Shown here: piece after piece, positions 1 through 64,000 of the stretch
How the letters are laid out: the number at the start of each line of letters is the position of its first letter
Position numbering within the stretch: the stretch's first letter is position 1
Source: Alphaproteobacteria bacterium
GTDB lineage: Bacteria; Pseudomonadota; Alphaproteobacteria; RF32; CAG-239
NCBI GenBank assembly: GCA_017467515.1
Contig: JAFUSU010000028.1
Coordinates: 41,735-105,734 of the forward strand
Direction of reading: 5' to 3'
Length of the DNA: 64,000 bases
Translations under genes and position numbers: made by a program
The notes under the pieces: generated by a model
Seen by the model: the letters and a program-made list of their open reading frames with translations, nothing else
Told to the model about the DNA's origin: nothing
Database searches by the model: none

Positions 1-1622
1 GCAAATCTCCTGTAGCTCAATTGCCGGAAATTATGACAACAGCCGGATACAGTAATACAACATTAAATAATCGAATCAGTCCGGATATGAAAGTTGCTTG
101 GAATATTCTGGATATCTCCAGCCAATATTATCAAAGTGCATCGGAAGCATTTAAAGCCGGAGCATCTGTTGAACGCAGTCGTAAAGTTATTCATAACATT
201 TTACAAGAAACCAGAGGGTTATATTGGCAGACTTTGGCAGCACAGAAATTAATTCCTGTGATTGATGAAATGGTTGAATATATGACCTTGGATATTGATG
301 AGCTCAATGTTAAAGCAAAACAATTGGCTCAAAAGGGCGGAACATTAAGTTCTGAGGAGTTAATCAGAAAACGGAAATATATGGATTCGATCAAAAAATT
401 ATTGGATTTGAAGCGCAAAATGGAAACTGCGGAGATTCGGTTAGCCGGTTTAATGGGATTTCACCCGACGACACAGTATAAATTAGTTGGTAAAGAATAT
501 GGTAATTTTGAACTTCCGGCGCTTAAAAACGAATTATCGCAATTAGAATGGTTAGCCTTGGTTAATCGTCCGGAATTGAGAATTTATGATTTGGAAACCA
601 ATACGGAAGATTTGCAAATTGTTGTTAAAAGTTTCCGTCCGGGGGAAAAATCTCGTTATAAAAATGATCCGAATTACTATAATCGGTTATGGTCAAAAGA
701 GGCTAAAAATATCGGCTTAACAATTATAGAAGATGTTAAACATCCGACAGAAACAGAGGCCGAAAATTTACGGCGCCAGCGAATGACAAATCTTATCCTA
801 AATCAGGTTTACATCGCTTGGGCTTGGTATACATCGGCTGTTGAAGATTATCAGGTTAATATGGAAATTGCTTCAACCTCAGAAGATATTGCCGAAGATA
901 TATCCTTAAAAACAGGGCATAAATCTGAAAAGACAATTCTTGAGGGGGCAAGAGCAATCAGTGATGAAGTGAGTGCCTTTTTAGCTTACGCAGAAGTTCA
1001 GGATTCGTTGGGTAATTTGTACGCAACAGTTGGTTTGGACGCGATTCCTTATGGCATTCTTGATCAAAAACCGTCACAAATAGCAATTGCTTTACGTAAA
1101 ACGATGGAACAGTGGAAAAAAGGCGTCTTTATTCCGGATCATCGCCCCCATCCGGCAGAAATACCGGGGCGTCGTCCGGCAATTAACCTGAGCGGAGAGT
1201 GGATGCCCGATGTCACTTATGAAACGGGACAGCGTATCAAAATTACGATTCCTCAAAAAGTTTTCAAAAAAATGGAGATTTCCGGAGATTTTACAACCAG
1301 AGCAAGCCTTGTTAATCATAAGCCTTTGCCTCGTTGGTTGAAATATGATCCGGAAACTTACACTTTCAGCGGTATTGCAATGCCTTCCAATGAGGGAATA
1401 TATCCTATTAAAGTATATATCAGTGACAAAACAAATCGTTTAGGCTATATAGAATTTCGCCTCAAAATAGTAGAGGTTTACGAAGAGTCTATGCGTATCA
1501 GAGGGCTGACAGACGGAAGTCGTGCTACTGTTTTGAAAAGATGCGTCGGAAAACACTGTAAGGATAGATACGTAGACGATTCTGAAATTGGTGTTGATGT
1601 GGAAATTGAGCCATATAACTGA
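1..1622 (+). CDS. TolC-like outer-membrane channel protein (5' partial) with C-terminal cadherin-like/Ig (He_PIG-type) domain
   Basis: The reading frame is open to the window edge. Long helical heptad-like segments are typical of outer-membrane efflux proteins. The C-terminal segment PLPRWLKYDPETYTFSGIAMPSNEGIYPIKVYISD resembles dystroglycan-type cadherin-like domains. Confidence 0.5.
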   Translation, partial: KSPVAQLPEIMTTAGYSNTTLNNRISPDMKVAWNILDISSQYYQSASEAFKAGASVERSRKVIHNILQETRGLYWQTLAAQKLIPVIDEMVEYMTLDIDELNVKAKQLAQKGGTLSSEELIRKRKYMDSIKKLLDLKRKMETAEIRLAGLMGFHPTTQYKLVGKEYGNFELPALKNELSQLEWLALVNRPELRIYDLETNTEDLQIVVKSFRPGEKSRYKNDPNYYNRLWSKEAKNIGLTIIEDVKHPTETEAENLRRQRMTNLILNQVYIAWAWYTSAVEDYQVNMEIASTSEDIAEDISLKTGHKSEKTILEGARAISDEVSAFLAYAEVQDSLGNLYATVGLDAIPYGILDQKPSQIAIALRKTMEQWKKGVFIPDHRPHPAEIPGRRPAINLSGEWMPDVTYETGQRIKITIPQKVFKKMEISGDFTTRASLVNHKPLPRWLKYDPETYTFSGIAMPSNEGIYPIKVYISDKTNRLGYIEFRLKIVEVYEESMRIRGLTDGSRATVLKRCVGKHCKDRYVDDSEIGVDVEIEPYN

Positions 1623-1644
1623 TTTTAGGAGATAATTTAAAAAA

Positions 1645-1676
1645 ATGCGGAGTCGTTGACAACCGCATTTTTTTTA
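1645..1676. terminator. Rho-independent terminator (A-run, ATGCGG...CCGCAT stem, T-run)
   Basis: A perfect 6-bp stem at 1645-1650/1663-1668 is flanked by an A-run and a T-run. Confidence 0.7.
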
Positions 1677-1867
1677 TGAAAAATAAATTGTTAACATACT
1701 GAAAAATATATATAATTTTTTTAAGAAAAATTGTTCACAGAGTTATCCAGAAGGGTAAAAATTTTTTTATGTTTGTTTTTTAAGATGTTAGTTTGTGTCA
1801 AGCACTAAAAAGGCTTTTCCTCTATTGATTATAGAAATTTATTTACTCAAAATAGCAGGCATTGGAT

Positions 1868-1947
1868 CACGAATATATTGTGCGATAAAAAAATTGTGCA
1901 TACAATATATAGCGAGATTTACAAATTTTTAATACTATATATTGTAT
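1868..1947 (+). promoter_or_regulatory. Three NrdR-box-like palindromes upstream of nrdD
   Basis: The boxes are CACGAATATATTGTG (1868-1882), ATACAATATATAGCGA (1900-1915) and ATACTATATATTGTAT (1932-1947). Their centres are about 32 bp apart. The last box overlaps a TATAAT -10 at 1947-1952. Confidence 0.6.
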
Positions 1948-2006
1948 ATAATCGTTGAATGATAAAACTATAACCACTAACTTAATAAAGGAAAGATTTT
2001 TTTACG

Positions 2007-4061
2007 ATGTCAGAAGAAGTTTACCACAGCACAATTGCGAATGAAAATATCAATATTTCACAAGTTACAAAAAGAGACGGTACGTTGGCACCGTTCGATA
2101 GTAATAAAATTTATCAGGCTATTTTAAAAGCAGGTAACAGTACGGGTGAATTCGGAGAAAATGAAGCTTGGTTGATTACAGGTCAAGTCCTGAAGGTTAT
2201 GAAGCATAAATATGCAGAAACATTACCGACAATTGAAAATATTCAGGATATTGTTGAGCAGGCTTTGATTTCTTCTAACTATTTTGCAACCGCAAAAGCT
2301 TACATTTTGTATCGTGACCAACGTAATCGTGCTCGTACGGACCGCAAAGTTATGGTTGATGTTGAAAGTTCAATTAATGAATATCTGGAAAGATTAGACT
2401 GGCGTGTTAATGCAAATGCCAACCAAGGATATTCTAACGGTGGTTTGATTTTGAATGTTTCCGGTAAAGTAACGGCAAATTACTGGTTGAGCCACGTTTA
2501 TCCTGCAGAAGTCGGTGAAGCTCATCGTAACGGTGATTTGCATATTCACGATTTGGATATGTTAGCTGCTTATTGTGCCGGTTGGTCTTTGAAAAACCTT
2601 TTGCACGAGGGCTTTAACGGTGTTCCCGGTAAAACGGAAGCCGGTCCTGCTAAACACCTGAGCGCAGCTGTCGGACAAATGGTTAACTTTATGGGAACCT
2701 TACAAAACGAATGGGCCGGTGCACAAGCTTTTTCTTCTGTCGATACATACTTAGCCCCTTATATTCGTAAAGATAATTTGTCTTATGAACAAGTTGAACA
2801 GAATTTCCAAGAACTGATTTACAATTTAAATGTTCCTTCTCGTTGGGGTTCTCAAACACCGTTTACAAACTTTACGTTTGATTGGGTATGTCCTGAAGAT
2901 TTGCGTGATAAGCACCCGATGATTGCCGGTGAGGAACAACCTTTCACTTATGGTGATTTAAAACCGGAAATGGATATGATTAACAAAGCCTATATCTCAG
3001 TTATGATGAGAGGAGACATTAAAGGTCGTCCGTTTACATTCCCAATTCCGACATATAATATGACACCGGATTTTCCTTGGGAAGATGAAAATACTTTATT
3101 ACTGTTTGAAATGACAGCTAAATACGGATTACCTTATTTCCAAAACTTTATTAATTCATCTCTGAAACCGGGACAGATTCGTTCAATGTGTTGCCGTTTA
3201 CAGTTGGATTTGCGTGAATTACTGGCACGTGGTAACGGTTTATTCGGTTCAGCAGAGCAAACGGGTTCTATCGGTGTTGTTACATTCAACTGCGCTCGTT
3301 TGGGGTATGTATATAAAGGTAATGAAACGGGTTTATACGGCCGCGTTGATGAGTTGTTGAATATCGCCCGCACTTCTTTGGAAATTAAGCGTAAAGTTAT
3401 TCAACGTTTGATTGATAATGGTTTGTTCCCATTCACCAAACGCTATCTCGGAACTTTGCGTAATCACTTCTCTACCATCGGCGTGAACGGTATCAATGAA
3501 ATGATTTTGAACTATACCAATGGTGAACATAATATAGCTGATGAGTGGGGACAACAGTTTGCTGAAAAATTCTTGGATTATATCCGTGCGAAACTGATTA
3601 AGATTCAAGAAGAAACTGGTCACATGTACAATCTTGAAGCAACACCGGCAGAGAGTGCAACTTACCGCTTTGCTCGTGAAGACAAAAAGAGATTTCCGAA
3701 TATTATTCAAGCCGGTACGCAGGAGAATCCGTATTATACCAACTCTTCTCAATTACCGGTTAATTATACCGATGATCCGTTTGAAGCTTTGGATTTACAA
3801 GCACATTTGCAAGCTAAGTACACAGGCGGTACCGTATTGCACTTGTATATGAACCAAAGAATTTCTTCAGCTGAAGTGTGCCGCGATATTGTTAAACGCG
3901 TTTTGACAAATTATCGTTTGCCATACATCACAATTACACCGACATTTTCTGTATGCCCGAAACACGGATATATTGCCGGTGAACACAAATTCTGCCCTCT
4001 TTGTGATGAAGAAAAGAGAGCTGCCAAAATTGCAGCGGCAAGCAGTGGCGCTGCAGAATAA
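2007..4061 (+). CDS. nrdD: Anaerobic (class III) ribonucleoside-triphosphate reductase, large body lacking the glycyl-radical tail
   Basis: It has an N-terminal ATP-cone-like segment, an NrdD core and a C-terminal Zn site (CPKH...CPLC). It ends before the RVxGY glycyl-radical motif. Confidence 0.9.
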   Translation: MSEEVYHSTIANENINISQVTKRDGTLAPFDSNKIYQAILKAGNSTGEFGENEAWLITGQVLKVMKHKYAETLPTIENIQDIVEQALISSNYFATAKAYILYRDQRNRARTDRKVMVDVESSINEYLERLDWRVNANANQGYSNGGLILNVSGKVTANYWLSHVYPAEVGEAHRNGDLHIHDLDMLAAYCAGWSLKNLLHEGFNGVPGKTEAGPAKHLSAAVGQMVNFMGTLQNEWAGAQAFSSVDTYLAPYIRKDNLSYEQVEQNFQELIYNLNVPSRWGSQTPFTNFTFDWVCPEDLRDKHPMIAGEEQPFTYGDLKPEMDMINKAYISVMMRGDIKGRPFTFPIPTYNMTPDFPWEDENTLLLFEMTAKYGLPYFQNFINSSLKPGQIRSMCCRLQLDLRELLARGNGLFGSAEQTGSIGVVTFNCARLGYVYKGNETGLYGRVDELLNIARTSLEIKRKVIQRLIDNGLFPFTKRYLGTLRNHFSTIGVNGINEMILNYTNGEHNIADEWGQQFAEKFLDYIRAKLIKIQEETGHMYNLEATPAESATYRFAREDKKRFPNIIQAGTQENPYYTNSSQLPVNYTDDPFEALDLQAHLQAKYTGGTVLHLYMNQRISSAEVCRDIVKRVLTNYRLPYITITPTFSVCPKHGYIAGEHKFCPLCDEEKRAAKIAAASSGAAE

Positions 4062-4098
4062 TTTAACTATAACAATACAACTAAAGGAGACATAAATT

Positions 4099-4311
4099 AT
4101 GACCGTTATTAATATCGAAGATATCAAATTAGCAGACGAAGAAAGACAGCCTTGCGAAATTTGGACCCGTGTAATGGGGTATCATCGACCGGTTTCTGAA
4201 TTCAACAAAGGTAAGAAATCTGAATTCTATTCTCGTGTTTGCTTCTGTGAAAGCAAAGCCGTTGCAAATCACGAACCGAATGTTATGTCTTGCGGTTGTG
4301 CTGCTGAATAG
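4099..4311 (+). CDS. Stand-alone glycyl-radical domain of NrdD (70 aa)
   Basis: TRVMGYHRPVSEFNKGKKSEFYSRV matches the NrdD C-terminal glycyl-radical motif (RVCGY...FNAGKxxE in E. coli). It has its own AAGGAG RBS 37 nt after the nrdD stop. Confidence 0.75.
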   Translation: MTVINIEDIKLADEERQPCEIWTRVMGYHRPVSEFNKGKKSEFYSRVCFCESKAVANHEPNVMSCGCAAE

Positions 4312-4322
4312 CTTAAATTACA

Positions 4323-5024
4323 ATGATAAATATTAAAATAGGCGGGGCTGAACGTTTCAGCCTCGTCGACTTTCCCAATAAAGTTGCTGCTGTTTTATTT
4401 TTGCAAGGGTGTCCGTGGCGTTGCCCCTTTTGCTATAACACACATTTACAAGCGGCAGATGAACAGGAAAGTATTGATGAAGAAGCTTTTTTCTCCTTTT
4501 TGGAAAAGCGCAAAGGTAAGCTGGATGCCGTTGTTTTTAGCGGCGGAGAACCTTTGTTGCAACCAAAATTATCAGAAGCAATCCAAAGAGCGAAAAGTTT
4601 AGGCTTTACGATAGGTCTGCATACCGGAGGATTTAATCCGGCGGCATTTGCCAAAGTATTGCCTCTTGTTGATTGGGTCGGGTTTGATATAAAGGCCCCT
4701 TTTGATGAACAACACTATCATAAGGCGACCGGTTCTCAGACCCCGCTCAATAGCATTTTACAAAGCTTGGATATGCTGGTTGCCAGCGGTAAAGATTTTG
4801 AAACACGAACAACTTGTGATCCGAGATTGTTAAGTATTGAAGATATTTACACAATAGCTGAACAGCTGAAAGAAAGAGGTATCAAAAATTATCACTTGCA
4901 AAAATATCGCCCGATTCCGAGCGATAAAGAAAGCACTGAAGATATGTGTAATCAATTTTTCAGAGATAAAGCATTGATTTCATACTTGGAACAAACTTTT
5001 GAAATTTTTGATACGAGAGGCTGA
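4323..5024 (+). CDS. nrdG: Anaerobic RNR activating radical-SAM protein
   Basis: It carries the CPWRCPFCYN CxxxCxxC radical-SAM motif and sits after nrdD. Confidence 0.9.
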   Translation: MINIKIGGAERFSLVDFPNKVAAVLFLQGCPWRCPFCYNTHLQAADEQESIDEEAFFSFLEKRKGKLDAVVFSGGEPLLQPKLSEAIQRAKSLGFTIGLHTGGFNPAAFAKVLPLVDWVGFDIKAPFDEQHYHKATGSQTPLNSILQSLDMLVASGKDFETRTTCDPRLLSIEDIYTIAEQLKERGIKNYHLQKYRPIPSDKESTEDMCNQFFRDKALISYLEQTFEIFDTRG

Positions 5025-5039
5025 GCCTCTCGTTTTTTT
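5014..5039. terminator. Rho-independent terminator overlapping the nrdG stop
   Basis: The stem CGAGAGGC/GCCTCTCG is followed by T7. Confidence 0.75.
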
Positions 5040-5048
5040 ACAATAAAT

Positions 5049-6440
5049 CTATTTTTTATGTTTTACGATGAAATAAATCACCAAAACAAGAGCAATAGTG
5101 ACACCTGTCAAAACAGACCAATTCAGCGGTAACCGAAAGCCTATTTTATCATACATAATATATGTTACGCAGACAGATGACATAAAGCCGGCAGGTAGTA
5201 ATGTCAGCCAATAGGGTTTGTGTTCGCGATAAAGGTAAAAAGAAGCCATCCATAAAGTAATAGTTGCCAAACATTGATTTGCCCAACCGAAGTATAACCA
5301 AATAGTTGTTAAATCAAAGAAACTCATTGCAATACCGCCGGATAAGACAATAATGCTGATAAATAGACGTTTTTTTAAAGATTTACTGTCTTTTTTCCAG
5401 TAATCGCCGATTGTTAATCTGGCGGAACGGAAAGCCGTATCGCCGGAAGTGATAGATAATAAGACAACCGAAAGAATGGCTAAAATTCCACCGATAGATC
5501 CCAAATAGCCTTTAGCAACGCCGGAAACAACACCCCCCGGACCGCTTTGTGAGATCACCGCATTTAACCCTTCACTTCCTTGATAAAATGCAGTTCCTAA
5601 TGTTGCCCATATTAAAGCAACAATACCTTCGGTAATCATAGCACCATAAAAGATAGGGCGTCCGTATTTTTCATTAGTGAGGCAACGAGCCATCAAAGGG
5701 GATTGTGTTGCATGAAATCCGCTTAATGCTCCACAGGCAATTGTGACAAACATCAATGGAAATATAGGTAATCCTTTGGGATGTAAATTATCTAATGTCA
5801 GGTTAGGGTAAAATGCTTGGTTGCTACAAAACAAAACAATTATCATTGCGATGGAAACGCCAATCAGTAAAAGAGCAAATAACGGATAAAAACGACCGAT
5901 AATTTTATCAATCGGTAATAAAGTCGCTAAGAAATAATATCCGAAGATAATTATAATCCACCAAACGAAGGGCGTTTGAGATAAATTAGCCAGCATTTGC
6001 GCAGGACTCATTGCAAAAACAGATCCTAACAGCAATAAGAAGAAAACCATAAAAATAAGAAATACGGTTTTGACTTTTGAACCAAGATATTTTTCAACCA
6101 GAGGAACCAGAGATTGGCCGCCGTTGCGTACAGAAATCATTCCTGCAAAATAATCGTGTACGCCTCCGGCAAAAATAGAACCAAACACAATCCAAAGTAA
6201 AGCAACCGGACCGTATAAGGCTCCGAGAATAGCACCGAAAACAGGACCTAAGCCGGCAATATTTAAAAACTGTATCAAAAAGACACGCCACGTCGGCAAG
6301 GTCATAAAATCAACGTTATCACACTTAGCAATTGCCGGTGTTACAGCTTTTTCGTTAATAGAAAAAATTTTTTCAACAATTTTACCGTAAATCAGGTATC
6401 CGATAATTAAAGTTGCAGCAGCTAATAAAAAAATAGTCAT
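5049..6440 (-). CDS. cstA: Carbon starvation protein CstA family transporter
   Basis: It is a polytopic membrane protein. The N-terminal LPTWRVFLIQFLNIAGLGPVFGAILGALYGP and GGVHDY motifs are typical of CstA. Confidence 0.85.
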   Translation of the reverse strand: MTIFLLAAATLIIGYLIYGKIVEKIFSINEKAVTPAIAKCDNVDFMTLPTWRVFLIQFLNIAGLGPVFGAILGALYGPVALLWIVFGSIFAGGVHDYFAGMISVRNGGQSLVPLVEKYLGSKVKTVFLIFMVFFLLLLGSVFAMSPAQMLANLSQTPFVWWIIIIFGYYFLATLLPIDKIIGRFYPLFALLLIGVSIAMIIVLFCSNQAFYPNLTLDNLHPKGLPIFPLMFVTIACGALSGFHATQSPLMARCLTNEKYGRPIFYGAMITEGIVALIWATLGTAFYQGSEGLNAVISQSGPGGVVSGVAKGYLGSIGGILAILSVVLLSITSGDTAFRSARLTIGDYWKKDSKSLKKRLFISIIVLSGGIAMSFFDLTTIWLYFGWANQCLATITLWMASFYLYREHKPYWLTLLPAGFMSSVCVTYIMYDKIGFRLPLNWSVLTGVTIALVLVIYFIVKHKK

Positions 6441-6535
6441 TTTGCCCTCATTGAAAATTGTTAATGTCTTTACATACTATGAGATTAACACAAATCGTTA
6501 AAGATTTGTTTTACAAACGGGCAAAAAGTTAAATT

Positions 6536-7168
6536 TTAAATAATTCCCATTTTTTGAGCCATAATAACAGCCTGAGTTCGATTAGTAGCGCCCACGGAAC
6601 GAAGCAGGGCATTAATATGGAGTTTGACGGTTGCTTCTGAAACGCCTATTTCATAAGCAATTTGTTTGTTAGACAGACCTTGTGCCACCAAATTTAAGAC
6701 TTGGTTTTGCCTGAATGTCAGGGTTTTAGCTGTTCCAGCTGTGCGGCGATCTTGAATAATTGTATTGCTTGCCGGTTGCAAAACAGAGGGCGGGAGATAA
6801 GTTCCGCCATCCAAAACCAATTGCAAGGCTTTATGTAAAATTTCCGGTTCTGAGCGCTTTGAAATGAAACCGCTGACGCCTAATTCTAAACTTTGGCGAA
6901 TCGTTGCGGCATCATCTCCGGCGGAGATAACCACAAATTTCGCTTTCGGAGCTTGTGCCTTGAGTTCATTCAAAGCTTCCGGCCAATTCATATTCGGCAT
7001 ATCCAAATCCATCACAATTAATTCGATAGCTTTGTCTGTTTCGGTAAATTTAAGCGCCTGATTAAAATTGGAAGCTTGTAAAATAATGAATTCAGGGTTA
7101 ATTTTTTCTAATTGAATACTTAGTCTATCTCTAAATAAAGCGTGATCGTCAGCAATAAGAACTTTCAT
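6536..7168 (-). CDS. NarL/FixJ (LuxR-type HTH) response regulator, no adjacent kinase
   Basis: It has a receiver domain (MKVLIADDH...MDLDMP) and a C-terminal LuxR HTH (LSNKQIAYEIGVSEATVKLH). Confidence 0.9.
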   Translation of the reverse strand: MKVLIADDHALFRDRLSIQLEKINPEFIILQASNFNQALKFTETDKAIELIVMDLDMPNMNWPEALNELKAQAPKAKFVVISAGDDAATIRQSLELGVSGFISKRSEPEILHKALQLVLDGGTYLPPSVLQPASNTIIQDRRTAGTAKTLTFRQNQVLNLVAQGLSNKQIAYEIGVSEATVKLHINALLRSVGATNRTQAVIMAQKMGII

Positions 7169-7370
7169 TGAAACTCTCCTCTAAATTTTCAGACTCTCTT
7201 ATACAAAATGTTTGTAGTCATCAGCGTTAGCAAAGAAAATAATTTCTTTCTAACAAATTTAAAGGCACGGCTAAACTTTTGGAGATAAGTTTATTAAGGT
7301 ATAATAAGTAGACTTAGCATGAGTTCAAAATAATTTCAAGAAAGCGGTTTTGCATAGACACAGATATTTT

Positions 7371-7916
7371 TTAAGGCTGATATAACATAAAAATAATTTT
7401 TGCTAAACCGTAGATGCGTTCACTCTGTACCTGATAGCAGGAGGGGACATCAAGCTGTTCATTTTTTTCAACCTCGATCATACAAAGTGTATGACGATTA
7501 AGCCAGCCTTTTTTATCAAGCTCGCGCAAAGCAACTTCACTCAAGCCTTTTTGATAGGGGGCGTCCATAAATAATAAATCGTATTTTTCACCGCTTGTCG
7601 GCAGATGAGCAACATCAGCCTGAATGACTTTGATTCTATTCTGTTCTAAGGGAAATAAGGCTGTGTTTTTACGTAAATTCTTCGGCTCAATATCCACCAG
7701 ACAGACTTGTTTCGCCCCGCGAGAAAGAGCTTCCAGCGCAACGGCACCGGTTCCGCTAAAGACATCAAGCAGCGTATAGTCACTTAAAGGGTTTTCAAGA
7801 TTTGAATTTAAAATATTGAATAAAGCCTCTCGTGCGCGATCAGAAGTTGGGCGCACATTATCCGAAGCCGGAGAAAATAATTTTTTGCCACGGTATTTTC
7901 CTCCAATGATTCTCAT
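7371..7916 (-). CDS. rsmD: 16S rRNA (guanine966-N2)-methyltransferase
   Basis: MRIIGGKYRGKKL, RPTSDRAREALFNIL and the DAPY motif. Confidence 0.85.
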   Translation of the reverse strand: MRIIGGKYRGKKLFSPASDNVRPTSDRAREALFNILNSNLENPLSDYTLLDVFSGTGAVALEALSRGAKQVCLVDIEPKNLRKNTALFPLEQNRIKVIQADVAHLPTSGEKYDLLFMDAPYQKGLSEVALRELDKKGWLNRHTLCMIEVEKNEQLDVPSCYQVQSERIYGLAKIIFMLYQP

Positions 7917-8635
7917 AACTGAAATCTTCCGCCTAACTGTTCTTTTAAGACCTTTTGAGGGATTTCCTTGACTTCACCTTTTTTCAGACTGCCGAGTTGA
8001 AACGGACCATAAGACAAACGGATTAAACGGGCAACTTCTAAACCGACGGATTTCATTAATTTACGAATTTCGCGATTTTTCCCCTCACAGAGCGTTACGC
8101 TCAACCAAGCATTTGAACCTTGTTCGCTTTCAATCGCAACTTTAACGGCGCCATATTGAACACCGTCTACCACCGCTCCGTTTTCCAAATCAGCCAGCTT
8201 CTTCTTATCCAAAGAGCCGTGAACACGAACTTTATAGCGGCGGCTCCATACATTTTGCGGTAATTCCAGCAAGCGGGACAATTCGCCGTTATTTGTCAAC
8301 AACAGCAACCCTTCAGAGTTTAAGTCAAGCCGTCCGACAGAAATAACACGAGGCAAACCTGCCGGTAAATGATCAAACACGGTCGGACGTCCTTGTGTGT
8401 CACTATGCGTAGTGACCAGTCCGGTCGGTTTATGATAAAGCCATAAACGAGTTTGTTCGGGAGCAGCAACTTTTTCGCCGTCAACCCTGATTTTTTCTGT
8501 TCCCTCAACATTTAAAGCAGGCGATTCGATGACCTTACCGTCAACTGTTATCCGTCCTTGTAAAATCAGTTTTTCGGCTTCTCTGCGAGAACAGACGCCG
8601 GCACGCGCTAAATATTTTGCTATTCTTTCTGACAT
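7913..8635 (-). CDS. S4-domain pseudouridine synthase (RluB/RsuA family)
   Basis: It has an N-terminal S4 domain (RIAKYLARAGVCSRREAEKLI) and a GRLD catalytic motif. Confidence 0.85.
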   Translation of the reverse strand: MSERIAKYLARAGVCSRREAEKLILQGRITVDGKVIESPALNVEGTEKIRVDGEKVAAPEQTRLWLYHKPTGLVTTHSDTQGRPTVFDHLPAGLPRVISVGRLDLNSEGLLLLTNNGELSRLLELPQNVWSRRYKVRVHGSLDKKKLADLENGAVVDGVQYGAVKVAIESEQGSNAWLSVTLCEGKNREIRKLMKSVGLEVARLIRLSYGPFQLGSLKKGEVKEIPQKVLKEQLGGRFQL

Positions 8636-8715
8636 TTGAAACTCTTTTATTAACCATTCGTTTTGATATTGTTGTTATCATAGATTATTCGATTAATCAA
8701 CAGCAAGTTTAGATT

Positions 8716-9183
8716 ATGGCTGAGAATGAAAAATATATGAAGCGAGCGCTTGAGTTGGCAAGGCAGGCTTCAGAGCAAGATGAAGTTCCTATCGGGGCGG
8801 TGGTCGTTGATTCGTTAACTGGTGAGATTGTGGCAGAAGCGCATAATGAAAGCGAACACGGTAGTGAGGCAACGGCGCATGCCGAGCTTTTGGCTATGCA
8901 AAAAGCTTGTCAAAAATTAAAAAGCAAGCGGCTGTGGAATATGGACTTATATGTTACGCTGGAGCCATGTACCATGTGTGCGGCGGCAATTTCATTTATG
9001 CGTATAAAGACTCTTTATTTTGGAGCCGTTGATGTTAAAGGAGGCGCTGTTGTGTCAGGAGTTCGCTTTTATGAGCAGTCAACTTGTCATCACAAGCCGG
9101 AGGTTTTTCAAGGTCTTTATGCTGAAGAATGCGGGGAGATGCTGAAAAAATTTTTTCGTATAAAACGTGACAAAAAGAGTTGA
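8716..9183 (+). CDS. tadA: tRNA-specific adenosine deaminase
   Basis: HAE...PCTMCAAA CDA-fold zinc motifs. Confidence 0.9.
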   Translation: MAENEKYMKRALELARQASEQDEVPIGAVVVDSLTGEIVAEAHNESEHGSEATAHAELLAMQKACQKLKSKRLWNMDLYVTLEPCTMCAAAISFMRIKTLYFGAVDVKGGAVVSGVRFYEQSTCHHKPEVFQGLYAEECGEMLKKFFRIKRDKKS

Positions 9184-9241
9184 TTTTTAGACAAAATAGC
9201 GATATAATGAATTAAATAGAAAATAAAAGGGGGAAAGAAAA

Positions 9242-10966
9242 ATGGCAGGTTGGCAGAAATGGGAAAAATTTACAAGACCAAAACAGCCGTCACAACCGCA
9301 GGAATCGGCAGAGGAACAACCTGTTTCACCCAAAAAAGAAGAAAAAAAGAAAAAGCCTGTTGTCCTGAATAGTTTTGAAGATTTAGCCTCCGCTGAAATT
9401 GATGAAACGACAGAAGTAAAAATTCCCGCCGGAAAGCGGAAACAGCGTAAAAATGACCAATCGAGAAACAGAGAACAGAGAAATTTTGACAACAAGCACA
9501 ACAGAGAAGATAAAAGGCCAAATCAAAGGAGAAAAAAAATGACGGAAGAAACATTCGATACCTCAAGATATAAAGCAGAGGAAGATTTTATAAAGTCCTT
9601 TGAAGCTGAGCACGGGAATATTGATGAAGTTGCCAAAACAAAAGAAGGGCAAGAAAAAATAAAGGCCGCTTGGCATACTTATCAGGAAAATAAAAATCGT
9701 GGCGGAAGTGACCGCGGCGGTGCTGAAGAAACAGGTGATAGAGAAATGAGGGTTTCTCAAGGTGAGCCTGCTCCGGCGAGTGATGAACATAAAGAAGAAA
9801 ATACGGACTGGAGAAAAACAAAAGGAGAAGCTTGGAAAGCGTGGTGTGAAAATAAAGATAATCACAATAGCACAGCTTATACTTATGATCCGGATTCTGA
9901 AGCTTCAGGCTTAAAATTTGATGTTTTCAAAGATGCTGAGAAAAAAGAAAAGCTTGCGACAATAGAATATACTTCTCCCAATAATGTTTCAATTGATAAT
10001 GATGACGGCAAAGTTCCGGACTTGGAATTTTTCAATCAGTTGGTTAAAGATGCCAAAGAGTCCGGATATAAAAAGATTTCTTTCAACGGTGAAATGACAC
10101 CTGAATTCAAAACCAAATTAGCTGTTGCGTGTTTAGCAAATGATATGCCGACAAAAGGTTTTGAAGAACAAATCAATATTGAAAATCTGCCGGATAAAGG
10201 AGCGTCATTAGGTGATGATTTGAAGAAAAAAATCGGGTATCATAACAAATATCAAACACTTCAAAAGGCAGCAGAAGCCTATAAAAGCAATCCTGAAAAC
10301 AAAGATAAACCATATAAAATCAAAGAAGATTTAAGTGCTGAAGATGCAGCGATAATGTATGCAGCCTGTACAAATGCCGGAATTCAGGTTGAAGGAATTA
10401 ATGATGTTAATAAAGAAACGCGTGGAATGTTTATCTTACCGGAAAAAGATAAGAAATTGATGCCCGAAGATGTTCAAACCGCCGTTAAAGAATTTAATAG
10501 CGCTCTGAAAAAAGATGACTTTAAGAAAATTCGCAGCATTATTAATGATCGCAAAAATCCGGTAAAAGACGAAGATAAAGCTACAGCGGATAGATTCAGA
10601 AATGTCGATAGAGCCAGAGGCTTTATGAGCACGCTTAATAAAAGCGAAGAAGGTCAAAAATTACGTCGCGAGTTGGTTTCTGAGGCCGGTGCTGAAGACA
10701 AAGACATATTAGCGCTTATCAAAACGATGGAACGGCAAGATGCAGCTAACAAAAATGATAATAATATGCGCAGACTGTTCACAAAAGCAGAAAGAGAGGA
10801 ATTCGCAGCAAATCCTGAAAATGCGGATAAACAGAAAGTTGAAAAATTCAAAAAGCACTTTGAAGAACATCGCGTAACTTTGCAAAACGAAGCGCAAGAA
10901 GTTAATAAGAAAAATCCATCTTTTTATGCTGTTGCACGAGAAAAATTTCTACATACCAATAATTAA
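9242..10966 (+). CDS. K/E-rich hypothetical protein (574 aa), no recognisable domain
   Basis: The long ORF has host-like composition and a low-complexity, highly charged N-terminus. Confidence 0.65.
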   Translation: MAGWQKWEKFTRPKQPSQPQESAEEQPVSPKKEEKKKKPVVLNSFEDLASAEIDETTEVKIPAGKRKQRKNDQSRNREQRNFDNKHNREDKRPNQRRKKMTEETFDTSRYKAEEDFIKSFEAEHGNIDEVAKTKEGQEKIKAAWHTYQENKNRGGSDRGGAEETGDREMRVSQGEPAPASDEHKEENTDWRKTKGEAWKAWCENKDNHNSTAYTYDPDSEASGLKFDVFKDAEKKEKLATIEYTSPNNVSIDNDDGKVPDLEFFNQLVKDAKESGYKKISFNGEMTPEFKTKLAVACLANDMPTKGFEEQINIENLPDKGASLGDDLKKKIGYHNKYQTLQKAAEAYKSNPENKDKPYKIKEDLSAEDAAIMYAACTNAGIQVEGINDVNKETRGMFILPEKDKKLMPEDVQTAVKEFNSALKKDDFKKIRSIINDRKNPVKDEDKATADRFRNVDRARGFMSTLNKSEEGQKLRRELVSEAGAEDKDILALIKTMERQDAANKNDNNMRRLFTKAEREEFAANPENADKQKVEKFKKHFEEHRVTLQNEAQEVNKKNPSFYAVAREKFLHTNN

Positions 10967-10973
10967 GTTTTTC

Positions 10974-11057
10974 CGTCATACTCGGGCTTGACCCGAGTAT
11001 CCATTCGAACAAGGAATCAACATTACGATAGACCCTCGTGTCAGGCACGAGGGTGAC
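10974..11057 (+). repeat. Double-hairpin repeat element, copy 1
   Basis: CGTCATACTCGGGCTTGACCCGAGTATCCATT...CCCTCGTGTCAGGCACGAGGGTGAC contains two perfect stems (ACTCGGG/CCCGAGT and CCCTCGTG/CACGAGGG). A 3' fragment, GGCACGAGGGTGAC, recurs at 11157-11170. Confidence 0.8.
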
Positions 11058-11510
11058 CAGTGGATGTTCTCGGATGCCGATAGGCATAGGGAGAACAAAT
11101 GGGACTGGCGGCAATGGGCAAACTGCTCTTTGCCCATTGTCACAATAGAAAAGAAGGCACGAGGGTGACGGTGTGTAGGAAAAACAGACCTTCGAGTCAA
11201 TCACAATCGGACGAAAGGCAAATTCAGTATATTAAAGCAATAATGAAATAGAATCGTACAAAAAAATCAATTTTAGCGAAAATTTCCGAAAATTTTGTTG
11301 CTTTTAGAATTAAAATTTGCTATATTATAAGGGCAAAAATATTTTTAAGTCACTATAATTGTGTATGTTTCATTGTTTTAAATTTACTTTTAAACTCTGA
11401 GATTATCCGTATAGCGACAACATAAAGTTTTTTTCTTTGGGGCTGACAGCAAATCTGCCCTTCGACATATTTCAAAAACAATAAATTAATAATCAAAAAA
11501 ATAAAAAATT

Positions 11511-14500
11511 ATGAAAATGAAGAAAATTTTTGCAGTTGTTGCTACGATAGTAGCGCTCTGCGCAGTAACCGGATGTGGTAAGGACTCTCTTGGCGGGTCA
11601 AACTATGACACCGAAAGTAAAGGTCTAACCACACAGCCCAAGCAGGTTTCCTGCCGGCAGGTGTCTTTGAAGACTCCAGAGGCAGACGGCGCTATCACGC
11701 GTTCTATGCGTGCCGCTGCCGATGAAGACTGGAGCAAGCCAGATGGACTTTTTGAGGTGACGACACTCTGCGAGCAGCGCTTTGTCGGTGTTGCTGATGC
11801 AGATACCTTGAAAAAGTACGAGGTGCGGAATCGCTACCGCTCTTTTGGCGTGGTGAACAAGCCTCGCTATATCAAGAGCATTGCGAATCTTCGAGAAGGC
11901 TCGCCTGTTTTGACTATGGATAACCTTCCTGACGGACGTGTCCGCCATTTGGTTAAAAATAAGGACGGAGAGGATCATTCTCTGGACTACTCGCTTGTCG
12001 AGGAGTCATTTGTAGAGAGTGACACTACGTGGGTTAAAGACCGTGCGGGCAACCGTAAGGGATTTGTTCGTTGCAAAGACTCTTGGGAGAACCTCAAGTT
12101 CCAGAACCGTGAGGTGACGGACTTGGGCGTGGATTCCGCAAAATGGCACAAGTATAAGGTAGTGGATATCTATAATCCCACCCTGATCAGTCATCTTGAT
12201 TGCGGCGCTTTCAAGGTGTCCTACATTGTTTGGGAATGGACTGGTTCTGGAGATCCTGATTTTCCGGATGACGAATGGGAAGTCATTCGTTACTTTACCA
12301 AGAATGAATGGATTACCCCCGAAAAGATCTCTGATCTGACGGGCAAAGCTAACTCCGGCTTTGAAGTCTATGCCTTCTTGAGCGATGGCACTGAGAAGTT
12401 CTATTGCAAGAAATCTGTCGACCTGAGCAACTCCATCGAGGCACTGAAGCGTGACACAGTCACAACTTCTGACTTTGAGTGGAAAGCACTGGATGCTGTT
12501 CTTTATAATGAGGGAACCGATGGTGCTCTTTATCAGAAGAAGGACAGCATTTGGGTACAGCCTCTCAAGGTTACCTACCAGACCAACGTCAATAAGGGCT
12601 CGCGAGAGTACTTGTTGAAGAGAGAAGGTCGCGCCTACTGGGTTGACCCCCTTGGAGAGAACCATTACTTCAAAGAGGGTTCTTGGAACACCGCCGATAC
12701 TGACAAGGGATGGGAAAAGAGTGATTTGGCAGCAGATAACACATACAAATATATTCTGCTGACAAGCTCAATCGCTCCGACCTATCTTGGTCTCAGCTAC
12801 AGCGCCTCAAGTGAATTGGCGCTGAGAATGCTGAAAGATGGGGATAACAAACTCATCGGGTATAAGGTAATGAATTACGACATAAAGCGTGTGACGCCTG
12901 TCAGTGATTATTATACCTACGCCGAGTTGTGGGGCGTTTACTCCAAGGGAGAGCCTCAAAAAATAAAAGAGTTTGGTACCCATACGGGTGTATCCGTTAT
13001 AACACCAGAGGCGCAGACCATTACTGTTACTGATTGGAATATCACTGATGGGCAACCTCAGTGGTATGGCGAAAGCCGTCTCTCCGAGAGGAAAGACACC
13101 CTAAAAGATGGGGATCATATTATCGGTGTTTTCCATATCACACCGATTAAGAAAACGTATGCAACCCGCACCAATAAGAGTGATGACAAGTTCCAAGTAA
13201 CTTGGGATAAGACCATCACCTTTACCGACGAGTTCGGTAAGGATTGGGACGGATTCATTACGTTAGATCCCAAGCCCTCAGACAAGGGCGGTGTCAAAAC
13301 AATGGTTGACCTCAGTGATGAGGATGATTACCAGCGTAAGCAAATGACAACCACAATGAATCTCGTTGTCCGTGAGGATAACGCTGATTATACGGGAGAA
13401 GTTATCTTCCGCAAAAAAGTGGAGAAGGAAGAGCTTATAGAAGGCCCGACGGTAACACCGAGTTGGACGTGGTTCAACAATGGTCAGGGTGGCACAGGTT
13501 CTCTGAAGATTACCTATCGTCTCAAGCTAGGTGGTCCGAAAGAGATAAATGTCTCACAGGATGAGGAATGGAGCATAACCAACGAAGCGAAGTCACACAT
13601 TATTCTGTCTTCAGCATCTGCTGATCATCAGAATATTGACAATAGCATCAGTTGGGGAACAACGACCTCATCAAATCCGCAGACCGGAGTCACATTGTAT
13701 ACGACGACGGGTACAATCAAAGACCACTATTCAACACTGGTCGATGGTTATACAACCAAGAAGCAGACGGCAACTTATACGTTTAGCATTCTTGGAAAGT
13801 CATATAGCTACGACTTCCCAGCTCCGAGTGATATGACCGTTGCCTATAAAACATCTTCACTGGTTAATGGCAACCGCACAGCTAGCGAGAGTGGTAAAAA
13901 CTATGATGTCTACGACCACACTGGAACAGTTACTGCAACAGTGTCATCTGCCAGCGACGGCAATCAAACACAGGATGCCACCGACCTCAAGGAAATTTGG
14001 GTTGCAAAGAACGATCCGACCAACCCTGATTTCAACTTTGATGCAACGTGGCACGCTGGTCGTGGTAATAGGTTTTACACCGGCGCCCAGTGGTGTGACG
14101 GTTTCTTGTATTCCAATGATAACAATTACTTCATCGTGGCTTATTTCTTTAGTTTGAACCACGATAAAACCAAGGAATCATTGGTAAAAACAGAAACCTA
14201 TACCATTCCCAAGTCGGAAATGGGAACACCCACCACACCGTTTAACGGCGTAATGTGGGATCCGGCGAAGGGAAAAGCCATTCCTTGCCTCATCACCGTT
14301 GATGGTGAAGGTTGGTCCCTCGGCACACGTTATGCCGACGGAACTGCAGTCACCAAGCGTCATGGTCGTGAGGAAGCAGTCAGCTCCGGCGTTAAAAATC
14401 TCGCCGAAAATGACAACGCAACCCCAAGTCCCATCATTGCTACATCGTGGAGTGAGGCTAAAAAGAATGGTCACATCTACTATACGGCAGGCTGGCACAC

Positions 14501-14546
14501 AACGACTCACACGATGAGTCACACTGTCGGCTTTAAGGATAATTAA
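11511..14546 (+). CDS. Large surface lipoprotein (1011 aa), unknown function, G+C-richer than its flanks
   Basis: It has a signal peptide plus lipobox (MKMKKIFAVVATIVALCAVTGC). It is a continuous ORF with no recognisable domains. Confidence 0.8.
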   Translation: MKMKKIFAVVATIVALCAVTGCGKDSLGGSNYDTESKGLTTQPKQVSCRQVSLKTPEADGAITRSMRAAADEDWSKPDGLFEVTTLCEQRFVGVADADTLKKYEVRNRYRSFGVVNKPRYIKSIANLREGSPVLTMDNLPDGRVRHLVKNKDGEDHSLDYSLVEESFVESDTTWVKDRAGNRKGFVRCKDSWENLKFQNREVTDLGVDSAKWHKYKVVDIYNPTLISHLDCGAFKVSYIVWEWTGSGDPDFPDDEWEVIRYFTKNEWITPEKISDLTGKANSGFEVYAFLSDGTEKFYCKKSVDLSNSIEALKRDTVTTSDFEWKALDAVLYNEGTDGALYQKKDSIWVQPLKVTYQTNVNKGSREYLLKREGRAYWVDPLGENHYFKEGSWNTADTDKGWEKSDLAADNTYKYILLTSSIAPTYLGLSYSASSELALRMLKDGDNKLIGYKVMNYDIKRVTPVSDYYTYAELWGVYSKGEPQKIKEFGTHTGVSVITPEAQTITVTDWNITDGQPQWYGESRLSERKDTLKDGDHIIGVFHITPIKKTYATRTNKSDDKFQVTWDKTITFTDEFGKDWDGFITLDPKPSDKGGVKTMVDLSDEDDYQRKQMTTTMNLVVREDNADYTGEVIFRKKVEKEELIEGPTVTPSWTWFNNGQGGTGSLKITYRLKLGGPKEINVSQDEEWSITNEAKSHIILSSASADHQNIDNSISWGTTTSSNPQTGVTLYTTTGTIKDHYSTLVDGYTTKKQTATYTFSILGKSYSYDFPAPSDMTVAYKTSSLVNGNRTASESGKNYDVYDHTGTVTATVSSASDGNQTQDATDLKEIWVAKNDPTNPDFNFDATWHAGRGNRFYTGAQWCDGFLYSNDNNYFIVAYFFSLNHDKTKESLVKTETYTIPKSEMGTPTTPFNGVMWDPAKGKAIPCLITVDGEGWSLGTRYADGTAVTKRHGREEAVSSGVKNLAENDNATPSPIIATSWSEAKKNGHIYYTAGWHTTTHTMSHTVGFKDN

Positions 14547-14582
14547 AAGTAAAATTTAAAACAGAAAAATATGAAACAAAAG

Positions 14583-14624
14583 GAAACACCCGCCGCTCAA
14601 GAGCTGCGGGTGTTTCTGATTTTA
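14583..14624 (+). terminator. Rho-independent terminator of the lipoprotein gene
   Basis: An 11-bp stem GAAACACCCGC/GCGGGTGTTTC is followed by a T-rich run. Confidence 0.75.
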
Positions 14625-14709
14625 AATGCCTGATTATTTAATATGCTGTTTCATAAAAGTAGTGTTTTTTCTTTCTCACGTCATACTCGGGTTTAACTTT
14701 TCTTTCTCT

Positions 14710-14794
14710 CGTCATACTCGGGCTTGACCCGAGTATCCATTTGAATAAGTAATCAATATTATAATGGACTCTCGTGTCGGGGCACGAGGGTGAC
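14710..14794 (+). repeat. Double-hairpin repeat element, copy 2 (a partial extra copy lies at 14679-14694)
   Basis: It has the same orientation and the same two stems as 10974-11057. It brackets the lipoprotein cassette. Confidence 0.8.
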
Positions 14795-14825
14795 GTTTAA
14801 AAAGAATCATAGTCAGGTGTTTTTT

Positions 14826-14936
14826 CTTTCGTCTGCCTCTCCTCCTTGTCGAACTGCTTTTTCGCAGGTTCGAGTGGTCTTTCATTTTACCAATAAAAAA
14901 ACCCTCACAAGGAGGGATTTTTTGTTGGTGGGAGTG
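14826..14936. repeat. 111-bp direct repeat, copy 1 (terminator region plus the last 11 nt of tRNA-Val)
   Basis: It is near-identical to 15088-15198 and ends with TGGTGGGAGTG, the reverse complement of the tRNA-Val 3' end. Confidence 0.85.
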
Positions 14937-15087
14937 ATAACTCGTAAATTTCATTTACTCGTTATCGACGGTTCCAATGCTTCTATTGCGCAATAAATTG
15001 CGCACTGAAGCATTCCTCCGTTGGCAGGACTGACGTCGCTTTGCTCCGCCGCTGCGTCGTCGTTCGCACAAAGTGCTCACCGGCATA

Positions 15088-15198
15088 CTTTCGTCTGCCT
15101 CTCCTCCTTGTCGAACTGCTTTTTCGCAGGTTCGAGTAGTCTTTCATTTTACCAATAAAAAAACCCTCACAAGGAGGGATTTTTTATTGGTGGGAGTG
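15088..15198. repeat. 111-bp direct repeat, copy 2 (overlaps the genuine tRNA-Val 3' end)
   Basis: See copy 1. The offset is 262 bp and there are two mismatches. Confidence 0.85.
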
Positions 15199-15264
15199 GC
15201 AGGACTCGAACCTGCGACCTCTACGATGTCAACGTAACGCTCTAACCACCTGAGCTACACACCC
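15188..15264 (-). tRNA. tRNA-Val (anticodon GAC), CCA encoded
   Basis: A cloverleaf was folded by hand: acceptor GGGTGTG, D arm GCTC/GAGC, anticodon loop TTGACAT, T loop GGTTCGAGTCC. Confidence 0.9.
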
Positions 15265-15427
15265 ATATAACGAAAATCCTTTTACTTGATTCTTGTTTAA
15301 ATAGCAAGTACTTTTTTGATTTTTTTTACAATTGCCAAAATTTCAGAAAAATACTTGCATCTTAAATGCAAGTATGATAAGACAAACCTCGATATAAACT
15401 TATTATTAATTTCAAATAAAAACTATT

Positions 15428-16165
15428 ATGGCTAAGAAAGAATTTATCGAGGCTGCTCAAAAAAAGCACCCTCAGTATTCAGCGCAAGCAATTGAGCAGT
15501 GCGTGTTGACGGCTTTTCTCAGTAAAGCAGAAATTAAAGAACTGTTTTCTTTTGAACTGGGGCGCAATGCTTACAAGTTGGCTAAGATGGGCAGTGCTAT
15601 TCTGGTTTCAGAGCTTGATGAAACAGTGGAGAGCTTTCCCCGTCTCAGCCAAGAGCAAGTACTCCGTTGGTTTAAGCGGGAGGCATTGGTCGGTCCGGAG
15701 GTTAAACTGGACAGTACAGGGATCACACGTCCGATGCTGATAGAACTGGTTGAAGCGTTGGAAGATTATACGGGATTACAGCTCTCCGATGAGAAAAATC
15801 TTCAAGCTCCGCTCCGCTATCTTGATGAAATCAGTCAGACATTGACGATAGAAGATGTCGCCGAGTATTTCTCCGGTTCTCCGTCACGGATTATGTCTAT
15901 CAGGACGAAAGACCGCAAAGGTTTGCCCCCGATGTCTGGAAAAACACAGATCTATCAGCGTAGTGCCGTCAAATCATATTTGAACGACTGCTGTGGCGGT
16001 GAGGTCAACGAGGGAACGCCTGTGGCAAATCTTTGCTGTGTTGATGTTGACAATCCCTATGTGATTGTTCATTGGATGGAAAACCGCTTCGGCAAGATGA
16101 TCGATAATGCGGTTATCAAGAAAGGAACGGTCAAAGATCTTTTGGATGCTTTCGTTGCAAATTAA
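15428..16165 (+). CDS. Hypothetical protein with C-terminal excisionase/AlpA-like HTH, G+C-richer (foreign) DNA
   Basis: LTIEDVAEYFSGSPSRIMSIRTKDRKGLPP resembles HTH_17/Xis-type domains. It lies adjacent to tRNA-Val. Confidence 0.55.
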   Translation: MAKKEFIEAAQKKHPQYSAQAIEQCVLTAFLSKAEIKELFSFELGRNAYKLAKMGSAILVSELDETVESFPRLSQEQVLRWFKREALVGPEVKLDSTGITRPMLIELVEALEDYTGLQLSDEKNLQAPLRYLDEISQTLTIEDVAEYFSGSPSRIMSIRTKDRKGLPPMSGKTQIYQRSAVKSYLNDCCGGEVNEGTPVANLCCVDVDNPYVIVHWMENRFGKMIDNAVIKKGTVKDLLDAFVAN

Positions 16166-16170
16166 AAAAA

Positions 16171-16197
16171 AGAGCTTCTTCGGAAGCTCTTTTTTTT
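16171..16197 (+). terminator. Rho-independent terminator
   Basis: Stem AGAGCTTC ttcg GAAGCTCT is followed by T7. Confidence 0.8.
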
Positions 16198-16259
16198 GTT
16201 TCCTAGTAAAAAGTTAAGAATTAGAAATTATAATATAAGCCAAGAGCAGGGGATAACAG

Positions 16260-17144
16260 ATGTCTGATAACCATTTGGATTTAAAAATAGATTATTCAAA
16301 AATAAAAATTTTTGATGAATACAGCGTGGATAATATAAAGTATCCCGTTGTACTATCTGTGCCGCATAAAGGACAGATTTTCCCTGAAGAATTTTTGCAC
16401 GTGACTGCCGTCAGTCAGACCGAATTGCGAAAAAATGAAGATGCCTTTGTTGATGAATTGGTGATTAAGGCCTCAAATGCGGGGATTCCAATGATTGCAA
16501 TGAATATCGCACGTGCTTTTATTGATGTTAATCGGGATAAAATGGAAATAGATCCGACAATGTTTTATAACTATCCGCATCCTGAATTATCAATGGGGCG
16601 TCGCTGTCGTATCGGTTTGGGTGTCATCCATAGAATAACAGCGCGCAATCATCCGATATATAAAGGTTTGCTGGATTATAACGAGGTGCAGGAAAGGTTT
16701 GTAAAAATTTATGATGCTTATCATAAGCGCTTGCAACAGTTAATTGATAAAACGCTGAAAAAGTTCGGATTGTGTTTTGTGCTTGATTGTCATTCGATGC
16801 CATCTGAAATTTGCTCTTTGTTACAGGAAACACAGCGGATAGATTTTTGTCTCGGTACGTTGTTTGATCAGAGTTGCCCCGAACAAATGAAAAACTTTTT
16901 TAAAAACGGATTGGAAGAAAAAAATTATTATATATCAGATAACAGTCCGTATTCCGGTGCATATATTACCTTTAATTATTGCCAACCGCGTCGAAAAATT
17001 TATACAATGCAAGTAGAAATTAATCGCGGTTTGTATATGGATGAACATTCCTATAAGAAAAATGGCGGTTTTTCAAAGCTTTGCGATGATATTTCGCAAA
17101 ATATTATTGATTTCTCGAATTTTTTACTGGATTTAAAAAAATAA
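16260..17144 (+). CDS. N-formylglutamate amidohydrolase family protein
   Basis: The SVPHKG, DVNRD and LDCHSMPS motifs are typical of the FGase family. Confidence 0.75.
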   Translation: MSDNHLDLKIDYSKIKIFDEYSVDNIKYPVVLSVPHKGQIFPEEFLHVTAVSQTELRKNEDAFVDELVIKASNAGIPMIAMNIARAFIDVNRDKMEIDPTMFYNYPHPELSMGRRCRIGLGVIHRITARNHPIYKGLLDYNEVQERFVKIYDAYHKRLQQLIDKTLKKFGLCFVLDCHSMPSEICSLLQETQRIDFCLGTLFDQSCPEQMKNFFKNGLEEKNYYISDNSPYSGAYITFNYCQPRRKIYTMQVEINRGLYMDEHSYKKNGGFSKLCDDISQNIIDFSNFLLDLKK

Positions 17145-17267
17145 CTGTGTTATACCGCTCTTGTTTTTTTGCGGACCAAGTTATTAAATCAGGTCTGCTT
17201 TATTAGACTTTAATTTATTATATGTGAGATTATATAAGTAAAGCGATATTTTAATAACAACCTCAAA

Positions 17268-18152
17268 ATGAAAGACAAAAGTGCCGTTAAGCAGATTGAA
17301 ATCAGTAAAAAACTGAGGGATGTTTGTGGCCGTTTTGAGGGAACAAGAGGGATGCGAGTTATCGTATCAAAAAATTTAATGTTTTTATTACTTATGCTGC
17401 TGATGTTATTGCAGCCGTTGGTTGTTTCTGCATCTCAGTTGAAAGAGCCGACAGATACGGCACACATTTGTCTGCGTGCAACGCAGATGATGGAGAGTAA
17501 GCACAACATCAAAAAGCACTTGTTGACAACAATCGCCAGTATAGAGTCTGGCCGTTGGAATGAGAAAAGACAACAAAAATTAGCGTGGCCGTGGACCATT
17601 AATGCTCAAGGTAAAGGTTATTTCTTTAATACAAAAGCGGAAGCCGTCAAAAAAGCTCGTGAACTCAAAGCACAGGGAATTACCAGCATTGATGTCGGTT
17701 GTATGCAAATTAATATGCTGTATCACGGACAAGAGTTTGCCAGCCTTGAGGAAGCTTTTGATCCGATGCATAATGTGGAATATGCCGCTAAATTCTTAAA
17801 TAATTTATATGAAAGCAATGACAGAGATTGGCTGAAGGCTGCAATGGCTTATCATTCGAGTATTCCGGAAAAAGCTAATGTTTATCGTAAAAAAATTGTT
17901 GAGGCTTTTGAAATTGTTAAAAGCGCTCATAAAAACGATAATGAACCGATTTTGAATGTTCGCCCGAAAGTAGAAAGATTGCAGGTAGCTGAGCTTGAAA
18001 AAATAAAGAAACTTCGTGTTTCCAAGAAAACGGCATCAAACAGATCAACCGTTAAAAAATCTGTAGCTCAAAATAAACTGGATGTTAAAGCTTGGCGTGA
18101 AGCTAAACTTGAAGAATACAGAGTGCAGAAATTATTGGCGCGACGCTACTGA
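17268..18152 (+). CDS. Lytic transglycosylase (SLT domain) protein
   Basis: IESGRW...WPWTINAQGKGYFF...GCMQIN...AYHS. The true start may be an internal Met. Confidence 0.75.
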   Translation: MKDKSAVKQIEISKKLRDVCGRFEGTRGMRVIVSKNLMFLLLMLLMLLQPLVVSASQLKEPTDTAHICLRATQMMESKHNIKKHLLTTIASIESGRWNEKRQQKLAWPWTINAQGKGYFFNTKAEAVKKARELKAQGITSIDVGCMQINMLYHGQEFASLEEAFDPMHNVEYAAKFLNNLYESNDRDWLKAAMAYHSSIPEKANVYRKKIVEAFEIVKSAHKNDNEPILNVRPKVERLQVAELEKIKKLRVSKKTASNRSTVKKSVAQNKLDVKAWREAKLEEYRVQKLLARRY

Positions 18153-18172
18153 AATAAAAGGTAAAAATATCA

Positions 18173-18910
18173 ATGGCTATCCAAAAATATCAAAAAGAAT
18201 ATCTAATACGCAGTTACGAGTGTGATAAACACGAAAATTTGAGATTACTGACGCTGATGAATATTTTGCAAGATGCGGCGGATAGCCACGCAGATAATTT
18301 AGGCTTAGGTTATGCGTACTGTGTGTCGCACCATTTGGCTTGGGTTGCCGCCAATTATCACGTTAAAATAATGAGGGCGCCCAAAATCCACGAGCAGGTA
18401 ACGATTCACACTTGGCCGAGTGAAGAAAAAAAACTCGGCGCTATTCGTGATTATCAAATGACGGATCGTGAAGGTCACGTTATCGTTCAGGCGTCAACAC
18501 AGTGGGTGTTGATCAACTTTGAAACCAAGCGTCCGGTTCCGTTAAGGGCTAATTTGCCGGAATATGCCGTTGTTTCCGAAAAAGCGGATTCTTTTGAGTT
18601 TACACGTCTTCCTGCGCCCGAAAAATATAATTTTGAAACGGAATTTACGGTTCGGTTTGATGATATTGATGTTAACAATCACGTCAATAATGCCGTTTAT
18701 CCTCTTTGGATGAGTGAAGCCGTTCCGTCAGAATTCAGAGATAAGCATACGGTTTCAGAGCTGGAAATAGCCTTTAAAAAAGAAGTGCTTGTCGGTGAAA
18801 CTGTTAAAATTTCAACTTATTTAGAAGGTAATAAATCTTATCACGAAGTAACATCGGCGGCAGATGGCAGAGAGTTAGCCAAAGCATCATTTACATGGGT
18901 TGAAGTATAA
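18173..18910 (+). CDS. Acyl-ACP thioesterase
   Basis: It has a double hot-dog thioesterase pattern (IRSYECD..., RFDDIDVNNHVNNAVY). Confidence 0.8.
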   Translation: MAIQKYQKEYLIRSYECDKHENLRLLTLMNILQDAADSHADNLGLGYAYCVSHHLAWVAANYHVKIMRAPKIHEQVTIHTWPSEEKKLGAIRDYQMTDREGHVIVQASTQWVLINFETKRPVPLRANLPEYAVVSEKADSFEFTRLPAPEKYNFETEFTVRFDDIDVNNHVNNAVYPLWMSEAVPSEFRDKHTVSELEIAFKKEVLVGETVKISTYLEGNKSYHEVTSAADGRELAKASFTWVEV

Positions 18911-18984
18911 ATAAATTGTCAGCTTGTAAAAATATTTAATATCTGTATAATGCTCCCATAAAGAATATAAAAAGGACTTATTTT

Positions 18985-20247
18985 ATGGAAGCACAAATAT
19001 CTACATTGCCAAACGGTTTGCGTGTTGTAACATCAAATCGCCCTCAAACGGAAACAGTTACTTTAGGAATTTGGGTTAAAACCGGTTCAGCTTGCGAAAG
19101 AGAAGAAATTAACGGTATCTCTCATTTCTTAGAACATATGGTTTTTAAGGGAACGGAAAAAAGAACAAGTTTACAAATTTCTGAAGAATTTGAAGATGTC
19201 GGCGGACAGTCTAATGCTTATACATCACGCGAATTTACGGCCTTTTATGCCAAAATGCTGAAAGATGATGCTGAACTGGCAATTGATATTTTGGCCGACA
19301 TTGTCTTAAATTCTAATTTTCCGGTAGAAGAATTGGAAAAAGAAAGAGAAGTGGTTGTTCAGGAGATTAAACAAACAATAGATACGCCTGATGATATTAT
19401 TTTTGACTATTTGCAGGAACAGGCTTTCCCGGGGCAGGCCGTTGGACGCAGTATTTTAGGACCGGCTGAAAAAGTTCGTTCTTATACCTCGGATACACTT
19501 TCAAACTATCGTAAAAATAATTATGCGGCAGAAAATACGATTGTTTGCGCTGTCGGTAATATCAACCACGAACAATTTGTTAAAATGGTAGAAAACCGTA
19601 TGGGGCAAATGCAACGTAAAACAAATTTCAGTGTTGAAAATCAAATTTATAAAGGCGGAACTTTCTGTGAAACGAGAGATATAGAGCAAGCCCATATGGT
19701 ACTTGGCTTTCAAGGAAAACCGTATTCTTGTGATAACTATTATCCGGCGATTGTATTTTCAACGATTCTCGGTGGCGGAATGTCTTCTCGTTTATTTCAG
19801 GAAATCAGAGAAAAGAGGGGTTTGGTCTATTCTGTTTACAGTTTTTCAAATTCTCATACACAAAGTGGTTTGTTTGGAATATATGCAGGTACAACGAGGG
19901 AAGAACTCAAACAATTAATGCCTGTTGTTTGCGATGAAATTAAGCGTATCCGTACGGATTTAGTGACGGAACAGGAATTGAAACGAGCAAAAACACAACT
20001 GAAAGCAAGTATGTTAATGGCATTGGAAAGCTCATCGGCAACGGTTGAGGTTTTAGCGCGGCAAATGCTTATTTTTAATCGCGTTATTCCTGTTGAAGAA
20101 ATGGTTGAAAAAATCGAACGCATAAATCGAGAAGATATCCGTAATGTGGCAAATCAAATTTTCTCCTCACAGCCGACTTATGCTCTAGTCGGAGATATAA
20201 AGGGATATCCGTCTTACGAAGATATTCAAAAACAAATAAAGGGCTAG
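18985..20247 (+). CDS. M16 family zinc peptidase
   Basis: HFLEHMVFKGT inverted zincin motif. Confidence 0.9.
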   Translation: MEAQISTLPNGLRVVTSNRPQTETVTLGIWVKTGSACEREEINGISHFLEHMVFKGTEKRTSLQISEEFEDVGGQSNAYTSREFTAFYAKMLKDDAELAIDILADIVLNSNFPVEELEKEREVVVQEIKQTIDTPDDIIFDYLQEQAFPGQAVGRSILGPAEKVRSYTSDTLSNYRKNNYAAENTIVCAVGNINHEQFVKMVENRMGQMQRKTNFSVENQIYKGGTFCETRDIEQAHMVLGFQGKPYSCDNYYPAIVFSTILGGGMSSRLFQEIREKRGLVYSVYSFSNSHTQSGLFGIYAGTTREELKQLMPVVCDEIKRIRTDLVTEQELKRAKTQLKASMLMALESSSATVEVLARQMLIFNRVIPVEEMVEKIERINREDIRNVANQIFSSQPTYALVGDIKGYPSYEDIQKQIKG

Positions 20248-20249
20248 AA

Positions 20250-21167
20250 ATGGATGTCTATTTGGTTCAACCGAGAGGATTTTGTGCCGGCGTTCGCCGT
20301 GCTTTAGATGTTGTTCAGAAAGCATTGGCGGAATATGGCGCGCCGGTATATGTGCGTCATGAAATTGTACATAATAAGCATATCATTGAGGATTTGAAGA
20401 ACCAAGGTGTTATTTTTATAGAAGATTTAAAAGAAGTTATTGATAAAACGCGTCCGATTATTCTTTCGGCGCATGGTGCTGCTCGACAAGTTTACCAAGA
20501 AGCTCAACAAAAACAATTTATACTCATAGATGCAACCTGCCCGTTAGTTAAGGCTGTTCACCACCATATTAAAAAATTAGAACAAAACGGAGATGATATT
20601 ATTGTGATTGGCAAGGCAGGTCATCCTGAAATTTTAGGAACAATCGGTCAATTAGAATATCCGGAACACGCAAAACTTGTCGGTAAAAAATCAGATGTTG
20701 AAAATTTAAAAATAGATATGAATAAATCTATAGGTATTGTCACGCAAACAACCCTTTCAACAGATGAAACACAGGAGATTGTAGAAGTCCTTAAACAAAA
20801 ATTTAAAAATCTGAAAAATGCAGAGCATCCGAATATTTGTTTTGCTACGACGAACAGACAAAATGCCATACGTGAGTTGGTAAAGAAAACAAGTAATATT
20901 TTGGTTATCGGTTCAAAAAATTCTTCCAATTCGAGGCACTTAAAAGAAGCGGCTCTGCGTTGTGGAGCAGAGCAAGCTTGGCTGATTGATGATGCTTCGG
21001 AAGTAGTGTGGCAAAAATTGGATAACTGCCATTCAATCGGAATCACCGCCGGTGCATCAGCTCCGGAATATCTGGTAAAAGGGGTTCTCAGCGCTTTACG
21101 ACAACGTTATGGTAATATTAATATTTATGATGTTATCATAGCAGAAGAGAAGATTAGTTTTAAATAA
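20250..21167 (+). CDS. ispH: 4-hydroxy-3-methylbut-2-enyl diphosphate reductase
   Basis: The PRGFCAGVRRA start and conserved Cys/His pattern match LytB/IspH. Confidence 0.9.
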   Translation: MDVYLVQPRGFCAGVRRALDVVQKALAEYGAPVYVRHEIVHNKHIIEDLKNQGVIFIEDLKEVIDKTRPIILSAHGAARQVYQEAQQKQFILIDATCPLVKAVHHHIKKLEQNGDDIIVIGKAGHPEILGTIGQLEYPEHAKLVGKKSDVENLKIDMNKSIGIVTQTTLSTDETQEIVEVLKQKFKNLKNAEHPNICFATTNRQNAIRELVKKTSNILVIGSKNSSNSRHLKEAALRCGAEQAWLIDDASEVVWQKLDNCHSIGITAGASAPEYLVKGVLSALRQRYGNINIYDVIIAEEKISFK

Positions 21168-21177
21168 GGAAAAGCCA

Positions 21178-22239
21178 ATGTCTCGTGCTGAAGATATATT
21201 TCAAAAGTTGGTTTATTTCGGAGAAGACGCAATTGATGAATTTATTGTCAATATGCAAACTGAAGAACTGTTTTTAGATTTTAAACAAGCCATTTCTATT
21301 GGTAAAAACGGGGCAACCTTGCATAAAGACGATCGTAAAAATTTAGCCAAATGTATCTCCGGTTTCGGTAATTCAGAAGGTGGTGTCGTTGTTTGGGGCG
21401 TTGAATGTTCTCGTGATTTAGATATCGGTGATGTTGCTAAAGCCAAAGTTAAAGTAAAAAATGTGTATCGTTTTTTAAGCTGGTTGGAAAATGCCATTTC
21501 CGGCTGTACGATTCCAAGTCATAATAAAGTCCGCAATCATATCATAAGTGTTGATAAAAACGGAGACGGCTTTATTGCAACATATATTCCAAAATCAGAG
21601 CAAGCGCCATTGATGTCAACCGTAGGAAATAATATTTATATTCGTTCCGGCTCAAATAATGTACCTGCGCCGTATTCTGTTATTGCCGGAATGTTCGGGC
21701 GTCGACCGCAACCGAATGTCGATTTATTGATTGAGGATAAATCTCTGGAAATTGTTGATAATACGGATGAAGATATTTTATATCCGCAAAGTATTGATAA
21801 TCCACCTGAAAAATCAATTAAAATAAGCTTTTCAATTAAAGGAAAAAACAGCAGCAATGTGATAGCCAGAGAACTGTATTTATCATGTGATGTTTCATCA
21901 ACCGGTAGTGAATATAACAAAGTTCGTTTCTTAAATTACAATCAAATGGATTCTATTCCGAATTTAGACGGTAATCTGAATATTATCACGCGTCCGGAAT
22001 TAAGATTACCCCCCTTGGGAAGCTTGAAATTTACTAATGTTGATATTATTCTGTCACCATTGGTTGATGAAGATTTCTTGATTGATGGTGTTATTGGGGC
22101 AGATGGCGCAGCTCCGAAAAATTTCAGAATATACATTCCTAAAAATAAATTGAGATCATACGCAGCGCGAGCCATCAGAGAAGATGAAAATAAACAAATG
22201 CTTTTGGCCGAGTTCTTTAATGAGTATATGGTAGGATAA
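21178..22239 (+). CDS. Schlafen/AlbA_2-domain protein with unknown C-terminal half
   Basis: EELFLDFKQ...[20 protein letters not shown] matches the AlbA_2 (divergent AAA/Schlafen-like) pattern. Its stop overlaps the rnhA start (TAATG). Confidence 0.6.
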
Positions 22240-22697
22240 TGGCAAGAATAGAAATATTTACAGACGGTGCATGTTCCGGTAACCCCGGTCCAGGAGGTTG
22301 GGGGGCAATCCTGCGCTGGAAAGATACGGAAAAAGAGTTATCGGGAGGCGAACCAGAAACAACCAATAACAGAATGGAGTTAACGGCCGTTATAGAGGCA
22401 CTGAAGGCCTTAAAAGTTCATTGCGTTGTTTCTCTTTATACAGATAGTAAATATGTTATGGATGGGGTAACCCAATGGTTGCCGAATTGGAAAAAAAATA
22501 ATTGGCATACGGCTAATAAAAAGTCGGAAGTTAAGAATGTTGATTTATGGCAACAATTGGATGAACTTTTGCCTCAGCACGAAATTTTATGGAATTGGGT
22601 TAAAGGTCATAACGGACATCCTGAAAATGAGAGAGTTGACAAGTTAGCCAGAGAGCAGGCTGTTGCTTATTCGGAAATAAAAAAAGAGGCGGATTAA
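22239..22697 (+). CDS. rnhA: Ribonuclease HI
   Basis: [21 protein letters not shown] and YTDS motifs. Confidence 0.9.
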
Positions 22698-23467
22698 TCG
22701 TCTCTTTTTTTATTAGATTTAGAGTTCATAAACTCTGAGATTTTTTCATCACTGATACAGATAGGAATCAGCTTTGAGGTGTGCTTAAGAATCTGAGATT
22801 CTCCGAGATTTGAAACCGTGATTTTTTTAGAAAGATCTTGTTTGTACAATTTATTGAGAATTTCCATTTCTTCAAGGCACCAATCGACAAAGAAAGGTAA
22901 ATCTGATGGAAGATTCGCATAATTTTCAAAACAGTGAAGCAAAATACTCTTTTGCTTATGTTTATTTTGTGCAAAATGTGATCTCATTGCTTTAACGGCA
23001 AAAATCAAACTGTTCTCAATTTTAAGACGAGAAATCATCCGAGGAAAATCATTGCAATAAGATGAGAGAAGGAGTTGTTCTCGAAATTTAAACACATCAT
23101 TTTCTTGGTGTGCCAAATTCCATAGGAGAATATCCGCTCTTTCATCAAAATACCGAACAGAGAGTTCTATCTCCGCATCAGTATTGGAATAAGTTTCAAA
23201 GAAACGCTCCCACTCCGGAAATTTTTTTTCCGACTGCCAATAAAGAAGGGCGCCGTTAAGCCTCATTTCCAAGACAATATTTGTTCCGTAGATGTAAGTA
23301 ACATTCAACCTTGCCGGTCGAAATCTTAATCTCAAATTCGATGGAAAGTCAGGAGACGCATCAGATTTTGGTACTCTGAATGACCGTCCTTTTTCATCTT
23401 TTAGCACAAAATCTTCCATATCTTTCTGGATATGGTTGATTTTAAATTTTCTTAGCATTGTTCTCAT
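22694..23467 (-). CDS. Hypothetical protein (257 aa)
   Basis: It is a long ORF convergent with rnhA (4-nt overlap). No domain was recognised. Confidence 0.5.
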
Positions 23468-23597
23468 AATTTTATAATAATTTTTCTGTTTATTTTTTTA
23501 TATCAATCACCAAAAACGATGTCAAGTTCTTGCAAGAAATATTGACATTATTTCTTCACAAAAAAAGGAGGTATAACGCCTCCTTTTTTATAAGAGT

Positions 23598-24374
23598 TTA
23601 TTTATTATACTCAGCTCTTTCTTTTAGGAAAATAATGATTCCCACAGGAATAGAGCAGGCATAAAGAAACGTTGAAATGCCCAATGTTAACCAAGGCTGA
23701 CTGATGACGAAACTGGCAAACAGAACCACAATCATCATCATTGGTAACAGCATATAACTCGGAACGCGCATCTTTTTGGTGGAAATGGTTGGAATTCTGC
23801 TGACCATTAATAAGGTAACAATAACCATTAAAATACCACAGAGAATATTAGAGCGAAGGAAATCCAACTCAGGAAATTCAAATGTGAGTAGAATAGGCAT
23901 TATACCCAGAGCAGCGGCTGCCGGAGCAGGAACACCGACAAAAAAGTGATGCCAATATTCCGGCTGCGGTTCTTCTTCAAGCATTGTATTGAAACGAGCC
24001 AAACGCATAGCCATTCCGATTGAAAACATTAAACAGAAAAACCAACCGAAACGGGGCAAATCGTACAGTGTCCAATGATACATTAAAATCGCCGGAGCAA
24101 CCCCAAAGCTGACAAAATCAGATAAAGAGTCCAGTTCGGCACCGAATTTACTTGAGCCTTTGAGCATACGGGCAACACGACCGTCTAAGCCATCAAAGAA
24201 TGCGGCTAAAAAAATACAAATGACAGCTTTTACCCAATCTTCCTGCATCGTGTAACGAATAGAGGTAACACCGGAACACAAGGCTAAAGCGGTCACCATA
24301 TTCGGCGCTAATTTACGAAAAGGTAAAGCTGTTAATTTAGGTTTTACCAAAGCAATTTTTTTAATTTTTTCCAT
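23598..24374 (-). CDS. pssA: CDP-diacylglycerol-serine O-phosphatidyltransferase
   Basis: It has the CDP-alcohol phosphatidyltransferase motif DGLDGRVAR...G...D...D and is polytopic. Confidence 0.85.
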   Translation of the reverse strand: MEKIKKIALVKPKLTALPFRKLAPNMVTALALCSGVTSIRYTMQEDWVKAVICIFLAAFFDGLDGRVARMLKGSSKFGAELDSLSDFVSFGVAPAILMYHWTLYDLPRFGWFFCLMFSIGMAMRLARFNTMLEEEPQPEYWHHFFVGVPAPAAAALGIMPILLTFEFPELDFLRSNILCGILMVIVTLLMVSRIPTISTKKMRVPSYMLLPMMMIVVLFASFVISQPWLTLGISTFLYACSIPVGIIIFLKERAEYNK

Positions 24375-25087
24375 TAGCGAATCTCCCCTTTCATTTGTGG
24401 ATCATCACTTGCAAGGTTAGCAATAATTGTTTCGCCGGCAATCATTGTTTGTCCTAAGCAAACTTGAGGTTCGATACCTTCCGGTAAATAAACATCTAAA
24501 CGAGAGCCGAAACGAATCATTCCAAACCGTTCGCCGGCTTTATATTCCTGACCTTCTGATGCTTCGCAAATAATACGACGGGCAACTAAACCGGCAATCT
24601 GAACAACAGCAATTTCTTTACCGCTTTTAGATTTAACCGCTAAAAGTTGGCGTTCATTGTCTTTGCTGGCCTTATCAAGAGTCGCATTGAAAAATTTGCC
24701 GGGGACATAAACGGATTTTGTAATTTTTCCTTCAATCGGGCAGCGATTAACGTGAACATTAAATACACTCATAAAGACGCTGACGCGTGTGAATTTTTTA
24801 TCGCCTAAACCGAGTTCTTCAGGTGCCTTAACTTTTGTGATCATCTGTACAATACCGTCTGCCGGAGAAACGACAACATCACTGATGGAGGGCGTGATAC
24901 GTTCAGGATCTCTAAAGAAATAAAAGCACCAGATTGTTGCAATAATGCCAATCCAGCCCAAGGGTTCCCAAATCATTGCCAATAACGCAGTTATTGCAGC
25001 AAAGATACCGACAAACTTCCAACCTTCCTGATGGATATTTGGAAGAATGTAGCGGCGCCAAGAAATTTCAATTGTTTTCATTTTCAT
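24374..25087 (-). CDS. psd: Phosphatidylserine decarboxylase proenzyme
   Basis: It is Psd family with the FGSR self-cleavage region near the C-terminus, and it is coupled to pssA. Confidence 0.85.
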
Positions 25088-25276
25088 TCCTTTATAATAG
25101 GGCGCAACGCATTTACCGTGACGCTGTCAACTGCCGTAAATACTGTTGCAATTGTTAAAACCAAGTCCAGATAAGCATATTTTATAAAAAAAAACAAGTT
25201 TTATATCGAAAAAGTCCCAGATGTGATTTTTTTTGTTGCATTTAAAAAAGAAAGTATGTATAAACATCTTTGTTAA

Positions 25277-25363
25277 GCGCTTGTGGCGGAATTGGTAGAC
25301 GCTGCAGACTTAAAATCTGTTGTCCGCAAGGACGTGCCAGTTCAAGTCTGGCCTAGCGCACCA
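25277..25363 (+). tRNA. tRNA-Leu (anticodon UAA), long variable arm, CCA encoded
   Basis: Hand-folded: D arm GCGG/CGC, anticodon loop CTTAAAA, variable arm TGTCCGCAAGGACGT, T arm GCCAG/CTGGC. There is one T-T mismatch in the acceptor stem. Confidence 0.85.
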
Positions 25364-25464
25364 TAAAAAAACTCCCCTTTCACGGGGAGTTTTTTTATGG
25401 TATGACGATAGACACAGACTTGAACTGGCAGAGGTGCCGGTCCACCCGAGTTTTCAGGCGGGCG
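25356..25464 (+). repeat. 109-bp direct repeat, copy 1 (starts with the last 8 nt of tRNA-Leu and includes a 17-bp-stem terminator)
   Basis: It is identical to 25567-25675 except for one base. It contains CCATAAAAAAACTCCCC/GGGGAGTTTTTTTATGG and an inverted copy of the tRNA-Leu T-arm (CAGACTTGAACTGGCA). Confidence 0.85.
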
Positions 25465-25566
25465 AGAGAACGCCGGTAGGCAAAGCCTGGAAAACGAAGG
25501 GCGACAACGAGCAATAAGGATTGCGAGTTGCCAATCTGGCCACGGGTTGCGAAGCAAACCGAAGAA

Positions 25567-25675
25567 GCGCACCATAAAAAAACTCCCCTTTCACGGGGAG
25601 TTTTTTTATGGTATGACGATAGACACAGACTTGAACTGGCAGAGGTGCCAGTCCACCCGAGTTTTCAGGCGGGCG
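25567..25675 (+). repeat. 109-bp direct repeat, copy 2
   Basis: See copy 1. The period is 211 bp. Confidence 0.85.
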
Positions 25676-25756
25676 GAGAAAACTATTGCAAACAAAATTA
25701 ACTCAAGTAAAATACCATCATAAAAATTAATATAAACGACTTTAAGGAGACAATCT

Positions 25757-26299
25757 ATGAAATATAAATGTTTGGTATGCGGACAAATCTTTGATGTGCC
25801 TGAAGGGCAAGAACCGCAGTGTCCTGTTTGCAAGGTTAAAGGTGATAAACTAGTTCCATACAAAGAAGAAGCTCTTGTTTGGCCGGCAGAACACGTTATC
25901 GGTATTGCAAAAGGAGTTGATGCCGAAATTTTAGAAGGCCTGCGCAATCACTTTAACGGAGAATGCTCTGAAGTAGGAATGTATTTAGCAATGGCACGTC
26001 AAGCAATGAGAGAAGGATATGCAGAAATTGCCGTTGTTTTAGAACAAATCGCTAAAGAAGAAGCAGAACACGCTTCTCGTTTCGGAGAAATGTTAGGCGA
26101 GTTGGTATCTGCCTCAACCAAAGAAAATCTTGAAAAAATGCTGGCCGGAGAGAATGGTGCTTGCCACGGCAAAATGGCTATTGCGAAAAAGGCAAAAGAA
26201 TTGAACTTGGATGCAATTCACGATACGGTTCACGAAATGGCCAGAGATGAAGCTCGCCACGGCAAGGCTTTAGAAGGTTTACTGAAAAGATATTTCTAA
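25757..26299 (+). CDS. Reverse rubrerythrin (N-terminal rubredoxin-like CxxC pairs plus a ferritin-like domain)
   Basis: CLVCGQ...CPVC is followed by EExH di-iron motifs ([17 protein letters not shown]). Confidence 0.85.
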
Positions 26300-26409
26300 A
26301 ACTTACTATCTTAAAACAGGCGTCTCTTTATGAGGCGCTTTTTTTTGTTGACAAAAAAGGCATAGTCTATAAGATAAAGACACTTGATTATTCATTAATA
26401 CTAATAATT

Positions 26410-26760
26410 ATGATTTGCTTAAAAGAAAAAGAACCATCCCGAAAGAGGAAGGTTAAAAACGCACTTGCGAAGTGCTTGGTACGGAATTTTCGCTTACGAG
26501 GCGAAAAAGTATGGAAACGTCTTAATGCTCAGCTTCCTGCTCCTGTCGGTTCTCATACAACTGATGAGCCACGCGTGAAACAATTTGAGGAACTGGTCAA
26601 AAAGCTGTCGTTTACTGACCACTACGCCCTTAAAAGGTGGTTGAAATTTGCATATAATGAGATGGATAACAGCTGTTACGGGAATGTGACAGGCAGCATC
26701 GAAAGACATTGCACCAAATGGACACAGATTTATTCTGAGCATTATAATGTTATGGAATAA
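26410..26760 (+). CDS. Basic hypothetical protein (116 aa)
   Basis: The ORF is bounded by a strong terminator. No homology was recognised. Confidence 0.4.
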   Translation: MICLKEKEPSRKRKVKNALAKCLVRNFRLRGEKVWKRLNAQLPAPVGSHTTDEPRVKQFEELVKKLSFTDHYALKRWLKFAYNEMDNSCYGNVTGSIERHCTKWTQIYSEHYNVME

Positions 26761-26790
26761 AAAAAGCTCCTCATTTGAGGAGCTTTTTTT
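26761..26790. terminator. Bidirectional terminator between the 26410 ORF and ftsZ
   Basis: Stem AGCTCCTC attt GAGGAGCT is flanked by A5 and T7. Confidence 0.8.
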
Positions 26791-26805
26791 GGGAGACATA
26801 ATGAT

Positions 26806-28527
26806 TTACTTACGACGCAAAAAAGAAGGAATTTCCAAATTCAACTTATCATCCTCAAACTCATTATCGAAATGAGGTTGTTCTGCAGCGGCTCTGGCTG
26901 CTTCTTCCTTTTCGGCTTTTTTGCGATATCGTTTAGCAATAGAAATACCTGTTACCCGTTCAATTAAAGTCGGGGTGTATTCAGGTGTCTTGTTAACAAT
27001 CAACTGTTCCGGCTCTTCAGTGCGTCGAGGAGCAAAAACGGAAGGATGCGGATTGTGATTAGGGAATAATTCCGGCTCTTCTTCTGTAACAACGGAAGTT
27101 TTAGCCGTAAAAGTATTTGTATTTGCAGATAAAATCTCTTGCATTTGCGTATCGAGATTAATATCTTCATTTTTGCTAATAATAGTTTGGAACAAAGATG
27201 GTGCTTGAGGCATTTCTGGAAGAATTGTCGAGTTTTCAAAATCTTTAAGCTCGGTAAATTGCTCATCACCGGCAACAGCCTGTATCTGAGGCTGTACTTC
27301 TTCCTGTATTGGCTCAGGAAGAACTTCTTGTTCCATATCTTCCGGTTCATCGTTTTCAAAAACATCTTCATGAGATTTTTCAACCGGATTCTCAATCTCA
27401 TTGCTTTCATCTAAGGAAGCAAGAGGTTCGATAGTTTCAAGCTCAGCTGCAACGCTCAATGGTTGCGCTTCCGGATTTTCTGATTCCGGAGTAAAACTTT
27501 CCTCGATGTAATTAACATCTGTTTTCTTTTCAGGAGCTTTGACTGCGGGGCAAACACCGCCGCCAATGCCTGTTGCTACAATAGAAACACGAATTTTTCC
27601 GGCTAGGCTTTCATCAAAGCTTGAACCGAAAATAATATTAGCATCATCATCAACTTCTTCTTTAATGCGGCTGGCGGCTTCGTCAATTTCAAACAAGGTG
27701 ATGTCAGAACCGCCTGTAATATTAATCAAAACGCCTTTTGCACCGTGCATAGAACAATCATCCAGTAATGGATTTGATAAAGCTTGTTCAGCGGCTTTAA
27801 CGGCGCGATTTTCGCCTTCAGCCTCGCCGGTTCCCATAATTGCTTTACCTTTATCTTCCATAATACTCTTAATATCAGCAAAGTCTAAGTTAATTAAACC
27901 CGGCATCAACATTAAATCGGTAATAGAACGAACGCCGGCATATAACACATTGTCAGCCATAATAAAGGCATCGGCCAAGGTTGTTTTTTTATCGGCAACA
28001 CGGAATAAATTTTGGTTAGGAATGATAATGATACTATCAACGGAGTTTGTAAAATCTTCAACAGCGAAGTTAGCTGTTTCCATACGTTTTTTACCTTCAA
28101 ATTGGAACGGCTTGGTTACGACACCGACTGTTAAAATTCCTTTTGATTTAGCGATTCTGGCAACAACAGGAGCAGCACCGGAACCTGTTCCGCCGCCCAT
28201 ACCTGCAGTAATAAAGACCATATTGGCGCCTTCCAATTCTTTTTCAATTTCTGCGGTAGCTTCCTCTGCGGCAGCGCGACCGACTTCAGGACGAGCCCCG
28301 GCACCTAATCCTTGAGTGGTTTCTAAACCTAATTGGATTCGTCGTGAGGCTTTGGAATTAGTCAGAGCCTGAGCATCTGTATTGGCAACAATAAAATCAA
28401 CGCCTTCGAGGTTTTGATCAATCATATTATTAACGGCATTCCCGCCGCCGCCCCCGACACCGATAACAGAAATTCTTGGTTTCAGGTGCATTACATTACT
28501 TTCTGGAATGGCTAATTTAATTGACAT
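26806..28527 (-). CDS. ftsZ: Cell division protein FtsZ with long acidic linker
   Basis: [13 protein letters not shown], the GGGTGSG tubulin signature and the C-terminal [10 protein letters not shown] peptide. Confidence 0.95.
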
Positions 28528-28671
28528 AGGACAAATTCTCCGTACATTTTTTATCTCATTAATTCCAGCATAGAAAAAATAGATTAAGGTTTAGTTACTA
28601 AGAGAAAAAAAGAATCAAAAAAAACTCCGATAAGAATATATCGGAGTTTTTTTGAGGATTCTTTCTATCTC

Positions 28672-29403
28672 TTATCTTCTGTCCCCCAGTAAATTTAAGA
28701 GAGAAATAAAGACATTAATAAAATCCATATATAAAGCTAAAGCGCCTGAAACAGCTTTACGAGAAGATGAATCATTTGAATCTGTTTCAGAATAAATACG
28801 ACGAATGGTTTGGGTGTCATAAGCTGTCAAACCGGTAAAGGCAATAACGCTTAAAATAGAGAGAGCATAGAATAAACCGCTGCTTTGCAAGAATATGTTG
28901 ACCAACATTGCGATAATAATGCCCCATACGCCCATTATTAAAAAAGATCCCATAGCCGTTAAATCACGTCGAGTTGTATATCCGTATAAACTCATTGCGC
29001 CAAACATTGCCGCCGTAATTAAGAAAATGCGGGTGACACTCTCACCGGTGTAAGCCATTAAAGTTGGTGTGACGGCAATTCCCATAATGGCGGCAAAGCC
29101 CCAGAAAGTGGCTTGAACTTGTTTTAATGAGCCGTGACTGATAACCCATCCGAAAGCAAAAACCATAATCAGTGGAGCAAAAAGGACAAGCCAGCCAAGA
29201 GCTGATAAACTAACGGCACCGGTCGGGGCAACGGTAAAAAATAAAGACAAAGCCGTCGGGCTGTTCATAATTAAAAAAGAAGCCAAAGCCGTAATGCAAA
29301 GGCCGCCGGCCATATAGTTATAAACACGCATCATATATTGACGCAGCCCCTCATCCACATAAACTTGTGCAGAGGTTTGAGAAATTTCTCTATTCGTATT
29401 CAT
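28672..29403 (-). CDS. BAX inhibitor-1/YccA family membrane protein
   Basis: It has a seven-TM pattern, and its N-terminal (LRQYMMRVYNYM) and C-terminal (ALALYMDFINVFISLL) segments are typical of BI-1-like proteins. Confidence 0.85.
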   Translation of the reverse strand: MNTNREISQTSAQVYVDEGLRQYMMRVYNYMAGGLCITALASFLIMNSPTALSLFFTVAPTGAVSLSALGWLVLFAPLIMVFAFGWVISHGSLKQVQATFWGFAAIMGIAVTPTLMAYTGESVTRIFLITAAMFGAMSLYGYTTRRDLTAMGSFLIMGVWGIIIAMLVNIFLQSSGLFYALSILSVIAFTGLTAYDTQTIRRIYSETDSNDSSSRKAVSGALALYMDFINVFISLLNLLGDRR

Positions 29404-29478
29404 TCAAGTATCTCCTTGATAATAAAAGGTTCAATAATAAATATAAGGTGCCAAAATCCTAAAATCAAGCAAAGCAAA

Positions 29479-30441
29479 TTAAACTTCAGGAAAAATATTC
29501 AGGCCGCGAGCTAATCTGGTCATTTGCTGCTCTATGGATGTTCCGAGATTGAGTTTTCCTCCTTTTATGATACCGCGAACCTGATCACCTTTAGTGGTAT
29601 CAGGGTTGGTAAACAGATAAGTCACTTCAGGTCTCTTTTTCCCTAAACCGACCAGAGATTGGTGAATGACACCTAACATACCGCGAGAGAACAAATCAAA
29701 AGCTAATTCTTCAGACATAGCAAATGCAGCAGCATATTTAACAACCGAATTAATAGCATCAGTTACATTGTTGGCGTGAATAGTGGCTAAAACGAGGTGC
29801 CCTGACGTTGCCGCACGCAAAACTTCATTAGCGCACTCCGGCGTTCTGATTTCACCAACCATAATATAACGAGGTTTTGAACGCAAAGCAGAGCGTAATG
29901 ATGCGCCCCAGTCACTATTAATCGGAATGGTTTGTTTGCACAATCCCAATCCGCCGGCTCGAGAGTGATAAACACCGTCAAGGGGCATTTCCGTCGGATC
30001 TTCGATTGTATAAGCAAATCCACCCTGAAGATTAAGGTATTCTTTTAATAAACTTGAAATGGTTGTGGTTTTACCGGCACCGGTAGCTCCGCCGAGTAAA
30101 ATTAAGCCGGCGGCATTAGAAAGAGATAAGAGGTGTCTGGTAACTTCAATCGGAAAACCAAGGGTTGAGAACGGAGGTACCGCTTTGGGCATCTTACGGG
30201 CACAATATTGAATACCGTAAATACTGACAGTTCTTTCAACACGATAGAGAATTTTATCATATAAAACAGAATAACTTGAATTTTTCCCATCATAAGAGGA
30301 TTCTAACATTTGGAAAAAGCGGTCAAAATCTTCAGGAGTAAAAATTTCCAGCCCGTTAGCCGTTTGATTGTCAGGAATATAAGCAATTTTTTCTGGAGTA
30401 ATGTAAATATCTGAAAAATAAACATCATTAATTTTAACCAT
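29479..30441 (-). CDS. PilT/DotB/TraJ-like secretion ATPase, orphan
   Basis: It has Walker A GGATGAGKTTT, Asp box, Walker B (IMVGEIR) and His box (ATIHAN). No partner secretion genes lie nearby. Confidence 0.75.
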   Translation of the reverse strand: MVKINDVYFSDIYITPEKIAYIPDNQTANGLEIFTPEDFDRFFQMLESSYDGKNSSYSVLYDKILYRVERTVSIYGIQYCARKMPKAVPPFSTLGFPIEVTRHLLSLSNAAGLILLGGATGAGKTTTISSLLKEYLNLQGGFAYTIEDPTEMPLDGVYHSRAGGLGLCKQTIPINSDWGASLRSALRSKPRYIMVGEIRTPECANEVLRAATSGHLVLATIHANNVTDAINSVVKYAAAFAMSEELAFDLFSRGMLGVIHQSLVGLGKKRPEVTYLFTNPDTTKGDQVRGIIKGGKLNLGTSIEQQMTRLARGLNIFPEV

Positions 30442-30701
30442 AATCCGATGACCCTTGTTTTTTTTATAAAAAAGAATAAATCATTGTTAAAGATAGATAA
30501 AATTTATTAAAAATTTTATAAACTACCTTTTTATATAATGTATCTCGAAAAAACAGAAATGCAAGGAAAACGATGGTAATGAGCATAAAAAAATGGATAA
30601 TAAGCGTTGTTTTGGTTTTTGCTGTTATAATTTCATTCTTTTTCTAAAAATTAAGCTTGACAAGAAAGACAAAAGAGCGTATTTATACCCCAGTTTTATA
30701 T

Positions 30702-30743
<42 letters not shown>

Positions 30744-30872
30744 TACGGACATTAAAAATTAAAAATGCTTGAAACCCTTGTAAATCCGCGATTTGCGGCT
30801 TTTTTTATATTTTTCATGTTGTCAAAAATACCCCCTTTTTTATCCTGTTTTTCCGATAAATTCCATTCGTTC

Positions 30873-31064
30873 TGTTACCTATTTGTTACCTGTGCTTAAA
30901 AGTTGGTTTGTATTTTATGTGTTTTATATTATGTCTTTTTGCGTTCTTTTTGACTTTTTCCGTCTATTAAAATATTACGATTTAAACTTTAAGTCTTGCG
31001 TAAAGTTTAAAATAACCTTGACTTTTGAGCGATTTTATTTTAGCTTGTTACCTATATGTTACCC
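30873..31064 (+). promoter_or_regulatory. Putative integrase arm-type sites (two pairs of TGTTACC direct repeats)
   Basis: TGTTACCTATTTGTTACC lies at 30873-30890 and TGTTACCTATATGTTACC at 31046-31063, between the att core and int. Confidence 0.45.
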
Positions 31065-31104
31065 GAAAAGGGTTAAAAAGGGTCAAATTGCAGGGTTTTT
31101 TATT

Positions 31105-32379
31105 ATGAAATTGAAATTGAATAAATCAATTATCGAGGCCGCCGCTCCGCTCGAAACGCAGGATTTGCTTATATGGGACGAAGTTTTACCGGCGCTTTTT
31201 GTGTGTGTTAGACCGTCAGGGCGCAAAAGTTTTTATGCTATGTATCGGTTACGCAATCGAAAACAACAAAAAATCAAACTTGGCGACTTTCCACAAATGT
31301 CGGTTGATGAGGCTCGCGAAAAATGCCGCGCTCTGACAAACCGCGCCTTCGATGGTTTTAATCCGGTGCAGGAAATCCGCGACCGGTGCGCCGTTGAGGC
31401 TGACCTCGCTTATTCGGCCACGGTCCGCGACCTCAAAGAAAAATATTTTGCTGAACACGTTATTCATAAAAAGGAAACGTCCGCAAAAAATGAGGTATCG
31501 TATTGGAACGTTCATATTTTGCCGTATATCGGCGACAAGCAAGTTCGGGCGGTTACTGGCGGCGACATTTCGTTTATTCATAACTCTATCGCTAAACAGC
31601 CAAGCCGAACCGGCTATAAAACGACGACAGCAAACCGCGTTCTTGAAATCCTCAAAAAGGCGTTTAATTTGGCCGAGGAGTGGGACTGGCGCGACGAAGG
31701 CTCCAATCCCTGCCGAAAGGTCAAAAAGTTTAAAGAGCGCAAAAGAAAACGCTTTTTAAGCGTTGCTGAAGTGCAAAGGCTCGATGCCGTTTTGCAAAAA
31801 TACCTTGCTTCGCCGGATTATCGGCACCGGCAAATTGCGCGGTATATCCTTTTATTACTCTACACCGGCGCCCGCAAAAACGAACTTATGTGTGCCAAGT
31901 GGGCAAATATTCGGCCGGAACGCGGCGTTCTTATCCTGCCGGATACAAAATCGGGCGAAGTTCAAGAATTACAAATTCCCGAAGAAGGCTTTTTAATCTT
32001 GGATGATATCCGCGCCGACCAAAAGAAAAAACGGCCGAACTCCGAATATATTTTTGACGGTCATATTCACGGCCAGCCGTTGAAGGATGAAGGGCGCCAT
32101 TGGGATAATATCCGCGCCGAGGCTAAACTCGCCGATTTTGTGTTGCACGACCTGCGGCATAGTTTCGCGTCGTTTGTGGCTATGACGACCGGTTCCTTAT
32201 TGGTTATTCAAGAAACGCTCCGGCACGCCGACCCGAAAACGTCGCAACGTTACACCCATTTCTTCAATGATCCGCTCCGTTTGGCGGTTAATAAAACAGC
32301 CAGCACAATAAAATCCGTTATGAAAAATGAAAAAGTGGTTGATATTGAAACCGCGCGGCGCCTGCAAAACGCGTCTTAA
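31105..32379 (+). CDS. int: Tyrosine integrase, P4-like with DUF4102-type arm-binding N-terminus
   Basis: The N-terminus is ...LLIWDEVLPALFVCVRPSGRKSFYAMYR...LGDFPQMSVDEAR. The catalytic R...HDLRHSF...Y residues are present. The ORF-track start at 30793 is a stop-free AT-rich leader. Confidence 0.9.
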   Translation: MKLKLNKSIIEAAAPLETQDLLIWDEVLPALFVCVRPSGRKSFYAMYRLRNRKQQKIKLGDFPQMSVDEAREKCRALTNRAFDGFNPVQEIRDRCAVEADLAYSATVRDLKEKYFAEHVIHKKETSAKNEVSYWNVHILPYIGDKQVRAVTGGDISFIHNSIAKQPSRTGYKTTTANRVLEILKKAFNLAEEWDWRDEGSNPCRKVKKFKERKRKRFLSVAEVQRLDAVLQKYLASPDYRHRQIARYILLLLYTGARKNELMCAKWANIRPERGVLILPDTKSGEVQELQIPEEGFLILDDIRADQKKKRPNSEYIFDGHIHGQPLKDEGRHWDNIRAEAKLADFVLHDLRHSFASFVAMTTGSLLVIQETLRHADPKTSQRYTHFFNDPLRLAVNKTASTIKSVMKNEKVVDIETARRLQNAS

Positions 32380-32855
32380 TATTCGCGACCACGTCGTTTG
32401 CGCTCCGGTAAATTGTGCGCGTTCATATATTTAACAATTCCTTCCTTTGCCAAAAGGTCGGCGATAGCGTTATTTATGGCGCCGGTCTGATAATGTCCGG
32501 TGTGTGCTTTGATTTTTTCTATTGTGAGGCCTTCCGGCATGATGCGGTTAATTCGATACGCCCATTTTTGGCATTCGAGCCGGTTTCTTTGTTGTTGCGG
32601 TGTTAATGGTTTGTCTTTTATGGTGCCTTGAATGAATGCGATTGCCGTTTGGCTGTCTGTGTAGACTGTATGTGGACCGGTGGCGCGGCTGGCTATCGTT
32701 AGGGCGTAATATATCGCGTATAGCTCGCCGACGTTGTTATTCGGCAGTTCTATCCAATTTGAAAATATACGGCGTTTTTCGCCGTCAATTATTAAACAGC
32801 CGATTCCTGCCACTCCGAAACGTTCGTTATATGAGGAATCGGTGTATATTATCAT
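32376..32855 (-). CDS. RNase H (type 1) family protein
   Basis: DEDD pattern IYTDSS, VGELYAI, VYTDSQ and NAIADLLAKEG. The start was chosen at the ATGA overlap with the upstream spanin stop. Confidence 0.75.
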   Translation of the reverse strand: MIIYTDSSYNERFGVAGIGCLIIDGEKRRIFSNWIELPNNNVGELYAIYYALTIASRATGPHTVYTDSQTAIAFIQGTIKDKPLTPQQQRNRLECQKWAYRINRIMPEGLTIEKIKAHTGHYQTGAINNAIADLLAKEGIVKYMNAHNLPERKRRGREY

Positions 32856-33043
32856 TTTTCGCACCTGCAGGCTTTTATGACGAGTTCCTGGCAATCAAAG
32901 CCGTTTTCGAGGTCAAGGACCGTGTCGCCTTTGGTGCAGGTGTTGACCGGACAACAATTAACCGAAACGTATTTAACGTTCGCCGCGCAACTGCTGACGG
33001 CAAGCGCGAAGGTTAATATTATAAATCGTTTTGCAATCGTCAT
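32852..33043 (-). CDS. o-spanin (Rz1-like outer-membrane lipoprotein), overlapped with the i-spanin
   Basis: It has the lipobox LAVSSC and is small and Cys-rich. It overlaps the 3' part of the i-spanin gene in another frame. Confidence 0.65.
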   Translation of the reverse strand: MTIAKRFIILTFALAVSSCAANVKYVSVNCCPVNTCTKGDTVLDLENGFDCQELVIKACRCEK

Positions 33044-33251
33044 TGAGATTTTTTTCCCTTTGCTTAAGTTTTTCCTTTTGTTCTTCGAGTTTTTCGGTGT
33101 TTTCAACCTTTATTATGGTTGCGGCTGTCGCTTTCTGCTGATAAACAGCCTCGGCGGCGGCATAACCTTTTTTATAAATAGCTATGCCGGAGCCTGTCAA
33201 AAGCGCTGCAATGGTCGCGAAAACAATTAAAACGCCTGCGGTTTTCGTCAT
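32973..33251 (-). CDS. i-spanin (Rz-like)
   Basis: It has an N-terminal TM helix and a charged coiled coil, and lies directly downstream of the endolysin. Confidence 0.65.
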   Translation of the reverse strand: MTKTAGVLIVFATIAALLTGSGIAIYKKGYAAAEAVYQQKATAATIIKVENTEKLEEQKEKLKQREKNLNDDCKTIYNINLRACRQQLRGER

Positions 33252-33721
33252 ATATTTAACTCCGTTGAAATAGCTTCTAACCGATTGCGCCAGCCTTTGC
33301 CGTGAGTGTTATATGTCCGCGCCTGGCTATAACTCCACATTCTTTCGATAAAGTATAGCGTGCAGATATTATCCGGCGCCTTGCGGGCGGCTTCAATCGT
33401 TTTCGGTCCGATTATTCCGTCGTCGGTAACTTTGAGCGCCCTCTGCAAAATCTTAATTGCCGGTTTTATGCCGTGATTAACGGCGGCGTCGAAGGTCAAA
33501 ACATCCAGCGGAAACGGCAAAAGTTCGCATTTTGACGCGTTCCAATAATCGCGCTTATATATGGCTATTGCGTCGTCTTGCGTTAAAGCGCAAATATCAA
33601 GGTTCGGGTATGCGGTTTTCGAAATGCCGTATTTCGTTAAACCGCCGGTATCTTTCGGGTCATTGCAAAGCACGCCCTCGCGCCGCAATGTCATATTTAC
33701 TGCAAAATTAAAATTATTCAT
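33248..33721 (-). CDS. Endolysin, glycoside hydrolase 108 plus PG_binding_3 type
   Basis: REGVLCNDPKDTGGLTKYGI, DYW and a C-terminal peptidoglycan-binding-like segment. Confidence 0.8.
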   Translation of the reverse strand: MNNFNFAVNMTLRREGVLCNDPKDTGGLTKYGISKTAYPNLDICALTQDDAIAIYKRDYWNASKCELLPFPLDVLTFDAAVNHGIKPAIKILQRALKVTDDGIIGPKTIEAARKAPDNICTLYFIERMWSYSQARTYNTHGKGWRNRLEAISTELNI

Positions 33722-34460
33722 GGTGCGGTCCTTTTATTTCTATATTGTCAAATTTCATTCCGGTAATCCGGCCATTTATCATTAGGCCGAATTTTTCAAC
33801 GTCCGTGAACATTTCAAAAAAGAAAACAAGCCAACTTTTGACGACCTCGATCGACATTTCGTCGGTGGCTAAAAGTTCGCGCAAAAGGCCGATATGCGTT
33901 GATATCCACATTTTGAAAATTTCGTTGACGTAATTTATTTTATCTTCCGGCCATCCTTGCGCCGACAGGCGGTCTTTTATGGTGTTTTTAACGTCTGTAA
34001 TCGTCGCCGCTGTTGGTTGGTGGTGGGTTTTTCGATAGCTTACAAAATCGCCGTCCGGTATTTTGCCGCTGCAATAATCAGTAAAAAGTGTCACGAACGC
34101 CTTATAATAGGCCTCAAATGCGGTTTTTACTAAAAATTGATAAAATTTATTGCGTCCTGTGTCCGGATCAATCTTCAAATCCGAAATCCGACAAGTAAGG
34201 CCATATATCCGTTCGGCGACTTTTTCGTATCGTAATTTACAAACTTCCACCTTTTCAACCTGGCGGTCAATCTGTGCGCGGTATCGTTTCGAGCATATCT
34301 GCAAAACGACGGACGCGAGCCGCCGGAGCGGTTCTTCGTATTTTACCCAAGCCAAAACGCCCAAGCAAAGGAGCGCTATTGCGAGCAGCCCCCAAATAAA
34401 CGGATTTCCTGCCGCCAAAAGCTGAACGATAACGTCCCAGTCGAGTTTTACTTCTGACAT
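33714..34460 (-). CDS. Membrane-anchored hypothetical protein at the holin position
   Basis: It has a single N-terminal TM (FIWGLLAIALLCLGVLAWV) and overlaps the endolysin start. No homology was recognised. Confidence 0.5.
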   Translation of the reverse strand: MSEVKLDWDVIVQLLAAGNPFIWGLLAIALLCLGVLAWVKYEEPLRRLASVVLQICSKRYRAQIDRQVEKVEVCKLRYEKVAERIYGLTCRISDLKIDPDTGRNKFYQFLVKTAFEAYYKAFVTLFTDYCSGKIPDGDFVSYRKTHHQPTAATITDVKNTIKDRLSAQGWPEDKINYVNEIFKMWISTHIGLLRELLATDEMSIEVVKSWLVFFFEMFTDVEKFGLMINGRITGMKFDNIEIKGPHHE

Positions 34461-34484
34461 TTCTCGCGTCCCCCTCTGCTGGTG

Positions 34485-34718
34485 TTAGGCTTGTTTTTTG
34501 TTGTCGTCCGGTTCCGGCGTCATTTGCTCTAACTCATTTATGCGAGCGCGCCATGCTCTCCGGTTGGCGACAACATCTTTATATTTTGCCTTCATTTCGT
34601 CGAGTTCTTCTTTGGTGCCGAAAACTAAGGCCTCGTTGACTTTGTTGTCGATATAGTCAGTTTGCGACAATAATTGGTGCTTTTCGCAAAGCTCGCGTTG
34701 TATATCTTTGTTTTTCAT
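34485..34718 (-). CDS. Small coiled-coil hypothetical protein
   Basis: The 77-aa ORF overlaps the RT 3' end by 62 nt. Confidence 0.35.
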   Translation of the reverse strand: MKNKDIQRELCEKHQLLSQTDYIDNKVNEALVFGTKEELDEMKAKYKDVVANRRAWRARINELEQMTPEPDDNKKQA

Positions 34719-35820
34719 GGTATAGGATCCTTTTTAAAAGTTGTGTCATGTTATAAACTGTTTTTGCTGCGTTCCGGCGTTTCATTGAGCCGGTCCAGCT
34801 GACGAAACTTGTCAACACGTCTTTCTCGGTCATTTGACCGGTTTCGACGAGTTTTCCTTGTTTCTTTAATTTTCGGCGTTCAACTGTTATCGAACGGCGA
34901 CAAGGCTTTTTAAGTATCTTGCCGGTTTTGGTTATAAAAAACCGCGTTTTCAAAAAGCAGAAGCCGTGCTTCAAATCGACAATGCGCGTCTTTTTCGGAC
35001 TGGCGGTTATTTTATGGGTATCGTATAATTTCGTTAACTTCTGCAAGACGTCTTCGAGTTGTTGCTTATCGTGCGAAATTATATAACTGTCGTCCATATA
35101 ACGGCCGTATGCCTTAAAGCCGCATTGGTCTTTTATGAAGTGGTCTATTGCGTTCGGATATGCGATGGCGTGAATTTGACTTGTTTCGCTGCCAAGTCCT
35201 AGGCCTTTTTCGCCGAACGCGTCGACGAAGTCGTCGGTTAATTTCAAAATGTCGGCATCTTTTATGTATTTTCGATAAATTCCTTTTAAGACGTCGTGAT
35301 CTATATTGTCGAAATAGCTTTTAAAATCTATCAAAAGAACGTAACCTTCTTGGCCGTATCTGCGAAAATGGCGGCGAAGGTGTGTAACTAGTCTGTTTAT
35401 GGCAAATAACGTTCCTTTGTTTTTTTGGCTGGCGCCGTTGTCGTAAATGAGATTATGTGTTAAAATCGGTAATAAAACGTTTTGGCAAAGCGATTTTTGA
35501 ACGACACGCTCTGAAAAATGAACGCTCCGAATATGTCGTAATTTGCCGCGCTCGTTTATATCAAAGCAAATAAAGCCTTTTCGAATGTCTTTTCCTTCGA
35601 GTAAATCCTGCCGCGCTCCGGCGGTGCGTAAAATAACGTTCAAGAGATAGCGCTGAACGCTTGCTTTCCAAGTGACGCCTTTTGCCGCGTCAATGGCGGC
35701 GGTATAAAGCGCCTTGAATGAAGAAACGTTTTCGAAGCGGTCAAATCCTCGTAAAAAATCGTTTCGCTTTTCCTGGCGCCTTTTTTGGCGGTTTTCGTAT
35801 CTTTTTTTTCTTCTACTCAT
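34657..35820 (-). CDS. DGR reverse transcriptase
   Basis: It has RT motifs including YMDD and the DGR-specific LGSETSQ ([I/L]GxxxSQ). It lies 270 nt downstream of the TR. Confidence 0.9.
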   Translation of the reverse strand: MSRRKKRYENRQKRRQEKRNDFLRGFDRFENVSSFKALYTAAIDAAKGVTWKASVQRYLLNVILRTAGARQDLLEGKDIRKGFICFDINERGKLRHIRSVHFSERVVQKSLCQNVLLPILTHNLIYDNGASQKNKGTLFAINRLVTHLRRHFRRYGQEGYVLLIDFKSYFDNIDHDVLKGIYRKYIKDADILKLTDDFVDAFGEKGLGLGSETSQIHAIAYPNAIDHFIKDQCGFKAYGRYMDDSYIISHDKQQLEDVLQKLTKLYDTHKITASPKKTRIVDLKHGFCFLKTRFFITKTGKILKKPCRRSITVERRKLKKQGKLVETGQMTEKDVLTSFVSWTGSMKRRNAAKTVYNMTQLLKRILYHEKQRYTTRALRKAPIIVAN

Positions 35821-36089
35821 TTAACTTTTGTTTCCTTTTATAAAAAAAATGTGCCTTGCATAGCGTCGCGGGTTTTGTTTAGCTATATAGAGAACAGGCA
35901 TAAAATAAAGAAACTTCCCGCAAATTCTTTACTATGCACACGCTTTTGGCGTGGCGTTCGCCTGGCTTCGTCAAGGCACTTATTTACAGAGAGCGAATAA
36001 ACTCCCCGAAGGTCGTTTGTTCCTTCCTTATCGTTGTTGCAGCGCTGCTTTCGTTCCTGTGAACTACTCGGTCGGGCTTAACAAGGGAT

Positions 36090-36215
36090 CAGACCGGCAC
36101 GCGAATGCCCGTGTTCGTGCAGTTGTTACTGTTGGCATTCCCGTTGTTGTTGACATTGCACGCGTTCGTGGAGTTGTTACTCGCTGGTGACGAAAGCCAC
36201 CAGTTCGTGCGGCCA
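36090..36215 (-). repeat. DGR template repeat (TR)
   Basis: It is 126 bp and matches 36728-36853 apart from 18 positions, all of which are A in the TR sense strand. Its translation is AAC(Asn)-rich. Confidence 0.9.
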
Positions 36216-36240
36216 CAAAGAGTATATACAACAAACAACC

Positions 36241-36651
36241 TTATTCTGCCGTCTGGATTTTCGCCGACTTTTTCCAATTTTTGAGAAGGCTTACTTCCTT
36301 TTGCAGAATATCCGCTATTGGCGCAATTCTGCGCTTTTCAATGGAAATACAATTTACTAACCTAATGAGCCGGTTTTGTATCTGAAAGCAATTATTTATT
36401 GCTCTTGTTTGATACGCTTTCCGCATTTTCATTTCGTCTTCTGTGGTTGGATAAATTGAATTTGCGGCTATTATATTATCCATTAATTCATCGGTTTTCT
36501 TAATAATATCTTGTCCTAATAGTAATCTATATTTTTTCGGTATTGCTTTTTCGTTCATGGCGAATTTTGTAATCTCGGTTTGTAATTGCTGGCCGGAAAC
36601 GTAAAACGCCAATTCTGTTACTTGTCTTTTCCGTGCGAGAACATTACTCAT
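36241..36651 (-). CDS. avd: DGR accessory variability determinant (Avd, four-helix-bundle family)
   Basis: It is a 136-aa basic helical protein located between the target gene and the TR, as in Bordetella phage BPP-1. Confidence 0.7.
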   Translation of the reverse strand: MSNVLARKRQVTELAFYVSGQQLQTEITKFAMNEKAIPKKYRLLLGQDIIKKTDELMDNIIAANSIYPTTEDEMKMRKAYQTRAINNCFQIQNRLIRLVNCISIEKRRIAPIADILQKEVSLLKNWKKSAKIQTAE

Positions 36652-36670
36652 TTTTCCTTTCCTTCTTATC

Positions 36671-36692
36671 GCGACCGCACGGTGGCGGTCGC
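36671..36692 (-). promoter_or_regulatory. GC-rich hairpin downstream of VR (candidate DGR homing hairpin/cruciform)
   Basis: Stem GCGACCGC acggtg GCGGTCGC lies 35 nt beyond the VR 3' end. Confidence 0.5.
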
Positions 36693-36711
36693 ATTAAAGA
36701 TATGACGGCTT

Positions 36712-37926
36712 TTAGCCGATACGGAAGCAGACCGGCACGCGAATGCCCGTGTGCGTGCAGTTGTCACTGCTGGCAGTCCCGATGGTGTTGACAAAGCACG
36801 CGCCCGCGGAGGTGCCACTCGCCGGTGACGAAAGCCACCAGCCCGCGCGGCCAGAACCGGCGTTGCTTAAAATTCTATGTTCTACGCTTGCGGCAAACCA
36901 TGGATATTGAACCGATAATCCTGCTTCCGGATTCCAATAATTAGTCGTTAAACAGAGGTTAGATCTTACTTGATGTCCATAAACTTCGATTTCGTTCGGG
37001 AGCCAAAGTTTGCCCATATCGCTCCAGTCGGCCGTCGTGCCGCCTGTCAAAAGTCCGCTTGCTGAATAACGACTGTCGAGCCAATTTCTTTTATTTATAA
37101 TTACATTCTGGAGTGCGGTCGGTAATCTTTGCAACAAACCTTTATTTGCCGCATTAAGACCGTGAGCGACGTTGTTATATGCGCTTGTAGTGTAATTGTT
37201 TACGCCGTTTAACCAAGCATAAACCGCTGACGCGAGCCACGGGTGAGCTTCGCTGGCGGTTCCGTTATTGTTATTTTGCGGATTCCATAAAACCTCGTTT
37301 GAAATGCATTCTTTTGTTATAAAGTCGATATGGTGACCGATTGATGTATCGGCTGCGCGGTAATATGTATCTATACCGACAATTCGCGCATTGAGGTTAT
37401 GAGCGGCGACTGTATCTGAACCGACAGTTCCTGCGGTGGTTGTAAATGGGATATAATCACCGACGTGAATACCTTTGAAATTTCCGGCTTGAATTCTCGC
37501 CTGGATCCACGCCCAAACGTTGGCATAACTGGCAATTTCGGTCGCGAATTTTGTTGCGAGGTTAACACCTGCATAACGTCTGTCTGCGTCCAGCGTCGCA
37601 AACATTTTGTTGTCTAACTGTTCGACGCTAGGACATTTATTTGCTTCGGTTCCTGCTTGTAATTGTGCGTCAGTTGCAAAAAAACCATTTACAGCGGCTT
37701 GAGCTTGCGAAATGGCGTTGTTCATTTTTGCTGTAATCGCTTTTTTGAGTTGCGTGTTGTCGGTTGCTGATGGCGTTAATCCTGCGTCTGTAATAGCGTT
37801 GATAATTTCGCGTTGTGGGTTTTCTAATGCGCCCGCAGGAATAACCGAGCCTTCTTGTCCGTTTGCCGGATCTGCGTTAACATAAGAAGCATTTGCTGAT
37901 TCGCCGAGTGGCGGTGTATATTTCAT
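36712..37926 (-). CDS. Tail fibre / receptor-binding protein, DGR target
   Basis: The N-terminus is tail-fibre-like (MKYTPPLGESANASYVNADPANGQEGSVIPAG). The C-terminal framework WWLSSPAS...GIRVPV carries the VR. Confidence 0.85.
   Translation of the reverse strand: MKYTPPLGESANASYVNADPANGQEGSVIPAGALENPQREIINAITDAGLTPSATDNTQLKKAITAKMNNAISQAQAAVNGFFATDAQLQAGTEANKCPSVEQLDNKMFATLDADRRYAGVNLATKFATEIASYANVWAWIQARIQAGNFKGIHVGDYIPFTTTAGTVGSDTVAAHNLNARIVGIDTYYRAADTSIGHHIDFITKECISNEVLWNPQNNNNGTASEAHPWLASAVYAWLNGVNNYTTSAYNNVAHGLNAANKGLLQRLPTALQNVIINKRNWLDSRYSASGLLTGGTTADWSDMGKLWLPNEIEVYGHQVRSNLCLTTNYWNPEAGLSVQYPWFAASVEHRILSNAGSGRAGWWLSSPASGTSAGACFVNTIGTASSDNCTHTGIRVPVCFRIG
36728..36853 (-). repeat. DGR variable repeat (VR)
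   Basis: See TR. It occupies the last ~45 codons of the target gene. The 3' 25 nt are identical to the TR and GC-rich (IMH-like). Confidence 0.9.
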
Positions 37927-37929
37927 TTT

Positions 37930-38538
37930 TTATTCTCCCTGTAAATAACTAAATTTAAAGATTGTGTGCGCTTGTTTTATGCGGTTGAATAGGCACTCCA
38001 GGTCCGTCGCGAATGTTATCGTGCAGAGGTGGTCGCCACAACGCGCGGAACCGGCGCGGGCGTATGAGATACGCGTCGAATCGACAATTGATATCATATA
38101 ATAGCTTTCCGAACGCGTGCCGCCGAGCCGATCGCCGCATCTAGCAAGACCGCAAATGGCCGGTGGTGTGGTTATAATATTTATATCATAACCGAGTGAT
38201 TGTGCCAATTTTGCGAAGTTTTCGATTGTCGGCGAAAAGCTCCGATTTATTTTGGCGATTATCTGTTGGACACGGTCCGCAACTGTCAAACCTTCGGCGT
38301 GGTTGCCGTGTATGCAAGTTTCGGGCAGTCCGAATTCTTTTTCCCAATCGAGCAAGGTTTCGTCGCAAGTTTCGGGGTGCATTTCGCGCAAGGCTTTTTC
38401 GGTGCGGTCGTGAATATATAAGAAAAAGTCGCCGACGGCTTGCGCGATTTCATTCATTGTGCCTTGGTCGCTTTGGCTCCATGCTGGTCCCTTTGGTAAT
38501 AGCTTTTTGAATAAATCCGTGTAATCTTGCTGATCCAT
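37930..38538 (-). CDS. Mu gp48-like tail protein (DUF2313)
   Basis: The LLPKGPAWS motif and its position after baseplate J. Confidence 0.75.
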   Translation of the reverse strand: MDQQDYTDLFKKLLPKGPAWSQSDQGTMNEIAQAVGDFFLYIHDRTEKALREMHPETCDETLLDWEKEFGLPETCIHGNHAEGLTVADRVQQIIAKINRSFSPTIENFAKLAQSLGYDINIITTPPAICGLARCGDRLGGTRSESYYMISIVDSTRISYARAGSARCGDHLCTITFATDLECLFNRIKQAHTIFKFSYLQGE

Positions 38539-38544
38539 TGTTTA

Positions 38545-39621
38545 TTACTCCGCCGGATAAGTTATAGAGCCAAGAACCGGAATGTGTCCGGTGTTTGTTG
38601 TGATATCTGCTGTCGGCGATGTTAGTTTATGGTCGACAACGCCGGTTGCCTTGCTGATTGCTTCATTGATTTTTGAAATAAAAAGCGTCCCCCCTGGCTC
38701 GACTGAACTTGATTTGAAGAAACTCTGCAGACTGTTTTCAATTGCTGCTTTAACGTCTGAAGTTAGCGGTGTTAGGCTTGAAAATTCAAAATTTATAGTG
38801 TCGGCAATAGGTGCCTCGACATAAACGATAGCGGTTGCCGGTTGTTTAGTTTTAATATAATTTTCAACACGAGCAACGTCGGCTGCTTGAGGTATGCCGT
38901 CGCTGTAAACTTCATCCATCATAAAACGGACCGTTACGGTTCCGGCGCCGCTCTCGGTTGATGCGCAATAAGCACGAGTAACTCCGGCGATAGATTTTGC
39001 CCATATCTCGTAATCGCTCTTACACCCGCCCATTGGTGGATTTTGGACGCGTTCCAGCAATCGGGCGCGATAAACTTCTACGTCTTCAATATCCGCTCCG
39101 CCTGTTATGCCGAGCGTTCCGACTTCGCCTTGTGTGTTCACTCCGGCAATCGGCGAAACTAAGCTGATAATTGTTCCTGCTGTGGCATTTCCGATACTTC
39201 CTGCATTGATAGCTTCAACGGGAATTGTGGCAGTTCCTGTATTGCCAATTGTTACTTCTTCTGTTGAAATATATTTAATGCCGTCGGCGCGTTGAAATTC
39301 TGTATTACTCGCAAGAACAGAGCCGTTCGTTCCTGTCATGACAACCGGTCCGTCGGATTTCGACGCTGTTTTGCGTGGAAATTTGTAGGTTTTGCCGTGT
39401 TTTATGAGTTCTTCTTCGTTAGCGTCTTGAATAAAAGCCTGATCCATTACATAATCTATTCGGCGCATACATTCGTCACCGACGCCTGCCATCGTAATTG
39501 CGAGCGCGTTCAAAAAGCTATAACGTAAATTTGCGTCACCGCCTTTAACGTTGGTGTTGACGTCTGAAATGGCTCGGTTTCTTAATTGTTTTAGTGTTGG
39601 TTTGCTGTAATGTGTCGTCAT
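38545..39621 (-). CDS. Baseplate J-like protein (Mu gp47)
   Basis: Size, order and baseplate J-type sequence features. Confidence 0.8.
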   Translation of the reverse strand: MTTHYSKPTLKQLRNRAISDVNTNVKGGDANLRYSFLNALAITMAGVGDECMRRIDYVMDQAFIQDANEEELIKHGKTYKFPRKTASKSDGPVVMTGTNGSVLASNTEFQRADGIKYISTEEVTIGNTGTATIPVEAINAGSIGNATAGTIISLVSPIAGVNTQGEVGTLGITGGADIEDVEVYRARLLERVQNPPMGGCKSDYEIWAKSIAGVTRAYCASTESGAGTVTVRFMMDEVYSDGIPQAADVARVENYIKTKQPATAIVYVEAPIADTINFEFSSLTPLTSDVKAAIENSLQSFFKSSSVEPGGTLFISKINEAISKATGVVDHKLTSPTADITTNTGHIPVLGSITYPAE

Positions 39622-39631
39622 TGCTTTTTCC

Positions 39632-40081
39632 TTATAGACTTGACCATAAGTCGTTGAATTTCATTGTGCGGGTTATGTCGCCGCGTTTTAGTGTAACAAT
39701 GCCGTCAACACGGCTGTTGTCAGTGCTGTGGCGCTCCAGGTTTATTTCGATTTCCGAAACGACGCTGTCGTCAATCATCCATTGTAAGGCTTGTCTTATA
39801 TAATCTTCGGCTTTTGCTAGTGTTTCGTCGGTTATTTTTTCGCGTTTCAAAAGGTAGAGTTTCGACCCCATACTGGCGGCGCTTTCTTGGTCTATTTTAT
39901 CACCCCACCAGCCGAACCGCGCGGCGCCTTCATCCACTTCGTCGGCATCGGCTCGCGCCCAGGTTAAAAGGCTGATAATGACGGCTGTATCAAGCGGATT
40001 GGCACCTATTAAATCGCCATTTGCAACTTTGCAGTCGTATTCACCGATTGAATTGTTAAAATATAAAGCTATATCTGCCAT
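39632..40081 (-). CDS. Mu gp46-like baseplate protein
   Basis: The pattern ...LDTAVIISLLTWARAD...GWWGD is typical of the GP46 family. Confidence 0.8.
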   Translation of the reverse strand: MADIALYFNNSIGEYDCKVANGDLIGANPLDTAVIISLLTWARADADEVDEGAARFGWWGDKIDQESAASMGSKLYLLKREKITDETLAKAEDYIRQALQWMIDDSVVSEIEINLERHSTDNSRVDGIVTLKRGDITRTMKFNDLWSSL

Positions 40082-40148
40082 CTGCCCCTCGAATTGGTTT
40101 ATTTGTTTTTATAATAAATTCCGCAATACCAAATGTTCAAAAAATTTT

Positions 40149-40715
40149 TTACATAGACGCGTTCGGCGCTCCTGTGGTGCCGCCGCTGTCGCCTGGGTGA
40201 TCATGATTATTATAAATATCGCGCATCGCCTGCATTGTGCTTGTATGGTCATTAATATCGCTTGCGGCATCGATTTTTCCGGTTGTGTTAATAACTGGTG
40301 TGTCAAAATTAACGCTGTCTGTGGCTTTAATATCGAGTTTAACTGTATTTATTTTTATATTTCGGCCACGCGCAAACTTCAAATAATCGCCTTCGTCTGT
40401 ATAGAGAGCAACTTCACCGCCTTGTAATCCTTTTAATCTGAATTGCCGGTCGCCTACTGCTACAATAACGCCATTGGAGCGGTCGCCGCCACAAAAGACG
40501 ACGGCCGTTTCCATACCAGGCAGCGGCACGGATGTGAATCCATACCATTGGTAGCACTCGAGACCGTCTTTTACTTCTCCGGCCAGGAGTGTATTCTGCA
40601 TTTGTTGAACTTTTGTTGCGTCGTTAACAATTTTTACGACGCCGCGAACAACCATATTATAGACCCTTGTTTTCAAAGGCGATAAAAATCTATTTAATTG
40701 TTGTTGAATATCCAT
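40149..40715 (-). CDS. Baseplate spike / assembly protein V (Mu gp45)
   Basis: Order and gp45-like sequence. Confidence 0.7.
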   Translation of the reverse strand: MDIQQQLNRFLSPLKTRVYNMVVRGVVKIVNDATKVQQMQNTLLAGEVKDGLECYQWYGFTSVPLPGMETAVVFCGGDRSNGVIVAVGDRQFRLKGLQGGEVALYTDEGDYLKFARGRNIKINTVKLDIKATDSVNFDTPVINTTGKIDAASDINDHTSTMQAMRDIYNNHDHPGDSGGTTGAPNASM

Positions 40716-40716
40716 C

Positions 40717-41790
40717 TTAAACCCCCTCGCGCAGTTCCTTCCATCCTTGGTATGTTTTTATAACTTGCTTGGCCGAAGACATTATAAAGGCTTCCGGCGC
40801 CGAAACTTGAAGTGTTGCCGTCGTGCCGGAAGACCCAGCGTTCAATTTTACCGCTGAAATGATGAGCTTTCCTCTTATTCGTGCGAATTCGTCATCAATG
40901 TTTATGTATGAATTTGGCACCCATAACTGCCCGCCAGCAGTGCGCCATCCGTCTGTCGTATATTCGAACTTTTGGCTTTTAGCGCGGCGGTTTGATTTTT
41001 CCCAAGTGGCGCGGGTTTGTGCGGTGGCTGCATCCATCGCGCTTTCGGCAGTCAAAACAAGCGGCCGATAACGCGTAACGTCGGTGTCGTCTGATTGTCC
41101 TTCGATGCCGGTTATATTTTCGGCGCCGAGTTCGTCTGTGCCGACTAATTGCGACTTAACGTAATACTGCGAGAAACAATCGCGCGAGTTATATTCAACG
41201 CTTCCTTCTAAAATGTTATTCATTGTGCCGTTGTTTATTCTGTGGATTAGTGTTGCAACCGAGGAGCCGGAACCGACCGACTGCACCACAAGATTGCCGC
41301 TGGCGTCGTCGGTATAAGTTAAGCCGCACCGCTTGCAGACTTTCTCAATAATGGATTGGGCGGTTTCGCCTGGTTGAACTTGAAAATCGGGGATTTGTTT
41401 CGGAGTTTCTTTTGATTGAAAAACAAGACCTATTCCGAACGGCTGTAAAATCTTTTTTATAATGTCCTGCGGATTGCCTTTGAGTATTTGTCCGGCGCCC
41501 ATTATGACCGAGCAATCGACAAGATCGCAAGTCTTCGAACGTCCAGAGAACGTGACTTCGTGGCTGGTGGCGTTATATCGCGGTGCGATTCTGTCGAGGT
41601 AGCCTGTTATAACCGGATTGCCATCGATTAAAATCTGACAAGGTTCGTCAAGCGGGATGTTTCGCTTTGTGCCAATGTAGCGATCGGAAACTGTCAAATC
41701 AAACGACGAGGTCATACAGTTTAAACTCCGCGAAATTGTCGCCGATTTCCAGCCGTTATATTTGACGCCGCTTATTTTTAACTCAATCAT
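40717..41790 (-). CDS. Baseplate hub protein (Mu gpP/gp44-like)
   Basis: Order and size within a Mu-type tail module. Confidence 0.65.
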   Translation of the reverse strand: MIELKISGVKYNGWKSATISRSLNCMTSSFDLTVSDRYIGTKRNIPLDEPCQILIDGNPVITGYLDRIAPRYNATSHEVTFSGRSKTCDLVDCSVIMGAGQILKGNPQDIIKKILQPFGIGLVFQSKETPKQIPDFQVQPGETAQSIIEKVCKRCGLTYTDDASGNLVVQSVGSGSSVATLIHRINNGTMNNILEGSVEYNSRDCFSQYYVKSQLVGTDELGAENITGIEGQSDDTDVTRYRPLVLTAESAMDAATAQTRATWEKSNRRAKSQKFEYTTDGWRTAGGQLWVPNSYINIDDEFARIRGKLIISAVKLNAGSSGTTATLQVSAPEAFIMSSAKQVIKTYQGWKELREGV

Positions 41791-43130
41791 TTTGTTAGCA
41801 CCTTTAATTCTTTGTTTGCCGGTATAAACTGCGGATATTTAATGCCATTGCGTTTGACTATTTCGTCGGCTCGCTCCAGGTCCTCGTATAAATCGTAAGC
41901 AAGCGCAAGCGACGGCGTGGTTTCGCCGAGCGTGATTGTTTTTGTTTGCGGTAGGTTTATGATTATCTCGCGCATATATTCAACCACGTCGCGCCGCAAA
42001 TCGCGGAGTGCCTGCATAATCTCGTTTGATGGCTCGACGTCTTCAAAAAGTTCTACTTCTTCAGCGTCTTTCAAAAAGGCGTCAAGAATATTGTTTGCTT
42101 CTTCGGCGTTTTTGAATTCAATATCGGTTATGATTTGCGCTTCCTGTGCAACAACGATTTGTTTTGTGTATTGTTCAAGCTGTTGCATACATAATTTTTC
42201 GGCCTTTGCTTCCTCGGTGCTGTCATTCGCTGTTTCACTCGCGTTACTGGACGAGGCTAATTGACGAACTGTTTGGAAGGCCTCGGCAGGCGCTCCGGTC
42301 GTTGAACTATCGAGGGAGGCAACTGTCGTTTCGTTTGTTGATGTTGTGTTGCCGGTGGTGGCTGTGGCGGTGGCAGTTGTATTTTCGGCGGTTGAGTTTG
42401 CCGGATCGCTTTTTCCTGCGAGTTCTGTTACTGTCGAATAAGAACTTGATAAAGTGTCGGCCATTGCAACGGCGCTTGTAACGTATGATTTCGCATTGTC
42501 TTTTAAGCCTGTAATTTTTTTGACTGCGTCGGCAATGGCGTTTATGCTGTTTGTGATGTCGCTTTTAAGTCCGGACGCGTAACCTATGCCGGAGTTTAAG
42601 CCATTGAGCGCGTCAAGACAGGTGTCGGAAATTTCGCCGACAAGTCCGGTCAAACTTGCAATTCCGCTTGAAACTGCGTATATTGAAACGAAACTATCGC
42701 GAGCGCTGTCCATAAGGGCGCGGGCGGAACTGATAATTGAACCGATCCAATCCATCGCAATTGATGGCATAACTTTTTCGCCTGCCTCAATAAAAGTTAG
42801 GTCTATGACGGCCATTCGGCGCTGGTCGCTGCTCTCTTTTACGCTGACGCCATCACAAATGACGTTTTTGGTGCCGTAATCCGGATGGATTAAAATTCCC
42901 GCTCCTTGGCGTTCACAAGCGCGAATTAAGGCATCGCGACGGCTGGCGTATGTGTCGCCGATAACAAAGGCTTGAACTTGAAAGTTTTGTGTTTTCTTGC
43001 CTAAGTCTTCGGTGTATGGTGTGTCTTTGTTTGGGTATTCGTGAACTTGAACTCTACGACCGGACGTAAAAGAACGATCCTGCACCTCAAATGTTACCCC
43101 ACGAAATGATGCTTGTCTGTATTTTACCAT
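41787..43130 (-). CDS. DNA circulation protein (Mu gpN/gp43-like)
   Basis: N-terminal ASFRGVTFEV...RRVQVHEYPNKDTPYTEDLG matches the DNA_circ_N pattern. Confidence 0.8.
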   Translation of the reverse strand: MVKYRQASFRGVTFEVQDRSFTSGRRVQVHEYPNKDTPYTEDLGKKTQNFQVQAFVIGDTYASRRDALIRACERQGAGILIHPDYGTKNVICDGVSVKESSDQRRMAVIDLTFIEAGEKVMPSIAMDWIGSIISSARALMDSARDSFVSIYAVSSGIASLTGLVGEISDTCLDALNGLNSGIGYASGLKSDITNSINAIADAVKKITGLKDNAKSYVTSAVAMADTLSSSYSTVTELAGKSDPANSTAENTTATATATTGNTTSTNETTVASLDSSTTGAPAEAFQTVRQLASSSNASETANDSTEEAKAEKLCMQQLEQYTKQIVVAQEAQIITDIEFKNAEEANNILDAFLKDAEEVELFEDVEPSNEIMQALRDLRRDVVEYMREIIINLPQTKTITLGETTPSLALAYDLYEDLERADEIVKRNGIKYPQFIPANKELKVLTK

Positions 43131-43139
43131 AACGCCCCC

Positions 43140-45170
43140 TTACCAGGCATAGCCGTATTCAACGCCAAGGTCGAGCGGTCCGTCTTCGCTGATTGTATCG
43201 ACCGACGCTTCTTTTGGCATATTTTTGAATGAAACCTCGACTTTTGCTGACGATTTTTGCGTCTGTTGAGGCGCGTAATATTGCGACAGTGTGGCCGGAG
43301 TTTGTGCCTGTTGTAAATTATTATAAGTGTTGTTATCTGTGCGGCGATTGTAATAATTGTTTATCGTGTCGCCGTCTTCATTGTTGCAAATATTGTTTTT
43401 GGCTCCAGCGTTGTTGTATGTATTATACATATATTCGTTGCGACTGTTATTGTAATTATTTGTAATATCGCCTTCGCTATCATTATTATAAATCGTGTCG
43501 CCGTCTTCGGAATTATAAATATTTCTGAACGATCGCGAATTATTATATGTGTTATATGTATTTTCATCGCCGTCATAATCGTTTTCGATATTCTCGCCGC
43601 CAAAACCCAGCTTATTTGCAACCCAGCCGCCCGCGTCTTTTATGAATGAAAGGCCTTTTTTTAGCGTTTCAATCGGGGATAAAATCGCGTCAATAACTTT
43701 TACAATAAAATCGACTGTCGCTTTTATGCCGTTTTTTATACCGTCCCACGCATCCGTCCAAATCTTAACAAACGACTTGATTTTTCCGGCGATAACGTCA
43801 AATATATCAACGAATTTTTCGCCGAGCCATTCGCCGACGGCCTTAAACGGCGCCAGGAAACCTTCAAGGAAAGCGGAGCCGTATTCGATGAAAGCGTCCC
43901 ACGCCTTTTTTACGCCATCCCAAATGCTTATAAAAAAGTTTCTGAAGCCTTCGCAGTTTTTCCAAAGGTAAACGAACGCGCCGACAAGTGCCGCCGTTCC
44001 GGCAATAAACCAGCCGATTGGCGTCGTTAATATGGCAAGGCCTAATTTTATAAATCCGGTGCGTAAAAAGGCGAGCGCTTTTCCCAGCCCTGGTATAATT
44101 TCGAGGAGTGTCCATACTTCTTTAACTGCTTTTGCCGCATTGCAAATAAAACCGGTATACATAGCCACGCCCAAAAGCAAAACCCACTTGTTTAATCCGG
44201 CGATAACGTCGGTAACTTTCAAAATTCCGGTTGCAAATGCTGATAGTCCGTTTAATATTTTTTCTATGTCGATTTTTTTTAAAACCGCGGCGAATTGCTC
44301 GACAAATTGATTAACCTTTGTTCCTATCAATTCGCGGTTGGCTTTTATCCATTCGGTTATGCGTTTAATAAACGGAATTAAAATCGGGATTAGTTTTCCG
44401 GTTATCTGATTAAAAACACCGCGTATATGTTCGCGAAGGTCCGTGAAACTGTCGCCGAGTTCCTGCGCTCCCTTGACTGTTTCTGTGTCCATAACAAGAC
44501 CGGCGGCGTTGGCTTCTTTGCGGAGCGCGTCCAGGCTTTCTTCTGACTGGTTGGCGATGTTAATCATTGCCTTGCCTGCCGTGCCGAATGCTAACTGTGA
44601 CAAATAAAGTTTTTTCGCAGGGTCTTCAACCTTGCGAATAGCTTTTATCATTAAATTAAATGCTTCTTCGTTGGATTTTGCACCTTTTAATTGGTTTAAA
44701 AGTGCTGGCGATATCTTTTGTAATCCGGCGTATAATGCGCCTGTATTGGTTTTTAATGCGCCATACTGTTTAGATAATTTCGCCAGCGCTTCATTAACTT
44801 CCTCTGCGGATCCTGCATTTAATTTTGAAATATAATGTTGCTCTTGCAGAAATTTCGCGGAAACGCCGAGACGCTCTGTCATATCTGCGACTGCATTCGC
44901 ATATTCCCTGGCTCCGGCAATTCCTTTAACAAAACCGGCGCCCGCCAATCCTGATATAACGCCCAGCGGGGCAATAAGACCGGAAACGCTTTTAATCGTT
45001 CCGTTAATTGCGCTTGTTGCGCGTCCGAATTGACGTGTTAAAGACTGACCGACTTTGCCGACATTTTTCAAAACGCCGGACGCCTGGTCATTAACCTTAA
45101 ATACTGTCTGAATGTCGAATTTATGAGCCATTGCGTTTGCTTTCTCTTTCGAACCGCTGACTGGTTTCAA
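43140..45170 (-). CDS. Tail tape measure protein with N/Y-rich C-terminal repeats
   Basis: It is a long helical protein with a central hydrophobic segment, placed after the G/GT chaperone. The likely true start is the Met at 45131. Confidence 0.8.
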   Translation of the reverse strand: MKPVSGSKEKANAMAHKFDIQTVFKVNDQASGVLKNVGKVGQSLTRQFGRATSAINGTIKSVSGLIAPLGVISGLAGAGFVKGIAGAREYANAVADMTERLGVSAKFLQEQHYISKLNAGSAEEVNEALAKLSKQYGALKTNTGALYAGLQKISPALLNQLKGAKSNEEAFNLMIKAIRKVEDPAKKLYLSQLAFGTAGKAMINIANQSEESLDALRKEANAAGLVMDTETVKGAQELGDSFTDLREHIRGVFNQITGKLIPILIPFIKRITEWIKANRELIGTKVNQFVEQFAAVLKKIDIEKILNGLSAFATGILKVTDVIAGLNKWVLLLGVAMYTGFICNAAKAVKEVWTLLEIIPGLGKALAFLRTGFIKLGLAILTTPIGWFIAGTAALVGAFVYLWKNCEGFRNFFISIWDGVKKAWDAFIEYGSAFLEGFLAPFKAVGEWLGEKFVDIFDVIAGKIKSFVKIWTDAWDGIKNGIKATVDFIVKVIDAILSPIETLKKGLSFIKDAGGWVANKLGFGGENIENDYDGDENTYNTYNNSRSFRNIYNSEDGDTIYNNDSEGDITNNYNNSRNEYMYNTYNNAGAKNNICNNEDGDTINNYYNRRTDNNTYNNLQQAQTPATLSQYYAPQQTQKSSAKVEVSFKNMPKEASVDTISEDGPLDLGVEYGYAW

Positions 45171-45257
45171 CCATTAAAGTGTAAAGCCAGTCTATACGGT
45201 TCAATGTCATATCAAAAAGTTCTGTCGGCGACAAATGGTAAACTTGGATAAGATCGC

Positions 45258-45599
45258 CTATTTTTTCTCTATATCCGAGTTCGCCTCGGCGCCGTATCCG
45301 AAAAAACCGGACACAACGCTTATTACGTTTTGAAAATCCGCAACGCAAAGCGATTTTATTGTTGACCTTGGAACATTCGCCAAATCTGACGCCAAAGCAC
45401 ACAACGCCCGCGTATTTATGCGGATTTTCTGTTCATTTTTGGCGTCAATATCGGTGTCATCCCCTTGGTAAATGTCGAACGGATAGCCACGATTTACGAT
45501 ATCCGCGCCGGTTGGCTCGCGGAACGTGAGGGCGGTTATTTCGCCGCCCTCGCTGGCTACTGGTTTAACGAGTTGAATTGTGATTGTGTTAGCTGCCAT
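45258..45599 (-). CDS. Tail assembly chaperone (G-like, Mu gp41 family)
   Basis: It lies between the tube and tape measure genes and carries a slippery site near its 3' end. Confidence 0.75.
   Translation of the reverse strand: MAANTITIQLVKPVASEGGEITALTFREPTGADIVNRGYPFDIYQGDDTDIDAKNEQKIRINTRALCALASDLANVPRSTIKSLCVADFQNVISVVSGFFGYGAEANSDIEKK
45300..45306 (-). promoter_or_regulatory. -1 programmed ribosomal frameshift site T_TTT_TTC producing the G-T fusion (45121-45599)
   Basis: The zero frame reads GGT TTT TTC. The -1 frame continues as FRIRRRGELGYREKIG..., which is ORF 45121-45402, and ends inside the tape measure start region. Confidence 0.7.
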
Positions 45600-45616
45600 A
45601 ACTTAATCCTTTCTTA

Positions 45617-45976
45617 TTAACTCATTTCGGTAATATCTGCACCCTCGAAACGAACGGAAACCTCGCCGGTTGCCGCGTCGTGTGAAGGCTCGCCTGCCAG
45701 GAACATTTCGCGGCCGACGTATGTCTTGCCGTTGATTAGCTCCAGCGTGATTGTGGCGTCGCGTAATGCTTCCAGCTCCTTAACGCTTAAAGAGCCGGTG
45801 TCGATTAAACTTCCTTCCATATAAGGAACGCGTGCCGCGTCCGTATAACCTGCAACACCGCTTAAACCGGTAACACCGGTTTTAACTGTGGTTGTTGGCG
45901 AAACGGACCAAGAACCGGCGAGTGTCTTTTGGTCGCCGTTGATTTTCAAATATGCGGTTCCCCCGATTGCTTTCAT
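45617..45976 (-). CDS. Tail tube protein (Mu gpM-like)
   Basis: It follows the sheath gene and has a Mu tube-like sequence (MKAIGGTAYLKINGDQ). Confidence 0.75.
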   Translation of the reverse strand: MKAIGGTAYLKINGDQKTLAGSWSVSPTTTVKTGVTGLSGVAGYTDAARVPYMEGSLIDTGSLSVKELEALRDATITLELINGKTYVGREMFLAGEPSHDAATGEVSVRFEGADITEMS

Positions 45977-45988
45977 GCCTGCCTCCTA

Positions 45989-47464
45989 TTATAAACGAAA
46001 TTGGTTGAGTAAAGCGAAGACGTTTAACTGGTTGACATAGTCTGGGTCAAACAGAACGTCGAGCCGGTTTCTATCGTTGATGTTGCGTTCAACGATAAGA
46101 CCTGCCTTGAAGTCTTCTTCATTTTCGACAAGACCTAAATTTTCAAGCGCTTGATATGCCGCGATTAACTCCGCTTTAATGATTTTCGGCGTGGCGATTG
46201 CTTGACCTTCACCGAACTTCGTCCCATCATCGGCCAGCTTATGACGGCCGTATTTTGATGTAATTATGCTTCGCAAATAACGCAAAACGTAAGCGGACGT
46301 ATAAAGCGTTTCAACGCTTAAATACGAATTGTCGGCTTGTCCGTATCCGTTCTTTTGGTATGTCGTAATAACGCGTTCAATTTGAACGACGCCGTTGACG
46401 ACTGTATATGTGGACATTCCGTTTTTTAACAAAGTTTCACGCTCGGTCAAAGTAAAGCGGTTTGTTCTACTTGGAGCGGATACGCCATTTAACTGTAATG
46501 TCTGTAACGGACGCGCAGGATCTGCAGCGATTGAGGTTGCAGAGGCTCCAGCAAGCGCTGCAGCTACACACCAAATCGGTGTATTTGTGCCATTTATCGG
46601 TAAAATTGATAAATGCTGGTCATTCAAACCCGCGCCCAATGTTTGAGCGGCAGAAACGGTCCCGCGGTATGCTCCCCAAACGTGGCCGTATAATTGTTTT
46701 GAATATGACCACGCACCGGTTGCGTCATTCATATATTCGCGTAATGCTGTTAATGAAGTCGCATCTGTAAACGCTGAAATAATGAAATCATACTGTTCTT
46801 CGCCAAGATTTGAAATGGCGGTTGCTAAAGTAACGTTACCGGCGCCACCTGTCGGTTGTGTGGTTCCTATAGTTACCCCTGCAGGAGTTTTTTCGCCGTT
46901 TGTTTCTCCGAGTAAATTAACCGATAAAATAATATCGTTTCCGCAGATGCCTTTATTCTTGGCTGTAACTGTGACACTACCCTCGCTGGCGGCTGCTGTC
47001 ACCGGTAAATCGGCATTTGCATTAATTACTGCAGCGGCAGCTGTTGCGATTTGGTCTGCCGTGTCGCCTTCGCCGATGCCGACTTGAACGACTGTATCAT
47101 AAACATATAAACTCAAAACACCGGCTTCTGTTGCTGTTCCCGAAATTGTGAAAGCACCAGCGGCGGCTGTGCCGGACGCCGGATCCGCAATCGGTAAGCA
47201 GTAAACTTCAACCGAGGAGTTGTTTTTTAAATATGATTCGACCATCTGCGCGAGTTGCGAACCTTGTCCGAATTTGTTTTTTGCCGTTTCCTTACTTGAA
47301 ATATAGACAGGTTCATTTACAACAGCGGAACTGTTGCTTAAAACCTGGCCTAGAATTAAAGTGCGATAAGTGGCGCTGAAAGTTCCGGCCTTGCTATTGT
47401 CCATCTCGGCATAAAACAACGGGCATCTGATCGTGTTCGGAATGGTATTGAAAGGAACTGTCAT
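45989..47464 (-). CDS. Contractile tail sheath protein
   Basis: Size, order and sheath-like sequence. Confidence 0.85.
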   Translation of the reverse strand: MTVPFNTIPNTIRCPLFYAEMDNSKAGTFSATYRTLILGQVLSNSSAVVNEPVYISSKETAKNKFGQGSQLAQMVESYLKNNSSVEVYCLPIADPASGTAAAGAFTISGTATEAGVLSLYVYDTVVQVGIGEGDTADQIATAAAAVINANADLPVTAAASEGSVTVTAKNKGICGNDIILSVNLLGETNGEKTPAGVTIGTTQPTGGAGNVTLATAISNLGEEQYDFIISAFTDATSLTALREYMNDATGAWSYSKQLYGHVWGAYRGTVSAAQTLGAGLNDQHLSILPINGTNTPIWCVAAALAGASATSIAADPARPLQTLQLNGVSAPSRTNRFTLTERETLLKNGMSTYTVVNGVVQIERVITTYQKNGYGQADNSYLSVETLYTSAYVLRYLRSIITSKYGRHKLADDGTKFGEGQAIATPKIIKAELIAAYQALENLGLVENEEDFKAGLIVERNINDRNRLDVLFDPDYVNQLNVFALLNQFRL

Positions 47465-47467
47465 TTA

Positions 47468-47791
47468 TTAATCCCCCTTGTTTTCATTGGTTGCGGTTGC
47501 GTCGGCGGTTTTTTCTTCCGTCGGCGTGGTTTCTTTTTTTGCCTTTGCCTCGGCCTTGTCTTTATTAGTTTTGGCTTTGGTGGTGTTTTTTGCCGCTTTT
47601 GCGGCGGTTTTTTCTTCCGTCGGCTGATTTTCGGCTACTTCGACAACGTCTTTTGTGGCAAGCCTGCGCATCCAGTAAGCGTTATCTACAACCTTGCGAC
47701 CAGCTTCCGGTAAAAAATCGTTATGAACCGGATCATATACTTTTAACGGTTCTTTTCCGACTTTTCTTTCTGGGTTTGGTTTTACGAACAT
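47468..47791 (-). CDS. DUF2635 (Mu gp38-like) protein with K/T/A-rich tail
   Basis: MFVKPNPERKV...YWMRRLATKDV is the DUF2635 pattern. The start was set at an internal Met. Confidence 0.6.
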   Translation of the reverse strand: MFVKPNPERKVGKEPLKVYDPVHNDFLPEAGRKVVDNAYWMRRLATKDVVEVAENQPTEEKTAAKAAKNTTKAKTNKDKAEAKAKKETTPTEEKTADATATNENKGD

Positions 47792-47792
47792 T

Positions 47793-48359
47793 TTATGCTC
47801 CTTCTTCGTTAAAGTTGATATCTGTTTCAAACTCAATGCGGCCATCTGGTCCAGGCGCCGGATCCGCGATTGGCTCTATACCGTCAACACTGATATGTAT
47901 ATTATCAAGCGTATCAGTAATTTTCGGCTTGTATTCCTGGTAATAGGTCAAATTGAACGACAAAATTTCAAGCAAAATCGGGCGGGCGCCTTGATCGTAT
48001 GTTGAATATTCAACGCTGTAACCGATTGTATTGGTTGAAAGGTTTGTAAATTCCGGATTTGCGAGTAACGCTTCTTCGACCGCTTCCGCGATTTCATCGG
48101 CTGTGCTGGCATAACCCCTCATTTCCGAAACGTAAATTTCAACGTTCAAGGTTAAGGTGGCTTCAAATCGTGCAACGTTTAGACTTTTGAGTTCGGCATC
48201 TTGTTTTTGCGTTAAAATATTTATACCTGGCAGAAATTTACCCTCGAAAGGCGTTATTTTCATATTATGGATATTGTCGGCGCTTACTAAAGCTGTAACC
48301 GCGGCATTATTCCGCAATATTTCGATAACTTTTTCTCTTATTTCCTGCCTAGCCAGCAT
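47793..48359 (-). CDS. Neck/tail-terminator-like protein
   Basis: It sits between the head and tail modules. Its function is inferred from order only. Confidence 0.45.
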   Translation of the reverse strand: MLARQEIREKVIEILRNNAAVTALVSADNIHNMKITPFEGKFLPGINILTQKQDAELKSLNVARFEATLTLNVEIYVSEMRGYASTADEIAEAVEEALLANPEFTNLSTNTIGYSVEYSTYDQGARPILLEILSFNLTYYQEYKPKITDTLDNIHISVDGIEPIADPAPGPDGRIEFETDINFNEEGA

Positions 48360-48696
48360 ATTTACCCTCGCAATATAAAACTATTCTGCTTTCACTCCAT
48401 CCGTCTTCCGGTTGGCGGGTTACTGTGTAAAGATTACCCTTAACAACGAACTGATCATGTTGTATCGGTCTTCTTATACCTAAAGCGTCAAAATCTGAAA
48501 GTTTAACGCTTAAGACCGGCATTGGTGTTTCGACCGGAACTTCGCCGCTGGTGTCTAAAACATTAACAGCTTCGTCAAGAATTCCGACCATTTTATATTT
48601 TGCCTCGCTTTCTGCTGGCAAAAAAACAATCGGGTCGCCGTAATAATCAAGACAACAATCCATACAAAGGTCTATATCGTCGTTAAAATCTGCCAT
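48349..48696 (-). CDS. Head-tail joining/adaptor-like protein
   Basis: It sits after the capsid gene. Its function is inferred from order only. Confidence 0.4.
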   Translation of the reverse strand: MADFNDDIDLCMDCCLDYYGDPIVFLPAESEAKYKMVGILDEAVNVLDTSGEVPVETPMPVLSVKLSDFDALGIRRPIQHDQFVVKGNLYTVTRQPEDGWSESRIVLYCEGKYAG

Positions 48697-48750
48697 CTTT
48701 TTTTCCTAAAAAGGCGGAAGTTTTAAGGCTTCCGCCTTTTATTGCGCCTA

Positions 48751-49773
48751 TTAAGAACCCAAAGTTCCCTTAACCAATAAGTCCGGACGCTTACAAATCG
48801 GTAGCGGGTTGGATTGCGTTTGAATATCAACGCCACGCTCGAAGTCTTGTAACTTCTGTTTTGCGTAATATGGCTGACCGATTGTATTAACGGCTTCGAT
48901 ATAGTCTGCCGGAGCGAATACTGTTTCGAATACGTTTCGCGTGCCTAGCGGCAAGAAGACGGCTTCATTATCTGGAATGAAACGCAATGTTGAGCCTGCC
49001 GCATTGGTTGCGCTGCCTTCGTATTCAATAAAGCGAATGCCGTTAAATACAAAGCCATAACGCAAATCCTCACGATACGGAGTAGCGCCTTGGTAGGCGT
49101 TGAACGCATCCTTCATGCTGGCGTGTTGAACGATGGCTTCAAAAAAGTTGCCAGAACACAAGCATAAAATTCCGCTCATAACTTCGCCTTTGAGGTTTTT
49201 CTCAATATAGCGCTTTACATCACGGAGTTTTTGGTCGATCTTGGTATTTGCCGAAGACGTATTAAAAGCCTGTGTATGTTGTGTAATGCCGAAAGTGCTA
49301 AACAAGTCAACAAGAGTTGTGCCGGATCCGTCTTTTACAACACCCTGCAAAGCGCAACAACGCATATACTCAAGAGTGATTTCGTGTTTAGCTTTCATTT
49401 CGGCCAGTTTATCATTAACTACATCCTGGACTGCTTCCATTTCGTCGGCTTCACCGAATTTACGGATATTTTGAACGTCTGCCGCTTTAATGGTATCGTT
49501 CAAAACAAAACTCGGAATTGCCAAAGAAACAAGATCGCGCTTGCCGGATGTATTAACCGAGCCAGGAGCGCCGCGGTCTGTTGCACTCAAAACGTTCAAA
49601 ACGCCGTTTTTACGTTCAACGAGAACGCTGGTTGTGGCGACGCCTTTTTCCTTGAAAATGCCGAGTTCATTAACGGCTCCGTATTGTGTAGGGATGACGT
49701 TAATTGCGTCGGTCATTGCTGAGGTTGAAAAGGCGGGATTATTATTAAAAATATCTGCTAAAAGTTTAGGCAT
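48751..49773 (-). CDS. Major capsid protein, lambda gpE family
   Basis: MPKLLADIFNNNPAFSTSAMTDAINVIPTQYG matches the Phage_cap_E N-terminus. The start was set at the Met immediately after the decoration gene stop. Confidence 0.85.
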   Translation of the reverse strand: MPKLLADIFNNNPAFSTSAMTDAINVIPTQYGAVNELGIFKEKGVATTSVLVERKNGVLNVLSATDRGAPGSVNTSGKRDLVSLAIPSFVLNDTIKAADVQNIRKFGEADEMEAVQDVVNDKLAEMKAKHEITLEYMRCCALQGVVKDGSGTTLVDLFSTFGITQHTQAFNTSSANTKIDQKLRDVKRYIEKNLKGEVMSGILCLCSGNFFEAIVQHASMKDAFNAYQGATPYREDLRYGFVFNGIRFIEYEGSATNAAGSTLRFIPDNEAVFLPLGTRNVFETVFAPADYIEAVNTIGQPYYAKQKLQDFERGVDIQTQSNPLPICKRPDLLVKGTLGS

Positions 49774-49774
49774 A

Positions 49775-50173
49775 TTATTCCCCCTTTCTCGCAACGATGC
49801 CCAATGCCGCCAAGCCGGATTTAGCTTTGGCGATTGCTGTTTCATCGTCAAACGAATATTTAAGTTTATTTTCCGCTACAATTGCGTGACGAGCGACGAC
49901 AAGTCCTGCGACATCTGCGCTGGTTGCGTCAACGTCTTTAATTAAAACGGCGGCCGGAGTTCCGTAAACGGCAGCGGTTGCACTTTGACCTGTGCCGGAT
50001 GCCGCTGTAAATGATAAAGGCTGATATTTTCCGGTTGAACTGTCAATTTCTAAAACGGCACCAGCTTTTAATTTGCCGGATCCGCTTTTGATTGTGACTG
50101 ATTCGCGGGAATATTCTTGAACCTCGTATTTTACAACGTCGCCGATATAGTTTCCTTCACTATATGTTGTCAT
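49775..50173 (-). CDS. Head decoration protein (gpD-like)
   Basis: Size, position before the capsid gene and gpD-like sequence. Confidence 0.65.
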   Translation of the reverse strand: MTTYSEGNYIGDVVKYEVQEYSRESVTIKSGSGKLKAGAVLEIDSSTGKYQPLSFTAASGTGQSATAAVYGTPAAVLIKDVDATSADVAGLVVARHAIVAENKLKYSFDDETAIAKAKSGLAALGIVARKGE

Positions 50174-50185
50174 GTTCTATTTCCT

Positions 50186-51193
50186 TTATTTTTTGCAATA
50201 GACCTCTTTGGCGCGTTCGGCCAAGGTTTTTGCTTTGGTTTGAGTTGAAACTCCGCGGGTGTTGTTAACGCCGTTGAAGTTTTGGGTTCTTTTTGCGAGG
50301 ATTGCCGAGCGAATTTCTGCAAAAGATTTTTTGGATTTGCAAAAACTGCGGGCTTCCGAGATAGACATTCCGGCTACTTCACAAAGGCTTAAAATGGCGT
50401 CGGTGCGAGAAATGGAACGCTTCGAGTTCTTACGCTCTTTGTCGTCTTCTTCGTCGTCGTTTCTGTTTTCGTTTTCTTCGCCGTCGTCGCCGTTGCGATC
50501 GTCTTCGTTTTCGCCTGGAGTTGCGTTTTCTTGGTCGTCATCCTCTTGTGAACGAGCGGCGTCTTCTTCGATTTCGTCTTCGAACTCGTCGATTTCGTCG
50601 CGTTTCTTGGCTCTTTTAACCATTGATTTCTCCTTAATTTCGCTGCGATTAACAATAACGCATTCGCTTGTCAACGCTTCCGCGCGGACGTTAGCCTTTG
50701 CATCCGCTGGAATTGTCACAGCACTCAACTCCATCGGTGTCCATTTTACAGCGCGATAAATTTGGTTGCCGTCTTCGACGTAAACCTCATACATTTCGAC
50801 TGTATATCCTACTGAAATATTGCGAATAATACCCTGCGCGACCAGGTTCCATACGCGGTCGATTTGTTCATCGTCCCTGCCGAACCGGATAATGGCGCGA
50901 CCTTCGCCTTTTTCTTCGTCAATCCATGCCTTTTCAACAACGCCCAAAATGGAGCCGAGGTCCCAGGAGGCGTGCATTGATAAAAACGGCGCGTTGCCGG
51001 AATTTAGGCGCTCCATATTTATGGCTTTTTCGCTGACTTCTAATTCTTCTATATACGAGCCTTCAAAACTCCATTGTGTGGCTCTTGCGCCTGTCGTCCA
51101 TACGATTTCAATCGTGCGTTCTTCTGCGTTAACGCTTTCGGGCGCGACAAATGCGCGGCGTTTCAATTCGGGAAGTTTCTTTTTATCTGTCAT
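50186..51193 (-). CDS. Prohead protease (HK97/U35-S78 type) fused to an acidic scaffold-like tail
   Basis: It has the N-terminal protease pattern (...PFLSMHASWD...SVGY...ELSAVTIPAD) followed by a D/E-rich region. Confidence 0.7.
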   Translation of the reverse strand: MTDKKKLPELKRRAFVAPESVNAEERTIEIVWTTGARATQWSFEGSYIEELEVSEKAINMERLNSGNAPFLSMHASWDLGSILGVVEKAWIDEEKGEGRAIIRFGRDDEQIDRVWNLVAQGIIRNISVGYTVEMYEVYVEDGNQIYRAVKWTPMELSAVTIPADAKANVRAEALTSECVIVNRSEIKEKSMVKRAKKRDEIDEFEDEIEEDAARSQEDDDQENATPGENEDDRNGDDGEENENRNDDEEDDKERKNSKRSISRTDAILSLCEVAGMSISEARSFCKSKKSFAEIRSAILAKRTQNFNGVNNTRGVSTQTKAKTLAERAKEVYCKK

Positions 51194-51282
51194 AACAAAG
51201 TTTCCTTTTGCTCTGTATCGTCAAAAATGACTTTATGGTTTCAATATAAATTCCTTGAATATAAATGTTCAAAAAATTTTTT

Positions 51283-52737
51283 TTAATTTTTTTCTATATC
51301 CTCGCTTGAGTTTGGCTCCGGTGCGCCGCGACCATTTGTCGGATCAATAGAAAATACTAGGCCGAGGCTTGCTGCACGGTCCGCGTCGGCCGCGATTTGT
51401 TTATCAACTTCGGCTGCGTCACCGCCGTTTTCTGATATAATCTGCGAGCGAGAGGCAAAACCGCACAAAACTTTTTCTTTTTCGGCCGCGACTTCCTGTT
51501 GCGGATTGACGTATGCCCAGCCTGCAGGCTGAAAATGTGCTGCGTGGAAGGCGTCCGGATTGTCGGCGTATTCTGTCACGTCAATATCAAGTTCGCCGCT
51601 TAAAACGACGGCCTCGACAAAGCGTTCCCAAATCCGGCGCAGGACTTGGTGGATTAAGCGGTCTTGCTCTTGTCGGTGTTTGCGTTGAGTTATGTTTAAC
51701 CCCATTCGTGAACTTGAAAAATTCGTTTTCGACATATCGTTGGCGAATTCCTCATAAGTCAACTGCACCGCGTTGGCGATTAATCGTAAATTTTGCGCCA
51801 TAAACGGCTCGTAAGAACTGCCGCTTTCGGTGGTTGGATTAAACTTTATGTCTTCGCCTGGCGCCAGCGTGGTAATGGTGCCGGTTGTCAATTCGGCGAT
51901 TGCTTCGCCTGGTCCGGCATCTTCGTCTTCGTCGTCAGAGTTAAGGGCGCCGTCCGGCGTCGGCGTGGTTACAAATCCGGCCAGCATTGCCGAAAGTTTC
52001 TTTTTTGCGAGTTCCGCTTCGTCATACTCCAGCATTTCGCGCGATTTCAAAAGAACGGCGAAGGCTTCAGGCACGCCGCGAACCTGTCCCGCCCATAATG
52101 GCTTAAAATAGTGACAAATTTCGTCTGCCGGAACTTCGACGGTGTCGGTGGCGTTGGTTGGGATGAGGCTTTCGTTCGGATTGTCGCGGTATAAAATAAA
52201 CGACTTTCGGTGTCCCATTTTATCAAACCGCACACCTGCAATAACGCGCTCGTTGGTGCCGGAGTCGTAAAAATTCTCATCGATTTTTACCTGTTCGGCC
52301 GGTATAATTTGCAATTTTAGCGGTATGCGGCCGCTGTTATCCGGTATAAACCGAATAAAGACTTCGCCTGCTTCCCAGCGTTCGCGAACGGCCAAGGAAA
52401 GGAGGCTTTTTAGATTGTGGACGCCTTCGAGATCACAATGGTTTTGCCACCAATTCCAAAGCGCGACGATTTTTTCGCAATAATCGCAGTCGTCATGGCG
52501 CGGCAAAACGCGGATTCCTGGTCCCACGATATTACTGGCGATTGTTTCGTATGCGCCGTTCATATATCCGAAGTTTCGCGTTAAATCGCGCGATTTGCGG
52601 CGCATTTCCTCAACTGAATAAACGATTAGCGTATTCGGACCGGCGCTGGTTACTTTCCACGCCCTCATGCGGCCGCGACTTGAAGTGCCGAACGCCGGAT
52701 CAGAAAAAAAGCGTTTTAATCTTTTTCTTAAACTCAT
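51283..52737 (-). CDS. Portal protein, lambda gpB family
   Basis: Size, order (W-portal-protease) and lambda-type portal sequence. Confidence 0.85.
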   Translation of the reverse strand: MSLRKRLKRFFSDPAFGTSSRGRMRAWKVTSAGPNTLIVYSVEEMRRKSRDLTRNFGYMNGAYETIASNIVGPGIRVLPRHDDCDYCEKIVALWNWWQNHCDLEGVHNLKSLLSLAVRERWEAGEVFIRFIPDNSGRIPLKLQIIPAEQVKIDENFYDSGTNERVIAGVRFDKMGHRKSFILYRDNPNESLIPTNATDTVEVPADEICHYFKPLWAGQVRGVPEAFAVLLKSREMLEYDEAELAKKKLSAMLAGFVTTPTPDGALNSDDEDEDAGPGEAIAELTTGTITTLAPGEDIKFNPTTESGSSYEPFMAQNLRLIANAVQLTYEEFANDMSKTNFSSSRMGLNITQRKHRQEQDRLIHQVLRRIWERFVEAVVLSGELDIDVTEYADNPDAFHAAHFQPAGWAYVNPQQEVAAEKEKVLCGFASRSQIISENGGDAAEVDKQIAADADRAASLGLVFSIDPTNGRGAPEPNSSEDIEKN

Positions 52738-52962
52738 TTATAACCCCCTGTGGGTAACTGTTTTAATTATGCGGGTTTTCTTTACGCCGAGTTCGGCATC
52801 AATGGCGTCAATGGCGGCTTTTATGTCGTCAAGACTGCGAAATGTAACGCTTTTTCCGTTGTGGCTGATGGTTGCGGTGCCGCTGGTGTATGCGTTGAAT
52901 AGTTTTTTTCGCCGTGCCTTCAAATCGGCGATTTCTTCCTCTGATAAATTTTTATTTGCCAT
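52738..52962 (-). CDS. Head-tail joining protein gpW-like
   Basis: It is 74 aa. The pattern ...ISHNGKSVTFRSLDDIKAAIDAIDAELG is like lambda W. Confidence 0.65.
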   Translation of the reverse strand: MANKNLSEEEIADLKARRKKLFNAYTSGTATISHNGKSVTFRSLDDIKAAIDAIDAELGVKKTRIIKTVTHRGL

Positions 52963-53093
52963 GGTCTTTCCCTCGGTTTTGCCGTTCTAAAACTATTTTA
53001 GGCAAATTATACGCAAATGTTCAAAAAAAATTTTTTATATATTGACTTTTGGTCTTTTTTGTGGTTAAAATTTTGGCGTAAAGTCAATTTTGA

Positions 53094-53164
53094 CGGACAG
53101 TAGCTCAGTTGGATAGAGTGCCGGAACGTGCGGCGTGTCGAAGGTTCAAGTCCTTCCTGTCCGA
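53094..53164 (+). ncRNA. tRNA-like element 1 (Arg-ACG-like, defective anticodon arm)
   Basis: It has a perfect acceptor stem (CGGACAG/CTGTCCG), a D arm identical in type to tRNA-Arg and a T arm GAAGG-TTCAAGT-CCTTC. The anticodon arm has only a 4-bp stem with loop GAACGTG (A33, T37). The total length is 71 nt and no CCA is encoded. TTGACT at 53042 is promoter-like. Confidence 0.45.
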
Positions 53165-53306
53165 ACCGCCCCTTGGATTTGCCAAGGTGGGAACTCGCGA
53201 GAGTTGGTTTCCGGTTGTTGCGCTTGCGCTGATGGCGTTTGCGTTCCATGACTAAAAAAACCGGTGTCTTTTGGGAATAATTTTTCTTGCAGAAAGAAAA
53301 ATCCCG

Positions 53307-53367
53307 CGCGTTGCTTGGCGATAGGTTCCGTATGGTTCACTAGTGGGTTCAATTCCCATCGACGCGT
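53307..53367 (+). ncRNA. tRNA-like element 2 (acceptor/T-arm minihelix, 61 nt)
   Basis: It has acceptor CGCGTTG/CGACGCG and T arm GTGGG-TTCAATT-CCCAT. Only about 29 nt lie in between, and they have no D or anticodon arm fold. Confidence 0.35.
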
Positions 53368-53377
53368 GATTTACTTT

Positions 53378-53446
53378 CGGATCGTGGCCAAATGTTAAGG
53401 CGCGTGCGACTGTAACGAATTGCGGGTTCAAACCCCGCCGATCCGA
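53378..53446 (+). ncRNA. tRNA-like element 3 (69 nt, no foldable anticodon stem)
   Basis: It has acceptor CGGATCG/CGATCCG, a 3-bp D stem and T arm GCGGG-TTCAAAC-CCCGC. The anticodon region CGTGCGACTGTAACGAATT does not pair. Confidence 0.4.
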
Positions 53447-53612
53447 CTTATGAACAAAACTTGAAGGAGCGTCGGTCGGCTCGGTTGCAAACGAAATGAC
53501 CGGCAGGGGAAACGCCGAGCGGTTGCAAACGTCCGGCGTTTTTCTTTGTGAAAAAATATAAAATAGTTCTTGACTTTTAATTTTTCCGTGTTTATTTTAT
53601 GCACAGTTTTGA

Positions 53613-53689
53613 CGCGGGGTAGAGCAGCTCGGTAGCTTACCAGGCTCATAACCTGGGGGTCGGTGGTTCAAATCCACCCCCCGCAACCA
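53613..53689 (+). tRNA. Phage-encoded initiator tRNA-fMet (CAU), 77 nt, CCA encoded
   Basis: It has the C1-A72 mismatch, anticodon loop CTCATAA, a self-consistent 27-43 pairing and T loop TTCAAAT. A promoter-like TTGACT lies at 53570, and a terminator follows directly. Confidence 0.9.
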
Positions 53690-53698
53690 TAAAAGCGA

Positions 53699-53728
53699 AA
53701 GGTGTCGAATTCGACACCTTTGTTTTTT
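53699..53728. terminator. Bidirectional terminator (18-nt perfect palindrome GGTGTCGAATTCGACACC)
   Basis: The palindrome is followed by a T-run on + and preceded by an A-run. It serves tRNA-fMet (+) and the 49-aa ORF (-). Confidence 0.8.
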
Positions 53729-53876
53729 ATTCTGAAATGCTGTATGCTTGGCAGGCTGGCTCATATCCGCGCTCGCACCGAACTTTATTTTCCCAAACAT
53801 CGCCAATTATCAAAAGAAAATATAAAAACGCAAAAAATGCTATTAATGAAATGAAATCTAAAATATTTTTAATCAT
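53727..53876 (-). CDS. 49-aa hydrophobic peptide (below the ORF-track cutoff)
   Basis: Hand translation gives MIKNILDFISLIAFFAFLYFLLIIGDVWENKVRCERGYEPACQAYSISE. An AAGG lies 11 nt upstream and the ORF ends at the terminator. Confidence 0.4.
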   Translation of the reverse strand: MIKNILDFISLIAFFAFLYFLLIIGDVWENKVRCERGYEPACQAYSISE

Positions 53877-53917
53877 GTTCTTATGCCTTTTCTAGAGGTC
53901 CCCTCAATCCGTGAGGT

Positions 53918-53994
53918 GTCGGGAGCTAGAAACACGCATAAGATCGTGCGAAGTTATTTCCCTTAAAGGGTCTTGTATTCCTTGCACTCCCGAC
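53918..53994. ncRNA. Structured hairpin element A (paralogue of 54129-54209)
   Basis: It has an 8-bp closing stem GTCGGGAG/CTCCCGAC. It shares the internal blocks AGTTATT(T)CCCT and TTGTATTCCT.GC with element B. Its 5' side also pairs with 54044-54066. Confidence 0.45.
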
Positions 53995-54128
53995 GTAAAT
54001 CGGCATAAAAAAATCCGCTTAATCTTTCGGGGCGGGATATCCGTCTTATGTATGAGTTTCTAGCTCGATTTGAATATTACCGCCCAAAGGTTAAAAACCA
54101 GTTAACAAAATAATTTTATTTCAAAAAA

Positions 54129-54209
54129 GCACGTCGGGAGTTGAAGCCGCCGGTCATAGCGTGGAGTTATTCCCTTTTTCTCGGTTTTGTATTCCTCGCG
54201 CTCCCGTGC
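54129..54209. ncRNA. Structured hairpin element B, flanked by an A-run and a T-run (terminator-like on both strands)
   Basis: The closing stem is GCACG(tc)GGGAG/CTCCCGTGC. It lies immediately 3' of the 71-aa ORF on the - strand. Confidence 0.45.
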
Positions 54210-54213
54210 TTTT

Positions 54214-54429
54214 TTATTTATCCAGCTTTTCTTTGGCTTTTCTTTGCTCGATTTGTGGTCTGAAATGATCTAATATTCCGGATAATATCAAAGCTAAGAC
54301 TAGCCATAAAATAATGCCGGTCCATAAAAAATTTATTTTATCAAAATATAAAAGCGGTAAAATAACAAATAACCCGATAAAAGCGACCGCGCCTTCGAGT
54401 GTTTCGTTTTTCTTCTGATCTTCTGCCAT
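54214..54429 (-). CDS. 71-aa two-TM membrane peptide (moron; holin-like or exclusion-like)
   Basis: It has two hydrophobic helices and AT-rich composition. A candidate promoter of its own, containing the TTGACTTTT motifs, lies at 54486-54505. Confidence 0.5.
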   Translation of the reverse strand: MAEDQKKNETLEGAVAFIGLFVILPLLYFDKINFLWTGIILWLVLALILSGILDHFRPQIEQRKAKEKLDK

Positions 54430-54521
54430 AGTTTTGACCCTTTATAATAAATTGACCCTACTATGAATATAACCTTGAAGTATAGAAAAGTCAATAAAAA
54501 GTCAAAAATGACTTTGTTTTT

Positions 54522-56450
54522 CTACGCAAACCGCGCAACAACGCGGCGGCGCTTGCGTTTCTGTAAGATTTTCGGCTTGGGGATATCCTCAACGTTGACT
54601 TCCGGATTAGCTTCGACGGCCTCGCGGACTTTTTCGGCGTATTCCTGCCGCGCCAGCATTTTTTCCCACCGACGCCTTAAATCCAGACCGGAGAGCTTCA
54701 AACCTTCAAGAGCGGCGAGTGAATAACCGAATATGTCGAGGGCTTCGTTGCGCTTGCGTCCTGGACGCAGGGCGTAATATCTTATTTTTCGGCCTTTACT
54801 GTATGAAGTTTTCGCTTCTTCGGCTGTTAATTGCACAAAGTGGTTTTCGTCGTAACTCATGTTGAAGTGACAATATCCGGCGGCGCCTTGATCTTCAATT
54901 TTTAGTCGCGAATAAATGACGTCTTTGACTGTATCGGTGCCGACTAAAAAGAATTCTAGGTTTGTTTTACGGAGTTTTCCTGGCGCCTTTTTAAAAATCG
55001 GCCGCCCTTCGCCTGGCATACCTTTGACCGCCCACACGCGCCGGTTCCATCGTTCTTTGCAAAAATTTCCAACCTGTTGCGTTAAATATCCGCTATCTAT
55101 ACAGCAGGCCGATATTGTCATTTCACCGGTTAAATCGTGTTTTATCGGCGTTTGTAATAGTTCGTCGAGTTCGTCCCAAACACGGGGCGCGGATGGGTCG
55201 CCGTATAAAACAACTTTGCCGAGGCCGTAACTTTGATTTTTGGCCGTCCATCCGATTCGTTCAACTTCCAGTCGGTCATCCTGGACGTCGACGCCGGAAG
55301 TTATAACAACAACTTCAACCGGTGCTGTTTCGTATGTTTCGCGACGTGCGACCAGTTTATCTTCTTCGACGCGCTCGCCTTTATCTTCCCAAACTTCGCC
55401 AAGCGAGGTATTAACAAACGTCTTTAATGCTTCCGGATCATCTTTGGCATCAAGGAATGCGCGGACGATTTCTTCTAACTTTACCCAGGGTGAGTATCCT
55501 TCCCAAAGTGCAAAACCGGCGTGTCCGTGAAAAGGCTTTGTTGCTCGCCATTCGCCTTGACCGATGGCGTGCCACCGCTCGACGTCATTCCAAAGTGTGC
55601 CGCAATGTTCGCAAGCATAAGCGGCGGTTTCCGGCCTGCCGTTTCCGGCGTCGTCTTTTTCCCATTTTACCTGCGCCCAGGTCAAACGTTGCATTTCGCC
55701 GCAATGCGGACATGGCACAAAATAAAACCGCATATCCGAATTTTTGAATGACGCGTCAATTTTACTTATGCCGGAAATCGTCGGCGTTGAACATTTGATT
55801 ATTTTTTTATTCCAGAAGGTCGTTGCGCGCTTCATTGCGAGTTTTATCGGGTCGCCTTCCTTGCCTGCCGATAGCGGATAACGGTCTACTTCGTCCATAA
55901 AAACAATTCTTATCGGGCGGCTGGCTAATCCCGCCGGAGAGTTCGCGCCGACCATTGTTATGTGGCCGCCTGGGAATGATTTATGAAGAACTGTGTTGCC
56001 GGTGTCTTTACCTTCCGCAACTTTGCCCTGCAGACACGGCGTGTCGCGGAGCATTGGTGCTAGTCGGTCTGTTGACCAGCTTTTAGCGACGTCTTCGGTC
56101 GGTTGTAATAATAGCATTGGACACGGGTCTTTATCAATGAAAAAACCGACAGCGTTATTTATTATTTCGGTTTTGCCGACCTGCGCCGACGCGACAATGG
56201 TTATTTCGTCGCAGTTAATATCCGATATTGCATCCATTATTCCGCGCTGGTATTCGGCGCGGCTGGTCTGCCATTGCCCTGGCTCCGCTGAACTTTCCGA
56301 AGACAATATGCGATTTTCGTCCGCCCACTCTGATATTGTTTGGCGTGGCGGAAGTTCTAAACCTTTAAGAAACCCCTCGCAAAAGGTTTTAACGCCTTCG
56401 AAGACTAACCATTCGTCCGAGTATTGTTCTAACGCATTTGTCGCACTCAT
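54522..56450 (-). CDS. Terminase large subunit, lambda GpA family
   Basis: The GpA N-terminal pattern (TISEWADENRILSSESSAEPGQWQTSRAEYQRGIMDAISD), Walker A-like QVGKTE and size. Confidence 0.9.
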   Translation of the reverse strand: MSATNALEQYSDEWLVFEGVKTFCEGFLKGLELPPRQTISEWADENRILSSESSAEPGQWQTSRAEYQRGIMDAISDINCDEITIVASAQVGKTEIINNAVGFFIDKDPCPMLLLQPTEDVAKSWSTDRLAPMLRDTPCLQGKVAEGKDTGNTVLHKSFPGGHITMVGANSPAGLASRPIRIVFMDEVDRYPLSAGKEGDPIKLAMKRATTFWNKKIIKCSTPTISGISKIDASFKNSDMRFYFVPCPHCGEMQRLTWAQVKWEKDDAGNGRPETAAYACEHCGTLWNDVERWHAIGQGEWRATKPFHGHAGFALWEGYSPWVKLEEIVRAFLDAKDDPEALKTFVNTSLGEVWEDKGERVEEDKLVARRETYETAPVEVVVITSGVDVQDDRLEVERIGWTAKNQSYGLGKVVLYGDPSAPRVWDELDELLQTPIKHDLTGEMTISACCIDSGYLTQQVGNFCKERWNRRVWAVKGMPGEGRPIFKKAPGKLRKTNLEFFLVGTDTVKDVIYSRLKIEDQGAAGYCHFNMSYDENHFVQLTAEEAKTSYSKGRKIRYYALRPGRKRNEALDIFGYSLAALEGLKLSGLDLRRRWEKMLARQEYAEKVREAVEANPEVNVEDIPKPKILQKRKRRRVVARFA

Positions 56451-56628
56451 TACGAATTAACCTCTTTACTGCTTTTTCGTTATCCTCTGCGGAAACTTTC
56501 GCGGCCAGCCTGGACGGCATTCCGGCGAGTGTATCGCGTAACAAACGCCCAAGGTCAAACGCGGCGTGTCCGCTTTCTTCTTTGTCGATAATTTTTCCCA
56601 GTCGTTCTTCGTATTCAATTTTCTTCAA
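56389..56628 (-). pseudogene. Partial paralogue of the small-terminase C-terminal domain
   Basis: KLKKIEYEERLGKIIDKEESGHAAFDLGRLLRDTLAGMPSRLAAKV parallels RLKKVEFEEKMGKIISKAGAEKAAFGVARILREKLKALPNRLAPKV in 56708-57280. The homology continues upstream across an in-frame TGA, and the 3' end overlaps the terL start. Confidence 0.5.
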
Positions 56629-56652
56629 CTTCCCTTCATATTCTGCTCAGTC

Positions 56653-56661
56653 GGGGGGGGG
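56653..56661. repeat. G9/C9 homopolymer tract
   Basis: Nine consecutive G on the + strand lie between terS and its partial paralogue. Confidence 0.9.
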
Positions 56662-56707
56662 TAGCGCGTTTGGAAGTTCCGGCGGCGCCATGTCCGAAGC
56701 GTCAAAA

Positions 56708-57280
56708 TCAAGTGATAAGGTCGGCGATGGCTGCTTGAATTTCCTTGATGACACTTTCCACCTCGTTTGTTAGCGTTATAAAATTTTTCTTTTGGTCCGT
56801 TTCGACTGTTACCTTTGGCGCGAGCCGGTTCGGTAAAGCCTTTAATTTCTCGCGCAGTATCCGCGCAACGCCGAACGCCGCCTTTTCTGCGCCTGCCTTG
56901 CTGATTATTTTTCCCATTTTTTCCTCAAACTCGACCTTCTTAAGCCGTGCCGTATAACTTTCTTTAACGGCACGGCTTTTTTGATAGGCGCTTGAACTGG
57001 AGTGTGAACCGGTGCCGTCGTCTTCGGACGCCGGTCCACCCCCTTGTAATGCCATCCCGACTGACTGGGCAGTTCGTCCGTCGGCGCGTGGCATTGTCTT
57101 CGACGGGTCATTAGCCGGATCAGCCGTCGTTGCAATTTTTTGCAACGAGGCTTCAAGTTCCACCATTTCGCGGCCGTCTTGCTTTGTCAAAACGACGCGC
57201 CCGCGCTTTATAAGCGCCGACACATACTGGTGCGACCGGTTAATTTTCCGTGCAAATTCACTCTTGGTTATAACTGTCAT
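56708..57280 (-). CDS. Terminase small subunit, Nu1-like
   Basis: It has an N-terminal wHTH (MTVITKSEFARKINRSHQYVSALIKRGRVVL) and lies upstream of the GpA terminase. Confidence 0.7.
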   Translation of the reverse strand: MTVITKSEFARKINRSHQYVSALIKRGRVVLTKQDGREMVELEASLQKIATTADPANDPSKTMPRADGRTAQSVGMALQGGGPASEDDGTGSHSSSSAYQKSRAVKESYTARLKKVEFEEKMGKIISKAGAEKAAFGVARILREKLKALPNRLAPKVTVETDQKKNFITLTNEVESVIKEIQAAIADLIT

Positions 57281-58646
57281 AAGCTCGACCCTCTACTTCG
57301 TCAAATAGTTTTCCGTCGCTTTCGCGTCGCGCCCTGCCGCCGAATAAATCTTGCCACCACTTAACTTCAACGTCAACGTAACGCGGGTCTAGTTCCATAA
57401 GACGCGCCTTGCGCCCCATGTTTTCGGCCGCGATCATTGTCGAACCGGAACCACCAAAGAGGTCGAGCACAATTTCATTCCGAAGTGACGTGTTCGTCAT
57501 AGCACGTTGCGCTAATTCAACCGGTTTTTGCGTTGGATGAACGTATGTGCTGACGCTGTCCTTTTTTATTGGCCAAATATCGCGGCCGGCTTTTAGTGCA
57601 TCCAGCACTTCGACTAACTGCTCGCGTGGCCATTCGTTAAAGTCAGTGTCGGCTGTTTTCCAAAGTGTTTTTTGTTTACGGTCGCCGAACCATTTATTGT
57701 TTTGTCCTTCGTGACATCCGTAAAAACACGGCTCTTGGCTCCAGTGATAATCGGCATAACCGAGCACCATTCCTTTTTCCCATATTATTTGCTGTTTCGG
57801 TTTCAATCCGGCGGCTTTTATGGCGGTTTCAAAATAGACGTGGTTTGCTGAGGCGAACCATATATAAAAAGCGCGATCTTTGCGTAAATAACGTTTGATT
57901 TGCTGAAATACGGCACAAAGGAATAAAAACAATTCGTCGCCGCGTAATCCGTCGTTTTTGATTTTCTGCCAGTCTAACCCTGCAGGAACGCCTTTGTAAC
58001 TGACGCCGTATGGTGGGTCTGTGAATACTAGGTCGGCGAGTTCGCCTTGCATTAACTTGTCGACGTCGTCGGCATCCGTGCTATCGCCGCACATAACGCG
58101 GTGGTTTCCGTAAATCCAAACGTCGCCTTTTTTACTGCGGACCGTTTCCGGCACTTCCGGCGCGTTATCCAATTTTTCAACGTTGACCTCTTTTGGCTCA
58201 TCTTCTATTTCCGCGAGTTCGTCGTTTAATTCGTCAAGGCTCCAGCCGGTGCATTCGATATCCGCGCCGAGTTCCATTAACCGGTCGATTTGTCTTTGCA
58301 AATTTTCAAAGTTCCACTCGGCCATTTCCGCGGATTTATTATCGAAAATTTGATATTGTATGCGCTCGGCTTCGGTCAAATTATGTAAAACAATAACCGG
58401 AACTTTTTTTATGCCGAGTTTCAACGCCGCGAGCCGTCGGCCGTGTCCAGCAACAATGACGCCGTCGTCGTCAATTAAAATCGGATTAGTCCACCGCTTA
58501 ACCATCGATTGCGCAATCAAATTTATTTGTTGGTCTGGGTGGTTTTTTGTGTTGAGCGGATCGGGAGTTATATCCTCAATATTCCGAAGTTCCAGTTTCA
58601 TGGCGGATAATTTTTCCACGATTTCGTTTTCGTTAATATCATTCAT
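57258..58646 (-). CDS. ParB-like nuclease domain fused to a DNA N6/N4 methyltransferase
   Basis: It has an N-terminal ParB/Srx motif (ILIDDDGVIVAGHGRRLAA), a DPPY motif (VFTDPPYG) and a C-terminal SAM-binding FGGSGST. Confidence 0.85.
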   Translation of the reverse strand: MNDINENEIVEKLSAMKLELRNIEDITPDPLNTKNHPDQQINLIAQSMVKRWTNPILIDDDGVIVAGHGRRLAALKLGIKKVPVIVLHNLTEAERIQYQIFDNKSAEMAEWNFENLQRQIDRLMELGADIECTGWSLDELNDELAEIEDEPKEVNVEKLDNAPEVPETVRSKKGDVWIYGNHRVMCGDSTDADDVDKLMQGELADLVFTDPPYGVSYKGVPAGLDWQKIKNDGLRGDELFLFLCAVFQQIKRYLRKDRAFYIWFASANHVYFETAIKAAGLKPKQQIIWEKGMVLGYADYHWSQEPCFYGCHEGQNNKWFGDRKQKTLWKTADTDFNEWPREQLVEVLDALKAGRDIWPIKKDSVSTYVHPTQKPVELAQRAMTNTSLRNEIVLDLFGGSGSTMIAAENMGRKARLMELDPRYVDVEVKWWQDLFGGRARRESDGKLFDEVEGRAYDSYNQE

Positions 58647-58733
58647 TTTCGCAACTCGTTTTTTTCCTTGTAAATCTGCCGATAGGCCGCGCCTCGCGCT
58701 GACCCCCGACGGATGGGTGCTAAGAAGAACCTA

Positions 58734-59354
58734 TCACCTAGCCGTGCGGAGCGCCGCTGTCATCGCTCTATCGAAAAATACGCCCATATAACGTTGCGCC
58801 CGCCGTTGCGAGATCAACTTCATATCAAAGCGCGGGTTAATTGTTTGTTTCTTTCGGCGTGAAAATAAGGCCGTGACTGTTCGGCTTTTGCCTTTGCGTT
58901 GCATAATGAGCGTTTTTCCGTCCTTTGTTTTGGTTATGAAGACGCCCTTTTGTGTCATCGCCTTACCTGGTCCGAAGTTCCGTTTGCGTCCCTGCACCGG
59001 CACCCACAAATATTTACTTTTGTTTGGGCGGCGAACTGTGCTTGTATCATCGATTTGCTGTGCAATGCCCCAGTGTTGGTTTCCGAGTATGGCTTGCATA
59101 CGGTCCAAGCCGTCGGACTTGGCGGCCGGTATTGTAGCAAATGAACTTCCAGGCGAAGGTTGACCGCCTAAGCGAGCGGTGCGGTGTGTGCGCGAAAACG
59201 GGGTAAGAGTGCGGAATTGGTGCGCGGCTTGCTTTGCTAAATCCTCGCCGATTTTGCTTGAAGTATTCGTCAAGGCTTTACTTGCGGCAAATGGTAATTG
59301 CTCTTTTGCCACGCTGTCCATGTAGTATTTCAAATCTTTTAATTCGACTTTCAT
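58734..59354 (-). CDS. Hypothetical phage protein
   Basis: It is a long ORF with phage-like composition. No domain was recognised. Confidence 0.5.
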   Translation of the reverse strand: MKVELKDLKYYMDSVAKEQLPFAASKALTNTSSKIGEDLAKQAAHQFRTLTPFSRTHRTARLGGQPSPGSSFATIPAAKSDGLDRMQAILGNQHWGIAQQIDDTSTVRRPNKSKYLWVPVQGRKRNFGPGKAMTQKGVFITKTKDGKTLIMQRKGKSRTVTALFSRRKKQTINPRFDMKLISQRRAQRYMGVFFDRAMTAALRTAR

Positions 59355-59462
59355 TTTCTGCCCTCTTGTTTATATCATAGTCAAATAAAACGAAAAAAGT
59401 CAATAAAAGTTTTTTGTTTTGACTTTTTATATTTTTCTTTTCTCTTTTTTCTTGGCTCTTAT

Positions 59463-59741
59463 TTTTACCGATTTTACCGATTTTAATGGTTTTTGTGGTT
59501 ATCGCTTTAAATTACAATAAATTAATACTGAAAAAAGTATAAAAAAAGGTATAATTGGTTAAAATGGTAAAATTTACAAAAAATCAAACAGTTATACAAA
59601 AATATTTATGTTTCAATGTGTTGTTTTCAAAAAATAATGTTGAAAAATCGGTAAAATCGGTAAAATCGGTAAAATGAAAAAGTCAAAAAAAGTATAGAAA
59701 AAGTGAAAATCTACGAAAAAATGACTTGACAATCGGTAAAA
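59463..59741. repeat. 9-bp iterons TCGGTAAAA in the divergent control region
   Basis: There are two tandem inverted copies (59463-59480) plus a degenerate third, three tandem direct copies (59648-59674), and one copy at 59733-59741 abutting a TTGACA -35-like hexamer. Confidence 0.8.
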
Positions 59742-59809
59742 TGAGAGCGAACCTAACACTATAACGCGGGGTTATCCGCAAAACTTATTGAAGCAAAGGG
59801 TCAAAAAAA

Positions 59810-60124
59810 ATGAAAAAAGTTAATGTATTTATGGTTCGCAAGCCTTCTGATATTGAAGACGTTATATCAACGACAAAAGCAAATCCAGGTAAAGAACGCG
59901 AAGTGCTTATTTCCGAAATTATCCTTGTTAATAAAGCCGCTTTTAACGCTCTTTGCGAAAATCCGCTTGCGGATTATGATTTTCTTTCGGGTAAAGGCGG
60001 AACTGATAAACACGGCAATTTGACCGCTGTTGAAGTTGTTTGCACGGAATTCGCCGGAATTATGAAACGTTTAATTATCAATCCGGAGGGATCCTCATAT
60101 TGTCGTTATATGGGTATTGCATAA
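59810..60124 (+). CDS. Hypothetical early protein
   Basis: It is the first ORF rightward of the iteron region, with an AAAGGG RBS. Confidence 0.5.
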   Translation: MKKVNVFMVRKPSDIEDVISTTKANPGKEREVLISEIILVNKAAFNALCENPLADYDFLSGKGGTDKHGNLTAVEVVCTEFAGIMKRLIINPEGSSYCRYMGIA

Positions 60125-60136
60125 AGGGGGTATATT

Positions 60137-60364
60137 ATGGCTATTGCACAACGTAATTTAATTTGTGGCGCTAAGGGTATTTACTCAACGGCTGACGGCC
60201 GGTATAATTTCATAAAACGCGGCCGTAAATGGTTTGTTTTTGACGTCCAAGGTGTTATGCATGGCAGACGTGCGGTGCCGGTGTTTGAAGACGGACATTC
60301 GTCGTTGCTTGAGGCTCGCGAGTTTCTGCGGCGTAAAACCGGAATTTTGGAATATCAAGCATAA
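60137..60364 (+). CDS. Hypothetical early protein
   Basis: It has a GGGGG RBS upstream and a terminator downstream. Confidence 0.45.
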   Translation: MAIAQRNLICGAKGIYSTADGRYNFIKRGRKWFVFDVQGVMHGRRAVPVFEDGHSSLLEAREFLRRKTGILEYQA

Positions 60365-60392
60365 AAAAACGCCCTTCGGGGCGTTTCGTTTT
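60363..60392. terminator. Bidirectional terminator
   Basis: Stem ACGCCC ttcg GGGCGT lies between an A-run and a T-rich tail. Confidence 0.75.
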
Positions 60393-60807
60393 ATAATAAC
60401 CTGTCCTTTTGTTGGACTTTCTTTAATGTTTCGAGCACAGCTTCCATTGCTTTTATCTCTTTGTCGGCCTTTTCTTGGCTCATACGCTTATTTTCAACCC
60501 ATCGCGGGTAAACCCTGCGGCGCATATTGATTTCGCGCTCTACGGCTTTTATTTGTTCTTCTATCGTTACCATTTGCCGAGCCTTTCTCTGATGAGGTTG
60601 TTTAATAGCTCCGCTTTGGCATTCAAACGTTCCGAAAAACGAAAAATATTTGACCTCAACACCGATTCCTGTCGGAATGGTGCGGTAACTCTGCGCCGGT
60701 ATAACGAGCGGGCGCTGAATAGCGGCGAAAAGGTCAAAGCCGCTGTCGCCGTCGCGGGTGGTCGGCTCCGGCATAAAATCCTTGAACTTCTTTATTAAAA
60801 ATTTCAT
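60391..60807 (-). pseudogene. dUTPase N-terminal remnant fused in frame to a small conserved phage ORF (likely real CDS 60391-60573)
   Basis: The first ~55 aa (DGDSGFDLFAA...IPTGIGVEV) are dUTPase-like and then break off. The C-terminal 60 aa (MVTIEEQIKAVEREINMRRRVYPRWVENKRMSQEKADKEI) form a separate module with its own Met. Confidence 0.45.
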
Positions 60808-60808
60808 T

Positions 60809-61078
60809 TTATGCCGCCTTCCGATATAGGTTGCAATGACAAACGCCGTCTTTGGCGATATCCTCTTTGCAATGCGGACTTATGCAGGCGCGGTCGCTGT
60901 CCGGATCGCAAGGGCAACGCGCCCATTTCTGACAGCCAAAGAAACGAAGTTTTGCGTTGGCTATCTTGTCGACGTTGTCGGTTACTTCATAGCCGTTGCG
61001 CTCGGCTGTTTGGCGTATCCTTGAAATTATCTCTTGCCTGCTGGCAATTATAAAAACGTCATCTTTGTTGTTTTCCAT
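60809..61078 (-). CDS. Ferredoxin-thioredoxin reductase catalytic-subunit-like protein
   Basis: The Cys pattern CPCDPDSDRACISPHC...GVCHCNLY resembles the FTR beta (CPC...CHC) motif set. Confidence 0.5.
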   Translation of the reverse strand: MENNKDDVFIIASRQEIISRIRQTAERNGYEVTDNVDKIANAKLRFFGCQKWARCPCDPDSDRACISPHCKEDIAKDGVCHCNLYRKAA

Positions 61079-61089
61079 TTGCTTATTCC

Positions 61090-61260
61090 TTATAAAAAAT
61101 AAATTAAAATCAAAATATCGGCCAAAAGTGCGCCGATGGCAAAAGCGACCGCGAATTTATAACGGCCGCGTAAAGCGTGAAACTTCTTTTGAAGTGCCAC
61201 GTATTTTTTTAAAGCGTCGAAGTATGAAGTGCCGTAATCGGGTTTAAATTCCTTTTTCAT
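61090..61260 (-). CDS. 56-aa tail-anchored membrane peptide (below the ORF-track cutoff)
   Basis: Hand translation gives MKKEFKPDYGTSYFDALKKYVALQKKFHALRGRYKFAVAFAIGALLADILILIYFL. It is packed tightly between neighbouring genes. Confidence 0.4.
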   Translation of the reverse strand: MKKEFKPDYGTSYFDALKKYVALQKKFHALRGRYKFAVAFAIGALLADILILIYFL

Positions 61261-61262
61261 GG

Positions 61263-61874
61263 CTATTCCTCAACGACGCGAAATCCGATTTTTCCTTGCG
61301 GATCACAAATGCGGATTATTTGGTTAACGAATTTGACGGCGCTTGAGGTATAAAGCCGCACACCGTTTCCGTGAATTTGATATTTATATTCGCCGCGTTT
61401 CGGCGTGTTCAAAATAACGGCGGTATATCCACCCAGCACGCGGTTAAATTCCGCGTCGCTCGAAACGTTGACGTAATTTTCGCTTGTTTCCGGCTGGGCG
61501 GCGGGAGCCGGTGTTCTAACAAGCGTATTATTTGGAGTATTGCCGCCCGAACTCTTAACGCCGTAATACGGCTTTGCTTTCGGTGCCGGTATTTGTGCCG
61601 GTGCCGGTTTTATGCTCTTTGCCTTGCGGTGGTTTTTCTGCCAGTCGCTTTCGAATATATACGAGGTTTGACTGCCGTATTTTATGGTCGGCGCTGGTTT
61701 GATTTTTTCTTGTATTTCCGGCGTTGTTTTTTTTGCTCCGGCTCGATAATCGCGGCGACCTGGTCTTTTGTTTGGTATGCTTAACGCTTCTTCCGGCGTC
61801 ATGCCTTGTTTTATTCTGAAATAATATGTCGGAAGTGCTATTCCTGCAGCCTGGCATTTCTCTTTAATTGTCAT
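61263..61874 (-). CDS. Hypothetical protein with N-terminal HTH-like segment
   Basis: The start was set at the Met preceded by a GGGAGGA RBS. MTIKEKCQAAGIALPTYYFRIKQGMTPEEAL is HTH-like, and the linker is proline-rich. Confidence 0.5.
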   Translation of the reverse strand: MTIKEKCQAAGIALPTYYFRIKQGMTPEEALSIPNKRPGRRDYRAGAKKTTPEIQEKIKPAPTIKYGSQTSYIFESDWQKNHRKAKSIKPAPAQIPAPKAKPYYGVKSSGGNTPNNTLVRTPAPAAQPETSENYVNVSSDAEFNRVLGGYTAVILNTPKRGEYKYQIHGNGVRLYTSSAVKFVNQIIRICDPQGKIGFRVVEE

Positions 61875-61884
61875 AAATTCCTCC

Positions 61885-62106
61885 CTAATTAAGTAAATGT
61901 TGCGGTGGTGTTTGTTCTTCTGCGTCCGGTTCAATTTCAATCGCGATTATGTGGCTTTTGTTTATATGCCAGCAACAGTCCGGATCGGAAAGTTCGACGC
62001 GGTTTATGCTTTTGTTGTCGTATGCGGCCATAAAGGCGCTGATTTGCGCGTTTGTGAGTTCTTTTTCAAGGTATCTGTTACCGGTTAGAAAAACGCGTAA
62101 AATCAT
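61885..62106 (-). CDS. Small hypothetical protein downstream of the primase
   Basis: The internal Met lies directly after the primase stop. The remainder of ORF 61885-62274 overlaps the primase and is discounted. Confidence 0.4.
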   Translation of the reverse strand: MILRVFLTGNRYLEKELTNAQISAFMAAYDNKSINRVELSDPDCCWHINKSHIIAIEIEPDAEEQTPPQHLLN

Positions 62107-62108
62107 AT

Positions 62109-64000
62109 TTACCACCCCCGACTGCTGCCGAAATCTGACCAGGTTTCTTCGCGCAGTTTTATGCCGACATACGCTTTTTCGCCGCGCGGCGTGGTTCCTT
62201 TGGTTATATGCCGCTCGTATAACCGGCGCCCGAATTTGTTTTTGGAATATGGCGCGTTTCCGTTTTCCTGGCACCAGTTCTTATAATTTTCGTATAGGCT
62301 TTTACAGGATATCGTCGCGGCGGTTGCTTTTATAGTGTTTTCTTCGAGGTAAGTTCCGAGAACGTCCATTTCCGAGCGGTATTCCTGCGTTGCTTCGCGC
62401 ACAATATCCGGCGGGTTCAATCCGTTTTTCTGCCAATCAAGGCACCCTTTGACTGCCCACGCTAATATGCCAGGGAGTTCGTTTTTAAGGCGCGTAATTA
62501 AAAGTTTATCCTTAAACGGTCCGTTGACCGGCGCGTCCGGATCGGTTTTGTCATAAAACTGCGCCGCGAATGGTATTAATAGCAAGCGGCGCCATATTCC
62601 GTCGTCGGTGCCGCGAACTTCCGGCTTGTGGTTTGTCGCCAACCATAGTTTGAATTGTGGCGAAAATTGGAAAGGATTTTGATGAAGATTTCGCGCGGTT
62701 ATGGTTGTGTCGCCGGTGGCTTCTTTGATGAGGCTTTCGTCAAGGGCGCGGTCGGCTTTGGTTTCGCTGGCGGTTACAAAACGCGCAGAGCGGAGCATTG
62801 CAAGAAATGGGTTTGCGTCGGTAACGCGGCCGCTCTCCATAAAGGCATCGGCTTTGGTTTTGACGTGATAATCGTTCATAATTGCCTGGATAGTGTCAAG
62901 AAACGTCGACTTGCCGTTGGAGCCTTTGCCGTGCAAAACAAACATACATTGTTCGCGCGTGTCGCCGCTTAACGAATAGCCTACGGCGCGTTGCACGAAA
63001 GATATTAATTCGCTGTCGTCCTGCAAAATCTCACGTAAGAATTTTTCCCAAGTCGGACACTTGGCTTTCGGGTTGAACTCGACTGTGCTTTGTTTGGTGC
63101 AGTAAAATTCCGGCGAGTGTTTCATTAATTTACCGGTTGTTAAATCAATAACGCCGTTCGCACAGTTGAAATATAGCCGGTCGCGGTCGAGGTGGTCTAT
63201 GTCAACCGCTAAATCCGGTTGCGCTAATTTCAAAGCGTAATTTATACGGCCGCCTTCCTGGCTCTTTTTACACCAGTTTTTTATGCCGTTTTTTTGGTGT
63301 TCTTCGACATAATCGGCTTCGCGGGCTATGTCGAGCGCTGTTCTTTTGGCCATATTTATCACGCGAAGGTCGGCGTGCCGATTATCCCAAAATCCATGAG
63401 AATAAATTATCCACCCCATTCCTGGTGCATATTTGACTATCTTTCCCCAGCGGGTAACTATGCGTTGCGAATTGCCGACGTCGGTCCGTGGTCTGTATGC
63501 CAATTCTGCAAATATACTGTCTTCGGGATCTGGATAATCGGCTAAGGCGTTATAATATTCGGCTGGCGGCTCCGGCGCGGTGTCGCGGGCGTCGCGCACA
63601 ATCTGCGCGTCATTTATCATTTTAACGACGGCGTCCGCGCCCATTTCCTGCAGGAGTTGATTACTGTCTTTGATTGAAAGCGGCGGCCGTGCGCACATTA
63701 AATTCTTAAAGCCGCGGTCGAGAAACGTCGTTAACGTTTTATTCATTGTTTCGTCCGGCTTGCTGCCTGGTTCGTCGTTATCGCGAACAACAATTACGGT
63801 CCGGCCTTCGGGATTTTCAACTTTTGCAATAAAATTTATACCCATCGCACACCACACTTCCATTCGCGTCGTTTGCGCCAAGGTTAAAGCGTCTTCGGGT
63901 CCTTCGGTTAAAAGGATTGGTCCCTGCGGATCGCCTTTTATCTTAATCGGATGACCGGCAGGAAAGCCGTTTGTTCTTTTTTTGACGGCCAGATTTGCTT
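62109..64000 (-). CDS. P4-family primase/helicase (Toprim plus D5-like NTPase), 5' end outside the window
   Basis: It has Walker A GKGSNGKST and a D5_N-like region. The frame stays open upstream of the listed TTG to the window edge, encoding a Toprim motif (ILLTEGPEDALTL). Confidence 0.85.
   Translation of the reverse strand, partial: ANLAVKKRTNGFPAGHPIKIKGDPQGPILLTEGPEDALTLAQTTRMEVWCAMGINFIAKVENPEGRTVIVVRDNDEPGSKPDETMNKTLTTFLDRGFKNLMCARPPLSIKDSNQLLQEMGADAVVKMINDAQIVRDARDTAPEPPAEYYNALADYPDPEDSIFAELAYRPRTDVGNSQRIVTRWGKIVKYAPGMGWIIYSHGFWDNRHADLRVINMAKRTALDIAREADYVEEHQKNGIKNWCKKSQEGGRINYALKLAQPDLAVDIDHLDRDRLYFNCANGVIDLTTGKLMKHSPEFYCTKQSTVEFNPKAKCPTWEKFLREILQDDSELISFVQRAVGYSLSGDTREQCMFVLHGKGSNGKSTFLDTIQAIMNDYHVKTKADAFMESGRVTDANPFLAMLRSARFVTASETKADRALDESLIKEATGDTTITARNLHQNPFQFSPQFKLWLATNHKPEVRGTDDGIWRRLLLIPFAAQFYDKTDPDAPVNGPFKDKLLITRLKNELPGILAWAVKGCLDWQKNGLNPPDIVREATQEYRSEMDVLGTYLEENTIKATAATISCKSLYENYKNWCQENGNAPYSKNKFGRRLYERHITKGTTPRGEKAYVGIKLREETWSDFGSSRGW

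Follow-up and report, generated by a model that had tools for sequence, protein, structure and literature searches.

Origin of the question and genomic setting

A reverse transcriptase (RT) gene lies beside a pair of 126-nt repeats in a prophage, and this raises the question of whether the locus is a working diversity-generating retroelement (DGR) and, if so, which protein it diversifies. We analysed a stretch of 64,000 nt, hereafter the window, in which the cassette occupies a compact 3.3 kb (positions 34657–37926). The locus is a complete, genuine DGR in a prophage, aimed at the tip of a tail-fibre protein, and an unexceptional representative of a well-known class; very probably, it is an intact phage DGR. 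Its features, all on the minus strand, are as follows.

34485..34718, minus strand: 77-aa ORF (orf77), which shares 62 nt with the 3' end of RT; its membership in the cassette is uncertain
34657..35820, minus strand: DGR reverse transcriptase, 387 aa (RVT_1, phrog_1423 and 8ub7 matches)
35831..36081, minus strand: predicted structured RNA of ~250 nt filling the TR-to-RT spacer (Rfam RT-2, RF03077)
36090–36215, minus strand: TR, non-coding, 126 nt, 35 adenines
36241..36651, minus strand: Avd-like accessory variability determinant, 136 aa, pI 9.8 (fold, and position between VR and TR)
36671..36692, minus strand: GC-rich inverted repeat 35 nt downstream of VR, a candidate target-recognition hairpin or cruciform
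36728..36749, minus strand: IMH-like invariant GC-rich 3' end of VR, 22 nt, the same in TR at 36090–36111
36728–36853, minus strand: VR, 126 nt, covering the final 42 target codons, with 13 nt between its end and the stop codon
36712..37926, minus strand: DGR target, tail-fibre/receptor-binding protein, 404 aa (DUF6273, PHROG matches and gene position)

Family matches agreed with the original prediction of a hybrid prophage with a lambda-type head and a Mu-type tail, and the G+C content of the host flank (39%) agreed with the AT-rich host proposed there. The host assignment was based on FtsZ neighbours named 'Alphaproteobacteria bacterium' (69–82% identity), and the host is apparently an uncultured alphaproteobacterium of the gut or rumen that is AT-rich.

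TR and VR differ only at template adenines

Independent realignment of TR and VR was gapless over 126 nt each and yielded 18 mismatches, the same counts as in the original prediction, whose translations of both repeats were also correct. The TR base was a sense-strand adenine at all 18 mismatches, replaced in VR by G (11), C (4), or T (3). With 35 A in the 126 nt of TR, the hypergeometric probability of all 18 mismatches falling on A was 1.6e-12. This adenine-only pattern was observed directly. A scan of the window allowing up to 10 substitutions, together with partial patterns, found no second VR.

The mismatches were also unevenly distributed within codons: 17 of the 18 lay at codon position 1 or 2, as did 33 of the 35 TR adenines. 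When TR was read in the VR frame, 11 AAC codons were present and no stop codon was reachable. Since the TR adenines are arranged as AAC, AAT, ACG, and AGT codons, diversification could recode about 23 residues on the surface of the receptor-binding DUF6273 domain without creating a stop codon, corresponding to ~3e19 protein variants. The homology of the repeats was extendable by 5 nt past GGTCTG, which added one A-to-C mismatch and one non-A (C/T) mismatch.

Reverse transcriptase and accessory protein

The RT matched Pfam RVT_1 (4.9e-15) and phrog_1423 (7e-73); none of the NCBIfam RT models came close to its cutoff. The best PDB match was 8ub7, a Bordetella phage RT (3.6e-17); the Bordetella bRT scored 65.9 bits, the best-scoring group II RT reached 34.9 bits, and identity to Brt was 28% over 253 aa. 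The motif (I/L/V)GxxxSQ in domain 4 is characteristic of DGR RTs (PMC3521204). Here, the motif was found as LGSETSQ at residue 209, and the catalytic YxDD motif as YMDD at residue 241, both as previously reported for this locus, with a spacing of 32 residues that was the same in Brt and in all relatives. Furthermore, all 12 RT relatives, at 31–67% identity, adjoined adenine-biased TR/VR pairs. The 8ub7 match, the motifs, and these DGR-associated relatives confirmed that the RT is of the DGR type.

The ORF at 36241–36651 had been proposed to be avd; its fold and position were consistent with this proposal, but curated Avd HMMs were not. The AF2 model was a four-helix bundle (pLDDT 83.5), for which Foldseek ranked 2gsc and 2rld (PF05635-type) highest, with target-normalised TM-scores (TMt) of 0.81–0.86, and BPP-1 Avd (4dwl) lower, with a TMt of 0.65. 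The protein is encoded beside TR, as is characteristic of DGR accessory proteins, whether Avd or of the HRDC type, and 8 related DGR loci carry a homologue in the same interval from VR to TR. Residues 33–88 matched phrog_3206, 'Avd protein of DGR' (8.4e-6). The score against NF033474 (DivGenRetAVD), however, was 13.8 bits versus the curated cutoff of 80, and Pfam, including PF05635, gave no match even at E = 10. Comparison with BPP-1 Avd by hhalign returned a probability of 0.2%, and PDB searches with the single sequence and with a profile returned nothing meaningful. The family is divergent, with just 10 clusters among 5.8 billion proteins. The accessory protein can be described as Avd-like by predicted fold and position, and weakly so by sequence.

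Natural alleles and activity of the element

To obtain natural alleles, public assemblies were searched for exact copies of the Avd and RT proteins. Three VR alleles occurred in contigs with an identical Avd; they differed at 30 of the 35 TR-adenine sites and at 0 of the 91 other sites, and TR was invariant (100% identical in all 10 related contigs examined). Variation in 36728–36853 was thus observed to be confined to TR-adenine positions between assemblies, as expected for a DGR in the original prediction. L063 and L067, two prophages with a background divergence of 0.2%, differed at 24 of the 126 VR positions, compared with 11 of the 4,947 positions outside it (Fisher P = 1e-31). The window and L063 differed at 21 VR positions and at 7 positions across the ~4.7 kb that remained, which comprised tail genes, avd, TR, and spacer. 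Strong conservation, with 0–1 differences, was seen for TR, avd, and the spacer RNA. Judged at the sequence level, this VR-confined, A-site variation among near-identical prophages shows recent mutagenic retrohoming. The earlier statement that the element is probably active was strengthened by these independent assemblies, whose three VR alleles varied solely at TR-adenine sites. Pattern scans in which TR adenines were set to N found nothing in viral contigs (full-length and 33-nt patterns) or in metagenome contigs.

These data bear on two alternatives. An ordinary duplicated segment or gene-conversion tract with normal mutation, i.e. a chance repeat, would account for the existence of a repeat, and nothing further favours it. 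The adenine-only pattern (P = 1.6e-12), the same restriction to A sites in two further independent alleles, and the DGR-type RT adjoining the repeat all oppose it; the TR/VR pattern, the natural alleles, and the L063–L067 comparison already refute this explanation, which we regard as vanishingly improbable. It is also very unlikely that the VR was diversified in the past and is now fixed in a lysogen in which the element is silent or inactive. That 22 of the 24 contigs with this Avd, from many samples, carried exactly the VR allele of the window indicates that the consensus-level VR is stable in that lineage, and several contigs were 100% identical over 4.5–8.4 kb. However, a DGR with rare homing in a clonal lysogen would also give a stable consensus VR. 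In addition, all ORFs were whole, the catalytic motifs were kept, and all parts were found, in agreement with the original view that the element is intact, and the TR, avd, and spacer RNA were conserved as described above. VRs differing at 24 of 126 sites between prophages with 0.2% background divergence imply that the activity was very recent on an evolutionary scale. We retained the interpretation of an intact phage DGR.

The diversified protein

In the 404-aa target, a tail-fibre adaptor at the N-terminus is followed by a helical neck and, at the C-terminus, by a globular DUF6273 domain. PHROG tail-fibre families covered residues 1–164, and Pfam DUF6273, which is already a published DGR target domain, was detected on residues 220–400 (E = 1.3e-7). 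The VR of a DGR lies inside a coding gene, usually at its 3' end; here it spans residues ~358–400 of 404. Searches with the target sequence gave no match in the PDB, and hhalign against Mtd was null. The AF2 model (pLDDT 79.8) had 9qa6, whose N-terminal domain is DUF6273, as its best PDB match in Foldseek, and it matched many BFVD proteins, both tail-fibre proteins and DUF6273 proteins of gut phages; for a C-type-lectin fold, Foldseek gave weak matches only. The gene is located directly after Mu Gp48 and Baseplate_J, which is the Mu tail-fibre slot. This slot, the tail-fibre PHROGs, and the DUF6273 end substantiated the prediction that the VR belongs to a prophage tail fibre.

An active DGR could instead diversify an accessory lectin-like fibre acting on glycans or mucus (Hoc- or tentaclin-like), with no switching of host tropism. 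DUF6273 also occurs in non-fibre contexts, namely capsid-associated tentaclins and a bacterial IgA peptidase; moreover, 404 aa is short for a fibre. We nevertheless consider this alternative unlikely, since the target gene follows Gp48 immediately, in the position of the Mu tail-fibre gene gp49, since PHROG families of phage tail fibres match the N-terminal part of the protein, and since the ORF list contains no other fibre-like ORF between Gp48 and the lysis genes. The unassigned ORFs in that interval were two, orf77 and orf248, neither of which had a family match. A receptor-binding tail fibre is the target adopted below.

The VR 3' end and the downstream hairpin

The last 25 nt of the TR/VR pair of the window were identical and GC-rich (about 68% G+C), as had been noted, and the 3' block that was invariant across the three natural alleles was 22 nt. 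TR and VR diverged directly beyond the 22-nt block, with a mixture of A and non-A differences, which is what an IMH/IMH* boundary would look like. By analogy with BPP-1, the segment 36728..36749 may act as the IMH and so give homing its directional signal.

The predicted 8-bp GC hairpin beyond VR, at 36671–36692, proved to be real. Its stem, GCGACCGC/GCGGTCGC, contains 8 bp, 7 of which are G-C, and closes a 6-nt loop, CACCGT; the DNA fold of the 76-nt hairpin region had a z of -3.25. An intrinsic terminator was rejected as an explanation, because the hairpin has no T-run and the terminator scan does not list it. BPP-1-type hairpins or cruciforms have a GC-rich stem of 7–10 bp and a 4-nt GRNA loop, and are located 4–34 bp from VR (PMC3240598). 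The stem found here conforms to this description, but the loop (6-nt CACCGT versus the critical 4-nt GRNA) does not, and the distance is 35 nt.

Relatives carried a GC-rich hairpin of different sequence 17–48 nt after VR. It was perfect in 6 of the 8 relatives examined, the loop being 5 nt long except in L060, where it was 8 nt; L002 and L004 had an imperfect G-T-containing repeat only, and a 4-nt GRNA loop was found in none of the 8. Most of the clade conserves the hairpin structure, but not the BPP-1-class loop rule. Its role would be in target recognition, as in BPP-1.

A predicted structured RNA in the TR-to-RT spacer

In a cmscan search, the full-length RT-2 model matched the spacer with 85.1 bits (gathering score 40; E = 5.8e-18), and the motif occupied the same place between TR and RT in four relatives (L001, L003, L056, and L058). 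The minimum free energy of the single spacer sequence was no better than that of shuffles (z = -0.34), so the structure claim rests on the Rfam covariance model. The main side result of this study, as far as covariance-model matches indicate, is that the spacer from TR to RT is filled by the RT-2 RNA in this DGR clade. BPP-1 has RF03022 (Phage_DGR) at the equivalent position, and the RT-2 spacer is presumed, by analogy, to be the counterpart of the 'Sp' region of the BPP-1 DGR RNA.

The open-access literature found assigns no function to RT-2 (RF03077). We propose, with moderate confidence, that RT-2 serves an entire clade of DGRs in gut and rumen phages as a cis-acting RNA module, an Sp equivalent that binds RT–Avd and primes cDNA, that it shares neither sequence nor architecture with the Phage_DGR motif of BPP-1, and that the cassette moves between phages of different bacterial phyla. 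If so, at least two distinct RNA scaffolds would have arisen among DGRs to serve one priming task, and the cassette of VR, avd, TR, RT-2, and RT would have moved across phyla, as it is found in an alphaproteobacterial prophage and in the contigs of relatives assigned to Selenomonadaceae and Oscillospiraceae. An orphan structured RNA would also gain a concrete, testable role.

Proposed mechanism

We propose a model based on the BPP-1 paradigm. A transcript would span avd, TR, the RT-2 spacer, and probably RT, and would be bound by RT and the basic four-helix accessory protein. The structured spacer would then position and prime the reverse transcription of TR, and unfaithful copying of template adenines would yield cDNA with random bases at up to 35 positions. 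The GC-rich IMH-like end and the hairpin downstream of VR would guide this cDNA to the 3' end of the tail-fibre gene, where it would replace the VR. As a result, the receptor specificity of the phage would be varied, which may amount to tropism switching. The known picture of how DGRs work is unchanged by this element. The three wild VR variants on near-identical backbones, the 35 known mutable positions, and the 3.3-kb cassette make it a convenient retrohoming system outside Bordetella.

Comparison with known DGRs

As originally stated, the order of target-VR, accessory gene, TR, and RT agrees with the BPP-1 annotation (mtd-VR/avd/TR/Sp RNA/brt), and orientation is also the same. In both elements the mismatches are adenine-only (repeats of 134 nt in BPP-1 and 126 nt here), the VR forms the 3' part of a gene for a tail fibre, the accessory protein is basic and has four helices, an RNA matching a structured Rfam family fills the TR-to-RT spacer, and an 8-bp GC-rich inverted repeat lies downstream of VR. 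Their RTs are homologous (28% identity), with IGSLTSQ in Brt and LGSETSQ here, and YMDD at equal spacing in both. In contrast, Mtd has a C-type-lectin domain, whereas the target here has DUF6273 and no detectable sequence similarity to Mtd; nor was any detected between BPP-1 Avd and the accessory protein. The RT-2 spacer RNA is about twice as long as Phage_DGR, and the hairpin loop is CACCGT (6 nt) instead of GAAA (4 nt). BPP-1 is a podovirus, whereas the prophage studied here is of the myovirus type and its baseplate is Mu-like.

DUF6273 targets with the VR at the C-terminus of the domain, as here, are known from Faecalibacterium prophages Lelie, CP11, Roos, and Pioen and from phages nd4 and nd12, and have been proposed to be receptor-binding or tail proteins of temperate gut phages. 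Unlike those elements, the present DGR has a host that is apparently an alphaproteobacterium rather than a member of Bacillota, a Mu-like tail module, and a single target. It provides an example of a DUF6273-type target in a prophage whose baseplate is Mu-like and whose host is apparently an uncultured alphaproteobacterium from gut or rumen. When 50,697 phage records were searched with the cassette by blastn, no near-identical DNA was found; the sole match, at 67% identity, covered 272 nt of the RT in Roseburia phage Shimadzu.

An RNase H gene was rejected as a cassette component, as it was absent from all related DGR loci. The closest relative found was L001 (JAGBKP010000191.1), a contig of a rumen Selenomonadaceae MAG, whose putative assignment to a different host phylum comes from MAG binning. 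Its gene order is that of the present cassette, it carries the RT-2 RNA as well, and all 19 mismatches of its 130-nt TR/VR pair fall at A. Identities were 67% for RT, 49% for the Avd-like protein, and 62% for the C-terminal part of the target, which is larger in L001 (704 aa, P0040) and has a different N-terminal part. For orf77, which had no family match, L001 has a 75%-identical counterpart in the same overlapping position.

Template and variable repeats

The minus strand of 34400–38200 was read again and the repeats were aligned by script. The features of the diversity-generating retroelement (DGR), with its neighbour orf77, are listed below.

34485–34718, minus: orf77, 77 aa, overlapping the 3′ end of the RT gene by 62 nt
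34657–35820, minus: reverse transcriptase (RT), 387 aa
35831–36081, minus: RT-2 RNA (RF03077), Rfam match
36090–36215, minus: template repeat (TR), 126 nt
36241–36651, minus: Avd-like ORF, 136 aa
36671–36692, minus: hairpin, 8-bp stem (7 G-C pairs) and 6-nt loop, 35 nt past the VR
36728–36853, minus: variable repeat (VR), 126 nt
36712–37926, minus: target protein, 404 aa

The TR and VR aligned without gaps and with 18 mismatches; the sense-strand base of the TR was A at all of them and was replaced in the VR by G (11), C (4) or T (3). The original prediction of a DGR was supported, and its claim of 18 TR/VR differences, all at TR adenines, was confirmed by this realignment. The TR contains 35 adenines, and 18 randomly placed mismatches would all be at A with a hypergeometric probability of 1.6e-12. 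In the target frame, 17 of the 18 occupy the first or second codon position. Translation of the TR in the VR frame gives GRTNWWLSSPASNNSTNACNVNNNGNANSNNCTNTGIRVPV; AAC codons number 11, 33 of the 35 adenines are at codon positions 1–2, and no codon can be converted to a stop by adenine mutation. The protein diversity reachable from the TR is approximately 3e19. A fuzzy search of the window for extra copies of the adenine-masked TR gave the TR and VR only.

The 3′-most 22 nt of the TR and VR were invariant across all alleles. Just past this block the repeats part, with ATCCC in the TR and CTTCC in the VR, and relatives show a recurrent GAT (TR) versus GCT (VR) at the same boundary. This divergence past the GC block is consistent with an IMH/IMH* boundary, in which the GC-rich 3′ end of the repeat would serve as a putative IMH.

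Natural VR alleles

Exact look-up of the Avd protein retrieved at least 24 public contigs from ruminant-gut metagenome assemblies and Logan assemblies, and that of the RT retrieved 23. Samples with the element include ERZ28656039 / SAMN15829989, SRR12529337, SRR12529327, SRR12529321, SRR35087653 and DRR872585. The TR was identical to that of the window in 10 of 10 fetched loci, and three VR alleles were found: that of the window and those of SRR35087653 (L063) and DRR872585 (L067). The alleles differed pairwise at 20–24 positions and, combined, showed variation at 30 of the 35 positions with a TR adenine and at 0 of the 91 others. Over 5.07 kb, SRR35087653 and DRR872585 differed at 24 of the 126 VR positions and at 11 of the remaining 4,947, a divergence of 19% versus 0.22% (Fisher P = 1e-31). 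Between the window and SRR35087653, 21 differences were within the VR and 7 outside it in the approximately 4.7 kb that run from Gp45 through the spacer. The proposed population test, asking whether VR variation is confined to TR-adenine sites, revealed the signature at the level of assembled consensus sequences, and VR turnover was shown to be recent. The window's allele was present in 22 of 24 contigs, several of them on 100%-identical backbones; the consensus VR is stable inside that clonal lysogen.

RT and orf77

The RT matched Pfam RVT_1 (4.9e-15) and phrog_1423 (7e-73). Its best solved relative was the Bordetella phage DGR RT 8ub7 (E = 3.6e-17, 65.9 bits), with group II intron RTs at 34.9 bits; identity to Brt, the RT of the prototype DGR of Bordetella phage BPP-1, was 28% over 253 residues. 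The motifs LGSETSQ and YMDD are 32 residues apart, with equal spacing in Brt (IGSLTSQ and YMDD) and in ten relatives, and (I/V/L)GxxxSQ is a published hallmark of the DGR RT clade (PMC3521204). NCBIfam holds no DGR-specific RT model, and every NCBIfam RT model scored far under its cutoff for this RT. Relatives of the RT from GTDB genomes and IMG/VR (67% to 31% identity) all adjoin a TR/VR pair of 86–130 nt, each with 9–20 mismatches, 90–100% of which are at TR adenines. Because all of them adjoin such adenine-biased pairs, association, in addition to the motif, was taken to place the RT in a DGR clade.

Family searches with orf77 gave no match. In L001 (JAGBKP010000191.1), a rumen contig, an ORF 75% identical to orf77 overlaps the RT at the same place, and orf77 may be a conserved neighbour in this DGR clade.

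Compared with L063 and L067, 50 of 65 nucleotide differences in the RT were within a 190-nt patch encoding residues 36–94 (35527–35714; RT nt 107–294). In 33714–34656, orf77 and orf248 had diverged from the same two loci by 12–15%, and the tail genes, avd, TR and spacer were at least 99.8% identical. The region is a recombination mosaic with one boundary within the RT gene.

Avd-like protein

The protein encoded between the VR and TR has a pI of 9.8, similar to that of BPP-1 Avd (9.6). Sequence evidence for its identity was marginal: it matched phrog_3206 (‘Avd protein of DGR’) at 8.4e-6, scored 13.8 bits against NCBIfam DivGenRetAVD (cutoff 80), had no match in Pfam or PDB sequence searches, and gave a null result in hhalign against BPP-1 Avd. 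Its family is small, with 10 clusters found. AlphaFold2, supplied with an alignment of those clusters, predicted four long helices (residues 11–31, 39–64, 71–101 and 106–129; pLDDT 83.5). The top Foldseek matches of the model in the PDB were 2gsc and 2rld, deposited as ‘conserved hypothetical’ and ‘S23 ribosomal protein family’ proteins, with a target-normalised TM-score (TMt) of 0.81–0.86; TMt to BPP-1 Avd (4dwl) was 0.65. We take 2gsc and 2rld to belong to the 23S-rRNA-IVS four-helix-bundle family (PF05635), which includes Avd. Homologues of the protein fill the VR-to-TR interval in eight related DGR loci. We concluded that this ORF encodes the DGR accessory protein, which has a predicted Avd fold and does not pass the curated Avd sequence models.

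Spacer RNA and hairpin

The TR-to-RT spacer is 269 nt long and was matched by the full RT-2 RNA model with 85.1 bits (gathering score, 40; E = 5.8e-18). RT-2 belongs to the ‘RT’ motifs discovered by Weinberg et al. beside RT genes; they linked only RT-10 to a DGR (that of BPP-1) and speculated on such a link for others (PMC5737381). RT-10, now Phage_DGR (RF03022) in Rfam, is located between the TR and brt in BPP-1. RT-2 occupies the equivalent position here and in four related DGR loci (L001, L003, L056 and L058), beginning 0–8 nt past an adenine-biased TR and ending at the RT start. We found no paper tying RT-2 to DGRs in the open-access literature. Since single-sequence folding of the spacer was no better than that of shuffles (z = −0.34), the claim of structure rests on the covariance model.

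Folding of the 76-nt hairpin region beat all 200 shuffles (z = −3.25). The hairpin was rejected as a terminator, having no T-run and being absent from the terminator calls. The same interval was inspected in eight related DGRs: in six, a perfect GC-rich hairpin with an unrelated sequence lies 17–48 nt past the VR, and in the other two (L002 and L004) there is an imperfect G-T-containing repeat only. The post-VR hairpins fit the ‘structure, not sequence’ behaviour known from the cruciform that serves target recognition in BPP-1. Cruciforms of the BPP-1 class have functionally critical 4-nt GRNA loops (PMC3240598); no such loop was found here, and those of this clade are mostly 5–6 nt. The loops here and in L001, L003, L005, L056, L058 and L060 were CACCGT, CTCGT, TTTTT, GTTTT and CTTGT, with 8 nt in L060.

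Target protein

The target gene follows those for Mu-type Gp45, GP46, Baseplate_J and Gp48, which is the Mu tail-fibre slot. Residues 1–164 matched phage tail-fibre PHROGs, and residues 220–400 matched Pfam DUF6273 (32 bits; cutoff, 23.5). The AlphaFold2 model had a pLDDT of 79.8, mostly >90 in the globular part, and its best PDB match was 9qa6 (E = 7e-6), an IgA peptidase of Thomasclavelia ramosa with DUF6273 as its N-terminal domain (PMC12402451). In BFVD, the model matched 26 viral proteins at E ≤ 1e-3, many of them named DUF6273, tail-collar fibre or receptor-binding protein. Classical C-type lectins appeared in the structure search as weak, short matches only, and no profile similarity to Mtd was detected. 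The CLec fold of the target is therefore putative here, and is supported by the literature for the DUF6273 family.

In L066/L070 (ERZ28653759 scaffold_8029), a 23-bp deletion in the target gene upstream of the VR (window 37092–37114) cuts the product to 314 aa; it is either a natural fibre knock-out or an assembly error. L071 (ERZ28019184 k141_221124) carries four G/T transversions 22–60 nt upstream of the VR (window 36875–36913), the rest of its 2.5-kb contig being identical. These are not of the DGR type because they are not at adenines, and may be low-coverage assembly noise.

Proposed mechanism

Information flow from TR to VR was restricted to adenines, and the components of the element are intact. 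The mechanism proposed here is modelled on work on BPP-1 (PMC3240598). The bRT–Avd studies of Handa et al. reportedly provide a further part of the basis. By analogy, an avd-TR-spacer RNA would be bound by RT–Avd, cDNA synthesis would be primed by the spacer, and adenines would be misread. The cDNA would then replace the VR in the stretch bounded by the upstream homology and the IMH-like GC block, with the hairpin possibly aiding. Approximately 23 residues of the DUF6273 receptor-binding domain would vary as a result, and host range with them. The element differs from the BPP-1 prototype in its spacer RNA family, its hairpin loop, its divergent Avd, and its DUF6273 target in place of Mtd. DGRs that act on tail fibres of temperate gut phages, some with DUF6273 targets, are already well described, and the mechanism is not new; two results are worth keeping, namely that RT-2 RNA can be assigned to DGRs and that three natural VR alleles are available on nearly identical backbones.

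Prophage and host

The surrounding features are as follows.

26806–28527, minus: FtsZ gene, in the host flank (left half, 1–31000)
32376–32894, minus: RNase H gene (Pfam RNase_H, 5.5e-17), between the lysis genes and the integrase
approximately 32.4 to beyond 63.9 kb, minus: prophage genes, head and tail modules

The head genes encode a lambda gpA-type terminase, a lambda-family portal, an S78 protease and a gpE-type capsid protein, and the tail genes a sheath and Mu-type DNA-circulation, gp44/P, Gp45, GP46, Baseplate_J and Gp48 proteins. These families bear out the predicted hybrid prophage with a Mu tail and a lambda head. Downstream of the DGR are two ORFs without assignment, a GH108 endolysin, a small ORF, the RNase H gene and a tyrosine integrase. 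The RNase H gene is 1.8 kb from the RT, which has no RNase H domain. It is kept in L062, L063 and L067, and every more distant relative lacks it at the DGR locus; therefore, it is probably not a cassette component.

The G+C content rises from approximately 0.39 in the host flank to approximately 0.46 in the prophage. The flank encodes FtsZ, Psd, PssA and further housekeeping proteins, and each of the closest named relatives of FtsZ (82%, 73% and 69% identity) carries the label ‘MAG: Alphaproteobacteria bacterium’. Judging from this G+C content and these relatives, an uncultured, AT-rich alphaproteobacterium of the gut or rumen is the most likely host. The closest relative of the cassette, L001 (RT 67%, Avd 49% and target 62% identical), has RT-2 RNA and the overlapping orf77 in common with it. 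L001 was binned as Selenomonadaceae, and the RT-2-bearing L003 was binned as Oscillospiraceae. Set against the alphaproteobacterial FtsZ relatives, these assignments suggest either that the cassette has spread across phyla or that phage contigs were mis-binned.

A 1011-aa ORF in the host flank (11511–14546, plus) had no Pfam match and a higher local G+C content (0.44–0.47). Between a gpW-like ORF (52738–52962) and the gpA terminase gene (54522–56450) is an insert of approximately 1.5 kb on the opposite strand from that of the phage genes. It contains (53094–53994) three tRNA genes, namely Arg-ACG, one at 53378–53446 called by Rfam only, and Met-CAT, and a match to sRNA-Xcc1 (RF02221) at 53910–53994 on the minus strand (56 bits; gathering score, 53).

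What the first reader, a model, noticed from the sequence alone, without database searches (positions are those of the whole stretch)
53094..53446. Operon-like array of three crippled tRNA-like elements inside the phage late operon
Between terL and gpW, on the strand opposite to the structural genes and behind a TTGACT promoter-like box (53042), lie three elements with perfect 7-bp acceptor stems and canonical T arms (GGTTCAAGTCC type). Their anticodon arms are defective or missing.
- Element 1 is tRNA-Arg(ACG)-like, but its loop is GAACGTG (A33, T37) on a 4-bp stem.
- Element 2 is a 61-nt acceptor/T minihelix.
- Element 3 (69 nt) has no foldable anticodon stem.
- None of them encodes CCA.

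Three independent pseudogenes that all retain perfect acceptor and T arms look selected rather than decayed. They could be decoys or competitive substrates for host tRNA-targeting defence nucleases or acetyltransferases, primers, or domains of a larger ornate phage RNA. GOLLD and ROOL RNAs are known to sit next to tRNAs in prophages.
Basis: partly seen in the sequence, partly recalled or inferred. Interest (0 to 1): 0.7.

Follow-up and report, generated by a model that had tools for sequence, protein, structure and literature searches.

The report
Anticodon-less tRNA-like genes in a prophage
A prophage of an uncultured gut/rumen alphaproteobacterium carries, next to its own initiator tRNA, three genes for tRNA-shaped RNAs that keep the amino-acid-acceptor half of a tRNA under selection but have no usable anticodon, so they probably work as tRNA mimics or RNA-processing handles, not in decoding.

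Summary
Three elements lie on the + strand between gpW and terL: 53094-53164, 53307-53367 and 53378-53446. Each has a complete 7-bp acceptor stem and a 5-bp T arm, none has a canonical anticodon arm, and none encodes CCA. A strict acceptor/T scan finds only these three in the window (0.39 expected by chance).

About 50 related prophage islands show the elements are conserved, not decaying. Acceptor, D and T stems stay 93-99% paired, with 5-9 pairs per family changed on both sides. The anticodon region is rebuilt or deleted.
- Element 1 is a shortened member of a tRNA-like family (here "family X") found in nearly every relative. In most relatives the anticodon arm is a zipped, loop-less palindrome beside a long variable arm. 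The ACG "anticodon" lines up with the ACGT centre of that palindrome.
- Element 3 looks derived from the phages' tRNA-Pro(UGG).
- True tRNAs in these islands always encode CCA (Met 39/39, Pro 22/22). The odd elements almost never do.

No GOLLD, ROOL or tmRNA match was found. Best reading: non-decoding tRNA mimics cut out by RNase P and RNase Z, most likely decoys for tRNA-binding factors. The main rival is processing punctuation for neighbouring structured RNAs. Function is untested.

The parts
53042..53071 (+). Promoter P1 (TTGACT-18 nt-TAAAAT) of the tRNA-like operon
   Evidence: 10 of 12 consensus matches. The TTGACT box and leader are conserved in all related islands. The gpW-El1 intergenic region is 84-86% identical to relatives.
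53094..53164 (+). El1: 71-nt tRNA-like RNA gene, a shortened member of family X. Acceptor 53094-53100/53157-53163. D arm 53103-53119. Stem-loop GCCG-GAACGTG-CGGC 53120-53134. T arm 53140-53156. A73 at 53164. No CCA.
   Evidence: Homologues come in 84-nt and 61-nt forms with compensatory changes in the stems.
53165..53306 (+). Spacer 1, a structured RNA. It begins with a conserved double hairpin at 53171-53205: H1 CCTTGG-ATTTG-CCAAGG, then TGGG, then H2 AACTC-GCGA-GAGTT with a GNRA loop.
   Evidence: 94% identical in L058/59/63/68, more than the promoter region. The double hairpin has 16 variants with compensatory changes and always lies directly 3' of a tRNA or tRNA-like element. Fold z-score -2.2.
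53307..53367 (+). El2: 61-nt tRNA-like RNA gene without a D arm. Acceptor 53307-53313/53360-53366. Linker CTTGGCGA. Internal hairpin. T arm 53343-53359. T73 at 53367. No CCA.
   Evidence: Homologues are in L058/59/63/68, L006/L020 and L001. 94.7% of cells are paired and 9 pairs changed on both sides.
53378..53446 (+). El3: 69-nt tRNA-like RNA gene, probably derived from tRNA-Pro(UGG). Acceptor 53378-53384/53439-53445. 3-bp D stem. 19-nt defective middle 53403-53421. T arm 53422-53438. A73 at 53446. No CCA.
   Evidence: Homologues have two different 19-nt middles but a nearly invariant top half. Aligned with the phage tRNA-Pro genes.
53447..53548 (+). 3' trailer: two hairpins, each presenting a GUUGCAAA apical loop (53483-53492 and 53521-53530). 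The second hairpin plus its T-run is the operon terminator.
   Evidence: fold z-score -2.6. The GGTTGCAAAC motif occurs only at these two places in the window. It is conserved in the trailers of relatives.
53570..53598 (+). Promoter P2 (TTGACT-17 nt-TATTTT) for tRNA-Met. Both leaders end in TTTTGA just before the C that starts the RNA (El1 at 53094, tRNA-Met at 53613).
53613..53689 (+). Intact initiator-type tRNA-Met(CAT): C1.A72 mismatch, CCA encoded
   Evidence: (59.7 bits). Present in nearly all related islands, always with CCA.
53698..53721 (.). Bidirectional terminator hairpin where the + strand RNA unit meets the - strand moron unit
   Evidence: One search finds a terminator-like site on both strands. 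It is conserved in relatives.

Best explanation
El1, El2 and El3 are genes for stable, non-decoding, tRNA-shaped RNAs in a phage-borne tRNA and small-RNA operon. That operon is a moron-like unit with its own sigma-70-type promoter and terminator, inserted antisense between terL and gpW.

**Proposed mechanism**
1. Host RNA polymerase starts at P1 and makes a precursor of roughly 470 nt that ends at the trailer terminator (inferred).
2. RNase P cuts at each 5' acceptor end. Because none of the three carries CCA, an RNase Z-type cut after the discriminator frees the 3' ends, and CCA may then be added (inferred from how these enzymes recognise the acceptor/T half).
3. This yields three L-shaped or half-L-shaped RNAs with an intact acceptor/T (and D) half. 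Two of them have a tRNA-Pro-like acceptor end (C1-G72, G2-C71, G3-C70, A4-U69, A73).
4. None has a 7-nt anticodon loop with U33 and a purine at 37, so the ribosome cannot use them (shown from sequence).
5. They then occupy a protein that recognises the upper half or overall shape of tRNA. The likeliest target is a tRNA-targeting toxin or nuclease of host or rival-phage immunity, which can bind them but finds no anticodon loop to cut. They would act as decoys or competitive inhibitors alongside the phage's own initiator tRNA (inferred).

**How likely.** That these are selected, non-decoding tRNA-like RNAs: about 0.8. That decoy or mimicry is their specific role: about 0.35.
For: **The fold is real, and selection acts on it**
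- The fold features are at the stated coordinates, and the cluster is far beyond chance.
- El1/family X: 17 distinct sequences, 98.9% of stem cells paired, 5 pairs changed on both sides; 0 of 500 shuffles reach the paired fraction or the covariation score. RNAalifold independently predicts the same three stems.
- El2: 94.7% paired, 9 pairs changed on both sides.
- El3 plus tRNA-Pro: 92.9% paired, 5 pairs changed on both sides.
- G.U pairs in the stems fit the + strand RNA, not its complement.

**The anticodon region is free or remodelled**
- El1 exists as 84-nt, 71-nt and 61-nt forms, the last with no arm at all. All three keep perfect top halves.
- El3's top half is 96-100% identical between lineages. 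Its middle is 63% identical, and flanking sequence 71-92%.

**In family X the arm is kept as a helix of anticodon-arm length**
- The inner five pairs of the palindrome stay complementary in 11-12 of 12 variants, with different sequences in different lineages. The dyad lies 8-9 nt after the D stem, where the anticodon would be.
- The long variable arm differs in a paired way by inspection (AAAC/GTTT versus GAAC/GTTC).
- This points to selection for a whole tRNA-shaped object with a closed anticodon end, more than a processing signal alone would need.

**Acceptor end.** The first four acceptor pairs are almost invariant and of tRNA-Pro type. The family X T-arm/acceptor pattern otherwise hits genuine bacterial tRNA-Pro genes.

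**CCA contrast.** Encoded in Met 39/39 and Pro 22/22, against X/El1 0/43, El2 0/11 and El3 3/18.

**Literature.** Phage tRNA genes are established counter-measures to tRNA-cleaving defences. Resistance maps to the anticodon stem-loop, including shortened anticodon stems (PMC10264068, PMC11464382, PMC11555353, PMC12445682).
Against: - There are no expression, processing, CCA-addition or binding data.
- A decoy has to compete with a very large cellular tRNA pool.
- The 61-nt relatives of El1 dropped the anticodon arm altogether, so a decoy for a nuclease that reads the anticodon stem cannot be the whole story.
- The discriminator varies between A and G in family X, which argues against one strict acceptor-end identity.
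- In this window the middle parts look degraded. El1's palindrome is imperfect, El2's inner hairpin has two U.U mismatches, and El3 keeps only a 3-bp stem. That pattern is equally compatible with a role that needs only the top half.
- El1's top half is only slightly more conserved (84-96%) than the neighbouring promoter region (85%).
- One natural island (L089) lacks family X and the trailer, so the elements are dispensable for phage viability.
- No tRNA-targeting system or tRNA-handling enzyme turned up among the roughly 30 ORFs of the window that were scanned.
Confidence: 0.35

Rival explanations
1. Processing punctuation only. The tRNA-like elements exist to recruit RNase P and RNase Z, so that the structured RNAs between and after them are released with exact ends. 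Those RNAs are spacer 1 with its double hairpin and the GUUGCAAA trailer. On this view the tRNA-shaped by-products have no role of their own. Plant mitochondrial t-elements and the MALAT1/mascRNA pair work this way.
For: - Only the part RNase P and RNase Z read (acceptor/T helix plus elbow) is conserved, and El1's anticodon arm can be deleted outright.
- All odd elements lack CCA while the true tRNAs have it. From prior knowledge, encoded CCA is an anti-determinant for RNase Z.
- A tRNA or tRNA-like element directly precedes each conserved structured RNA. The double hairpin follows El1, El3 or tRNA-Met; the trailer follows El3 or family X.
- Spacer 1 is more conserved (94%) than El1 itself.
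- Precedent: t-elements (PMC1920247).
Against: - El2 and El3 are only 10 nt apart (53368-53377), which is redundant as punctuation.
- True tRNAs (Met-CCA) already precede the same double hairpin in most islands, so a CCA-less mimic is not required.
- Family X keeps a covarying helix of anticodon-arm length and a covarying long variable arm. It also keeps a nearly invariant tRNA-Pro-type acceptor end. RNase P and RNase Z need none of these.
Confidence: 0.25
2. Decaying tRNA pseudogenes. These would be remnants of a once-functional phage tRNA cluster, such as tRNA-Pro and a class II tRNA. They would look intact only because divergence is recent or because of gene conversion.
For: - The window's copies have the most degraded middle parts of their families.
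- El3 replaces an intact tRNA-Pro found in other islands.
- One near-identical contig (L014) carries a G2>T change that breaks an acceptor pair of El1.
- One island (L089) has lost family X and the 3' half of tRNA-Pro by deletion.
Against: - Stems stay 93-99% paired across 7-17 distinct sequences per family. There are 5-9 pairs changed on both sides and 0 of 500 shuffles reach the paired fraction or covariation score.
- Three length forms of El1 all keep perfect acceptor, D and T stems.
- Changes concentrate in the anticodon region and are not spread evenly.
- Family X lacks a decodable loop in every lineage sampled, yet is nearly universal.
Confidence: 0.1
3. Amino-acid carriers outside the ribosome, or traps for a synthetase or EF-Tu. 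The RNAs would gain CCA and be charged by a synthetase that tolerates a missing anticodon. They would then feed a non-ribosomal aminoacyl-transfer reaction or tie up the enzyme.
For: - Intact acceptor/T halves are present.
- The acceptor end is tRNA-Pro-like in El1 and El3.
- Relatives of El1 carry a class II long variable arm. From prior knowledge, that feature lets SerRS and LeuRS charge tRNAs without reading the anticodon.
Against: - There is no G3.U70, which is the Ala identity element.
- The window's El1 has lost the long arm.
- From prior knowledge, bacterial ProRS depends strongly on G35/G36.
- The discriminator is not conserved in family X.
- No aminoacyl-transferase gene was seen among the ORFs scanned.
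Confidence: 0.05
4. Unusual but working decoders. El1 would be a nuclease-resistant tRNA-Arg(ACG) with a 4-bp anticodon stem, and El3 would have an odd loop.
For: - ARAGORN calls El1 tRNA-Arg(ACG) and it folds as a cloverleaf with a 7-nt loop.
- Phage tRNAs are known to resist nucleases through shortened anticodon stems (PMC12445682).
- The type-b El3 of relatives has a 7-nt loop ACUUAGA and encodes CCA in three islands.
Against: - El1's loop has A33 and U37 where tRNAs have U33 and a purine.
- Its ACG aligns with the ACGT centre of a loop-less palindrome in the 84-nt homologues, and the arm is absent in the 61-nt homologues.
- El2 has no candidate anticodon.
- The window's El3 has only a 5-nt or a 9-nt loop.
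- Rfam reaches its threshold only by skipping the arm.
- No CCA is encoded, unlike every true tRNA here.
Confidence: 0.03
5. Domains of one large structured phage RNA, as GOLLD and ROOL are, with 53094-53550 folding as a single unit.
For: Dense, conserved structure runs along the whole 450 nt: the tRNA-like elements, the double hairpin and the trailer hairpins.
Against: - No Rfam family other than tRNA matches, even at E <= 10.
- The modules occur in different orders and combinations in different islands. That fits independent units better than one fold.
Confidence: 0.04

Closest known systems
Phage-encoded tRNAs that counter tRNA-targeting defences, such as T5 tRNA-Lys against PARIS, tRNA-Tyr against Retron-Eco7, tRNA-Thr against P2 OLD, and the mycobacteriophage anticodon-loop variants (PMC11464382, PMC11555353, PMC12445682, PMC10264068)
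   Same: - Clustered tRNA-fold genes carried by a phage.
- The changes concentrate in the anticodon stem-loop, including shortened stems.
- They sit next to an intact phage tRNA.
   Different: The known cases still decode and rescue by replacing the cut tRNA. The three elements here have no usable anticodon loop and no encoded CCA. They could only act as mimics, not as replacements.
tRNA-like processing signals: plant mitochondrial t-elements (PMC1920247) and MALAT1/mascRNA (PMC8457004)
   Same: An acceptor/T-arm mimic without decoding function sits next to another functional RNA, and its role is to be cut by RNase P and RNase Z.
   Different: Those are eukaryotic or organellar and embedded in mRNAs or long non-coding RNAs. 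Here there are several distinct families in a bacterial virus. One of them keeps a full tRNA-sized shape and a tRNA-Pro-type acceptor end.
tmRNA tRNA-like domain, including the two-piece tmRNAs of Alphaproteobacteria
   Same: Acceptor stem plus T arm with no anticodon arm, and a helix in its place. El2 has this layout.
   Different: No G3.U70, no tag reading frame and no pseudoknots. ARAGORN finds no tmRNA and Rfam shows no tmRNA match.
Bacillus cereus pseudo-tRNA tRNA-Other (PMC3399842)
   Same: A tRNA-like gene on a mobile island that does not work in translation, yet has a cellular role.
   Different: It is a single chromosomal gene with an anticodon arm. It is not a phage array, and it has no loss or zipping of the anticodon arm.
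Arm-lacking mitochondrial tRNAs, such as the D-armless tRNA-Ser (prior knowledge)
   Same: El2 lacks a D arm, and El1's 61-nt relatives lack a whole arm, while the acceptor/T helix remains.
   Different: Mitochondrial armless tRNAs always keep the anticodon stem-loop and still decode.
Extra stable RNAs in the T4 tRNA cluster (species 1 and 2, rnaC and rnaD) and RNase P-processed phage RNAs such as P1/P7 C4 (prior knowledge, not checked here)
   Same: Non-tRNA stable RNAs are co-transcribed with phage tRNAs and matured by the tRNA-processing enzymes.
   Different: No sequence relationship was found. Only the tRNA-Met part of this region matches the phage records by BLASTN.

Membership tests
Canonical tRNA (Rfam RF00005) | 7-bp acceptor stem and 5-bp T stem with a T-loop of the TTCRA type | tested here: met
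   All three elements. The stems are maintained by compensatory changes.
Canonical tRNA (Rfam RF00005) | 5-bp anticodon stem with a 7-nt loop carrying U33 and a purine at 37 | tested here: not met
   - El1: 4-bp stem, loop GAACGUG with A33 and U37.
- El2: none.
- El3: 3-bp stem with a 9-nt loop, or a 5-nt loop.

From. Rfam alignments skip this region.
Canonical tRNA (Rfam RF00005) | Score at or above the Rfam gathering threshold (29 bits) | tested here: inconclusive
   El1 scores 44.5 and El3 45.8 bits, but only through local alignments that omit the anticodon arm. El2 gets no tRNA hit. True tRNAs in the window score 54.5-65.5 bits.
Canonical tRNA (Rfam RF00005) | D arm with G18 G19 forming the elbow | tested here: inconclusive
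   El1 has it (GCTC-AGTTGGATA-GAGT). El3 has a 3-bp stem and only one G in the loop. El2 has no D arm, although its linker and the start of the internal hairpin contain two GG doublets.
Canonical tRNA (Rfam RF00005) | 3' CCA, which is encoded in every true tRNA of this genome and phage group | tested here: not met
   Not encoded in El1-El3. Across islands: X/El1 0/43, El2 0/11, El3 3/18, against Met 39/39 and Pro 22/22. Host tRNA-Val and tRNA-Leu encode CCA. Addition after transcription cannot be tested here.
tmRNA (one-piece or two-piece) | G3.U70 alanine identity pair, a tag-peptide reading frame, and detection by ARAGORN or Rfam | tested here: not met
   The 3-70 pairs are G-C, C-G and G-C. 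ARAGORN reports no tmRNA. No tmRNA hit at E <= 10.
GOLLD / ROOL / other large phage RNAs | Match to the Rfam covariance models | tested here: not met
   No hit at the gathering threshold in the window, nor at E <= 10 in 52900-54300.
Neutral tRNA pseudogene | No constraint: substitutions break stems as often as they hit loops | tested here: not met
   93-99% of stem cells are paired, with 5-9 pairs changed on both sides per family. 0 of 500 shuffles reach the paired fraction or covariation score.
Family X (class-II-like tRNA-like gene of this prophage group, defined here) | tRNA-Pro-type acceptor (CGGAYNG...), standard D and T arms, no encoded CCA | tested here: met
   El1 aligns over these parts with 16 family members and takes the family's place in window-type islands.
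Family X (class-II-like tRNA-like gene of this prophage group, defined here) | Anticodon arm replaced by a loop-less palindrome (half-site 5-9 bp), plus a long variable arm | tested here: not met
   The window's El1 has an imperfect 15-nt version (GCCGGAACGTGCGGC) and no long arm. Its nearest sequence relatives are the 84-nt form, with GGAAC|GTTCC and a long arm, and the 61-nt form without an arm. El1 is therefore a reduced derivative, not a typical member.
Anti-defence decoy or mimic of tRNA | Binds or inhibits a tRNA-targeting defence protein, and its loss sensitises the phage | not testable with these tools
   This needs genetics and biochemistry. Only the anatomy and the literature context speak for it.

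The most novel reading that the evidence does not exclude
A previously undescribed class of phage RNA anti-defence genes. These would be tRNA mimics that keep the acceptor/T/D half, and in most relatives the full L-shape with the anticodon loop zipped into a helix. tRNA-targeting immune nucleases or toxins would bind them and find nothing to cut. In family X, the self-complementary centre of the arm would additionally let two mimics pair into a symmetric dimer.
Probability: 0.25. Interest if true: 0.85.

Novelty: new variant of a known kind. Interest (0 to 1): 0.6.

Why it matters
Phage tRNA genes have recently been recognised as counter-measures to tRNA-cleaving immunity. Every documented case works by supplying a replacement tRNA that still decodes. 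Here a whole prophage lineage from gut and rumen Alphaproteobacteria keeps tRNA-shaped genes that cannot decode at all. Selection acts on the acceptor/T half, and the anticodon end is closed, shortened or removed.

If these RNAs act as mimics, RNA decoys would join the list of anti-defence or lysogen-protection tools. They would also offer natural, uncleavable tRNA analogues for studying tRNA-targeting toxins. If they are only processing handles, they would be a bacterial-virus counterpart of mitochondrial t-elements and mascRNA. They would then point to two new structured small RNAs, the double hairpin and the GUUGCAAA trailer.

For annotation, the case shows that calls such as "tRNA-Arg(ACG)", "tRNA-Glu(TTC)", "tRNA-Ala(GGC)" or "tRNA-???" for these genes are artefacts.

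Tried and rejected
- **Known RNA families.** Rfam at the gathering threshold on the whole window, and at E <= 10 on 52900-54300. Only tRNA and sRNA-Xcc1 matched; no GOLLD, ROOL, tmRNA or Y-RNA-like family. The same held for a relative's island.
- **Phage records.** BLASTN of the island against 50,697 phage records matched only the tRNA-Met part.
- **IMG/VR pattern scans.**
  - All 34 hits to the El3 D-arm 15-mer were chance.
  - The El2 pattern gave only contigs of the same phage group.
  - Family X patterns gave 0 and 2 hits, both in the same phage group.
- **Metagenome scan.** The family X T-arm/acceptor pattern mostly hit ordinary bacterial tRNA-Pro genes and att-site tRNA-Pro fragments. 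A few family X copies came from the same phage group. The family therefore looks confined to this lineage in the collections searched.
- **Primer for the prophage reverse transcriptase.** Rejected as unsupported. The RT sits in a diversity-generating-retroelement (DGR)-like cassette with an Avd-like ORF and the RT-2 RNA.
- **Antisense targets.** A search for complementarity of the variable middle parts elsewhere in the window gave only chance-level 9-10-mers.
- **tRNA-handling proteins.** None turned up among the roughly 30 window ORFs scanned, such as a CCA-adding enzyme, ligase, synthetase or nuclease.
- **El3 origin.** Whole-length identity is not decisive for descent from tRNA-Pro (65-72%, against 55-69% to other tRNAs and tRNA-like elements). 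The inference rests on three points: the acceptor stem differs only at pair 6-67, El3 takes tRNA-Pro's place in the island, and three type-b copies keep ACCA.
Full report
**Context**

The window holds about 30 kb of host DNA, including FtsZ at 26806-28527 and tRNA-Val and tRNA-Leu. A prophage follows:
- integrase at 30793-32379;
- a diversity-generating-retroelement (DGR)-like cassette;
- lysin, contractile-tail genes and lambda-type head genes;
- terS and terL, a ParB-methyltransferase and a D5-type primase.

terL (54522-56450), gpW (52738-52962) and portal (51283-52737) are on the - strand. The 1.56 kb between terL and gpW has two converging parts that meet at a bidirectional terminator at 53698-53721. 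On the - strand, next to terL, are two small membrane-protein ORFs with sRNA-Xcc1-like elements. On the + strand, next to gpW, is the RNA operon that contains the finding. Relatives come from MAGs and metagenomes labelled Alphaproteobacteria, from rumen and gut samples.

**Checking the observation**

Every statement about the sequence is correct.
- El1 (53094-53164), El2 (53307-53367) and El3 (53378-53446) each have a 7-bp acceptor stem, with one G.U pair in El2, and a 5-bp T stem with a TTCAA-type loop.
- None has a canonical anticodon arm. None is followed by CCA.
- ARAGORN calls only El1, as tRNA-Arg(ACG).
- Rfam's tRNA model passes threshold for El1 (44.5 bits) and El3 (45.8 bits), but only with local alignments that jump over the anticodon arm. 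El2 gets nothing significant.
- The promoter-like TTGACT-18-TAAAAT at 53042-53071 is real.
- A strict acceptor/T scan finds exactly these three hits in both strands of the window, all within 350 nt on one strand. Shuffled windows give a mean of 0.39.
- Public gene calls on identical contigs place no protein gene there.

**Relatives**

TerL and gpW homologues led to about 100 loci and about 55 distinct islands at the same genomic position. All carry an RNA operon on the strand opposite the structural genes, behind the same TTGACT promoter. Two layouts dominate.
- Most islands read tRNA-Met (initiator type), tRNA-Pro(UGG), then an odd 81-89-nt gene. ARAGORN reports that gene as "tRNA-???" with a 2-nt anticodon. 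It is called family X here.
- Window-type islands read X/El1, optionally El2, El3, terminator, a second promoter, then tRNA-Met.

Islands identical to the window occur in several samples. One of them carries a G2>T change in El1.

**What the three elements are**

*El1* is a reduced member of family X. Its homologues come in three forms.
- An 84-nt form has the anticodon arm as the palindrome GGAAC|GTTCC, plus a long variable arm.
- The window's 71-nt form has GCCG-GAACGTG-CGGC and no long arm.
- A 61-nt form has the D arm joined to the T arm by 9 nt, with no anticodon arm at all.

The ACG therefore lines up with the ACGT centre of the palindrome in the 84-nt form, so it is unlikely to be an arginine anticodon.

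*El2* has homologues in the nearest islands and in two more distant ones. Their T stems differ in a compensatory way: GTGGG/CCCAT, ATGGG/CCCAT, ATTGG/CCAAT and TAAGG/CCTTA. An inner hairpin also covaries: AACC/GGTT, AGCC/GGTT and TTTC/GAAA. In the window that hairpin is weakened to TTCC/GGTT.

*El3* shares several features with the phages' tRNA-Pro(UGG).
- The acceptor stem differs only at pair 6-67, and the discriminator is the same.
- The 5' strand of the anticodon stem differs by one base.
- El3 takes tRNA-Pro's place in the island.
- Three copies even keep ACCA.

It is probably a derivative. Whole-length identity alone cannot prove this.

**Selection**

| Alignment | Distinct sequences | Stem cells paired | Pairs changed on both sides |
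|---|---|---|---|
| El1 / family X | 17 | 98.9% | 5 |
| El2 | 7 | 94.7% | 9 |
| El3 + tRNA-Pro | 9 | 92.9% | 5 |

- In all three alignments, 0 of 500 shuffles reach the observed paired fraction or covariation score. Sliding the 3' partner drops pairing to 26-49%.
- RNAalifold finds the same stems without guidance.
- G.U pairs place the functional strand on +.
- Change concentrates in the anticodon region. El3's top half is 96-100% identical between lineages, its 19-nt middle 63%, and the flanks 71-92%.
- Caveat: the relatives are close, and El1's top half is only slightly better conserved than the adjacent promoter region. The argument rests on the compensatory pattern and on three length forms that all keep perfect stems.

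**A sharp contrast with the true tRNAs**

Every tRNA-Met (39/39) and every tRNA-Pro (22/22) in these islands encodes A-CCA. So do both host tRNAs in the window. Family X/El1 (0/43) and El2 (0/11) never do, and El3 rarely does (3/18). The family X T-arm/acceptor sequence otherwise matches ordinary bacterial tRNA-Pro genes. Its first four acceptor pairs (C1-G72, G2-C71, G3-C70, A4-U69) hardly vary.

**An unexplained feature of family X**

In 12 of 12 analysable variants the "anticodon arm" is a palindrome with no unpaired centre. Examples are TCTGTG|CACAGA, TTGCTTG|CAAGCAA, CTGTGG|CCACAG, ATGTGT|ACACAT, CTATG|CATAG, ATGTGC|GCACAT, TGTGG|CCACA and GGAAC|GTTCC.
- The dyad lies 8-9 nt after the D stem, where the anticodon would be.
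- The arm is as long as a normal anticodon arm.
- The two innermost "pairs" cannot pair within a single hairpin, yet they are complementary in all 12 variants and use several different pair types.

This points either to an intermolecular duplex (a dimer) or to a constraint at the DNA level. The window's El1 has lost the feature.

**Neighbouring RNAs**

- El1 is followed directly by a double hairpin at 53171-53205 whose second loop is GNRA. The motif exists in 16 variants with many compensatory changes. It always lies directly 3' of tRNA-Met-CCA, El1 or El3.
- The operon ends in a trailer of two hairpins, each showing a GUUGCAAA loop. The second is the terminator.
- Neither matches an Rfam family.
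- The modules appear in different orders in different islands. That argues for independent units and against one large RNA.

**Mechanism**

Three things are shown.
- The genes are conserved.
- The RNA fold is selected on its acceptor/T/D half.
- Decoding is structurally excluded.

The rest is inferred. Transcription starts at P1. RNase P cuts at the 5' ends, and an RNase Z-type cut follows the discriminator because CCA is absent. Stable tRNA-shaped RNAs are released.

Their role is open between two readings.
- I favour mimicry or decoy of a tRNA-binding factor, most plausibly a tRNA-targeting toxin or nuclease. Family X is kept as a whole tRNA-sized object with a closed anticodon end and a specific acceptor end, and phage tRNA loci are known anti-defence loci (PMC10264068, PMC11464382, PMC11555353, PMC12445682).
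- The main rival is pure processing punctuation for the neighbouring structured RNAs. It explains the missing CCA and the dispensable anticodon arm. It does not explain the conserved helix, the long arm or the acceptor sequence of family X, nor the tandem El2-El3.

Neutral decay, odd decoders, aminoacyl carriers and a single large RNA are less likely, for the reasons given under the rivals.

**Comparison with known systems**

The elements fail the defining anticodon-arm and CCA features of canonical tRNA. They fail the tmRNA and GOLLD/ROOL tests. They also fail the "no constraint" test for pseudogenes. The closest analogues by function are nuclease-resistant phage tRNAs, t-elements and mascRNA, the tmRNA tRNA-like domain, and the B. 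cereus pseudo-tRNA (PMC3399842). I found no description of conserved anticodon-less tRNA-like genes in phage tRNA operons in the literature searches. I therefore rate this a new variant of a known kind.

**Verdict**

Interest is moderate to high (0.6).

Noticed in passing
L001-L007, L075-L095, L106-L111, L115, L135, L149, L152, L159 (for example L086 island positions 606-691): Family X is an 81-89-nt tRNA-like gene that ARAGORN reports as "tRNA-???" with a 2-nt anticodon. Its anticodon arm is a loop-less palindrome that differs in each lineage. Even the two innermost positions are complementary in 12 of 12 variants, and the dyad sits at the anticodon position. Possible causes are RNA dimerisation or a DNA-level constraint.
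   Followed up: partly
window 53171-53205: A conserved double hairpin lies directly after a tRNA or tRNA-like 3' end. It has a 6-bp stem with loop AWUUG, then UGGG, then a 5-bp stem with a GNRA loop. Relatives show 16 variants with many compensatory changes, after tRNA-Met-CCA, El1 or El3. No Rfam match.
   Followed up: partly
window 53447-53548: The operon trailer folds into two hairpins that both present a GUUGCAAA loop (GGTTGCAAAC at 53483-53492 and 53521-53530). The second hairpin is the terminator. The motif is conserved in the trailers of all relatives, so this is a candidate small RNA.
   Followed up: partly
window 53613-53689: The phage carries an initiator-type tRNA-Met (C1.A72 mismatch, CCA encoded) with its own copy of the operon promoter at 53570-53598. 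Nearly every relative has one. Many relatives have an unusual T loop, TGCAAGT. In L079 the anticodon reads TAT.
   Followed up: partly
window 53910-53994 and 54125-54209 (- strand): Two sRNA-Xcc1-like elements (56 and 26.8 bits) lie between two small membrane-protein ORFs: 54214-54429, 71 aa, and 53727-53876, 49 aa. Both ORFs are on the late-gene strand. A similar hit occurs in relative L002. This looks like a cassette-like moron unit.
   Followed up: no
window 34657-37926 (- strand): A diversity-generating-retroelement-like cassette: a DUF6273 protein, possibly the DGR target (36712-37926), an Avd-like ORF (36241-36651), the Rfam RT-2 RNA (35831-36081, 85 bits) and a reverse transcriptase (34657-35820).
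   Followed up: partly
L061, L067, L069, L100 (El3 type b, for example L067 island positions 417-484): A variant of El3 has a 7-nt loop ACUUAGA (a UUA triplet with C33) on a 5-bp stem with one mismatch, and only a 2-nt variable region. In three islands it keeps an encoded CCA. It may be an intermediate between tRNA-Pro and the window's El3.
   Followed up: no
L001 about 10120-10260, L002 about 9200-9330, L003 and L004 (tRNA-sense strand): A conserved GC-rich module of roughly 150 nt lies between the trailer and the bidirectional terminator in some relatives (CTGGCAGG..GCGCGCGGGCGGAGCC). It is absent from the window. No Rfam match in L002.
   Followed up: no
L014 (equivalent to window 53095 and 53191): A near-identical contig carries G>T at El1 position 2, which breaks the G2-C71 pair. 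It also carries G>A in the TGGG linker of the double hairpin. These are either real variants or assembly noise.
   Followed up: no
L059, L068, L070, L086-L090, L095, L100 (between terL and the RNA operon): Many relatives encode a 173-292-aa protein directly after terL, where the window has the 71-aa ORF; several of these have weak WYL-domain hits. The protein half of the island is a variable moron slot.
   Followed up: no
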